From: Methanopyrus kandleri AV19
GTDB lineage: Archaea > JAADCQ01 > Methanopyri > Methanopyrales > Methanopyraceae
Direction: 5' to 3'
DNA: 32,000 nucleotides
Assembly: GCF_000007185.1 (NCBI RefSeq)
Contig: NC_003551.1
Span: forward strand, 630,001-662,000
This document shows, piece by piece, positions 1-32,000 of the stretch (the first letter of the stretch is position 1; the number at the start of each line of letters is the position of its first letter). The notes below the pieces were generated by a model, which was not told where the DNA came from, did not search any database, and saw only the letters and a program-made list of their open reading frames with translations. The position numbers and the translations under genes were made by a program.

Positions 1-332
1 ATCGAGGCGCCCGGAGCCTTCGGCTGTGGATCCACGAGCGTCCCGCTCCTACCCACACCGTGGCAGAACCCGAACACGGACTCCTCCGCAAGCCTTGAGG
101 CTACCCGGGCTTCCCTCTCCCCGATACGTGCCGCCTTGGGGTCCTTGTCGGTGTCCATCCTCGACAGCTCCCACAGGAACGTCGCGATGACGTCGTCCGG
201 CCAGCCCTCCTCCGGCATCCTACGCTCGCTGAGGAGTCGTTCCACGGGTTCCCTGTAGGAGTCGAGCACGGTACGCCCACGCTCCAGCATGTGGTCGGGG
301 ATGAGTCCCCGCATGTCCTCCGGGTCCAGCAA
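1..332 (-). CDS. spcS: O-phosphoseryl-tRNA(Sec) selenium transferase (SepSecS), N-terminal part; the gene runs off the left edge
   Basis: My minus-strand translation reads (L)LDPEDMRGLIPDHMLERGRTVLDSYREPVERLLSERRMPEEGWPDDVIATFLWELSRMDTDKDPKAARIGEREGRVASRLAEESVFGFCHGVGRSGTLVDPQPKAPGAS. The MDTDKDP...RIGEREGR...FCHG(V/I)GRSG.LVDPQPKA.GAS block is the N-terminal signature I recall for archaeal SepSecS. It is absent from the ORF track because it has no stop inside the window. The start is ambiguous: TTG at 332 or ATG at 314. Confidence 0.85.
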   Translation of the reverse strand, partial: MLDPEDMRGLIPDHMLERGRTVLDSYREPVERLLSERRMPEEGWPDDVIATFLWELSRMDTDKDPKAARIGEREARVASRLAEESVFGFCHGVGRSGTLVDPQPKAPGAS

Positions 333-690
333 GGTCGACACCCCGGTCGTCGAGCTACGTGGGAAGTCGAGAGCCGTCTCCCGTGAGGTACTCCTGGCGC
401 TCGAGGAGCTCGAGGAGCTGAACGTTAAAGTCGTGAGCGCTGGGGTCGACCTCGGCGAGGAGGACCGGCCCACGTTCTACGCGGCTCGATTCCTGGACCT
501 TCCCGAGCTCGAGGTCGACCGGAGAACGGCCGTCCGGTTGCTCCAGGGGGAGGAAATCCCGGTGGACGCGAGGCCGGGCCATTACCGGGTGATCGTCGGG
601 AACGTGGTCCTGGGTGTGGGGAAAGTCGGTCGTGACGGGAAACTCCGATGCCGTGCACCGAGGAAGTACGCGAGACTCAGGTTGTGGTGA
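289..690 (+). CDS. Small PUA-like / Nip7-like RNA-binding protein (putative)
   Basis: The C-terminal part, LEVDRRTAVRLLQGEEIPVDARPGHYRVIVGNVVLGVGKVGRDGKL, has the PUA-domain pattern (G..i....G..V.V......lGvGk). Its stop lies 3 nt before the ATG of the NOP2/Sun methyltransferase gene. Candidate starts are ATG 289, 301 and 313, and all overlap or abut the SepSecS start on the other strand. Confidence 0.5.
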   Translation: MWSGMSPRMSSGSSKVDTPVVELRGKSRAVSREVLLALEELEELNVKVVSAGVDLGEEDRPTFYAARFLDLPELEVDRRTAVRLLQGEEIPVDARPGHYRVIVGNVVLGVGKVGRDGKLRCRAPRKYARLRLW

Positions 691-693
691 GCG

Positions 694-1617
694 ATGAGGT
701 ACGTGGAAGAGTTCCGTGAGCGTTTGGAGCGGATCTTCGGTGACCGTGCCGAGGACGTGTACCGGTACCTGTTGGAGGGTCGTCCACCCACTTACGTCCG
801 GGTGAACACGCTGAAGGCGGACGTCGAGGAGGTTGTGGAGAACCTCGAAACGGCGGGAGTCGAGCTCGCCGAAACCCCACTATCGTACGCCTTCCGTGTC
901 CTCAGTAGTCCCGGGCCGCTGGGTTCCTCGCTGGAACACGTGGCCGGTTACCTTTACCTTCAGGACCTGGCTTCGATGGTCCCCCCGGAGCTCCTTGACC
1001 CGGAACCTCCGGGTCCCGTGATAGACCTGTGCGCGGCCCCCGGGAGCAAAACCACGCAGTTAGCACAGCTGCTCGGCGGCGAGGGCGTCGTACTGGCCGT
1101 CGACGCCGACCCTCGGCGCGTCCGGGCTCTGGTTCACAACGTGAACAGGCTGGGATGTGTCAACGTGATCGTGGCACACGCCGACGCGGCACGTCTGCGT
1201 ATCAGCGCCCCTTTCCTCCTGCTGGATCCCCCGTGCTCGGGTGAGGGCACCCTGCACCGAGATCCACACGCCCTACGTACCTGGACTCCGAAGAAACCCG
1301 GGAGGTTCGCCCGGACGCAGCTGCGCCTCCTGAGGGCCGCCCTGAGGATGCTGCCGCCGGGCGGCCGTCTGGTGTACTCGACCTGTACGTTCTCCGTCGA
1401 AGAGAACGAGCTGGTGATCCACGAGGCTCTAGGGAACGACGACAGGTACCGGATAGTCCCGTCCGTCCCACGGTGGCTCGAACCTCACACCGTCCCCGGG
1501 CTAACCGAGTGGGAAGGGAGGGAGCTCCGGGAGGACCTGAGGCACGCCTTCAGGATCGATCCGGCCAGCCTAGAATCCGACGGTTTTTTCGTCGCGGTAA
1601 TCGAGCGTCGCCACTGA
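694..1617 (+). CDS. NOL1/NOP2/Sun-family RNA (cytosine-C5)-methyltransferase
   Basis: Contains the SAM-binding motif DLCAAPGSKT, the catalytic motif IV LLDPPCSGEG and motif VI LVYSTCT. The 307-aa length fits archaeal Trm4/Nop2-like enzymes. Confidence 0.92.
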   Translation: MRYVEEFRERLERIFGDRAEDVYRYLLEGRPPTYVRVNTLKADVEEVVENLETAGVELAETPLSYAFRVLSSPGPLGSSLEHVAGYLYLQDLASMVPPELLDPEPPGPVIDLCAAPGSKTTQLAQLLGGEGVVLAVDADPRRVRALVHNVNRLGCVNVIVAHADAARLRISAPFLLLDPPCSGEGTLHRDPHALRTWTPKKPGRFARTQLRLLRAALRMLPPGGRLVYSTCTFSVEENELVIHEALGNDDRYRIVPSVPRWLEPHTVPGLTEWEGRELREDLRHAFRIDPASLESDGFFVAVIERRH

Positions 1618-1690
1618 CAATTTAGTGTACGACCGTCACCCTCCGAGTGGGACTTAATCACGTCCACCTCCACTCTCTGCGGGTGATCAC

Positions 1691-2797
1691 GTGGCAGGAG
1701 ACAACGAAGCGACCGAAGTCGACAAGCGCGATATCGCCCTACTCCGCGCCTTAGAGGGCCTGAGCAGGGCCTTCGAGTGGGTTCCCGAGGACAAGCTGCT
1801 GGAACGGTTGCCGATGGATTACTCGGAGCTGGCAACCCGGCTGGAGAAGCTGGATTCCCTGGGGCTGATCGATTACCGGTACATACCGACGTACCAGACC
1901 TACGCCGCCAGGATGAAGGAGCGGGCCTACGACACCCTCGCTCTGTGGGACATGAAGAAGCACGACGTCTACGAGCGGCTCGGAACGATCATAGGCGAGG
2001 GCAAAGAGGCGACGATCGTGAACGCGAAGGACCCTGAGGACGAGTGGGTGGCCATCAAACTGCACAGGTACCACGCCCCGGAATTCAGGAGGATCAAGAA
2101 GACGCTCGCGTACGCCGCCGTGAAGGTTCGCGGGGAAGAACTTCGGGTGGACGACCACCGCATCGACGTACCGCGCGCCAAGGCCCAGGTCGAGATGAAG
2201 GTGCTCCAGCGCCTCCACTCCAAGGGGTTCCCCGTACCGGGGCCCCGAGCCATCAACCGTCACGCGGTCGCCATGGACATGATCGAGGGGCACGCCCCGG
2301 GTATACCGGCCCCACTGCTCGCCAAGATCAAGGTTAAGAACCCCGAAGAGGCCCTCGAGGTTATCCTGGAGGACTACCGGGAGATCGTCCTGGAGGGCCA
2401 CTATGTCCACGGCGACTTCAGCGAGCACAACATCCTGGTTACACCTGACGGCGAACTGTACTACGTCGACTGGCCTCAGGCCGTGCCGATCGAGCACCCT
2501 TCCGCACCGAAGCTCTGCTACCGCGACCTCAAGAACGTAATCGAGCATTTCAGGCGTAAGTACAGGATCCGCGTCCCCGACCCGAAGGAAGTGTACGACG
2601 AGATAGCGGACGACCTCCAGTCGCTGATGGAGGAGAAGAAGGAGGAGTACGAACGGCACAAGAAAGCCGCCGAGAGAACCCTCGAGAGGTTCGAGGAGAG
2701 CGTCGAGCGGGTGGAAGGTAAGCGTGAAGGTCGTAAGGCCGGACCGACGGAGGACGAGGAGGACAGGGTTCCCGGAGGTGGTGATGGCGGAGGGTAA
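1691..2797 (+). CDS. rio2: RIO-type serine protein kinase Rio2 (N-terminal winged helix plus RIO domain, charged C-terminal tail)
   Basis: Kinase motifs are IGEGKEATIV (nucleotide loop), VAIKLHR, HGDFSEHNILV (catalytic loop) and YVDWPQAV (metal-binding loop). The GTG start is preceded by GGGTGATCAC, a strong Shine-Dalgarno-like sequence. Confidence 0.9.
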   Translation: MAGDNEATEVDKRDIALLRALEGLSRAFEWVPEDKLLERLPMDYSELATRLEKLDSLGLIDYRYIPTYQTYAARMKERAYDTLALWDMKKHDVYERLGTIIGEGKEATIVNAKDPEDEWVAIKLHRYHAPEFRRIKKTLAYAAVKVRGEELRVDDHRIDVPRAKAQVEMKVLQRLHSKGFPVPGPRAINRHAVAMDMIEGHAPGIPAPLLAKIKVKNPEEALEVILEDYREIVLEGHYVHGDFSEHNILVTPDGELYYVDWPQAVPIEHPSAPKLCYRDLKNVIEHFRRKYRIRVPDPKEVYDEIADDLQSLMEEKKEEYERHKKAAERTLERFEESVERVEGKREGRKAGPTEDEEDRVPGGGDGGG

Positions 2798-3431
2798 AAC
2801 CCCCGAGCAGGTCTCGGAGGCCCTGGAGGCGCTCCTACGGAGCGAGGGGATCGCGATAGCGTCCCGCGTCGATCCGGAGCTCCTCGACGACCTGGAGATA
2901 CCGGAGGACGCCGACGTGGAGTACGACGAGGCCGGTCGCGTCCTCGTGCTCAAGGATCCGGAGTACGAACCCCCATATCGGGGCGGACGAGTAGGGGCCG
3001 TCGCGGCGGGGACCTCCGACCTGCCCTACCTCTCCGAATGTGCCACCGTGCTGGAGGCGTTGGGGATCGAGGTGCACACGGAGATCGACGTGGGAGTGGC
3101 CGGTCCTCACCGACTCCTGGCCGCGGTTCGGAGGTTGCGGAAGTTCAGACCGCACGCGGTCGTGGCGGCGGCCGGGATGGACGGAACGATGCCGGTCGCC
3201 CTCAACGCGATGTTGGACGTTCCCGTCATCGGCTTACCCACCCCGGTCGGTTACGGGCTCGGGGGCTCCGGAGAAGCGGCGCTGCTCGGTATGCTACAAT
3301 CCTGCTCTCCCGGACTCGTCGTCGTGAATGTCGCCAACGGAATCGGTGCGGCGGCCGCTGCGGTTAAAATCGTCAGGGTGTGTCTGGAGGGGGAGAAACC
3401 ATCGAAGAAACCCAGAAACTCACGACGCTGA
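2724..3431 (+). CDS. larB: LarB-like PurE-related protein (pyridinium-3,5-biscarboxylic acid mononucleotide synthase family, COG1691)
   Basis: Contains RTGFPEVVMAEGKTPEQV and GTSDLPYLSECA...DVGVAGPHRLL...AAAGMDGTMPVAL...VIGLPTPVGYG...SCSPGLVVVNVANG, which matches the LarB/AIR-carboxylase-like fold signature. The GTG start at 2724 overlaps the Rio2 tail by 74 nt. The conserved TGFPEV motif is encoded inside that overlap, which supports the upstream start. Confidence 0.85.
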   Translation: MKVVRPDRRRTRRTGFPEVVMAEGKTPEQVSEALEALLRSEGIAIASRVDPELLDDLEIPEDADVEYDEAGRVLVLKDPEYEPPYRGGRVGAVAAGTSDLPYLSECATVLEALGIEVHTEIDVGVAGPHRLLAAVRRLRKFRPHAVVAAAGMDGTMPVALNAMLDVPVIGLPTPVGYGLGGSGEAALLGMLQSCSPGLVVVNVANGIGAAAAAVKIVRVCLEGEKPSKKPRNSRR

Positions 3432-4726
3432 GGGACGTGGAGGAGTACGTCGGAATACGGGAGCGGGTGATCGATCGAGGTGTCGGAGGGTCGTGCAGGG
3501 ACAGGGTGGAGGACTTCCTGGTCATGGAAAAGCCCTCGAGGAACACCTACATTCCCCTGACCATCGTCGGTGAGTGTCCCGAGTGCCGCGAGTACCACCG
3601 AGGGCGGGAGTGTCCCGAGTGCGGGCAGGATCTACGCCGACCGCGGCTTCGACCTCAGTTCGGGGGTCGCGGTCCACATACGCTGTTCTACCTGGAGAAG
3701 TACGACTGGGACACCATGAAGGCCGTACGTAGGATCGCACAGGCCTTGAGGAAGCACCACCGTCACTTCGGAATCGCCGGCATGAAGGACAAGCGGGCCG
3801 TCACCTCCCAGCGGGTAACCGTGCGGGGGGTACCTCCCGGAGTCCTGGCCCGGCTCAGGATCCGCGACCTCAAGATCGTACCGATGGGCCGTGCTCGACG
3901 CAAGCTACGTCCCGGAGACCTGTGGGGAAACAGGTTCGTTATCACCGTGCGTGGCGCGAAGGTACGTCGACTCCCCGAAGCCCTGAGGACGGTTCGGGAG
4001 CTCGGAGGCGTGCCCAACTACTACGGTCTCCAGCGGTTCGGCAGCCGACGCCCCGTCACCCACGTCGTCGGAAAGTACGTGGTACTCGAGGACTGGGAGA
4101 AAGCCGTCAAGACCTTCCTGACCCTCGAATACCCCCGCGAGTCACCTGAAGCCCTCGAGGCTCGACGGTGGTTGAAGGAACACTGGGGGGAGTTCAAGGA
4201 AGCACTACGGAGGTTCCCCAAGTTCCTCGACTACGAGCGTCACATCCTCGAGCACTTGGCCCGACATCCGCATGACTATATCAACGCCTTCCGTCGCCTA
4301 CCGATGTGGATACGTAGAATGTTCGTGCACGCTTACCAGTCGTACCTGTTCAACCGCATCCTCTCGGAGAGGATCGCCCGGGGTCTCCCGGTCCACCGGC
4401 CCGTCGAGGGGGACGTGACCCAGGACGGCCTGCCCACCGTCCCCCTCCCCGGGTTCCGCACGGAGCTCAGCGACGGCCCACAGGGCGAAATAGAGCGTGA
4501 GGTGTTGGAGGAGGAGGGCGTGAGGCTGGAGGATTTCGAAATAAAGAGCATGCCGGAGCTCTCGGCCGGCGGAGACCGGAAGCCGGCGTTGCTCCGAGTG
4601 TACGGGCTGCGTGCCGAGGCGATCGGTGACGATACCGTACGGTTCACGTTCTCGCTGCCTCGTGGCGGTTACGCGACCACCGTCCTGCGGGAGCTCTTAG
4701 GGTCGGAGGGAGTGTACGCCGACTAG
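3380..4726 (+). CDS. truD: tRNA pseudouridine synthase D (TruD/Pus7 family) with an N-terminal zinc-ribbon insertion
   Basis: Contains the catalytic-Asp motif GIAGMKDKRAVTSQ, PNYYGLQRFG and the N-terminal VGG....VEDFLV.E block. The start is either GTG 3380 (overlapping larB) or GTG 3437 (6 nt after the larB stop). Confidence 0.9.
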   Translation: MSGGGETIEETQKLTTLRDVEEYVGIRERVIDRGVGGSCRDRVEDFLVMEKPSRNTYIPLTIVGECPECREYHRGRECPECGQDLRRPRLRPQFGGRGPHTLFYLEKYDWDTMKAVRRIAQALRKHHRHFGIAGMKDKRAVTSQRVTVRGVPPGVLARLRIRDLKIVPMGRARRKLRPGDLWGNRFVITVRGAKVRRLPEALRTVRELGGVPNYYGLQRFGSRRPVTHVVGKYVVLEDWEKAVKTFLTLEYPRESPEALEARRWLKEHWGEFKEALRRFPKFLDYERHILEHLARHPHDYINAFRRLPMWIRRMFVHAYQSYLFNRILSERIARGLPVHRPVEGDVTQDGLPTVPLPGFRTELSDGPQGEIEREVLEEEGVRLEDFEIKSMPELSAGGDRKPALLRVYGLRAEAIGDDTVRFTFSLPRGGYATTVLRELLGSEGVYAD

Positions 4727-4887
4727 TACTCGTAGAAGGCGGCGCTACCGCACTCCTCGCACAGCCCCGCGAACCGCAGCTTTCCACGCTCTCGCTTGGC
4801 CCTCTTGTACTCCTCCTTCGTGCAGTTCGGACAGACCACCGCGGGGTCGTTGGGCGACACGATCGGTACGTGAGAGCTCTTCACCAT
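4723..4887 (-). CDS. Small zinc-ribbon protein, 54 aa, below the ORF-track size cut-off
   Basis: My translation is MVKSSHVPIVSPNDPAVVCPNCTKEEYKRAKRERGKLRFAGLCEECGSAAFYEY. Two CxxC pairs lie 20 residues apart. The ATG at 4887 is preceded by GGGGTGAT (Shine-Dalgarno-like) 5 nt upstream. It fills the otherwise empty gap between truD and trpD. Confidence 0.6.
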   Translation of the reverse strand: MVKSSHVPIVSPNDPAVVCPNCTKEEYKRAKRERGKLRFAGLCEECGSAAFYEY

Positions 4888-4929
4888 CCGGTATCACCCC
4901 CTACGTCGCCGTACCGGCCCACAACGCCG

Positions 4930-4950
4930 TAGGTAAGGTAAAAAGAAAAC
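4930..4950 (+). promoter_or_regulatory. Candidate A-rich TATA-like element (AGGTAAGGTAAAAAGAAAAC) upstream of trpD
   Basis: This is the only AT-rich patch in the 74-nt divergent spacer. It is centred about 20-25 nt upstream of the trpD GTG at 4962, so trpD could be leaderless or nearly so. There is no experimental support. Confidence 0.3.
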
Positions 4951-4961
4951 CGCCGCGGCTC

Positions 4962-5999
4962 GTGGTGGGGCGGCGCGGTTTGAGCGTCCTCGAGAGGATC
5001 ATCCGCGGATCGGATCTGGATCGGGAAGAGGCCCGCGATTTGATGTGTCGAATCGTCGGCGGTGAGCTTTCCGACGTTGAAGTAGCCGGTATCTTGGTGG
5101 CGCTACGCTGTAAGGGGTACACCTCGGAGGAACTCGTAGGTTTCGTCGACGGGATGATGGAGCACGCGGTGAAGGTGGATCCGGACGTCGAGAGACTCGT
5201 GGATACGGCCGGCACCGGTGGGGACGAACTGGACACCTTCAACGCCAGCACGCTGGCGGGGCTCACCGCGGCGGCGGCCGGCGTGCCCGTCGCGAAGCAC
5301 GGGAACCGCAGCGTCACCAGCGAGTGCGGTAGTGCCGACATCCTGGAGGCCCTCGGTGTGAACATCGAGGCGGATCCAGACACGGTTAAGCGCTGCATCG
5401 AAGAGGTTGGATTCGGATTCATGTTCGCGCCGAAGTTCCATCCCGCCATGAAGAACGTCATGCCGGTACGCCGTAAGCTGGGGATCCGAACTGTCTTCAA
5501 CGTCCTCGGACCACTCACCAACCCCGCCCGGGAGCGCGTTACCGGGCAGGTCATCGGTGTGTACTCGGAAAACCTGCTGGACCTCGTGGCCGGTGCCCTC
5601 GCGGAACTCGGGGTTCGGAGGGGACTCGTGGTTTACGGTTTAGACGGTGTTGACGAGCTGAGCGTCACCTGCGAGAACGAGGTGGTGTACGTGGACGACG
5701 GGGAGGTGACGGATAGGGACACGGTGGCCCCCGAAGACGTCGGACTGGATCGAGCCGATCCGAAGGACGTCGCGGGTGCGGATCCGGAGACCTCGGCCGA
5801 GGAAGCTCGGAAGATCCTGGGCGGTGAGCTGCCCGTCGACCACCCGAAGGTCCAGATGACGGCGTTCAACGCGGGTGCCGCTCTCTACGTCGGGGAAGCC
5901 GTCGATTCGTTGGAGAAGGGAATTCAGCGCGCACTGGACGTCCTGGAGGAGGGACGGGCTCTGGAAGTCCTGGAGAAGGTAGTCGACCTCTCCTCCTAA
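4962..5999 (+). CDS. trpD: Anthranilate phosphoribosyltransferase
   Basis: Motifs present are DTAGTGGD, AKHGNRSVTS, GSADILEALGV, FMFAPKFHPAMK and RTVFNVLGPLTNPA. Confidence 0.93.
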   Translation: MVGRRGLSVLERIIRGSDLDREEARDLMCRIVGGELSDVEVAGILVALRCKGYTSEELVGFVDGMMEHAVKVDPDVERLVDTAGTGGDELDTFNASTLAGLTAAAAGVPVAKHGNRSVTSECGSADILEALGVNIEADPDTVKRCIEEVGFGFMFAPKFHPAMKNVMPVRRKLGIRTVFNVLGPLTNPARERVTGQVIGVYSENLLDLVAGALAELGVRRGLVVYGLDGVDELSVTCENEVVYVDDGEVTDRDTVAPEDVGLDRADPKDVAGADPETSAEEARKILGGELPVDHPKVQMTAFNAGAALYVGEAVDSLEKGIQRALDVLEEGRALEVLEKVVDLSS

Positions 6000-6059
6000 C
6001 ACCTCGTACCCCGGACGATACGTTTCGGACTCTATAACGATTGGTGCGGGCGGGGGCGT

Positions 6060-9000
6060 TTACCCGCCGTAGTCCTCGATGTAGTCCTCCGGCTTCGGGG
6101 GCTCCGGCTTCAGACCCTTCCTCTCCCGGATCTCCCGAATGATCTGCTCCTCCAGCTCCTCGGGCACGCGCTCGTAGCCGGCGTGCTCGGTGGTCCAGAT
6201 CGCGCGACCCTCGGTGGCCGATCGGATGTCGTTCGCGAATCCGAACATCTCGGCCACGGGTGCCTTACCCTTGATGATGACGGTATCTCCCTCCTGCTGG
6301 ATCTCCTCGATAGTACCTCTACGTCCCTGTATCTCCTTGGTCACGGCACCCATGTAGTCCTGCGGTACGGTCACGTAGATGTACTGCATCGGCTCGAGCA
6401 GGTGCGTGTCGGCCAGCAGCATGCCGCCGTAGATCGCGCGCTTGATCGCCGGGATCACCTGAGCCGGACCTCGGTGTACGGGGTCCTCGTGGATCTCGGC
6501 GTCCACGAGGCTGACCTTCACTCCTCGGCACGGCTCCTTCGCCAGCGGACCCTCCTCCATGGCCTCCTCGAAGCCTTCGATCAGCAGCTCCATCACCTCG
6601 TTCAGGTACTGCAGACCCACGGTCTTGTCCAGGAAGAAGTTCGTACCCTTGACGGTCTCGACGGCCTTCGCGTCGTCCCGGTCCATACCGTACTCCATCA
6701 GCGTCTCCTCGAGCTCCTTCTTGCTCATCTCCTCCGGGTTGAACTTGCCCTCCTCGATGGCCTCCACGATCTCCTCCTCGACGGGCTCCACCGTCACGTA
6801 GAACTTGTTGTGCTTGTTCGGAGACTTGCCCTCGACCTCATCGTCACAGACTCCGAACACGCCCTCTCGGTACACCACGATCGGCTCCGAGACCTTGATG
6901 TCCACACCGCGCTCCTTGATCCTGTGGGCGATGATCTCTAGGTGCAGCTCGCCCATACCGGAGACCAGGTGCTGTCCGGTCTCCTCGTTGATCTCGACCT
7001 TGACCGTCGGGTCCTCCTTCGCGATCTGGTGCAGGATCTCGATCAGCTTGGGCAGGTCCTGCGTGTTCTTAGCCTCGACGGCCACGGTGACTACGGGCTC
7101 GGCGAAGTGCTGCAGCTCCTCGAACGGCTCGATCGGATCCTCCGGGTCGGTCACGGTCTCACCGGCCCACACGTCGCGCAGGCCGGTCACGGCCGCTATG
7201 TTACCCGCCGGCACCTCGTCCGTGCGGATACGGTCCGGTCCCATGTAGATACCTACCTGCTGCACTCGGGTCTCCTTCTTGGAGCTCGCCAGGTACACCT
7301 GCTGACCCTCGCGGATCGTACCGGAATATACCCGGCCCGTCGCCACCTCACCCGCGTGCTCGTCGATCCGGACGTCCGTCACGACCATGGCCAGCTTGCC
7401 GTTCGGGTCGCACTTCCTCAGCGTCTTACCGTCCTCGCTCTCCGGATCACCCGGCCAGATCTGCTCGATACGGTACTCCTGCGCCGTGACCGGGTCCGGG
7501 AGATGCTTGACCACCATGTCCAGCACTACCTGGTACACGGGAGCCTCCTGGGCCAGCTCCTTCTGCTTGTCCTGCTGACAGTACTCGATGATGTCCTTGA
7601 ACGTGATCCCGGTCTTCTCCATGAACGGGAAGCTGATACCCCAACCGTAGTACGCGCTTCCGAACGCCACGGAACCGTCCTCGACGCTCACCTTCCACTC
7701 GTCCTTGAACTCCTCGGGCGCCATCTGCTCGATCATCTTGTTGACCTCGGAGATGATCTCCAGGAACCGGTTCTGCATCTCCTCCGGGCTCAGCTTCAGC
7801 TCGTTGATCAGTCTGTCTACCTTGTTGATGTACAGTACCGGCCTCACGCGCTCTCGGAGAGCCTGCCGGAGCACGGTTTCCGTCTGTGGCATCACACCTT
7901 CGACCGCGCATACGACCACGATCGCGCCGTCCACGGCTCGCATGGCCCGGGTCACGTCACCCGAGAAGTCCACGTGACCGGGGGTGTCGATGAGGTTGAT
8001 CAGGTACTCCTCGCCCTCATACTCGTGCACCATGCTGACGTTCGCGGCGTCGATCGTGATACCTCGCTCCTGCTCCATCTCGTCGAAGTCCAGCACGAGT
8101 TGATCTCCGGCCAGCTCCTCCGAGATCATCCCGGCGCCGGCCAACAGCTGGTCGGATAACGTCGTGTTGTGCACCACGAACCCTTCGGCGGCGAAGTTGT
8201 GATGCTCTTCGACCGTGAAGTCGTACACGTAACCGTCGTACTCGACCTCCTCGACGCGTACCACCTCCAGGAAGCAGACGTCGTCCCTGGCGAGCGCCTT
8301 CAACCTCTCGAGTGCCTCACCCTCGACCCCGACCGCCTCCAGGGTGCTGATCACCTTCTCGAGGCTCGACTTAGTCAGGCCCACCTGGCCACCCTCGTAG
8401 TTCGAGTAACAGTTGAACATCCTCGTGGTTGGGACGTCACCGCGAACTTCCCGAAGGATTTCCCCGCTGATCGGTACCTTCTCGAGCTCCGAGGACGACG
8501 CCTTCTCCATCAGTTTCTTCAGCTTCTCCGCCTTCTCGGGCTCCCGGAAGCCCGGGAACCTCTCGAGCGACCGGGCGCCCGACACGTACAGGGTGTAGGC
8601 ACCGTCTCCCTCCCTGAGGTAGCTGGCCACGTCGAACTTCTGCAGGAGCAACTGGAGATCTTCCAGGAACTCCCGGCTCACGGAAGTCACCGATACCGCG
8701 CTCCGACCCTCCTCGACGGTACCGTCCGCGTCGAAGTACCCGCGGATGAACTCGGCGATGCAGTCCAACGGTGCCCTGGTCAGGAAGTCGTTGACCCGGA
8801 TCCTGTGGGCCTTCTTCCTCCTCGGGTAGTCGAAGAGTGCCTCCAGGATCCTCGGGACGGTCTCCGGGAAGTCAATCCGCGCGGTCTTGCCCTCATACCT
8901 TCGGACTCGGACCTCCAGACCCATGTCGCTCGCGATCCGCTTTACCTCCCCCTGAATGGCTTCGGACCCGTTGGTGAGCTGGTTCCAGCACCCGTCACCG

Positions 9001-9833
9001 AACATGAGACCCGCCAGGTAGAACAGATCCTCCGGCTCGGGCAGTCGGATGGGCTTCGTCGACTTGGTGTTCGACCGGTAGGAGACCTCGACGGCGTCGT
9101 AGAGGTCCGCCAGGTCCAGACCCAGCTCTTCCGCCAGGTCGACGAGGATATCGGCTCGAATCCGTCCCTTTCTCAGCTGGTAGTAGAACGAGTTTTCCTC
9201 GATGTCCACCTCCAGCGTCTCCCATAGCGCCTTGATTCCGCGCTCCTTGGCCAGCTCGAGAACGCTCTCCGCCTCCTCTTCCGGCAGGTGGACGAAGAAG
9301 TCCCTGCCGAGCCTGCGGAACACCTCGCGCTTGAGCTCCTCCTCGCTCATCCCTTCGTGGACCAGCTTCTGGGTGCACACGATGTAATCTCCGATCTCCA
9401 GCTCGTCGGCCCTCTTCTCGACGATCTCACCCGAGGGATCCAGGACGAGGAACTTGTGCTCCGGCGTCGTACGGATGCTCCTACCGTTCTTCACCTCGAC
9501 CTCCACGAGCTTGTCCGCCTTCAGGCGCCACACGTGAGTTATCTTGCCTTCCACGATCTCTACGGCGTCCTTGTCCAGCGAGGATACTCCGACGGGCTCT
9601 CTTAGCTCGTAGACCTCTTCACTCTCATCGCACTTCACGAGTCTGCCGCGCTCTTTCAGCTCCTCGAACAACTCGTCCGCTCGGACGAACCGGCCGTCTG
9701 CTAGGCAGATCTTGGTCTCGGGAGCCACACACTTACCGTGGTCTATATGGGCGATGATACCGATATTACGGATCTTCCCCGGCTCGGTCATTAGTTTGCG
9801 GCACTTCTCGGCCATCTTCTCCTTACGACCCAA
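6060..9833 (-). CDS. fusA: Translation elongation factor 2 (aEF-2) precursor interrupted by an intein; the mature protein would be 735 aa
   Basis: The N-terminus [15 protein letters not shown]...[14 protein letters not shown] and the continuation [20 protein letters not shown] rebuild the canonical G1 P-loop. The DTPGHVDF and NKVD GTPase motifs are present, as is the diphthamide region [11 protein letters not shown]. The TTG start at 9833 is supported by conservation of the MGR(K/R)..M N-terminus that I recall in other archaeal EF-2 proteins. Confidence 0.95.
8166..9731 (-). mobile_element. Intein (522 aa) with a LAGLIDADG homing-endonuclease domain, inserted between K34 and T557 of the aEF-2 P-loop
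   Basis: It starts with Cys ([13 protein letters not shown], block A) and ends with VVHN followed by a +1 Thr. Two LAGLIDADG motifs are present: [12 protein letters not shown] and [12 protein letters not shown]. Removing it restores GHIDHGK|TTLSD. Coordinates were computed from the reading frame as residues 35-556. Confidence 0.92.
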
Positions 9834-9847
9834 AACCTACGACCCCC

Positions 9848-10531
9848 TTATCGGGCCGCCTCCGCGATGCGCTCGATCTCCTCCTTACGCCGGATGGAGT
9901 GGCACTCCGTATCGTATCTCGCGGCTGCGATGATCTCCTCCGCCAAGCACTCCTCTATCGGTTTCGGGTTGCGGAACGCCCGCTGCTGAGCGCCCTCCGT
10001 AATTAGCCGGAGGGCGATGTCCAGCCGCCGCTGCGGCGAGGAATCGACGGCCTCGTGGTAAGAAATACCTCCGTAAATGATCGTGGTGGTCTCCTCCCTC
10101 GGAGCGGCGTTCTCCAGGGCCTGCACCAGAACCTGGATCGGGTTCTCACCGGTCCGCTCGTGGATGATGTCGAACGCCCTCTTGACTATATTGTATGCGA
10201 GGTGCTTCTTGCCGGTGTTCTTTTCCGTCCGCATCACACGGTTGATCAGCCTCTCCACGATCGGGACTTCCGCCTTCGCGAACCGCTTCTTGGCGTGACG
10301 ACCGCCAGTGTGCGGTAGGTACATCGGCTTCAGACAGATGTAATCCTTCAGACCCGGGTCTCGAACCTCGACCTCCGTGGGGTCCCACTTGCCGAACACC
10401 TTCATCTCGTAGAGTCTGTCCAGGTACGGGTTGCCCTCCAGCTCGGAGTACACCACTCGGCGCTCCTCCGTCTCAGCTTCCTCCTCGGTTACTTCCTCTT
10501 CCCTCTCCATCTCCTCGACTTCCTTGGCCAA
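9848..10531 (-). CDS. rps7: 30S ribosomal protein S7 (uS7) with an acidic N-terminal extension
   Basis: Contains [56 protein letters not shown] and the [10 protein letters not shown]-terminus. The tracked start at 10531 is a TTG. The canonical S7 core begins at MKVFGKW, 42 codons further in. Confidence 0.9.
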
Positions 10532-10544
10532 CTCGAACGTCCCC

Positions 10545-10988
10545 TTAACGCATCGGCTTCTCGATCTTACCCTTCAGCAGCTCGGACAGAGCCACGTCGT
10601 TCACCTTCACGACCTTGTATCGGACGCCCGGAATGTCTCCCTTAGCGCGACCCTTGGGACCTCCGATACCCTCGATGACCACCTCATCGTGCTCGTCGAT
10701 GTAGTCGATCGCACCGTCACCGGGACAGAACGCGGTGACCTGCTTACCGTTCTTGATCAGCTGGACGCGTACGCACTTACGGATCGCGGAGTTGGGCTGC
10801 TTCGCCTCGACTCCGACCTTCTCGAGCACGATCCCACGCGCCTGAGGTGCGCCCTCCAGTGGGTCTGCCTTTTCGTCGAGTTTCAACATCCTACGCTTAT
10901 ACCTCTCGTCCTTCCACCGGAACTTCTTACGCTTCTCCCGCAGCTTACGGGCCGCGAACTCCCCAGCGGGACTCTTCTTGCCCGGCAT
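10545..10988 (-). CDS. rps12: 30S ribosomal protein S12 (uS12)
   Basis: Contains [29 protein letters not shown] and VRYKVVKVN; 147 aa. Confidence 0.95.
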
Positions 10989-11006
10989 GAGCGTGAGCCC
11001 CCTAGA

Positions 11007-11435
11007 TCACGTGACGATGATATCATCGATACCATGGTGTCTCCTCGCGAGGATCCGCGCCTTCTTTATGTTCCTTCCCCCTTTACCGATAACCCGGCCC
11101 CGCTCGGACTCCGGCACGTCCACTATCGCGACTTTCTTGTTCCCGCGCTCCGTCACTCGAACGCTCTTCACGCGCGCCGGAAACAGGGCGTTTCGGATGA
11201 ACTTCTCCGGATCCTCGGAGTGCTCCACGACCTCCACGTCCATCCCGAGCTGCTCCTGAACGCGACGCACGTTCTGACCCTTCTTACCGATCGCTAGGCC
11301 TATCTGTCCCTCCTTCACCACGAAGATCGCCCTGTTGTGCTCGTCGTCGATCACGCAGTCCAGCACGTGTGCCCCGGTGAGGCTCTCGAAGAGCGCGATC
11401 ATGCGGATCTGCTCGGTTTCCAGTTTAACCGCCAA
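11007..11435 (-). CDS. nusA: Archaeal NusA homologue (two KH domains)
   Basis: Two GxxG KH signatures are present (LAIGKKGQNV and VIGKGGRNI). The 142-aa length and the position between rpl30e and rps12 both fit. The TTG start is preceded by GGGGTGA. Confidence 0.9.
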   Translation of the reverse strand: MAVKLETEQIRMIALFESLTGAHVLDCVIDDEHNRAIFVVKEGQIGLAIGKKGQNVRRVQEQLGMDVEVVEHSEDPEKFIRNALFPARVKSVRVTERGNKKVAIVDVPESERGRVIGKGGRNIKKARILARRHHGIDDIIVT

Positions 11436-11450
11436 GGTTTTTCACCCCTT

Positions 11451-11789
11451 TTAGCTCGGTGCGGCCCCTTCCTCCATAGCCTTGCGGACCGTAGCGATGA
11501 GGTCAGACTCGCCGTCGTCCAGGACCGCCATCGAAGCTACCACGTGTGGTCTACCGCATACGTCACCCAGATCCATGCTCGTGCCCGGGTACACGAACAC
11601 CGGTACGTCGGCTAGCTCCGCGTAGTACTCGATGTCTTCACGGATTTCGGCCGGACAGTTCGCCGCTACGATCACTAGCTTGGGCTTCCCTAGTTTCAGT
11701 AGCTTGATGGTCTGGTTGGATCCTAACACGACGTCTCCAGTCTCGACAGCCATGCGGATCTGACGCTCAATCTCCTGCAGCTCCACCAA
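11451..11789 (-). CDS. rpl30e: 50S ribosomal protein L30e (eL30)
   Basis: Contains GSNQTIKLLKLGKPKLVIVAANCP and the L7Ae/L30e family fold pattern, and sits at the canonical position at the head of the str-type operon. The start is TTG 11789 or the adjacent GTG 11786. Confidence 0.88.
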   Translation of the reverse strand: MVELQEIERQIRMAVETGDVVLGSNQTIKLLKLGKPKLVIVAANCPAEIREDIEYYAELADVPVFVYPGTSMDLGDVCGRPHVVASMAVLDDGESDLIATVRKAMEEGAAPS

Positions 11790-11885
11790 GTTACAACACC
11801 CCGGAATGAGAACTAGCCCTTACCCTCGATGGTGCACAATGAGTCATTCCGCCCCGCTCACGTTTCACCCCGCGCGGCACGGTTT

Positions 11886-11902
11886 CCCCATAAAAGTCTT
11901 AC
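11886..11902 (-). promoter_or_regulatory. Candidate BRE/TATA element for the rpl30e-nusA-rps12-rps7-fusA unit
   Basis: The minus strand reads GTAAGACTTTTATGGGG. This resembles the tRNA-Asp promoter in this window (GTAAAGTTTATAATTGGGG). It would place a transcription start about 75 nt upstream of the L30e start. Confidence 0.4.
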
Positions 11903-12112
11903 TCCTCGACCGGGTCTGACTTAAGAACTTACTGCGAGAAACAGGAAACGCTCCCCCGACACCTGTATACGACGATACGCGGGCTACCCGCGACGGGGCA
12001 CTACCGGGCTCCGCGCGTCGAAGTACCGGGACGGATCCTTCGAGATGCACCTATCCCTACGCGTCTATCTCGACGGCTCAGAGGTGGCGCTGTGACCACG
12101 TCCACTTATCAG

Positions 12113-12128
12113 CGCGAAAAACATCGCG
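12113..12128 (-). terminator. Candidate terminator: short hairpin carrying a T5 run, about 150 nt downstream of rpoA2
   Basis: The minus strand reads CGCGA-UGUUUU-UCGCG, a 5-bp stem whose loop carries an oligo-U tract. Oligo-T tracts are the known archaeal termination signal. This is the only T5 run between rpoA2 and rpl30e. Confidence 0.25.
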
Positions 12129-12268
12129 AACAGGTGCCGTGAAACCGAGACGGTAGCGGCCGAGCTCGGGTACCGAGTTACCTCCGCGGGTACCTACCGG
12201 CGCCCGTGCCGCTAGTGGGTGTAAGCGATCGTAGTCCCATGGGGTGATGGGAAGGAAAGCGGCCCAGT

Positions 12269-13558
12269 TCAGCTCTCCCCTTCCTCTTCTCCCTCCTTGA
12301 ACTTGGAGTAATCCACTGTGAGCTCCACCGTACCGGTACCCACCGGTACCGGCTTACCCACGATGATGTTCTCGAGCACTCCACGCAGCTCCTCGACGTC
12401 ACCCGACGTCGCCGTTTCGGTGAGGACCCTCGATACGTACTCGAAGGCGGCCTTCGTGAGCGGGCTGCCCTTCAGCTCCATCACCGAGTAACCGCCGACG
12501 GACCGTACGCTACGCAGCTCGCCCCAGAACGACATCATGTCGCTGATGAGCATGAAGTGGCGCGGGTCTACGGAGATCCCCTGGCTCTCGTACACCTCCT
12601 CGAGCTGCTCGATGATCGCGTTCCGCCCGGCCTCCACCCCGAGGAGCACGTCCACTATCTTCGGGTCGTTCGTGTTCACCCGCGTAGCGTCGACCTCGTC
12701 CAACTGCATCAGCTGCAGCATCAGGTAGGCGCGCTTCGCCACCTTGCTGTTCCTGGCGCGCTGGGAGATCCACCTAGGAGGCCGTCCCGGGGCTCCCTCA
12801 GGACTACCTCTGACAAGGATGTAGTATTCCTCCTCGTCCTCATCGTACTGGACGGAGGCGTGGAGTACCCCCTCGATCCCCTTCACTACGGCCTCGCGGA
12901 GGTCGTTCGCGATCTCGGCCAGCTCCGATGCCGACTCCACGTCCGCGAGCGTCACCTTGAGGACATCTCCCTCGAGGTGACACGCCCCGCCGGTGTGCTC
13001 CCGGACGAAGGCCACGAGCTGGTCTTCGTCGATCCCGTGTTCCTCTATCCGCTCCTCATCCAGGCCGATCTCGATGGCGCACTCGTCCGGGTTCACCTCG
13101 ATGTACTCCGTGAGTTCCTCGAACCGCGTCTCCTCGATCTTTCGCGCCACTCCCTCGGCCTTCTCCCGATCGCTGCGGTACGGTTCCTTGAGTCTCAGTT
13201 CGATGACCCACGTCGGGGGACCGTGATAGGGGAGAGAAAGGACACGCTCCAGCGCCGGCATACCGGTGGTGATGTCGATCTCCGCCACACCGGCCAGGTG
13301 GAACGTACGCATGGTCATCTGCGTCGCCGGCTCACACATCGACTGAGCCGCCAGAACGCCCACCGCGTCGCCCCGCTCGATCTGTCGGCACTTGTAGTTG
13401 CGTACGAGCGCCCGGAGGACCTTCCGCACGGTTTCTTCGTCGGCGTCCTTGAGCTCCTCGTCCTCCGACACCTTCTCGACGATCTCTCGGTGTACCGAGT
13501 CCGGGAGCTCCACGTCCTCCTCCTTACAGACCTCTTCGAGCAGCTCCTCCACGTTCAT
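12269..13558 (-). CDS. rpoA2: DNA-directed RNA polymerase subunit A'' (Rpo1C)
   Basis: Contains [28 protein letters not shown] and the C-terminal [14 protein letters not shown]. The start is taken at MNVEELLEE (ATG 13558), which forms an ATGA overlap with the rpoA1 stop. The longer tracked ORF (to 13648) adds a G/R/E low-complexity leader that overlaps the rpoA1 coding sequence. Confidence 0.92.
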
Positions 13559-16416
13559 CCCGCGCCTCCCCTCACTCTTCTCTCTTCCTCCAGCACCACT
13601 TCCTTCACGACCTTCAGCGCCTTCTCGACGTCCAGGTTCAAGCCCCACTTCTTGGCGGGATCTACGCCGTCTTCACCGTACGTCAGCTGGATGACGTTGT
13701 TGGCGCTGTCGCGCACGCGCCCTCCGGAGTCCACGATCAGGTCCAGGGCGGTGGTCACGTAGCGTCGGTGTAGATAGCCCGAGTCCGCCGTTCTGAAGCC
13801 CTTGTCGATGAGACCCTCTCGACCGCTCATCGCGTGCAGGAAGTACTCGACCATGTCCAGCCCCTCGAAGAAGCCGGAGCGGACAAAGCCTCCCTCCTTC
13901 ACACCCGGGATGAGGCTCTTCTCGAAGTGCGGTGTCACGCGGTCCGTGTACGAGTAGTTCACTATCTTCTCCATGATATGCTCCGTGTTGTGCTTCGCCC
14001 GGTGTGGACGCTCACCCATCACGGCCTGCTGACCGCCGATCAGGGCCATCCTCGCGATGTTGGTGATACTTCCACGCGCACCCGACTCCGGCATGATGTA
14101 CGCCGGGTTGAACAGGTCACGGTGCTTCTTCAGCAGTCTCTCGGTCTCCACTCGCGGCTGGTTGAGGATGGCCATAACCTCGCTCTCGATGTTCCTCTCC
14201 AACATCTCACCGCGCTCGATCCGGCTCCGGTTGCAGGTCTCGTGCTCCTCGAGCTCCTGGAGCCTCCGCTCGCCCCGCTCGATGATCTCCTTCGCCTTCT
14301 TAGCGGCCTCGTCACACAGCCGCTCCACCTCGTCCCGGAACCTCTCGTAGATGTCCTCGAACTCGTCTATACCCAGCGTGAACCCGTACCTCGTCACGAA
14401 CCGGAGACCGAGTCGACCGATCTTGTCCATGGCCCTCAGTGTGGTCTCGGCGGCCTTGAACCACGGGTACGACTCGCCCCTCGCTACCTCCCTGGCCGCG
14501 TAGCGGTGGACGATCTCGGTCATGATACCGTGGACGGTCTTCTCGTCCAGGAACCCCCGCACGATGCGTCCCTTCTCGATTACCACCTTACCGTGCTCCT
14601 CGTCGTCCGGACAGACCGCGTTCTCCAGCTCCACTCTGTCCAGCCAGTCCGGGAGGAAGACGCTCAGCAGCTGTCGGCCGGTTACGAGCGGCTCACCCTC
14701 CCTGGGTTGCCCGCAAACGAACTCGAGCTCGTGTATCTCCTCTTCGAACCCACGCCGGTACTTAGCCTCGGGTTTCAGCTTCACCTCCGTGGGCTCGAAC
14801 CAGTCACCCTCCTTCTTCACCTCCTCCAGGAGCTGGTAGGCCTCTCGGAGCGGTATCCACGCCCTCGACAGCAGGTGGATACCGACGATCGCCTCGTGGA
14901 TGGGGCTGTTACGGACGTCCTCGTGCCCGTTCTTAGGCGGCCACAGGTGGTACACGTAACAACCCATCAACTCCCTGACCTCGGCTCGAGCCTCCTCGGA
15001 CTGTGGCACGTGCAGGTTCATCTCGTCGCCGTCGAAGTCCGCGTTGAACCCCACTCCCATATAACACGCCGCGGGCAGTCTGAACGTCTTACCGGGCATT
15101 ACCCTCACGCGGAAGCCGAGCTCCGACTGGATGTGTAGCGTCGGCTGTCGGTTGAACATCACCGGGTCTCCATCCATGAGATGGCGCTCGACGACGTCGC
15201 CGGGTTCCAGGTCTTCCGCGAGCTTCTCCTTGTTCTCGTCGGTGATCCTGATCCGGCTCCCGTCCCGCTTGACCACGTAGTTGGCTCCCGGGTGCTTGTT
15301 CGGACCGTTGAGTACCAACTTCCGGAGCCGGTCGATGTTCCACTCGGTGACCCGCTCCGGAACGGTCAGCTCCTTGGCGATGGCCTCGGGGACACCCAAC
15401 GTGAACGGGTCGAGCTCCGGATCGGGTGTGATGACGGATCTGGCCGAGAAGTTGACACGCTTACCGGCCAGGTTCTGCCTGAACCGACCTTCCTTACCCT
15501 TCAACCGCTGCACGATACCTTTCAGCGGCTTGCCGCCGGTCCGGTGCCTGGCGACGGGTACTCCACCGATCTCGTTGTCGATGTACGTGGTGACGTGGTA
15601 CTGCAGCAGGTCCCACTGGTCCTCGATGATCGGCTCGGGGGCACCCGCCTCGAGCGACTCCTTCAGCCTGAGGTTCACCCGGACGATATCCACGAGCTTG
15701 TGCGTCAGGTCGTCCTCGGCACGTTCGCCGGTCTCCAGGATGATCGAGGGTCTCATGGTCACGGGAGGCACCGGCAGGACCGTCAGGACAGCCCACTCCG
15801 GCCTCGCCCGTTCCGGGTGGAAACCCAGGATCTCGACGTCCTCGTCGGGGATCTTCTCCAACCACGCGCGTATGTCCACGGGCCACAGCCGCTCGTCGTC
15901 CATCATAATCGTCGTGGGCTTCTGATACGTGATCTTCCTGGATTCGGCGCCGCAGTGCGGGCACGATTCACGCTTCTCGGCCCGGTCTATCACCTCCGCC
16001 GCCACCGACTTGACGGGCCTGATACCTTCCCTGACCTCCCGGAGGTAACTCTCGATCTCGTCCTCCGGTAGCTTGACCCTCCCACACTCCGGGCACGTGG
16101 CCCGCAGTACGTCCTTGATCCTCTCCGCGTACCTGGGGTGCAGGACCGGGCGGGCGAGCTCTATATGGCCGAAGTGACCAGGGCAGCGACCGGCCGGCTG
16201 ACCGCACGTCCGACACCTGAGTCCGGGGTCGATGACGCCCATCCTGGTGTCCATCACGCCTCCTTCGATCGGGTACCCGTCCTCGTCGTACGTCTCCGGG
16301 CTAGTTACCTCGACCTTGGACATCTTCCGGATCTTGTCGGGCGGTAGGATCCCGAACAGGATGCGCTTCACGTACTTGGGTGGATCTTGAACGCGAGGTT
16401 CCTCCATCAGGGTCAT
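13555..16416 (-). CDS. rpoA1: DNA-directed RNA polymerase subunit A' (Rpo1N)
   Basis: Contains the zinc motif [33 protein letters not shown] and the catalytic [10 protein letters not shown]. Its ATG overlaps the rpoB1 stop as ATGA. Confidence 0.96.
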
Positions 16417-18368
16417 TCCTCCTCACCCTCCTCCCGTTCGGACAGCGAGCCGACTTCCAGCACGGCGTCCATGCAGAACGACTTCAGCTCGTCCAGCAGA
16501 ATCTTGAACGCGTACGACATCTCGACGCGGTCAGCCCGCACCTCGCCGCAGATGGGACAGATCGTCTTACCCGTCGCGGCGTGCACGTAACACAGCTCTC
16601 CGCAGTTCGGGCAAATGTACGCCTCGTACTTGTCGGACTCGTCGAGCAGCCTCTCTTTCAGGAACAATGAGGCGCCCCAAGCCACGAGGTCGTCGCGTTC
16701 CATCTCTCCGAACCTGAGACCGCCCTCCCGGGCCCTTCCTTCCGTCGGCTGCCTGGTGAGTACCTGCACAGGACCGCGCGATCTCGCGTGGTACTTGTCC
16801 TTCACCATGTGGTACAGCTTCCGGTACAGGCACACTCCGATGAAGACCTCCGCTTCGAGCTTCTGCCCGGTACGGCCGTCGTACATGACCTCCTTACCGG
16901 TGGGCTCGAACCCCAGCTCGCGGAGCATCTTCTTGATCTCCTCGTAGGCCTCCTTCGGGTTCGAGGTGAACGCGGAACCGTCGATCCTCTTCCCGCTCAG
17001 TGCCGCCGCCTTACCCGCGAGCGTCTCCAGAATGTGGGCCATGGTCTCACGCGACGGTAGCGCGTGCGGGTTGAGTATCAGGTCCGGTGTGATCCCGTCC
17101 TCGGTGAACGGCATGTCCTCCTCCGGGACGATCATCCCGATGACTCCTTTCTGACCGTGCCGTGAGGAGAACTTGTCACCGAGCTCCGGCACCCGCTCGT
17201 CCCTGATCCTCACCTTCACCAGCTTGTGTCCGTCGCTGGTCTCGGTGATGATCACGGAGTCCACGATACCGGAGTCGGTGTGCCGGATGGCCGTGGAGGA
17301 CTCACGCCTCTCCTCCGCCGGCAGTTCCTCCGGTCGGAATTCCTCCAGGAAGCGCGGCGGGCTCGTCTTCCCGATGATCACGTCACGACCCTCGACGCGC
17401 TCCCCGACCTCCGCCAGTCCATCCTCTCCCAGGTGCTTGTACGCGTCCTCGGACCGGTATCCACGCACCTCCTTCTCCGGGATGCAGAACTTGTCCTTCA
17501 TCCCGCCCGGATACGTCCGTGCCTCGTCTTCGAACGTCTTGAAGAAGAACGACCTAGCCAGACCGCGCTCGATCGCGGACTCGTTCATGATGATGGCGTC
17601 CTCCATGTTGTAACCCTCGTACGTGAGCACGGCGACGATCATGTTCTGGCCGGCCGGCCGCTCGTCGTAGTCGAAAGCTTCCGTACCTCTGGTCTTCACG
17701 AGCGGTCGGTGCGGGTAGTACAGCAGGTGACCCCGGGACTCCATCCGGATGGGGTGGTTCGCGGCGTAGAAGCCCAGCGCCTGCCGGGTCATGTTCGTAC
17801 CCATCGTGTTACGCGGCGCCGAGTTCGACTCCGGCCAGGGGATGCAGCTGCAGCACGTTCCGAATATCGCCGCCGGGTCCAGCTCCACATGTGTGTACTT
17901 CTTCCGCTCCTCCTTAGGCATCGAGTAGAACTCCTCCAGGGACTGGGCGATGAGCGCGTTCTCCTCCTCTTCGGCGTCCAGGAACTCGATGACGCCTTCT
18001 TCCTCCAGGTCCTTCCACGAGATCTCTCCTTCTCGGAGCTTCTCCAGGTGCTCCTCCGTGAGCTTGACCTCGCCGTCCTCCACCACCAGTAGCGGACGGA
18101 CCACGCGTCCACGGTCACAGTTCACGTGCACCTCGTTCAGGTCCTCGTGGTAGGCGGCGTTGACCCTCGGATGCAGCACGCCCTCCCGTCGCAACTCCCG
18201 GACTTTCTCCACGAACTCCTCCGGGTCCTCCACGTATCCGATCAGCCGTCCGTTCAGGTACACCGGGGTTCTATCTTCCTCGCGTTCGGGACCCTTGAGA
18301 ACATGCTCAACGGCCTTATCCACACGGGTCTCCACGTCGTCCCGCACGCCACCCTCCTCGTTCGACAC
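16413..18368 (-). CDS. rpoB1: DNA-directed RNA polymerase subunit B' (C-terminal half of Rpo2)
   Basis: Contains GDKFSSRHGQKGV, GLRFGEMERD and the C-terminal zinc ribbon CPNCG...CPICG. GTG start. Confidence 0.95.
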   Translation of the reverse strand: MSNEEGGVRDDVETRVDKAVEHVLKGPEREEDRTPVYLNGRLIGYVEDPEEFVEKVRELRREGVLHPRVNAAYHEDLNEVHVNCDRGRVVRPLLVVEDGEVKLTEEHLEKLREGEISWKDLEEEGVIEFLDAEEEENALIAQSLEEFYSMPKEERKKYTHVELDPAAIFGTCCSCIPWPESNSAPRNTMGTNMTRQALGFYAANHPIRMESRGHLLYYPHRPLVKTRGTEAFDYDERPAGQNMIVAVLTYEGYNMEDAIIMNESAIERGLARSFFFKTFEDEARTYPGGMKDKFCIPEKEVRGYRSEDAYKHLGEDGLAEVGERVEGRDVIIGKTSPPRFLEEFRPEELPAEERRESSTAIRHTDSGIVDSVIITETSDGHKLVKVRIRDERVPELGDKFSSRHGQKGVIGMIVPEEDMPFTEDGITPDLILNPHALPSRETMAHILETLAGKAAALSGKRIDGSAFTSNPKEAYEEIKKMLRELGFEPTGKEVMYDGRTGQKLEAEVFIGVCLYRKLYHMVKDKYHARSRGPVQVLTRQPTEGRAREGGLRFGEMERDDLVAWGASLFLKERLLDESDKYEAYICPNCGELCYVHAATGKTICPICGEVRADRVEMSYAFKILLDELKSFCMDAVLEVGSLSEREEGEEE

Positions 18369-18384
18369 GGGTTCGGGGTCCCCC

Positions 18385-19983
18385 TTACTCGGTTTCGAGC
18401 CCGATCTCCTCCAGGATTTCGATCACCTCGTCCTCATCCGCGTCTTTGTGAACGACCTCGGCGTACAGGGCCAGGTTCTTGATCGCACCACAGTTGGCCC
18501 CCTCGGGGGTCTCGTTCGGGCACAACCGGCCCATGTGCGTCGGATGCAGGTAACGAGCCTCCTTCGGGATCGACCACTTACCCACACCCAGCTCCGTAGC
18601 GGCCCTGATCCTCCGCAAGTGCGACATGGTGGACATCCAGGTATACCGCTCGAGAATCTGGGAGACTCCGGTTCTGGGCCGGTAGTGGCCGGTCCTCCAG
18701 GTACCGGTCGACATACAGCTGCGGATGTGGTCCGTGACCTTGTCCGGACGCACGATGTACCGGATAGTGGGCTCACGACCCCGGGAGTACGCGCGCTCGA
18801 ACTGATACCTCATCTCGCGGGCCAGCTGCTGGAACGCGTACTCGTAAGCCTCGTACAGTAGGTCACCCGCCAGCTTGATCCGCTTGTTCGCGTAATGGTC
18901 GCGGTCACGGACGCTCTTCACCTTGACCCTCCGGTACTTCAGCTCCAGCACCTCGCGCACCATCTTGAGGACCTCGTCGGCCTTCTTCCGGAAGACCTCC
19001 TTCAGCTTCTCATCGTCGTCCAGGTCGTCGACCTCGGCGATGTGCGGTAGGAAGTACTTGGCCAGTACCTCCTTACCCCGCTTAATTCGCTCCTCGCGGC
19101 TCTCGTCGGGTCTCGACAACCTGCCGATGTACTCCAGCGCGTCCTCCTGGCTGCCGATTTCCTCCTTCACGAGTACCCTCATCTGCTCCGCCATGATCGT
19201 GGCGAACTCGGGACCGACGCCCTCCATGATCTCCTCCTCGGTCAGTCCCAGCGCCCGTAATAGGATCACCACGGGGAACTTCCGGTACACGGCCGGCATA
19301 TCGATGACCAGGCGACCCTTCCGGTCGATGACGTCCACGGGACCGCGGTACCGCTCGCCCCGGGAGTACACCCTGGAACGAACCTCGTCCAGTACACCAC
19401 GCTCCCGGATCTTCTCGTTCACCCGTCGGTTCGGCGCGATATCCTCTAGGGACATCAGCACGCGTTCCGACCCGTTGATGATGAAGTAGCCGCCCGGATC
19501 CTTCGGATCCTCGCCGACTTCGATCAGCTCCTCCTCCGACAGGCCGTAGGTGTTACACACCTTCGACCGGACCATCACCGGAAGCTCGCCGACGTAGACG
19601 TTGTCCCGCTCGACCTCCTCCCCGTCCTCGTACATTACGATCTCCGCGTACAGGGGCGCGGAATAGAGCATGTTCCTCAGGCGTGCCTCCATCGGGTAGA
19701 TCTTCCGACGCGCGCCGTCCGGCTCTATCGAGGAGGGTTCTCCCACCTCGATCCTCTCGAACTCGATTCGGTAGCTGGCTCCCTCCACTTCCGGTTCGAT
19801 CGGTTCCATCTGCTCGATCAGCTGTTGCAGGCCCTCGTCTATCAACCAGTGATAGGATAGGAAGTGATGGGCGATGAGTGGGTGCGTCTTTACATCGCCC
19901 AGGAGTTCCTCGTTTCTACGTAAATAACCCTCCAATAACGCCAAATAATCCTCCTCACTCAGAGACTTGACGGGTTCGGCCAT
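18385..19983 (-). CDS. rpoB2: DNA-directed RNA polymerase subunit B'' (N-terminal half of Rpo2)
   Basis: Shows N-terminal Rpo2 homology (HHFLSYHWLIDEGL, GGYFIINGSERV, and the ETPEGANCG fork loop near the C-terminus). Split rpoB is typical of methanogens. Confidence 0.95.
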   Translation of the reverse strand: MAEPVKSLSEEDYLALLEGYLRRNEELLGDVKTHPLIAHHFLSYHWLIDEGLQQLIEQMEPIEPEVEGASYRIEFERIEVGEPSSIEPDGARRKIYPMEARLRNMLYSAPLYAEIVMYEDGEEVERDNVYVGELPVMVRSKVCNTYGLSEEELIEVGEDPKDPGGYFIINGSERVLMSLEDIAPNRRVNEKIRERGVLDEVRSRVYSRGERYRGPVDVIDRKGRLVIDMPAVYRKFPVVILLRALGLTEEEIMEGVGPEFATIMAEQMRVLVKEEIGSQEDALEYIGRLSRPDESREERIKRGKEVLAKYFLPHIAEVDDLDDDEKLKEVFRKKADEVLKMVREVLELKYRRVKVKSVRDRDHYANKRIKLAGDLLYEAYEYAFQQLAREMRYQFERAYSRGREPTIRYIVRPDKVTDHIRSCMSTGTWRTGHYRPRTGVSQILERYTWMSTMSHLRRIRAATELGVGKWSIPKEARYLHPTHMGRLCPNETPEGANCGAIKNLALYAEVVHKDADEDEVIEILEEIGLETE

Positions 19984-19994
19984 CGGGTTCCCCC

Positions 19995-20273
19995 CTACTC
20001 GGGCGGATTGGTCACGACCCGGTACACCACGGTCTTACCCGCGGTCGGGCTGTCTCGGACGATTTTAACCAGACTCCCGGGCTTGATCCGCTTGCCGAGT
20101 TTCTCGCTCAGCGCCACGACCACGGGGTCGTTCGTGTGGATCCTCGGCAGGTCGTCCTTCTCCACCCCGAGCTCCTCGAGTATCTTCTCGATCTCCTCCT
20201 CGTCGTCGATGACCTCGTGCTTCGGCACGAGCACGTGGTTCAACACCACGTCCGGATCCAACCGCTCCGCCAT
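19995..20273 (-). CDS. rpoH: DNA-directed RNA polymerase subunit H (Rpo5)
   Basis: Contains NHVLVPKHEVI, LPRIHTNDPV, KPGSLVKIVRDSPTAG and YRVV. The start is taken at MAERLD (ATG 20273), preceded by a purine-rich GGTGGGGGAAGGGG. The tracked 110-aa version adds 18 unlikely residues. Confidence 0.9.
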   Translation of the reverse strand: MAERLDPDVVLNHVLVPKHEVIDDEEEIEKILEELGVEKDDLPRIHTNDPVVVALSEKLGKRIKPGSLVKIVRDSPTAGKTVVYRVVTNPPE

Positions 20274-20781
20274 GCCCCTTCCCCCACCCGAAGGGGCACG
20301 TTTCCACGCACAGACCGCAGTCCACACACGAGGCCTCCGAGAACCCCAGGAAGACCTCCCGCACGGCGGCCGCCGGCGGTATTATACAGTCCACCACGGG
20401 ACAGATATCCCAGCACGTTCCGCAGAGCTCGCAGTCCCCCTCCACGACCGCACGGCCCTCTTCCAATCGCAGAGCCTCTACCGGGCAGCGTTCTACGCAC
20501 AGACCGCACCCCGTGCACCGGGACTCCCGGATCCACGGATGTGGCAGGAGGCGCTCCGCGATGCGCTGGACGAAGGCGATGGGGCACAGCAGCGAGGCCA
20601 CATCGGAAGGCAGCCGAGACACCTCGACGTCCTCACACAGCCTACAGGTCGCGCAGAAGGCCTCTACAGGCCCTTTCCGAAGCTCCAGTGAACCAGCGGG
20701 ACACACCGCGGCGCACTCACCGCAGGCTACGCATGCCCGGAACTCCAGGTCCGGCCGGAACTCACGGAAATCCCGATACAA
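20065..20781 (-). CDS. Polyferredoxin-like protein with five 4Fe-4S Cys motifs; its 3' end overlaps rpoH
   Basis: The motifs are CVACGECAAVCP, CATCRLC(x16)CP, CTGCGLCVERCP, CELCGTCWDICP and CVDCGLCVETCP. The only possible start upstream of the first motif is TTG 20781, 7 nt after the rad50 stop. The first in-frame stop is at 20065, 209 nt inside rpoH, which gives a roughly 70-aa R/G-rich tail. Confidence 0.7.
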   Translation of the reverse strand: MYRDFREFRPDLEFRACVACGECAAVCPAGSLELRKGPVEAFCATCRLCEDVEVSRLPSDVASLLCPIAFVQRIAERLLPHPWIRESRCTGCGLCVERCPVEALRLEEGRAVVEGDCELCGTCWDICPVVDCIIPPAAAVREVFLGFSEASCVDCGLCVETCPFGWGKGHGGAVGSGRGVEPRARAEARGHRRRGGDREDTRGARGGEGRPAEDPHERPRGRGAERETRQADQARESG

Positions 20782-20788
20782 AGTCCGA

Positions 20789-23419
20789 TTACCCGGAGTA
20801 TCGTTCTACTCGGGATTCGCCGGCCCGGTTCTCTATCCTCCAAAGCTCGTCCGCGGCGTCCTCGAGCTCCTCGTCGTGGGTGACGACGATGGCTTGGCGT
20901 ACGCGCCCCTTGCCCAGATCCAGCTCTCTTAAGGCTTGCGCTAATCGCTCCCGGTGTTCCGCGTCCAAGTGCACCGTCGGCTCGTCTAACATTATGAAGG
21001 GGGCGAAGCTCGACCCCACCATGGCGAGCGCCAGGCGCAGCGCCAGCCCGATTATAATTTTTTCCCCACCGCTCATCCGGTCGGCCTCTATGAAATGACC
21101 ACCCGGCACGGAGACCCGTATCACGGCCCCGTCGTCCTCGATCCTCAACGATCCGTACCGGTCCGAGAGATCCTGCAGGATCTTCGAGGCCTCCCGCTCC
21201 ACGGCGGGCAGCACCTTCTCCCTGGCGACGTCACGGGAATATCTGAACACCTCCTTGCAGAGACTGAGCACCTCCACGACCCGCTCCAACCTCTCCTTGC
21301 GCTCCTTCGCCTCCCGGTACTTCCGCACCTGTTTCTTCAACTCTTCTCTGCGTTTTTCCATTCCGTTCAGCCTTCCTTTGACCTCGCTCAGCTTATCCCT
21401 GACCCTCTCGTACTTCTTTTCGACGCTCTCGAGTTCCTCCTCCAGTCGATCCTCGGACCCGTAGCGTTCCCGTAACCCCTCGAGATTACGCTCCACTTGC
21501 TCTAACCTACCCTTAGCATCTTCGAGATCTCGTTCGATCCTCTTCAACTCCTTACGGGCTTCCCGAGCCCTCTTCACCTTCTCCTCCAGGTTGTGATAAC
21601 GTTCGAGCTCCCCCTCCGCCTCTCGGAGCTTCTGCCCTACGTGATCTCGCTCCTCCTCGAGGCGTCGTAGCTCCTCTTCGACGTCTTCCACACCGCTCGG
21701 CGTTCTTCCGATTACTTTCTCGCAACGGTCCAGCGTACGTTCCAGTTCCTTCTCCAGCCGGAGCACGTCCCCGCGCCGACGCTCCAGGTCTCTCAGCAGA
21801 CTCTCCGCCCTCACGGCCAGATCGCGCAGCTCGGGTAACCGATCTTCTTCCACACCCAGCTCGCGCGATAAGTCCGCGAGTTCCTCCTTGAGCTCCTCGA
21901 TCTCCTCCAACTCCCGCTCGAGCTCCTCACGACGCTCCCTAAGACGCCACATCCTTTCCTTGGTACCCTCCAACTCCCTCCTAACCGACTCGAGCCTATC
22001 TTTCAGCTCTCTCCGTTCCTTCCGTAGATCCTCCTCACGCCCTTGAAGACGTTCGAGCTCCTTCTCCGCATCACGCAACAACTTCTCGGCGCGCTCTCGT
22101 GGCAGTTTCCGGAGGCAGACGGGACACTCGCCCTCGGCCTCCCTGAGACTCTCGATGCGTTCCAGGAGCTCCTTCTCTTTGACCCTAATCTCCTTCAGTT
22201 CCCCTTGGATCTCGTCGAGACGCTCTTGGAGCTCCTCGTACTCGCTCTGCAGCGTCTCCTCCCGGTCCCCCAGCTCGCTTAACTCGTCGGAGACTTTCTC
22301 CAGCTTCCTCTTGAGCTCCTCTTCACGCCTCAGGTCACGTAACCGTTCGGAAGCCTCCACGATCTTGTCTTTGAACTCCACCAGACGCTCCGGATCGACC
22401 CCGGCTTCATCCTTCAGCTCCTCGAGCTCCCGCTTCACACCTTCGAGTTCCTCCTCGGCGGACTCCAACCTGTTCCGGAGACTGCGGAGGTCGTCCAGGA
22501 GGTTCCTCAGCTCCTCGATGCGTCTCCGTAGTTCCGCCTCCTCGTTCTCGAGCTCACGTACTTTGGAAGGAACATCACCCAGTCTCTGCAGCTCCCTCTC
22601 GGCTTCCTTTCCTTCTTCGACCAGCTTCCGGAGATCGTCACGACGTCCCTTAAGGCTCTCGATCTTGTTCTCAAGCAGTCGTAGCTCGCCTTCCAGCCTC
22701 TCGAACTCTCTCTTCGCCTCGCGCAGCTCGTTCAGTCGCTCCTTAAGCTCCTCGACCTCGGGCTCCAGCTCCTTCACCTCTCGTTTCAGCTCCTCGAGCT
22801 CCCGCTCGACCCTCTTGAGCTCCTTCTTCGACCCCTTCAGGTCGCGGACGCGCTCGCGGAAGGTCTCGAGCTTGGCTTCCGCCACCCGGAGCAGCTCGTG
22901 TGCCTGCTCGCGGGCCTTCTTGAACTCCGCCAACCCGAGCGTCCTGTCGACGATCCTCTTCCTCTCCTCCCGCGTCGCTTCCACGAGCTTCGCGATCTCA
23001 CCCTGCCTGATGTACACCGCCTCCCGGAACACGTCCCGGTCCACTCCACCCAGCGCGTTCATGACCTCTCGGTCGACGTCCTCGGCCCGCCCCGAGGCCA
23101 CGACCTTCCAACCGTCACCCTCCTCCCTGTACAGTCTCGGGTTCCTCTGCCCACCGCCCCGGTAGAACTCGCGCCGCACCTTGTACTTGTGCCCGTCCGC
23201 GCCCCAGAACACGACTTCCACCACGGCCCTGCGCTCGCCCTCCCTGATCATGTGGTCGTAGCTCCGGAACGTGCGCGGGAAGAGGGCCAGGGTGATGGCC
23301 TCCAGCACGGTGGTCTTACCGGCGCCGTTCGGACCTACGAGTACGTTGATGCCCTCGCGGAACTCGATCTCGGTGCTGCTGTGGGACCTCAGGTTCTCTA
23401 TCTTCACACGCTCTATCAT
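20789..23419 (-). CDS. rad50: DNA double-strand break repair ATPase Rad50
   Basis: Contains Walker A GPNGAGKTT, long heptad coiled coils, the zinc hook CPVC (nt 22115-22126), the signature SGGEK and Walker B FIMLDEPTVHLD. The start is taken at MIERVKIENLRSH (ATG 23419), 7 nt after the mre11 stop. Confidence 0.95.
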   Translation of the reverse strand: MIERVKIENLRSHSSTEIEFREGINVLVGPNGAGKTTVLEAITLALFPRTFRSYDHMIREGERRAVVEVVFWGADGHKYKVRREFYRGGGQRNPRLYREEGDGWKVVASGRAEDVDREVMNALGGVDRDVFREAVYIRQGEIAKLVEATREERKRIVDRTLGLAEFKKAREQAHELLRVAEAKLETFRERVRDLKGSKKELKRVERELEELKREVKELEPEVEELKERLNELREAKREFERLEGELRLLENKIESLKGRRDDLRKLVEEGKEAERELQRLGDVPSKVRELENEEAELRRRIEELRNLLDDLRSLRNRLESAEEELEGVKRELEELKDEAGVDPERLVEFKDKIVEASERLRDLRREEELKRKLEKVSDELSELGDREETLQSEYEELQERLDEIQGELKEIRVKEKELLERIESLREAEGECPVCLRKLPRERAEKLLRDAEKELERLQGREEDLRKERRELKDRLESVRRELEGTKERMWRLRERREELERELEEIEELKEELADLSRELGVEEDRLPELRDLAVRAESLLRDLERRRGDVLRLEKELERTLDRCEKVIGRTPSGVEDVEEELRRLEEERDHVGQKLREAEGELERYHNLEEKVKRAREARKELKRIERDLEDAKGRLEQVERNLEGLRERYGSEDRLEEELESVEKKYERVRDKLSEVKGRLNGMEKRREELKKQVRKYREAKERKERLERVVEVLSLCKEVFRYSRDVAREKVLPAVEREASKILQDLSDRYGSLRIEDDGAVIRVSVPGGHFIEADRMSGGEKIIIGLALRLALAMVGSSFAPFIMLDEPTVHLDAEHRERLAQALRELDLGKGRVRQAIVVTHDEELEDAADELWRIENRAGESRVERYSG

Positions 23420-23426
23420 TCGACCG

Positions 23427-24776
23427 TCACCCGATCCAGCGATCCAGGGAGGGTCGGCCGGAGGACCCGAGCTTCGATCCCGCACGACTCATCCCTTCGG
23501 ACGACGTCCCACGGCTCTCGACCTTCACCTCCTCCACCTCGAGACCTACCTCCTCTCCATCGGATTCTTCTGGCTCTTCCGAGGACTCCTCCGAACCTTC
23601 CGACGGGGGTTCTCCCGCGACGATACCTTCGACGTCCCCCAGGTCGGGAGGGTTGTCCTCCCGGACGCCCCTCAGGATCTCCAGCGCCACCTCGACCACC
23701 ACATCGTCCGGCACGTCCACGCGGGTCAGGGTCGCGGCCCTGGCCCGCTTCACACCCTCTCGGATTATACCCTCGAGGTCCAGCGGCCCCTCGGTCTCGT
23801 CGCCTTCCTCGACCTCGCGCCTCCGCTCCCGGAGCTCCACCACGCACCGATCGGCCCCGGCCTCGATGGCGACCTTCTCGACCTCCTCCGGGGACGCACC
23901 CGTGTCCTTGGCCACCACCTTCACGATCTGTCCCCGTCTGACCCTTCGACGCAGCTCCTCCTCCCAGCGCTCGCCACTGACCTCCACGACCGAGAGCTCG
24001 CGGCTCCACTCCACCTCGACGAACTCGTACTCGACGAGCCCGCCCCGGTCGAACTCCACGAGGAAGAAACCGCGCCGCTTGTGCGCACCGCGCTCGTCCT
24101 TGACCTCCAGGAACGTCAGCGGCTCGGGACTCCCGGGGTAGGGCGCCGGACTCCCGTGGATCTTCTCCTCACGACTCGGGACGTGGACGTGTCCCATCGC
24201 GTAGTAATCGTGCCCCTCCGGGAAGTACGCGGGTTCCACGATCTCGGACTCGTCGGGGATCGTCCCGGGTAGGGCCTGATGGAAGATCGCCACGTTGACG
24301 TCCGCCTCGGGATCCGGCCTGTACTTGGCCCTGATGACCTTCGCCCTCTCCACGAACGAGTTCTTCGGCAGGTACTGGAGCCCGTGGAACGTCACGCGTA
24401 CGCCGTCGAAGGTGGCCGTGTACCGGTGCCTCTCCGGGCGCCGTTCCGAGTAGTAGAGGTGTCGGACCAATCCCATCCGCTCCAATACGGAGATAGGAGA
24501 AACGGCCCCTTTCCGCCGGCGGATCTCGTGGTTGCCCGCGGTCGCGACGATCTCGACGCCGTCCTCCTTCAGCTCCGAGAGCTTCTCCACGGCCAGGTAT
24601 AGGGCCTCGGTCTTGGGCCGCGCGTGCTCGAAGAGATCGCCGGCGATCACGAGGACGTCCACGGAGCACTCGCGAACCTCCTCCATCAGCCGCTCGAACG
24701 TCTCCATCACGGCCTCCTCTCGGGACCGCAGGTTCATCAGGGCGTGGCCCAGGTGGACGTCCGCCACGTGGGCCAT
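23427..24776 (-). CDS. mre11: DNA double-strand break repair nuclease Mre11
   Basis: Phosphoesterase motifs are HVADVHLG, IAGDLF, GNHE and GHVH. The start is taken at MAHVADVHLG (ATG 24776), 8 nt after the herA stop. The C-terminal tail is long, acidic and Ser/Glu-rich. Confidence 0.93.
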   Translation of the reverse strand: MAHVADVHLGHALMNLRSREEAVMETFERLMEEVRECSVDVLVIAGDLFEHARPKTEALYLAVEKLSELKEDGVEIVATAGNHEIRRRKGAVSPISVLERMGLVRHLYYSERRPERHRYTATFDGVRVTFHGLQYLPKNSFVERAKVIRAKYRPDPEADVNVAIFHQALPGTIPDESEIVEPAYFPEGHDYYAMGHVHVPSREEKIHGSPAPYPGSPEPLTFLEVKDERGAHKRRGFFLVEFDRGGLVEYEFVEVEWSRELSVVEVSGERWEEELRRRVRRGQIVKVVAKDTGASPEEVEKVAIEAGADRCVVELRERRREVEEGDETEGPLDLEGIIREGVKRARAATLTRVDVPDDVVVEVALEILRGVREDNPPDLGDVEGIVAGEPPSEGSEESSEEPEESDGEEVGLEVEEVKVESRGTSSEGMSRAGSKLGSSGRPSLDRWIG

Positions 24777-24784
24777 CCTCAAGG

Positions 24785-26368
24785 TCAGATCCCCAGGTCC
24801 AGGTCCTCCTCCGCATCGTCCTCCTTCCACCGCTCCACGATCTCGCGGACGTCCGGCGTCTCGCCGCCGTGACGGGTCATCCTGGGTCTGACGTCCACGA
24901 ACGCCGGGATCCGGATCGCGCTACCCGTCACGAACGCCGTGCCGGTGGGCAACCCCTTGATCCGTTCGAGAGCTTCCCTGGTGATCCCCTCACCGCTCTT
25001 CCGGATGTTCTCCAGGTCGTCCGGGTTGGCCGTACGGAGCACGATCATGGTGTTACACTGGGAGAGCACGGTCGTGTCCACGCGGCCCGGCCGCTGACTC
25101 ACGACGCACAGTCCAGCCAGGAACTTCCGTCCCTCCCGCGCGAAGTCTCGGACGACGGAGAGCGCGGTCTTGGAGGAGGACCGCTCCTCACCCGCCGGGG
25201 CGAAGTTGTGGGCCTCCTCCAGGACGACGAACACGGGCGGGATCTCGTCCCGCTGCCGGAGCTCGAACAACCGCCTCAGGAAGTGCGTGACCACGATCTG
25301 CTGCGCCCTGTCCGGGACCCCGCGCAGGTTCAGGACCAGCACGCGACCCGGACGCACGTGCCGCCTCAGGTCCGGCGACTCGGCCATGTCGAAGATCCCG
25401 TACCTGAGCAGCGGGCGCAGGTCCCTCAGGACCGCCCTCGCCGCCTGGTACTGCACCACGTCCCCGCTCGCCCTGGCACGCTTCGCCTGTGCGTCGAGCT
25501 CCTCGACCACGTCCTCGAGCGAGTACTTCTCGCCTGTCTCCCGGTACCTGCGCTGCAGCTCTTTCACGACCTCCTCCAGCACCTGCGGCGCCGCCTTTCG
25601 CTTCGACAGCTCCGGGGCCAACACCTCGAAGTCGTCCACCTCGAGCTTGGTCGTGTCGATCGTGATCGGGTAATCCTTCACGCCCTCCGAGTGCGGGGGC
25701 GCGAAGACCTCGACGTCGTCCAGCCCCTCCGGCTCCAGCCCCCACCGCTCCAGTCGCTCCCGGTCGTGCGAGGGCTCGCGCAGGCTGGTGTACTCCCCGT
25801 GTGGATCGATCACCACGACCGGGATGTCGTGTCGGGCCATCTCCTCGATCAACACGCCCACGGTGTAGCTCTTACCGCTACCCGTCATCCCGAGCACGGC
25901 GCAGTGGAGCGTGATCAGCTCGTTCAGGCCCAGGAACACCCGCGCCCGGGAGTCCTTCAGGCGCCCAAGGAACACCTCGCCCTTCGAGAACAGCTCCTCC
26001 AGCTCGGACTCCGGCAGCCGGTAGACTGCGTCCGTGGGCCTCGCGGGCATCCTGGGATCACGGAGCCGCCCGTCCTCGAGCGCCCCCAGCACCTCGACAC
26101 GGGCCACGACAGTCCAGTCCAGCTCGGGCACGGGCCGCCCGCTCACCATCGAGGCCTTGGCGATCTCGCCCTTGATCCCCTCGTGCACGTCCCGACGCAC
26201 GTCCTCCACGCGGCCCAGGAGCTCCCGACCGTCCGAGTCCGGCTCCCGCACGACCACGTAATCTCCCACACCGACGTCCTCCGCGTCCCGGCTCACCACG
26301 AACGTGAACTCACGCACGGACGGGCTCTCGTAGACGTACCCGACGACCTTACGCTCCACCCTCCTCAC
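24785..26368 (-). CDS. herA: HerA-type hexameric DNA helicase/translocase (FtsK-HerA superfamily)
   Basis: Contains Walker A GMTGSGKS, Walker B VFVVLEEAHNF and an N-terminal HAS-barrel-like region. Its context between nurA and mre11 fits. The GTG start overlaps the nurA 3' end by 20 nt. Confidence 0.9.
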   Translation of the reverse strand: MRRVERKVVGYVYESPSVREFTFVVSRDAEDVGVGDYVVVREPDSDGRELLGRVEDVRRDVHEGIKGEIAKASMVSGRPVPELDWTVVARVEVLGALEDGRLRDPRMPARPTDAVYRLPESELEELFSKGEVFLGRLKDSRARVFLGLNELITLHCAVLGMTGSGKSYTVGVLIEEMARHDIPVVVIDPHGEYTSLREPSHDRERLERWGLEPEGLDDVEVFAPPHSEGVKDYPITIDTTKLEVDDFEVLAPELSKRKAAPQVLEEVVKELQRRYRETGEKYSLEDVVEELDAQAKRARASGDVVQYQAARAVLRDLRPLLRYGIFDMAESPDLRRHVRPGRVLVLNLRGVPDRAQQIVVTHFLRRLFELRQRDEIPPVFVVLEEAHNFAPAGEERSSSKTALSVVRDFAREGRKFLAGLCVVSQRPGRVDTTVLSQCNTMIVLRTANPDDLENIRKSGEGITREALERIKGLPTGTAFVTGSAIRIPAFVDVRPRMTRHGGETPDVREIVERWKEDDAEEDLDLGI

Positions 26369-27518
26369 CCCCGTGCCTCAGGTGGATCTCCCGCTCCGCC
26401 TCCGCGCTCGACCTGCGCTTGGGACGTGACTCCCGCCGAAGCCTGCGGAACACCGTGAAGATCACGTCGAACCGCCCGTCCGACGCCAGCTCCGTCAGAA
26501 CCTCCTCCTCTATCCAGTCCACCAGCGACCTACCCACCTTCGCGAACTCGTCGGCCATGACCAGGGGGAGCGGGATCCCGTACCCCCCGTACTCGATCGA
26601 GGTTCCCAGGACGATACCGGCCGCCTCGTCCGGGTCCACGAACTCCGGGATCTCAACCCGAACGGGCGGGGAGTACCTCGTGGTCCGCACGTAGAACGTG
26701 AAGATGGAGTAACCGGTGGCCTCCTCGAACTCGCGCACCACAGGGTAGTCCTCGTCCGGGAGCTCGAACGCGTGCGTGCGCTCGCCGACCTCCAGGACCG
26801 GGCCCCCGTCGAGCTCACGGGAGAGGGCCACGGGATCGTTCGGAAGGGCCTTAAGCGGGAGGTCCTCCCCCAACTCGTCCCGCACGTCCCTGAGCAGGTG
26901 CTTCGCCTTACAGTCCTCCACGATACCCATCACGACGGCGCCCTCCTCCTCACACACCTCCAGCATCGTCCGGCGAGCGTCCAGGATTCGACCCCAGTAA
27001 TCCCGACGGTTCGGGCTGTCCTCGTTCGCACCCTTCAGATCGTGATGTGGCACGATCGGGCCGTCCAGCATCACGACCTCTCCACCGCGCTCCACCGCCC
27101 TGGTCGCTACGTCGGACTCCAGCTTCACGCGCCTCGCCGCCACCCTCATCTGCGGTGTCCTCGTCCTGGAGAGGACGCCGAAGTCCCACGAGGAGAGCAC
27201 GTCCGCCTCCGACCAGGCCGCCGCCCGCGTCACGTAGAGCACGACGCCCTGGTACTCACGCATCCCCTCTCCGCCGTCCACACCGAACGTGACCTCGGGA
27301 TCCGGGTGTTCCGGCTCCACCTCCCGCTTACGCTCCGCCACGACCTCCAGCACGCGGCGTAACACCGGGTTCCTGCCGGGAGAGACCCGCCGGTACACGT
27401 TGATCACGTCCTCCGCCAGCTCCCGCCGACGCCGCGAGATATCCTCCAGCAGCCGGCCGTAATCCCGGCCGCGCCTTACGCGACCACGCTCCAGAAACCG
27501 GTCGAGCTCCCCCGACAA
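26349..27518 (-). CDS. nurA: NurA 5'-3' nuclease
   Basis: A NurA-like catalytic region is present (FGVDGGEG...VVLYVTRAAAW and VVMLDGPIVPH). It is coupled to herA by a 20-nt overlap. TTG is the first possible start after an in-frame stop. Confidence 0.75.
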   Translation of the reverse strand: MSGELDRFLERGRVRRGRDYGRLLEDISRRRRELAEDVINVYRRVSPGRNPVLRRVLEVVAERKREVEPEHPDPEVTFGVDGGEGMREYQGVVLYVTRAAAWSEADVLSSWDFGVLSRTRTPQMRVAARRVKLESDVATRAVERGGEVVMLDGPIVPHHDLKGANEDSPNRRDYWGRILDARRTMLEVCEEEGAVVMGIVEDCKAKHLLRDVRDELGEDLPLKALPNDPVALSRELDGGPVLEVGERTHAFELPDEDYPVVREFEEATGYSIFTFYVRTTRYSPPVRVEIPEFVDPDEAAGIVLGTSIEYGGYGIPLPLVMADEFAKVGRSLVDWIEEEVLTELASDGRFDVIFTVFRRLRRESRPKRRSSAEAEREIHLRHGGEEGGA

Positions 27519-27567
27519 GGGCGACGTTCTCCCCGTTCACTCCGACGTTTCCCTCCGCCAGGTCGGT

Positions 27568-27625
27568 GTCGATAACTACCTTGCGGGAGACAAAACGTTA
27601 TGGTTCTCGTAACAATTTACGATTT
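27568..27625 (-). promoter_or_regulatory. AT-rich spacer between tRNA-Asp and nurA, with candidate TATA elements and a T4 run
   Basis: The minus strand contains AAAATCGTAAATTGTTACG, CCATAACGTTTTGTC and GGTAGTTATCGAC. These lie within about 100 nt upstream of the nurA TTG. This is the only AT-rich stretch available to drive the nurA-herA-mre11-rad50 string. I cannot choose among the candidates by eye. Confidence 0.3.
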
Positions 27626-27703
27626 TGGCGCCCCGGCCGGGATTTGAACCCGGGTCCCGGGCTCGACAGGCCCGGATGATAGACCGGGCTACACCGCCGG
27701 GGC
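27626..27703 (-). tRNA. tRNA-Asp (anticodon GUC) with encoded CCA and a C at position 8
   Basis: Hand-folded cloverleaf:
- Acceptor stem GCCCCGG/CCGGGGC.
- Anticodon stem CGGGC/GCCCG with loop CUGUCGA.
- T arm CCGGG-TTCAAAT-CCCGG.
- Discriminator G followed by CCA.
- The D stem is weak (GUGU/UCAU).
- Position 8 is C rather than the universal U. Confidence 0.93.
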
Positions 27704-27735
27704 TCTCATCCCTCCATACCGTCCCACGTTCCACC

Positions 27736-27752
27736 CCAATTATAAACTTTAC
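27736..27752 (-). promoter_or_regulatory. TATA box / BRE for tRNA-Asp
   Basis: The minus strand reads GTAAAGTTTATAATTGGGG. The TTTATAAT element is centred about 39 nt upstream of the mature tRNA 5' end. That fits a transcription start about 25 nt downstream of the TATA and a short leader removed by RNase P. It abuts the stop codon of the upstream pilin-like gene. Confidence 0.65.
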
Positions 27753-28219
27753 TCCTTAGTCCTCTCCACGACCACCTTGATCGACTCGCCTCCGCTGACT
27801 TCCACCTGATAGTTCGCCCACGACCCCTTCACGGGGTTCGAGATCTCGCTGACCGACTTCGGCCGCCCGTACAGCGCCACGTAAACCTGCAGCAACACGT
27901 TACGCCTCAGCAGATCCACGACGCCCGCGGGATTATCTCCGGAGTACTTGAGCTCGTATTCGATCCTGTCATCGTTCACCTGGCACCTCACCACCGACAG
28001 GTTTCCCGAGATCTCTACCTCCTGATCTCCTACCCGATAGGTGACGCCCACAGCCACCTGCTCCCGGGTCTTCGCGACGGCATCGCTCACAGCCTTCTTC
28101 ACGCAGTACCACTCGTACTCGGGCCCCATGTACCGGCCCGCGATGAACGCCGCAGTCAGCACGATGATGGACAACAGTACGAACTCCACCGACACCTGAC
28201 CGAACGTGCGCGCGCCCAT
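27749..28219 (-). CDS. Type IV pilin-like protein with a class III signal peptide (156 aa)
   Basis: The N-terminus is MGARTFG|QVSVEFVLLSIIVLTAAFIA. It has the prepilin-peptidase-type G|Q site, Glu at +5 and a hydrophobic helix (DUF361-like QxSxEF motif). One N-x-S/T sequon is present (NLS). Confidence 0.8.
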   Translation of the reverse strand: MGARTFGQVSVEFVLLSIIVLTAAFIAGRYMGPEYEWYCVKKAVSDAVAKTREQVAVGVTYRVGDQEVEISGNLSVVRCQVNDDRIEYELKYSGDNPAGVVDLLRRNVLLQVYVALYGRPKSVSEISNPVKGSWANYQVEVSGGESIKVVVERTKE

Positions 28220-28226
28220 CGGGGGC

Positions 28227-28802
28227 TCAGCCCCCGGGTGGTATCACGTACAGGCCGAACTCGAACGGCTTGCCCGAGGTCGAAACCCACCATTCGTCAC
28301 CCGGAGGCCACTCCGTCACGGGCGTGGGTACCGGATCGTCCACTGTCCTCGGATCTATCAGGACAACTCCCGGGGTTCTGGGCGGCCACCCGCCGGATGG
28401 CCACCCGACCAGGATCGGTACGCTAGCCGTAACTCCCACCTTCTTCTCAAACCGACCACCGAGCCGCAGGATCACCACGATCTCGCCCGGACCACCGGGC
28501 TCACCCTTCACCCGGACCTTGAGGTAGTACTCGCTGTTCCCTATTTTTTCCGGCAGGTGTATCTGGTTCGCTGTGCTCTGCCAGTCAGGGAGCCAGCTGA
28601 TCGTACCGGCGATCGCGTTGGCGACGTAGTTCGCGATGTACCGGGCCTCGATCAACGCCATCACGTCCGACACTCCGAGGAACGTGCCCACCACCGAGTA
28701 CGTGAAGTACGCACTGAGGACCAACATGATGAGGAGCAACGCCGCGAACTCTATCGTGACCTGGCCACTAGGCGTTGCGGAGAACCAGCTTCGGACCCTC
28801 AA
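28227..28802 (-). CDS. Type IV pilin-like protein with a class III signal peptide (191 aa)
   Basis: The N-terminus is (M)RVRSWFSATPSG|QVTIEFAALLLIMLVL. The TTG start overlaps the upstream pilin-like gene by 35 nt. The C-terminal half is Pro/Trp/Gly-rich. Confidence 0.75.
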   Translation of the reverse strand: MRVRSWFSATPSGQVTIEFAALLLIMLVLSAYFTYSVVGTFLGVSDVMALIEARYIANYVANAIAGTISWLPDWQSTANQIHLPEKIGNSEYYLKVRVKGEPGGPGEIVVILRLGGRFEKKVGVTASVPILVGWPSGGWPPRTPGVVLIDPRTVDDPVPTPVTEWPPGDEWWVSTSGKPFEFGLYVIPPGG

Positions 28803-29211
28803 CGACGCTCACCTCCACGACCCCGGGTACCGTCACGTTCTCAACCACCACGTCCTTTCCGAACGAGTAGAACTTTGCGACGCCTTTAACGCCGTTACCC
28901 TCCACGATCACGTAGTACTCGTCGTGCTGCCCGGTCGGTTCCACACTCACCGTGTAGCTCCCTTGGGTACCGGGTCTACCCTTGATCCTGACGGTGAACC
29001 TTGTCCCGACGTCGCACGCGGCGGCCTTGTCGAGCACCCTGGCCAGCTGCTCAGCCATCGCCTTCGCCTCGAGGGCGGACGCGGCCTCCTCGACACCGCC
29101 TGAACCGTACATACCTTCCTTCACGAACGCCATCGCCATACCGACGGCGGTAACCCCTATCAGTAGAACCAGGAGGTACTCCAGTGAGGCCTGACCGCGG
29201 GAGAAACTCAT
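28768..29211 (-). CDS. Type IV pilin-like protein with a class III signal peptide (147 aa)
   Basis: The start is taken at MSFSRG|QASLEYLLVLLIGVTAVGMA (ATG 29211), a textbook short charged leader plus RGQ site plus Glu+5. The tracked longer ORF (to 29250) adds 13 residues that would bury the signal peptide. Confidence 0.8.
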   Translation of the reverse strand: MSFSRGQASLEYLLVLLIGVTAVGMAMAFVKEGMYGSGGVEEAASALEAKAMAEQLARVLDKAAACDVGTRFTVRIKGRPGTQGSYTVSVEPTGQHDEYYVIVEGNGVKGVAKFYSFGKDVVVENVTVPGVVEVSVVEGPKLVLRNA

Positions 29212-29235
29212 AAACAAAGTCGGGTAACCCCCAGT

Positions 29236-31821
29236 GTGGGGTTGTACCACAAGTTGCCCCTCTTAAAGGAGCGTGGCCAGGTGTTCACTCTGGACGCGAT
29301 GGCGGCGCTCTTGCTCTCCTTAGTGCTAGTGTCCTTAGCTTTGGATTATATTCATATGGTTAGCTGGCCTACCATCTCGCCTCGTCAGGAGGTCTCCTCG
29401 ATCGCCGTCGTCCAGCCCGTGAAGTGGGGATGGGTAGCCACCGGCGTGTACAGGGGCGAGCTCCCGCACCTGGAAGTCAAGGAGATCCGTGTCACGGATT
29501 GGAACGTAAATGGCAATAAGTGGACCGCGAAGGTCGACGTTTCGGATAAACTCCCACCGGACAAGAAGATCGTGATGGCGTTCCTGGTTCTCATGGTCGG
29601 AGACAACCACGTCGTCGACGCTTACGACCCGAACGATAAAGATCTAGGTGTGTACGTCGAGGTGAACGGTGACGAGAACGGTGAACGCGTGTTCCCGACG
29701 GTCCCGATCGACTGGAGGGGCAACATAGGGTGGTGGTTCCCCTACAACTACAACGGTCGTATATGGGAGAAAACCCTGGTCGACCTCACCGTGGACGATC
29801 GGGGCAACCCACTGCTCGTTAACAAAACCTCGGACGACAACATCAGAGTGCGGATTGGCGTCAAAATTCGAGGTTACTGGGGCAGACAATACAGGGATAA
29901 AACACGGATAGTACTCGTGCTCGCCCCGAAGCAGTTCGACGTCGCCGTCCAAGTCTGGCGTCCGGACGGCCCTCAGATCGGCCCACAGCCGTACGATGAC
30001 CGCGATGGTAAGACTGGAATACCGGTCAAAGGCTCCCTAGCGACTGATCTCAGCAGGAACAAGAACCCTGACCCTGTCACGAACTTCGCCGACTGGTACG
30101 GGGAAGATGTGGACAAAGATCGGCTGGAAAATCCTGACGAGAACCCCGTAATCACCGTCAAAGACCTGGTTATGAGAATAGGTAGGGTCTTTGGTAACTG
30201 GAGACCGTGGACTCCGGTGGGAACCGGTCCTTACCGTGAGTATTACGATAAAAGTGATGGAACCGTCCACAAACTGGAGGACGCGAAAGACCCGAACGGT
30301 GACGGGGCCGATGGTATAGTCCTGACGCGTCACGGTGCTCAGATCGACGATTCGTACCATCTGTTCGCGGCGTACGTGATGATGCCCAGGACGTTCTCGT
30401 CTGTATGTCCGCTGGACGCTCCGATACTCGCGTTAACAACACAGCGTAACGGTCCCCCCGAGTTCGTAGTGTACGCTAACGTCAGAACCCCCCAAGATAT
30501 AGCGAAGATCGACTGGGCTAACGTGGACGAGTCGTTAGGAGCGTCCAACATAGGAACGAACACCACCTACAGATGGAATAAGACTGAGGACCTTGACTTC
30601 TACAATGACGAGCTGAAGTACTACAAGTACTACGATGACTGGTACTCGAGGAGCATAGGCATTCCGGCCGATTACCTCTACGGTGCTTCGGGATACAGCC
30701 ACCTGGTCGTGATCGACCCCGAAGCTCAGTGGCCCATTACTCCCGCAGGAGGATTGATAGGCACATCGTCGACGGTCGAGCAGGTGCTGAGGACGCACAG
30801 TGTCCTGTATGCGTATCTGAGGTTACCGAACAGGAGTCACGGAGTGCACACGCACTTCAACTACGACACCACTCATGGTTACTACTGGTACTTCAAGTTC
30901 CCCGGCGGCATTCCCGTTCAGGGAGGCCCTCAGCCCCGTATCGTGGCCATCTGGATTAAGGCGCCCCACTGGCTCTACCAGTGGGCTCCGTGGGCCGACT
31001 CCGTGAGCGCATCGCTTGGATTCGCCAATACCAGGTTCAATAACGTCCCCGGTGACGGCCGCAGCGACGAGCTCGATATGACCATCAACATCCAGAGGCC
31101 CCCCGACATGCCTTCGGTGATCAAGAACTGGGCAGTTCAGGACGTGTACATGTTCGGCAACCTGGACGAGGATCCCGACAACTTCTGGATCTACATCGAT
31201 GATGAGGAGGTCTGGCCCGACGATTGGGTTCCCCCGTCGATCGAGGACCTGAAGTCGCTCTCCGGTGGTAAGATCGCCACTCCGGGAACCCACACGATCA
31301 GGGTCAGGGAGTACGAGCAACCGTCTCCTGAGGCCGTCGAAATCGGTCCGTTCAACGTCCTAGTCCTGTACAAGGGCACCATGTACCTGTACCTCCCCCG
31401 CCTCAAGAGGAGCAAGGAGGACGCCGTGAACGCTCTCAGGCAGGAGTTCGAGAGACTGGGGATCGACCCGGACGATCCCAGGGTCAGGATTACGGTCGCG
31501 CCGTCTCGGGGTTACGACAAGCCCCACAAGTTCAGACTCGTAGCCTGGCAGGAAGAACGCGTACTGTACACACCTGAGTATCTCCGACGGCTATCGACCG
31601 AAGCCCTCTCTCAGCTGCAGTCCTCGGGTGCCCTCAGCTACGTGGCCATGGAGTGGGAGTACTACCAGGACACGGGAGACGCAACGAAGCTGCGTCGGGC
31701 CCTGCAATCGTTACAGCCATTGCTGAGCTCCGTCCTGGGAGTGCACTTCAAGCTGGAGGTCTGGGACGAGAAGAACAAGCAGTGGGTGACGCTGCTCACG
31801 GATCAGGGTCCAGCGATTTAA
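29236..31821 (+). CDS. Giant (861 aa) class III signal-peptide protein of unknown function; candidate pilus-associated adhesin or large minor pilin
   Basis: The N-terminus is ...LLKERG|QVFTLDAMAALLLSLVLVSLAL (RGQ site plus hydrophobic helix, Asp at +6). The rest has no motif I recognise. It is very rich in Trp (about 31 by my count), Tyr, Asn and Asp. It has four N-x-S/T sequons and Ca-binding-like DxDxDG loops (DDRDGKTG and DPNGDGADG). The start is GTG 29236 or TTG 29254. Confidence 0.8.
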   Translation: MGLYHKLPLLKERGQVFTLDAMAALLLSLVLVSLALDYIHMVSWPTISPRQEVSSIAVVQPVKWGWVATGVYRGELPHLEVKEIRVTDWNVNGNKWTAKVDVSDKLPPDKKIVMAFLVLMVGDNHVVDAYDPNDKDLGVYVEVNGDENGERVFPTVPIDWRGNIGWWFPYNYNGRIWEKTLVDLTVDDRGNPLLVNKTSDDNIRVRIGVKIRGYWGRQYRDKTRIVLVLAPKQFDVAVQVWRPDGPQIGPQPYDDRDGKTGIPVKGSLATDLSRNKNPDPVTNFADWYGEDVDKDRLENPDENPVITVKDLVMRIGRVFGNWRPWTPVGTGPYREYYDKSDGTVHKLEDAKDPNGDGADGIVLTRHGAQIDDSYHLFAAYVMMPRTFSSVCPLDAPILALTTQRNGPPEFVVYANVRTPQDIAKIDWANVDESLGASNIGTNTTYRWNKTEDLDFYNDELKYYKYYDDWYSRSIGIPADYLYGASGYSHLVVIDPEAQWPITPAGGLIGTSSTVEQVLRTHSVLYAYLRLPNRSHGVHTHFNYDTTHGYYWYFKFPGGIPVQGGPQPRIVAIWIKAPHWLYQWAPWADSVSASLGFANTRFNNVPGDGRSDELDMTINIQRPPDMPSVIKNWAVQDVYMFGNLDEDPDNFWIYIDDEEVWPDDWVPPSIEDLKSLSGGKIATPGTHTIRVREYEQPSPEAVEIGPFNVLVLYKGTMYLYLPRLKRSKEDAVNALRQEFERLGIDPDDPRVRITVAPSRGYDKPHKFRLVAWQEERVLYTPEYLRRLSTEALSQLQSSGALSYVAMEWEYYQDTGDATKLRRALQSLQPLLSSVLGVHFKLEVWDEKNKQWVTLLTDQGPAI

Positions 31822-31960
31822 AAGCCTGCGGACCATACCTCGTAACCGAGCGCCCCGACCCCGTGAATCCGAGCTCGGTAAGGAGATCACCGCCGCGTCG
31901 TGGCTTGCTCGTGGGAAACCTCGCGTCTTCGAGGTCAGCTAACAAAGGTGAAGGTGTGTG

Positions 31961-32000
31961 TTAGGGCCACACCCGGATGACTCTGCCGTTCTTCAGCACC
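31961..32000 (-). CDS. 3' end of an unidentified minus-strand gene that runs off the right edge
   Basis: An open frame ends ...VLKNGRVIRVWP followed by TAA at 31961-31963. Only 12 codons are visible, so no function can be assigned. Confidence 0.3.
   Translation of the reverse strand, partial: VLKNGRVIRVWP

Follow-up and report, generated by a model that had tools for sequence, protein, structure and literature searches.

Four adjacent genes of Methanopyrus kandleri probably form the distal end of a single, complete Epd-like ("Clade 1", EppA-dependent) type IV pilus cluster, in which three small proteins would be minor pilins and one protein of 855 aa the tip subunit. Placing these genes in a known kind of pilus is the main outcome of our analysis; the seemingly missing assembly machine is an effect of where the analysed 32-kb stretch of DNA (the window) ends.

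Four adjacent genes encode pilin-like precursors

A sequence-only reading of the window had reported four open reading frames (ORFs) starting with a common module, and an ORF check of the window located all of them. In each of the encoded proteins (n = 4) a short leader ends in Gly, Gln occupies +1, position +5 or +6 is acidic and a single hydrophobic helix follows; the motifs claimed earlier, FG|QVSVE, SG|QVTIE, RG|QASLE and RG|QVFTLD (the bar marks the cleavage site), were all found. Six-frame translation of the 32-kb window yielded 23 G-Q-x3-4-[DE] sites. A hydrophobic 18-mer followed in only 4 of the 23, which are exactly the reported genes; the mean Kyte-Doolittle value over 18 residues was 1.97–2.31 at these sites and 0.51 at the next best one. 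In the same scan, each of the four lay within 20 residues of an ORF start. All four proteins contain a single hydrophobic segment, which is N-terminal. The motifs are real and non-random.

The leaders are 6–13 aa long (7 in the 156-aa, 13 in the 191-aa, 6–8 in the 149/147-aa and 8 in the 855-aa protein), and all end in G. Gln+1 is present in all four proteins and invariant in all orthologues. Glu+5 is found in the three small proteins, whereas the 855-aa protein has L+5 and D+6. The published signature of EppA substrates is Q+1 with E+5 (PMC2910488; PMC3875500), preceded by a leader of 5–13 aa with Gly at −1 (PMC3875500). Measured against QxSxExxxL, QVSVEFVLL fits exactly, QVTIEFAAL replaces S by T, and QASLEYLLV ends in V instead of L. 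The motif is kept, together with synteny, in three Methanopyraceae lineages at 50–60% identity. Two sites had been said to lack K/R at −2, which is true of the M. kandleri strain studied; all four sites read R-G|Q in more distant Methanopyraceae orthologues.

The proposed search with the PF04021 model (gathering cut-off 23.7 bits) was borne out in part: the 156-aa protein scored above the cut-off (33.4 bits), but the 191-aa protein (12.1 bits) and the 160/147-aa protein (17.1 bits) fell below it and the 855-aa protein gave no match. An orthologue of the 191-aa protein, P0007, has a precomputed PF04021 match. Together with the Q+1/E+5 rule and the model of the 191-aa protein described below, these data support the earlier view that the signals are of the archaeal class III (type IV prepilin-like) kind, more precisely of the EppA/DUF361 type. 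The four genes encode pilin-like precursors, which would be cleaved and incorporated into a filament. In the literature we found none of the four proteins explicitly described as carrying a class III signal.

The gene arrangement given previously is correct, with a 35-nt overlap at 28768–28802 (the 3′ end of the 149-aa gene over the 191-aa gene), a 7-nt gap at 28220–28226, and the large gene divergent from the three small ones. Comparison with hhalign showed that the small proteins have just the N-terminal module in common, as expected if they are different minor pilins and not duplicates of a single major subunit.

Three small genes for candidate minor pilins

The gene for the 156-aa protein, a candidate minor pilin, occupies 27749–28219 on the minus strand. 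Its class III module (residues 1–31; 28127–28219, minus strand) comprises the leader MGARTFG, the G|Q site and E+5 within QVSVEFVLL, and the hydrophobic helix. Orthologues at 55–59% identity keep RG|Q[VI]S[VT]EF.

The 191-aa gene (28227–28802, minus strand) is likewise an ORF for a candidate minor pilin. Six-frame scan, orthologues and hydropathy place its signal module at residues 1–40 (28683–28802, minus strand), with a 13-aa leader ending in SG followed by QVTIEFAALLL. Orthologues at 55–60% identity share the start and read RG|QVTLEF, and profile search confined its homologues to Methanopyrus/Methanopyraceae. The AF2 model (pLDDT 79.4, pTM 0.67) contains an N-terminal helix of ~58 residues (12–70) and then an antiparallel β-sheet, and the protein is thus predicted to have the shape of a pilin, a long N-terminal helix followed by a β-sheet. 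The top Foldseek matches in the PDB, its nearest structural neighbours, were GspI-type pseudopilins, none of them significant (E 0.26–0.46).

The third small gene, also for a candidate minor pilin, is publicly called as 149 aa (28768–29217, minus strand), and its module covers residues 1–35 (29113–29217, minus strand) by the same three lines of evidence. The longest ORF reported before (28768–29250, minus strand, 160 aa) is present, but its start is not upheld: the 160-aa form from 29250 is unlikely, as its leader would be 19 aa long, which is atypical, and shows no conservation. The gene starts at 29217 or at 29211, where an alternative ATG gives 147 aa and the N-terminus MSFSRG|Q. In the 149-aa form the leader also ends in MSFSRG and is followed by QASLEYLLVLL; orthologues at 52–54% identity read RG|QVTVEY. 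Homologues of the 149/147-aa protein were confined to Methanopyraceae in a profile search, and its N-terminal helix region gave a weak profile match to the filament subunit 8fk7_A (E = 0.012).

A large gene with a class III-like module and an orphan ectodomain

The large gene, for a candidate pilin-anchored tip subunit or adhesin, lies at 29254–31821 on the plus strand, in the opposite orientation to the other cluster genes. The 861-aa longest ORF reported earlier (29236–31821, plus strand) does exist, but the true start is TTG 29254, because the public M. kandleri protein, a hypothetical protein 100% identical to the product, is 855 aa long. Six-frame scan, homologues and hydropathy define a class III-like module at residues 1–32 (29254–29349, plus strand), consisting of the leader MPLLKERG and then QVFTLDAMAALLLSLVLVSLAL. 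With Q+1, L+5 and D+6 it departs from QxSxE. Across 5 homologues, the most distant at 50% identity, residues R7, G8, Q9, F11, T12, L13, D14 and A15 do not vary. Cleavage of this protein is less certain, given D+6 in place of E+5 and the lack of a PF04021 match.

The mature part would comprise 847 aa. No Pfam or NCBIfam family matched the protein at E ≤ 1, and a profile searched against 1.84 billion representative proteins retrieved Methanopyrus and one 623-aa relative alone. The AF2 model is unusable (pLDDT 38.8), and a fold search with this poor model gave just non-significant ConA-like jelly-roll matches. Judged by these searches, the globular parts of all four proteins appear to be orphan families confined to Methanopyraceae; we did not find these ectodomains reported as such in the literature.

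The pilus cluster continues past the window

The window itself holds no ATPase, platform or peptidase gene, as the sequence-only reading had stated. We inspected the flanks past position 32000, as it had advised, using public contigs that carry the same genes (L001, L003, L004 and L005). Further prepilin-like genes, an EppA-like prepilin peptidase, two platform genes and a secretion ATPase lie within 10 kb. Expressed in window numbering, the cluster extends from 27749 to about 42130 (~14.4 kb), and what had been described as a compact locus makes up roughly a third of it.

The next gene encodes a 565-aa protein, and only its last 13 codons and stop fall within the window (31961–32000, minus strand), the remainder being cut off by the window end. 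On L001 it occupies 12708–14405, and an offset of +19253 converts these coordinates to those of the window; it and the large gene converge, with 139 nt between them. Its N-terminus reads RGERG|FLFTP, followed by a hydrophobic helix, and its orthologues have RRERG|FIFTP or RRERG|LVFTP. Directly past the four-gene set, another 8 genes are of class III type; the site is G|Q in 7 of them and G|F in the other. The class III proteins of the cluster comprise six of at most 83 aa and six larger ones, and tiny QGG[IV]EYL pilins of 62–83 aa are encoded beside the platform genes. The large proteins have 855, 565 and 304 aa; Pfam searches detected no DUF2341 in them (E ≤ 1 for the 855-aa protein, E ≤ 0.1 for the others).

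The peptidase (324 aa) matched Peptidase_A24 with 65 bits and also Arc_PepC. Its best NCBIfam match was a full-length alignment to EppA, at 36 bits against an equivalog cut-off of 450, and a crude hydropathy count gave about 8–9 hydrophobic segments. The platform proteins (331 and 424 aa) contain one PF00482 (T2SSF) domain each and adjoin the ATPase, a T2SSE protein of 598 aa that scored 331 bits against a FlaI cut-off of 550. Gene order is conserved in lineages just 50% identical, and only cluster genes lie between the four genes and the machinery.

Probable assignment to an Epd-like pilus

A single secretion ATPase (602 aa, arCOG01819) is listed for M. kandleri and placed in Clade 1 (Makarova et al. 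2016, Table S3; PMC4858521). We equate the 598-aa ATPase of the cluster with it, an identity inferred from there being only one. Clade 1 systems have an ATPase, two TadC proteins, major pilins of ~70 aa, at least five minor pilins, large tip proteins and EppA, which is the long-form (9-TM) prepilin peptidase arCOG02300; two large proteins contain DUF2341 and are PilY1-like (Makarova et al.; PMC4858521). Two single-domain platform genes are a hallmark of Epd/Tad systems (Denise et al. 2019; PMC6668835). The M. kandleri cluster has two adjacent single-T2SSF platform genes, short pilins and at least five larger class III proteins. Although the sequence-only reading had allowed for an uncharacterised filament, this type of system has already been catalogued in M. 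kandleri by comparative genomics (PMC4858521).

The closest known counterpart is the Epd pilus of Methanococcus maripaludis, which corresponds to Makarova's "Clade 1" and Denise's "Epd-like" clade; M. kandleri itself is listed among the Clade 1 organisms. Shared features are leaders of 5–13 aa with a terminal Gly, followed in the small proteins by the Gln+1 and Glu+5 signature (QxSxExxxL/DUF361), a number of larger class III proteins, a dedicated A24 peptidase, seemingly of the long form in M. kandleri, two single-T2SSF platform genes and a Clade 1 ATPase. The major pilins are very short, with candidates of 62–83 aa in M. kandleri and 74 aa in M. maripaludis, and the small M. kandleri proteins (147–191 aa) are in or near the size class of EpdA/B/C (130–156 aa). 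Profile searches with the 191-aa and 147-aa families revealed no homology to EpdA, EpdB or EpdC (arCOG05055, 05053 and 06584) beyond the N-terminal module, and the likeness of the small proteins to these subunits appears limited to size class and signal type. The two systems differ in other respects. All parts are in one ~14-kb cluster in M. kandleri, whereas in M. maripaludis they are spread over at least four loci (PMC3875500). To judge by profile searches with the 855-aa, 191-aa and 147-aa families, the four proteins have globular domains without detectable relatives in Methanococcales or Thermococcales, DUF2341 was not detected in the large M. kandleri proteins, the cluster has no FleN/MinD or FlaH-like ATPase, and its peptidase is very divergent from EppA.

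The cluster also resembles bacterial Tad/Flp (type IVc) pili in its split platform (TadB/TadC), very short candidate major pilins and CpaF-family ATPase, but lacks the secretin, TadZ and Flp motif, and its peptidase appears to be the long archaeal form with Arc_PepC. Epd-like systems are the proposed archaeal ancestors from which Tad derived (Denise et al.; PMC6668835).

A model for filament assembly

In the assembly pathway that we propose, the N-terminal hydrophobic helix would insert each protein into the membrane, and the EppA-like aspartic peptidase of the cluster would cut off the 6–13-residue leader after the conserved Gly, exposing Gln+1. Next, the mature subunits would be extracted from the membrane and added to a helical filament by the ATPase together with two TadB/TadC-like platform proteins of one domain each. 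Most of this filament would probably consist of the tiny QGG[IV]EYL pilins, and the three proteins of 147–191 aa would be minor pilins, present in low abundance, with a role in priming assembly or capping the filament. The 855-aa protein, a prepilin module fused to a large orphan ectodomain, would be the first, tip-located subunit and likely an adhesin. The genes, their motifs and conservation and the adjacent machinery are observed directly, and the pilin-like fold of one small protein comes from a predicted model.

The tip location suggested for the 855-aa protein follows the precedents of GspK on GspH-I-J in type II secretion and of PilY1 on PilVWX in type IVa pili, where, as here, a few small dissimilar pilin-like proteins are encoded together with one far larger. 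In the bacterial systems the tip subunit, GspK, is also the largest member and likewise lacks the otherwise conserved Glu5. The comparison is one of putative function only: the sequences are not homologous, a secretin and an outer membrane are absent from the archaeal system, and PilY1 itself is no pilin, whereas the 855-aa protein carries a prepilin module. The PilY1 analogy for large Clade 1 proteins was proposed by Makarova et al. (PMC4858521); we did not find a parallel drawn in the literature between the 855-aa subunit without Glu+5 and GspK-type tip subunits. Modular "large" pilins such as PilB and PilC of Streptococcus sanguinis also combine a type IV pilin N-terminal module with a bulky displayed domain, and the S. 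sanguinis minor-pilin complex is reported to bind glycans. These pilins are far smaller than the mature part of the large M. kandleri protein, which is archaeal and has no recognised binding domain.

Alternative roles

The class III signal could instead serve membrane anchoring and export alone, as in the sugar-binding proteins of the Sulfolobus bindosome, and the 855-aa protein, perhaps with the 565-aa one, would then be a cell-surface or S-layer-associated protein. The L+5 and D+6 residues of the 855-aa protein, its missing PF04021 match and its huge orphan ectodomain are compatible with such a role, as are a relative (P0006) that is found on its own, away from any pilus genes, in the genome of another archaeon, and the 565-aa neighbour, which has neither Q+1 nor an acidic residue. 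However, RGQ-FTLD is invariant in all homologues of the 855-aa protein, P0006 included, which argues for selection on a cleavage and assembly module rather than a mere membrane anchor. The large gene also stays inside the pilus cluster in all Methanopyraceae contigs, and the absence of Glu5 from the largest subunit is matched by GspK. We regard surface display as improbable.

An Epd-like pilus bears on a discrepancy: M. kandleri is described as motile with polar tufts of "flagella" yet has no arl genes, a conflict still listed as unresolved in a 2021 review (PMC10117864). According to the literature, archaellum genes are missing and a single ATPase for type IV filaments is present; for the filaments observed on this organism, the cluster has no obvious competitor as the source. 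A speculative and rather unlikely extension of our reading is that, if those reports hold, this single Epd/Tad-like cluster builds the polar tufts and has taken over the role of a polar appendage, conceivably including motility, at about 100 °C, and that the lineage-specific 855-aa protein represents a new class of giant pilin-fused tip subunit. That the cluster with its four genes builds a motility filament replacing the missing archaellum seems very unlikely, even with the sole secretion ATPase of the genome (Makarova et al. Table S3) equated with that of the cluster. Neither archaellins nor homologues of ArlH/FlaH, ArlI, ArlJ, ArlCDE or ArlX, or ArlF/G were seen in the cluster, the ATPase is outside the archaellum clade, the candidate major subunits are Flp/Tad-sized and not archaellin-like, and the Epd pili of M. 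maripaludis serve attachment (PMC6668835). The four genes would be accessory parts either way.

Finally, the earlier suggestion of a satellite pilin cassette serving a machine encoded elsewhere in the genome, which agrees with the gene content of the window itself, is a window-edge artefact with next to no probability left, refuted by peptidase, platform and ATPase genes 3–10 kb past the window end, on the same contig and within the same conserved cluster.

Four prepilin-like gene starts

The four adjacent genes are real and encode three small proteins and one large one. Those for the 156-aa (27749–28219) and 191-aa (28227–28802) proteins and the third small gene (longest ORF, 28768–29250) lie on the minus strand, and the large gene (longest ORF, 29236–31821) on the plus strand. 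As first described, the small genes overlap by 35 nt at one junction and are 7 nt apart at the other, and the large gene diverges from them. Each start consists of a short leader of 6–13 residues ending in Gly, followed by Gln, an acidic residue (+5 in the three small genes, +6 in the large one) and a hydrophobic stretch. Translated in all six frames, the window contains 23 sites of the form G-Q-x3-4-[DE], of which just four precede a hydrophobic 18-mer (mean hydropathy 1.97–2.31; next best, 0.51). These are exactly the starts of the four reported genes. Every one of the four proteins has a single hydrophobic segment, located in the N-terminal module. Given the many antisense ORFs, the genes could have been artefacts of high G+C content; this was rejected because the minus-strand frames and their motifs are conserved at 50–60% identity.

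Two start positions in the sequence-only reading needed correction. The large protein, put at 861 aa, is 100% identical in a homology search to an 855-aa M. kandleri entry, which places its start at TTG 29254. The third small gene had been started at 29250; the public call begins at 29217 (149 aa), and an alternative ATG at 29211 gives MSFSRG/Q (slash, cleavage site).

The genes lie at one end of a conserved pilus cluster

No pilus machinery is encoded within the 32-kb window, as had been stated. The flank beyond position 32000, the check that had been proposed, was read from public contigs encoding this large protein, taken with 10 kb on either side (for contig L001, window coordinate = L001 coordinate + 19253). 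The genes directly after the large gene are all on the minus strand. They begin with those for a 565-aa protein with the N-terminus RGERG/FLFTP (L001 12708–14405; its last 13 codons fall in the window, 31961–32000), a 304-aa protein (MRG/QITVDA), three tiny prepilins (SG/QVSVEW, SG/QANIEL and RG/QGGVEY) and a 324-aa Peptidase_A24 and Arc_PepC protein. A gene for a 332-aa protein without family match (L001 16838–17836, window-equivalent 36091–37089) separates the peptidase from three further tiny prepilins of 62–83 aa (xG/QGG[IV]EYL[IL]LIAA), which are followed by two T2SSF platform genes and a 598-aa T2SSE ATPase. The far boundary, seen in a contig search with the ATPase alignment, is set by a Mg-chelatase-like AAA gene upstream of the ATPase and the housekeeping genes that come after it. 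The cluster measures ~14.4 kb and holds 12 class III-type genes. Two other lineages of Methanopyraceae, with proteins only 50–60% identical, keep its gene order, including the inverted large gene. With order conserved and machinery adjoining, the four genes form the distal third of this cluster; the earlier suggestion of a satellite cassette feeding a machine encoded elsewhere is refuted.

Several neighbours have features of their own. The 565-aa protein starts with RERG/[FL]-x-FTP and a hydrophobic helix in all three lineages, a class III-like start without Gln+1 or an acidic residue. It has the string ERG-x-x-FT in common with the large protein, and no further similarity between the two was found (BLASTP E = 0.41). 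The 332-aa gene lacks a class III signal motif and any Pfam or NCBIfam match, and is conserved in the cluster (341 aa in contig L004). The 83-aa prepilin gene, AEG/QGGVEYLILIAA (L001 17901–18152, minus strand; window-equivalent 37154–37405; PF04021, 20.4 bits), brings the paralogous tiny candidate major pilins to three; the public gene call missed it and placed a 50-aa ORF on the opposite strand there. The Mg-chelatase-like AAA+ gene (601 aa; contig L007 8105–9910, plus strand) shares the strand of the pilus ATPase gene, stops 12 nt short of it and may be co-transcribed with the cluster. The large gene is the sole cluster gene on the opposite strand, and its G+C content (0.55–0.60, window 29001–32000) is below that of the remainder of the window (mostly 0.60–0.68); this could reflect amino-acid composition or a separate origin.

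The cluster resembles the Epd-like pilus

A "Clade 1" archaeal type IV pilus has been described in methanococci, methanobacteria, M. kandleri and thermococci, with one ATPase, two TadC proteins, major pilins of ~70 aa, five or more minor pilins, two large proteins proposed as tip adhesins, and a 9-TM EppA (Makarova et al., PMC4858521). The same clade was termed "Epd-like", with a pair of platform genes of one domain each and major pilins of very small size as its hallmarks, and bacterial Tad pili were derived from it (Denise et al., PMC6668835). The M. kandleri cluster shows both hallmarks. Makarova et al. give exactly one secretion ATPase for M. kandleri, of Clade 1 (PMC4858521). The three small proteins (147–191 aa) are in or near the size class of EpdA/B/C (130–156 aa), which are essential for piliation in M. 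maripaludis (PMC4858521; PMC3875500). EppA substrates have a Gly-ending leader of 5–13 aa with Gln+1 and Glu+5 in a QxSxExxxL motif (DUF361, now PF04021) (PMC2910488; PMC3875500). The cluster has a gene for an EppA-like prepilin peptidase: the whole of the 324-aa A24 protein aligns to the NCBIfam EppA model, but at 36 bits, far below the 450-bit cut-off. It has ~8–9 hydrophobic segments by a crude hydropathy count, and phmmer gave no match to FlaK. A contig profile search with the ATPase alignment, which picked Methanopyrus-specific N-terminal patterns, returned no Methanococcales or Thermococcales loci.

We consider it probable that the four genes are the distal end of an Epd-like type IV pilus cluster in M. 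kandleri. Such systems are known, with M. kandleri previously listed among their carriers; the four genes are new, lineage-specific members. As a less likely alternative, the cluster may build the polar "flagella" of M. kandleri; no arl genes are reported for its genome, a discrepancy still listed as unresolved (PMC10117864). That possibility is compatible with assembly of an Epd-like pilus; rotation-based motility is unlikely because no archaellum-specific parts were seen in the cluster.

Conservation and predicted structures

Conservation is strong: every set of orthologues keeps RG/Q and the acidic residue with little or no variation. Arg is indeed absent at −2 from two of the four sites, a peculiarity limited to the M. 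kandleri strain group. Pairwise hhalign comparison confined the mutual similarity of the three small proteins to 17–55 N-terminal columns, and beyond this module they appear from sequence to be orphans. Searched as profiles, the 191-aa and 147-aa families returned Methanopyraceae proteins only, and the large-protein profile, run against 1.84 billion representatives, found Methanopyrus and one 623-aa relative, nothing else. The suggested PF04021 check held in part: the 156-aa protein passes (33.4 bits versus a cut-off of 23.7), whereas the other two small proteins gave sub-threshold matches and the large protein none. PDB sequences, searched with a profile of each of the four families, gave nothing useful.

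The AlphaFold model of the 191-aa protein (pLDDT 79.4) has an N-terminal helix of ~58 residues and then an antiparallel sheet, a predicted canonical pilin shape. Among PDB structures it lies closest to EpsI and XcpV, minor pseudopilins of the GspI type, a likeness that is only a hint because the E-values are 0.26–0.46. AlphaFold with five sequences failed on the 855-aa protein (pLDDT 38.8), with no fold assignable, and the Foldseek PDB matches of that model (BMP9 prodomain, ConA lectins and FedF lectin; E ≥ 0.02, rmsd ~14 Å) were not taken as evidence. Residues 346–355 of this protein (30289–30318, plus strand) form a DPNGDGxDGI loop, invariant in all five Methanopyrus homologues, whose DxNxDxxD pattern resembles calcium-binding loops; the tip protein PilY1 has a Ca site.

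The large protein and a proposed assembly

The sole relative beyond Methanopyrus found by profile search, P0006 (623 aa; contig L006 10001–11872), comes from another archaeal MAG (GCA_054046225.1). It has in common with the large protein RRGQVFTLDA and N- and C-terminal regions of ~230 residues each, and lacks its ~390-residue middle. P0006 stands alone: its neighbours are genes for an aldehyde dehydrogenase and HcyBio, and pilus genes were not found within 10 kb. This isolation fits a reading in which the 855-aa protein may be a surface or S-layer-like protein that simply takes the class III route, and arCOG03508 and arCOG03512 are labelled surface/S-layer-like in a supplementary table of Makarova et al. 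The invariant RGQ-FTLD module and the fixed place that the large gene has in the cluster speak for a true assembly module.

The analysis shows the four genes with their conserved motifs, the machinery encoded next to them and, for one of the proteins, a pilin-like predicted fold; how the Epd-like pilus would be assembled is a proposal. Leaders would be removed by the EppA-like cluster peptidase, and subunits assembled by the ATPase and two platform proteins. The tiny QGG[IV]EY pilins would form the shaft, the 147–191-aa trio, in or near the EpdA/B/C size class, would act as minor pilins, and the 855-aa protein would sit at the tip. Of the four proteins, the 855-aa one alone lacks Glu+5. In bacterial systems the first subunit, GspK, is the largest and also the one that lacks Glu5, since it has no subunit above it with which to pair; the 855-aa protein is like it in being large and without Glu+5. 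By this analogy, the specific tip-complex arrangement is a tentative suggestion. The interest of the locus lies in a giant pilin-fused protein without a recognisable domain and in the link to the M. kandleri filament puzzle.

Surroundings in the window

The remaining window genes are ordinary archaeal housekeeping genes, among them an rRNA methyltransferase, a Rio kinase, TruD, EF-2 with an intein, S7, S12, NusA, RNA polymerase A'/A'' and a split B subunit, and Rad50-Mre11-HerA-NurA. An intein carrying a LAGLIDADG homing-endonuclease domain splits the EF-2 gene (6060–9833, minus strand; 1257 aa in all), with the Intein_splicing match at residues 44–556. A tRNA-Asp (GTC) gene (27626–27703, minus strand) directly adjoins the first prepilin gene; its Rfam tRNA score barely reaches the threshold (29.3 versus 29 bits). 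Read on the reverse complement, its position 8 is C, not the usual U; Methanopyrus tRNAs are known for C8-to-U8 editing.

Follow-up and report, generated by a model that had tools for sequence, protein, structure and literature searches.

A large pilin-like protein beside the type IV pilus locus of Methanopyrus kandleri, probably a lineage-specific minor pilin

The closest described counterparts of the pilus system considered here are the Epd-type loci, represented by EpdA-D and the locus MMP0231-0241 of M. maripaludis and by loci of the Thermococcales (PMC4858521; bioRxiv 10.64898/2026.04.22.720090). Clade-1 loci are predicted to encode large adhesins and at least five minor pilins, and Makarova et al. 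proposed PilY1-like roles for the large proteins of such loci (PMC4858521). We found no experimentally characterised archaeal equivalent of the size of the protein described below, in line with the initial annotation of this DNA, but in silico predictions do include large adhesin-like proteins in clade-1/system-1 loci, some of them with a class III signal peptide (PMC4858521; bioRxiv 10.64898/2026.04.22.720090). As far as the entries in Table S2/S3 of the former survey go, a single clade-1 pilus ATPase is present in M. kandleri, and an archaellum ATPase is missing (PMC4858521).

The window, the whole stretch of 32,000 nucleotides of M. kandleri AV19 analysed here, contains a large gene near its end. 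The longest open reading frame, as first annotated, runs from a GTG at 29236 to a TAA ending at 31821 on the forward strand and encodes 861 aa. Every relative, however, begins with MPLLKERGQ at the position of a TTG codon at 29254, and this start yields a coding sequence of 29254..31821 (+) and a protein of 855 aa. Both versions are held in databases, and the protein is 100% identical in another M. kandleri assembly (DUJS01000002).

A complete type IV pilus locus begins 140 bp beyond the large gene and lies mostly past the end of the window. It encodes an A24 prepilin peptidase, two TadC-like proteins, a secretion ATPase, and about nine more pilin-like proteins, and its order, which begins with pilin-like proteins of 565 and 304 aa followed by three small pilins, is the same in three related loci (L001, L002, and L011) as in M. 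kandleri (L003). In Pfam scans of the M. kandleri locus, the peptidase, about 4 kb from the large gene, matched Peptidase_A24 (E 8e-18) and Arc_PepC (E 1e-5), two proteins matched T2SSF (E 1e-21 and 4e-24), the ATPase matched T2SSE (E 2e-50), and two to three pilins of about 60-80 aa matched PF04021; the large gene is thus linked to the ATPase, two T2SSF proteins, peptidase, and pilins of a clade-1/system-1 locus. Epd-type loci likewise have one T2SSE ATPase, two TadC-like genes, a peptidase of the A24 and Arc_PepC type, and multiple pilin-like genes with a G/Q junction, and the M. kandleri pilins of about 60-80 aa resemble their major-pilin candidates. Unlike in Epd-type loci, the large gene is inverted relative to the operon, and its position on the strand opposite to the main pilus operon counts against a role in the pilus.

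The genes immediately flanking the large gene are also pilin-like. The 3' end of the 565-aa gene (31961..32000, -; translation ...VIRVWP*), whose product has an ERG/FLFTP N-terminus, is convergent with the large gene and is the first of the operon that continues beyond the window. On the other side, and divergent from the large gene, lie three genes for small class III signal proteins. The nearest (28768..29217, -) has a weak PF04021 match and a product with the N-terminus (M)SFSRG/QASLEYLLVLL, for which ATG 29211 is the likeliest start; it is conserved in L001, L002, and L011. The second (28227..28802, -) encodes 191 aa beginning SG/QVTIEF, with 4.2% Trp and a 57% identical orthologue in L001, and the third (27749..28219, -) encodes 156 aa beginning FG/QVSVEF, with a match to PF04021 (Class_IIIsignal) at E 4e-8, above the curated cut-off. 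We considered the 304-aa and 565-aa proteins as possible paralogues of the body of the large protein and rejected them, as the similarity detected by hhalign is confined to the N-terminal helix.

The predicted class III (prepilin-type) leader of the large protein, MPLLKERG (29254..29277, +), is short and basic with the expected [KR]-[GA] ending, and it is followed by a hydrophobic helix of about 20 residues, QVFTLDAMAALLLSLVLVSLAL (29278..29343, +), recognised in a Kyte-Doolittle scan and by hhalign. This is the sole transmembrane-like segment, with windows starting at residues 8-20 exceeding 1.6 and a maximum of 1.47 elsewhere; the same scan found no C-terminal anchor. The sequence MPLLKERG/QVFTLDA and the helix after it are invariant in all relatives, with R7-G8-Q9 identical in 6/6 family members and RGQxFTLDA unchanged even though identity in the remainder drops to 29-32%. 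Cleavage is predicted after Gly8, which would leave Gln at +1. About ten further pilin-like genes of the locus have a similar (R/S/F)G/Q junction, several of them with PF04021 matches. According to Szabo et al. in 2007, a +1 Gln is reportedly typical of EppA substrates (DUF361-type pilins), and the large protein agrees with this in its invariant Q9, as do its PF04021-positive neighbours in their G/Q junctions. After the +1 Gln, the protein reads VFTLDA and not xSxE(F/Y), and the Phe at +3 presumably departs from the FlaFind-type pattern. Neither PF04021 nor any other pilin N-terminal model in Pfam/NCBIfam matched the large protein at E<=0.1, which, like the Phe at +3, counts against the pilin reading. 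DUF7288 gave sub-threshold N-terminal matches in three family members (P0004, P0005, and P0016; E 0.05-0.3), and a homology search with a 51-residue N-terminal alignment returned no matches.

The N-terminal class is found in other archaea. ERGQ(V/I)FTLD also starts proteins of 307-394 aa in pilus loci of a Thermococci MAG (L010), and such proteins occur in three metagenome pilus loci (L017, L027, and L028) on contigs of about 50% GC; these loci carry T2SSF, MinD-like, and PF04021 genes. The gene occupies the same slot as the large gene of M. kandleri, after small QxSxE pilins and beside a gene for a (R/K)GF(L/I)F(T/S) protein, and the same two classes stand side by side in M. kandleri. The helix segment of the large protein aligned with the ERGQIFTLD family with an hhalign probability of 91% (E 1e-6), and an equivalent gene is thus present in other system-1 loci on the basis of 23 N-terminal columns and gene order only. 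Unlike these slot-equivalents, the Methanopyrus family has a body 2-2.7 times larger (846-872 versus 307-394 aa), and hhalign detected no body similarity beyond the 23 columns.

That the large protein belongs to the pilus system is well supported. We further propose, with a probability of roughly 0.6, that it is an enlarged, modular minor pilin specific to this lineage, and that it belongs to the only type IV pilus of M. kandleri, an Epd-like system of clade 1/system 1. The initial annotation, which had suggested a prepilin-like minor pilin or adhesin with a big body, is backed by the complete pilus locus and by the conservation of the N-terminal class. The precursor would enter the membrane via its hydrophobic helix, and the A24/Arc_PepC peptidase encoded in the locus would cut off the eight residues MPLLKERG, so that Gln becomes residue +1. 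The helix would then be built into the filament core, alongside the other pilin-like proteins, by the ATPase and the two TadC-like platform proteins. Because a body of about 820 residues could not be packed along a shaft of pilins of about 50-60 residues, the large protein would be placed at the filament tip, or in an initiation complex that is finally located at the tip. Its central module, rich in Trp, Tyr, and Asp and probably stabilised by Ca2+, may be displayed there and bind a surface or a partner cell, which would make the large protein a candidate filament-tip adhesin.

Several bacterial proteins have a similar architecture. GspK/PilX, TadG/CpaL, S. sanguinis PilB/PilC, and CofB/TcpB combine a prepilin-type leader and a hydrophobic helix with a large extra body; like the M. 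kandleri protein, they are encoded together with several small minor pilins and are proposed to act at the tip or in the initiation complex. The likeness is one of architecture only: no sequence or fold match to these proteins was found in Pfam, NCBIfam, PDB sequences, or Foldseek, and Pfam/NCBIfam detected no TadE/TadG motif, vWA, lectin, or GspK domain. The M. kandleri protein is larger than most bacterial large minor pilins, and its leader is of the archaeal kind (Gln at +1, Asp at +6, Glu5 lacking). It resembles the PilY1/PilC tip adhesins of bacterial type IVa pili in being large, pilus-associated, and aromatic-rich, with a candidate Ca2+ loop (DPNGDG), but PilY1 is a non-pilin that has a Sec signal and docks via a C-terminal strand, whereas the M. 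kandleri protein has a pilin-type N-terminus. None of the six family members matched PilY1/Neisseria_PilC or DUF2341 in Pfam, even at E<=5. Unlike predicted archaeal adhesins, the M. kandleri protein has no Pfam match to DUF2341, a galactose-binding domain, or another adhesin domain.

The large protein could instead be an assembly-priming subunit, whose body caps and nucleates the filament or opens the pseudomurein or S-layer without a specific ligand, in the manner of the GspK/PilX or TadG/CpaL members of bacterial initiation complexes. CpaL/TadG-type large minor pilins license assembly of the Tad pilus, and across archaeal system-1 loci five to six minor-pilin-like genes form a cassette in which the gene has a conserved place. 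Every gene of the Epd locus is essential for piliation of M. maripaludis, and S-layer-like accessory proteins have been suggested to prime the envelope (bioRxiv 10.64898/2026.04.22.720090). Purifying selection on the large gene is also uniform, with no hypervariable patch; diversifying selection was rejected at six-segment resolution (dN/dS 0.07-0.18). However, slot-equivalent proteins (307 to 872 aa) have bodies that share no sequence relationship, a pattern more readily explained by a ligand-binding module adapted to each lineage than by a conserved nucleation interface. A purely priming role is possible but somewhat unlikely, and the priming and adhesin roles are compatible and not mutually exclusive.

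Comparison with a distant relative of 623 aa (P0016) divides the body of the putative enlarged minor pilin into three parts. Residues 31-235 (29344..29958, +), predicted to be mainly beta-strand, are shared with P0016 at 32% identity and hold the invariant motifs PVKWGW and DLTVD..GNPLL. Residues 236-620 (29959..31113, +) are largely specific to the Methanopyrus-type branch and mostly absent or unalignable in P0016; this central region is rich in Tyr and Asp, has 12 Trp and a GC3s of 0.677, and contains the aromatic clusters YYWYFKFPGG and WIKAPHWLYQWAPWAD. It also includes a DxNxDG-type loop, DPNGDGADGIVL (30289..30324, +). All five orthologues, the most distant at 50% identity, have the unchanged form DPNGDGxDGI(V/L)L, and we take this loop to resemble DxDxDG Ca2+ loops, so that it may bind Ca2+. 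The second Ca2+-binding-like loop of the initial annotation, PYDDRDGKTG, is present but not conserved. Residues 621-855 (31114..31818, +) form a C-terminal module with 29% identity to P0016 over 224 residues.

AF2 models were too poor to show either a pilin head or an adhesin or lectin fold, which weighs against the minor-pilin reading. The full-length model, from a 5-sequence alignment, had a mean pLDDT of 36.7 (range 22-70) and was unusable for a fold search; it contained a helix (residues 19-35) and strands (residues 80-231, pLDDT only 50-70), and the central region had no confident structure. Modelled separately (244 aa, 6 sequences), the C-terminal module reached a pLDDT of 70, with values of 78-94 only for approximately residues 711-855, and consisted of a poorly modelled beta part followed by an alpha/beta domain, for which Foldseek found no fold match (best E 0.32 in the PDB and 0.14 in BFVD, TM <=0.27). 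A self-BLAST at E<0.01 revealed no internal repeats, so a repeat or propeller architecture is unsupported; the protein has a single DxNxDG loop. Sequence searches agreed with the earlier statement that the protein has no recognisable domain: Pfam and NCBIfam had no family for it or any relative, PDB sequences, searched with a profile and with a single sequence, yielded no more than a noise match (E 1.3), and a profile search of 1.84 billion representatives recovered the family itself and P0016 only.

An improbable alternative is that the protein lies outside the filament and uses its class III signal for export and membrane or pseudopilus anchoring only, as do the sugar-binding proteins of the Sulfolobus bindosome, its body being a binding protein, an enzyme, or an envelope component. 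P0016 is encoded by a stand-alone gene among housekeeping genes, and the lack of pilus genes within +/-10 kb of it counts against the pilus reading. Archaeal non-pilin surface proteins, such as those of the bindosome, do use class III signals (PMC4858521; bioRxiv 10.64898/2026.04.22.720090), and among the entries of Table S5 in PMC4858521 some large clade-1-associated proteins are labelled 'predicted S-layer protein'. Against this, four Methanopyri genomes have the large gene stably and tightly enclosed by pilin genes, its N-terminal class is found together with minor-pilin cassettes in other loci, and no solute-binding, enzyme, or S-layer family matched in Pfam, NCBIfam, or PDB sequences. As M. 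kandleri lives autotrophically on H2/CO2, a sugar bindosome is unlikely.

The unusual composition of the protein was noted in the initial annotation, which also raised the possibility of an acquired gene. The 31 Trp (3.6%) reported earlier are exact, Tyr (5.3%), Asn (4.5%), and Asp (8.7%) are abundant as described, and all five quoted motifs were found (at residues 164, 549, 573, 252, and 352). The protein is an outlier when compared with 18 cytoplasmic genes of the window (z-scores of +6.7 for Trp, +3.7 for Asn, +2.5 for Asp, and -2.3 for Glu), but this is not peculiar to it: other secreted proteins of the locus have 2.5-4.6% Trp, charged residues make up 14-24% of the secreted locus proteins versus 31-49% of their cytoplasmic neighbours, and orthologues at 50% identity keep the same composition. 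The odd composition is a class property of secreted pilus-locus proteins and no sign of a foreign gene, and is due to an extracellular location and the absence of the Glu/Arg-rich signature of the cytoplasmic proteins. Among five orthologues, 58% of the Trp residues are invariant, versus 41% of all residues. The four N-glycosylation sequons are present (N196, N442, N448, and N532), but their number is that expected by chance (3.76 +/- 1.8, P(>=4)=0.53 in 5000 shuffles), and an enrichment was rejected; only N448 (NKT/NLT) is kept in 5/5 orthologues, with N532 in 4/5.

The GC content was correctly described as low, although the figure of about 53% was not confirmed: the open reading frame has 57.1% GC versus 63.0% in the remainder of the window, and the lowest 1-kb windows have 55.3-55.4%. 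The deficit is mostly at codon position 1, because of the amino-acid composition. A modest but real shift in synonymous GC3 also exists (0.72 versus 0.814 +/- 0.039 for window genes, z=-2.4), and the gene has both the lowest GC and the lowest synonymous GC3 of the genes in the window. These values, the tRNA-Asp gene that adjoins the pilin block, and the GC3 of only 0.52-0.55 in the ATPase and one TadC gene further along the locus could be taken to indicate recent acquisition from a donor genome of deviant GC and amino-acid composition. The family is, however, confined to the Methanopyri, with no homologue elsewhere in our homology searches, and the order tRNA-Asp, three small pilins, large gene, and pilus operon is kept in relatives at 82% and 50% identity. 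That 50% is matched by the other pilus structural genes (45-59%). In a genome of 67% GC, the orthologue shares the amino-acid bias and again has the lowest GC of the large genes, yet its GC3 is 0.87. Given this synteny and a dN/dS of 0.10 relative to the Methanopyrus sp. orthologue, the gene is real, under purifying selection, and not recently acquired, and the proposal of a foreign origin is very hard to maintain.

It is equally far-fetched that the protein is an ordinary type II membrane protein with an uncleaved signal anchor unrelated to the pilus, since, although leader cleavage is a prediction from sequence and no pilin HMM in Pfam or NCBIfam scored above threshold, plain anchors are not residue-conserved as R-G-Q-x-F-T-L-D-A is here over a remainder at about 30% identity, the RGQxFTLD motif recurs inside pilus loci of other archaeal classes, the short basic leader ending in Gly before Gln is like those of the PF04021-positive neighbours, and a dedicated prepilin peptidase is encoded nearby.

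M. kandleri is said to have been described in 1991 with polar tufts of 'flagella'. The discrepancy between its filaments and the missing archaellum genes is still called unresolved (PMC10117864). Archaellum genes are absent, and the locus has the only ATPase for a type IV filament; it may therefore have built the filaments of 1991. The 855-aa protein may then be their tip module, and its Trp/Tyr/Asp-rich centre of about 385 residues, largely specific to the Methanopyrus-type branch, could be a new binding fold, stabilised by Ca2+, with which cells attach to chimney minerals or to partners such as Pyrococcus. We hold this reading as a whole to be doubtful.

The locus is the only candidate machinery for the unexplained filaments of M. 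kandleri, and the putative enlarged minor pilin is its most conspicuous lineage-specific component. For scans of genomes there is a caution: where the cytoplasmic proteome is highly charged, secreted proteins will be strong outliers in composition and GC content without horizontal transfer. Archaeal pili of system 1 seem to share a cassette of minor-pilin slots, each distinguished by its N-terminal motif class (QxSxE, RGQxFTLD, or RGF(L/I)F(T/S)), in which the globular bodies appear to be swapped or expanded between lineages. The modular pilins of bacteria offer a parallel, and such swapping may indicate where specificity for a host or surface evolves.

The open reading frame that the initial annotation placed at 29236..31821 (+) is real, with a GTG start and a product of 861 aa, although homologues favor the TTG start at 29254, which gives an 855-aa protein beginning MPLLKERGQ. 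Its low GC content had been noticed, and this holds in direction: the gene is at 57.1% and the remainder of the window at 63.0%. No 1-kb window falls below about 55.3%, so the earlier value of "about 53%" was too low. Codon position 1 accounts for most of the deficit (0.578 versus 0.62-0.75), and synonymous GC3 is somewhat low (0.72 versus 0.814 +/- 0.039, z=-2.4). About 42 bp (29212-29253) separate the likely starts of the large gene and of a divergent small pilin gene (ATG 29211), which means that the two promoters must extend into coding sequence unless the transcripts have almost no leader. Within the spacer is an inverted repeat, AACCCC..GGGGTT, and an A/T-rich box, ATAAACAAAG, is found a short way into the small pilin gene.

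Elsewhere the window carries housekeeping genes: those for an RsmB-like methyltransferase, Rio2, TruD, TrpD, aEF-2, ribosomal proteins S7 and S12, NusA and Rad50-Mre11-HerA-NurA, and large ORFs at 12269-19983, the last an RNA polymerase Rpb2-type gene according to the annotation of L003, the M. kandleri locus around the large gene. The elongation factor 2 gene (aEF-2; 6060-9833, - strand) contains an intein with a LAGLIDADG homing-endonuclease domain and a splicing domain at residues 44-556. A 238-aa ORF at 20065-20781 (-) has atypical codon-position GC (GC2 0.59, GC3 0.62). One assembly calls a 238-aa ferredoxin-like protein there, but the others have only a 92-aa Rpb5/RpoH gene, so the longer reading frame was probably extended too far.

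Only 179 bp of the window follow the stop codon of the large gene; the last 12.7 kb of the window are 100% identical to an M. kandleri assembly. A convergent pilus operon begins 140 bp downstream of the gene, with its last 40 bases at 31961-32000; our own Pfam scans confirmed the operon assignments in L003. The operon encodes a 565-aa protein with the N-terminus ERG/FLFTP (the slash marks the end of the putative leader), a 304-aa protein (MRG/QITVDAL), three small pilins, a prepilin peptidase (Peptidase_A24 and Arc_PepC) at L003 15858-16832, a cytoplasmic protein of 332 aa, two or three pilins of about 60-80 aa (RG/QGGIEYLL...), two T2SSF (TadC-like) proteins, and a T2SSE ATPase with a PilB3_C tail. 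Upstream of the large gene, three small divergent proteins have N-termini of the form G/Q(V/A)(S/T)(V/I/L)E(F/Y), one of which scores above the PF04021 threshold. The locus thus encodes about a dozen prepilin-like proteins, with the large gene in their midst. Tables S2 and S3 of Makarova et al. 2016 (PMC4858521) list exactly one type IV filament ATPase for M. kandleri, of clade 1, and no archaellum ATPase.

An 83-aa ORF at L003 17901-18152 (-), uncalled in the assemblies and overlapped by a short + strand gene call, matches Class_IIIsignal, has the N-terminus EG/QGGVEYLILIAALIGLG, and probably represents one more paralogue in the group of small, major-type pilins. Two genes about 9.5-13.3 kb past the window end differ in base composition from their region, which is overall at about 62% GC with GC3 of about 0.80: the pilus ATPase gene (L003 21081-22568; GC 47.5%, GC3 0.52) and one TadC-like gene (L003 18795-19790; GC 51%, GC3 0.55). 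The ATPase is 86% identical in protein sequence to its orthologue at another Methanopyri locus (L001), where GC3 is 0.94. The low GC3 is a strong synonymous-site shift specific to M. kandleri.

The large protein begins MPLLKERG/QVFTLDAMAALLLSLVLVSLAL, a short, basic, Gly-terminated leader followed by Gln and then by the only hydrophobic segment of the protein. It does not match the PF04021 model itself, but it has the features by which a class III signal is described. All six family members share the stretch R7-G8-Q9-x-F-T-L-D-A without change, even though the most distant one has just 29-32% identity elsewhere; a plain membrane anchor would not show such conservation.

The same ERGQ(V/I)FTLD start is found in a Thermococci MAG, in a protein of 367 aa, and on 24 metagenome contigs of about 50% GC, in proteins of 307-394 aa. 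In both settings the gene has the same place in a cassette that consists, in order, of two QxSxE-type pilins, an RGF(F/L)S(I/L)D-type protein, another Q-type pilin, the ERGQxFTLD protein and then an (R/K)GF(L/I)F(T/S) protein, and the longer metagenome loci continue with genes for a DUF2101 membrane protein, small pilins, T2SSF and MinD-like proteins. The M. kandleri genes for the ERGQVFTLDA (855 aa) and ERGFLFTP (565 aa) proteins likewise adjoin. From the shared N-terminal class and the place in the cassette, we conclude that the large protein occupies a minor-pilin slot that is conserved in clade-1/system-1 pili, with a body 2-2.7 times bigger than its slot equivalents in the other lineages sampled. 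Profile-profile comparison of its family with the ERGQxFTLD proteins aligned only 23 N-terminal columns (probability 91%, E 1e-6), the bodies being unrelated or beyond detection, and its body likewise has no detectable relation to the 304- and 565-aa proteins of its own locus. The ordered cassette lies at L010 8039-13412 (the Thermococci MAG) and in the metagenome loci L017 and L027 4187-8407, all system-1-like pilus loci; its genes are recognized there by N-terminal motif class, their bodies being unrelated in sequence.

The initial annotation had seen no recognizable domain in the body, and we likewise obtained no match in Pfam, NCBIfam, PDB sequences or a profile search of the PDB. When 1.84 billion representatives were searched exhaustively with a profile, only the protein's own family and one 623-aa relative (P0016) from a Methanopyri MAG were returned. 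P0016 shares residues 1-205 (32% identity) and 625-837 (29%), and most of the central region (about residues 236-620) is missing from it or cannot be aligned. The large protein is therefore modular, with a pilin helix, a conserved beta-rich N-domain, a branch-specific center and a conserved C-module. P0016, the only distant homologue, is encoded at L006 10001-11872 (GCA_054046225.1); its neighbors are housekeeping genes, an aldehyde dehydrogenase gene on one side and an HcyBio gene on the other, and the 10 kb in each direction contain no pilus gene.

The center contains the clusters YYWYFKFPGG and WIKAPHWLYQWAPWAD and a loop, DPNGDGxDGI(V/L)L, that is invariant in all five orthologues. We take this loop to resemble DxDxDG-type Ca2+ loops and regard it as a candidate Ca2+ site; the other proposed loop, PYDDRDGKTG, is not conserved. 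AF2 failed on the full-length protein (pLDDT 36.7). Modeled separately, the C-terminal 244 residues reached pLDDT 70; the confident part, about residues 711-855, is an alpha/beta domain, and the model had no match in the PDB or BFVD.

The residue counts reported earlier were exact (31 Trp, 3.6%; Tyr 5.3%, Asn 4.5%, Asp 8.7%), and all five quoted motifs are present. Against 18 cytoplasmic genes of the window the protein is indeed an outlier (Trp z=+6.7, Asn +3.7, Asp +2.5, Glu -2.3), but other predicted secreted proteins of the locus share the bias: Trp is 2.5%, 4.6% and 4.2% in the 565-, 304- and 191-aa proteins, and the secreted proteins have about 3-8% Glu and 13-24% charged residues, versus 28-49% charged in the cytoplasmic neighbors. 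The large protein has the composition of an extracellular protein from an organism whose cytoplasmic proteins are unusually Glu/Arg-rich. Trp is among its best-conserved residue types (58% invariant versus 41% overall). The four sequons exist (N196, N442, N448, N532), but their number is that expected by chance (3.76 in shuffles, P=0.53).

Acquisition of the gene had also been suggested. An orthologue in a 67%-GC relative has the same bias (W 3.7, Y 4.9, N 4.1, E 3.6); at 63.7% GC it is the lowest of the large genes in its locus, yet it has a GC3 of 0.87. Genomes at 82% and 50% identity have exactly the same gene order (NurA, tRNA-Asp, three small pilins, large gene, pilus operon), and the protein is 50% identical to its distant orthologue, compared with 45-59% for other pilus structural proteins. 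Relative to the Methanopyrus sp. orthologue, dN/dS is 0.10 overall and 0.07-0.18 across six segments (neighboring genes, 0.05-0.24), with a higher dS of 0.95. Together these results count against acquisition, and the gene is thus old in the lineage, functional and constrained; the extra modest drop in GC3 and the higher dS suggest weaker codon bias rather than foreign origin. The tRNA-Asp(GTC) gene (27626-27703, -), between NurA and the first small pilin gene, has a marginal Rfam score (29.3 bits) and occupies the same position in three other Methanopyri loci (L001, L002, L011), so it marks a stable boundary, not a recent integration site.

The large protein has a pilin-type N-terminus of a conserved class and a composition of the extracellular type, is under purifying selection, and is encoded within a complete, conserved pilus locus that has its own A24 peptidase. 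We consider it likely to be a class III signal protein of this pilus system. The leader would be cut after Gly8 and the helix would enter the filament core. The protein would then sit at the tip or in the initiation complex, because a body of about 820 residues cannot fit along a shaft of about 50-60-residue pilins, and the variable center may have a binding role. A tip location is also compatible with a priming or capping role like that of GspK or CpaL, the main rival for function, and we propose a tip adhesin only tentatively, at slightly less than even odds. For the combined reading, a class III signal protein of the pilus system and tip adhesin, we estimate a probability of roughly 0.6.

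Among the clade-1/system-1 loci described in PMC4858521 and bioRxiv 10.64898/2026.04.22.720090, large adhesin-like proteins and proteins with a class III signal and extra domains have been predicted; we found none that is experimentally characterized. In architecture the large protein is like the modular or large bacterial minor pilins GspK/PilX, TadG/CpaL, S. sanguinis PilB/PilC and CofB/TcpB, with PilY1/PilC a further analogue. All sequence and fold tests were negative, so it belongs to none of these families. It is an orphan restricted to Methanopyri, an enlarged protein in a conserved minor-pilin slot, and nothing suggests a new principle. No candidate other than this pilus locus exists for the polar filaments of M. 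kandleri, which still lack an explanation (PMC10117864), and the large protein is the most distinctive part of the locus.
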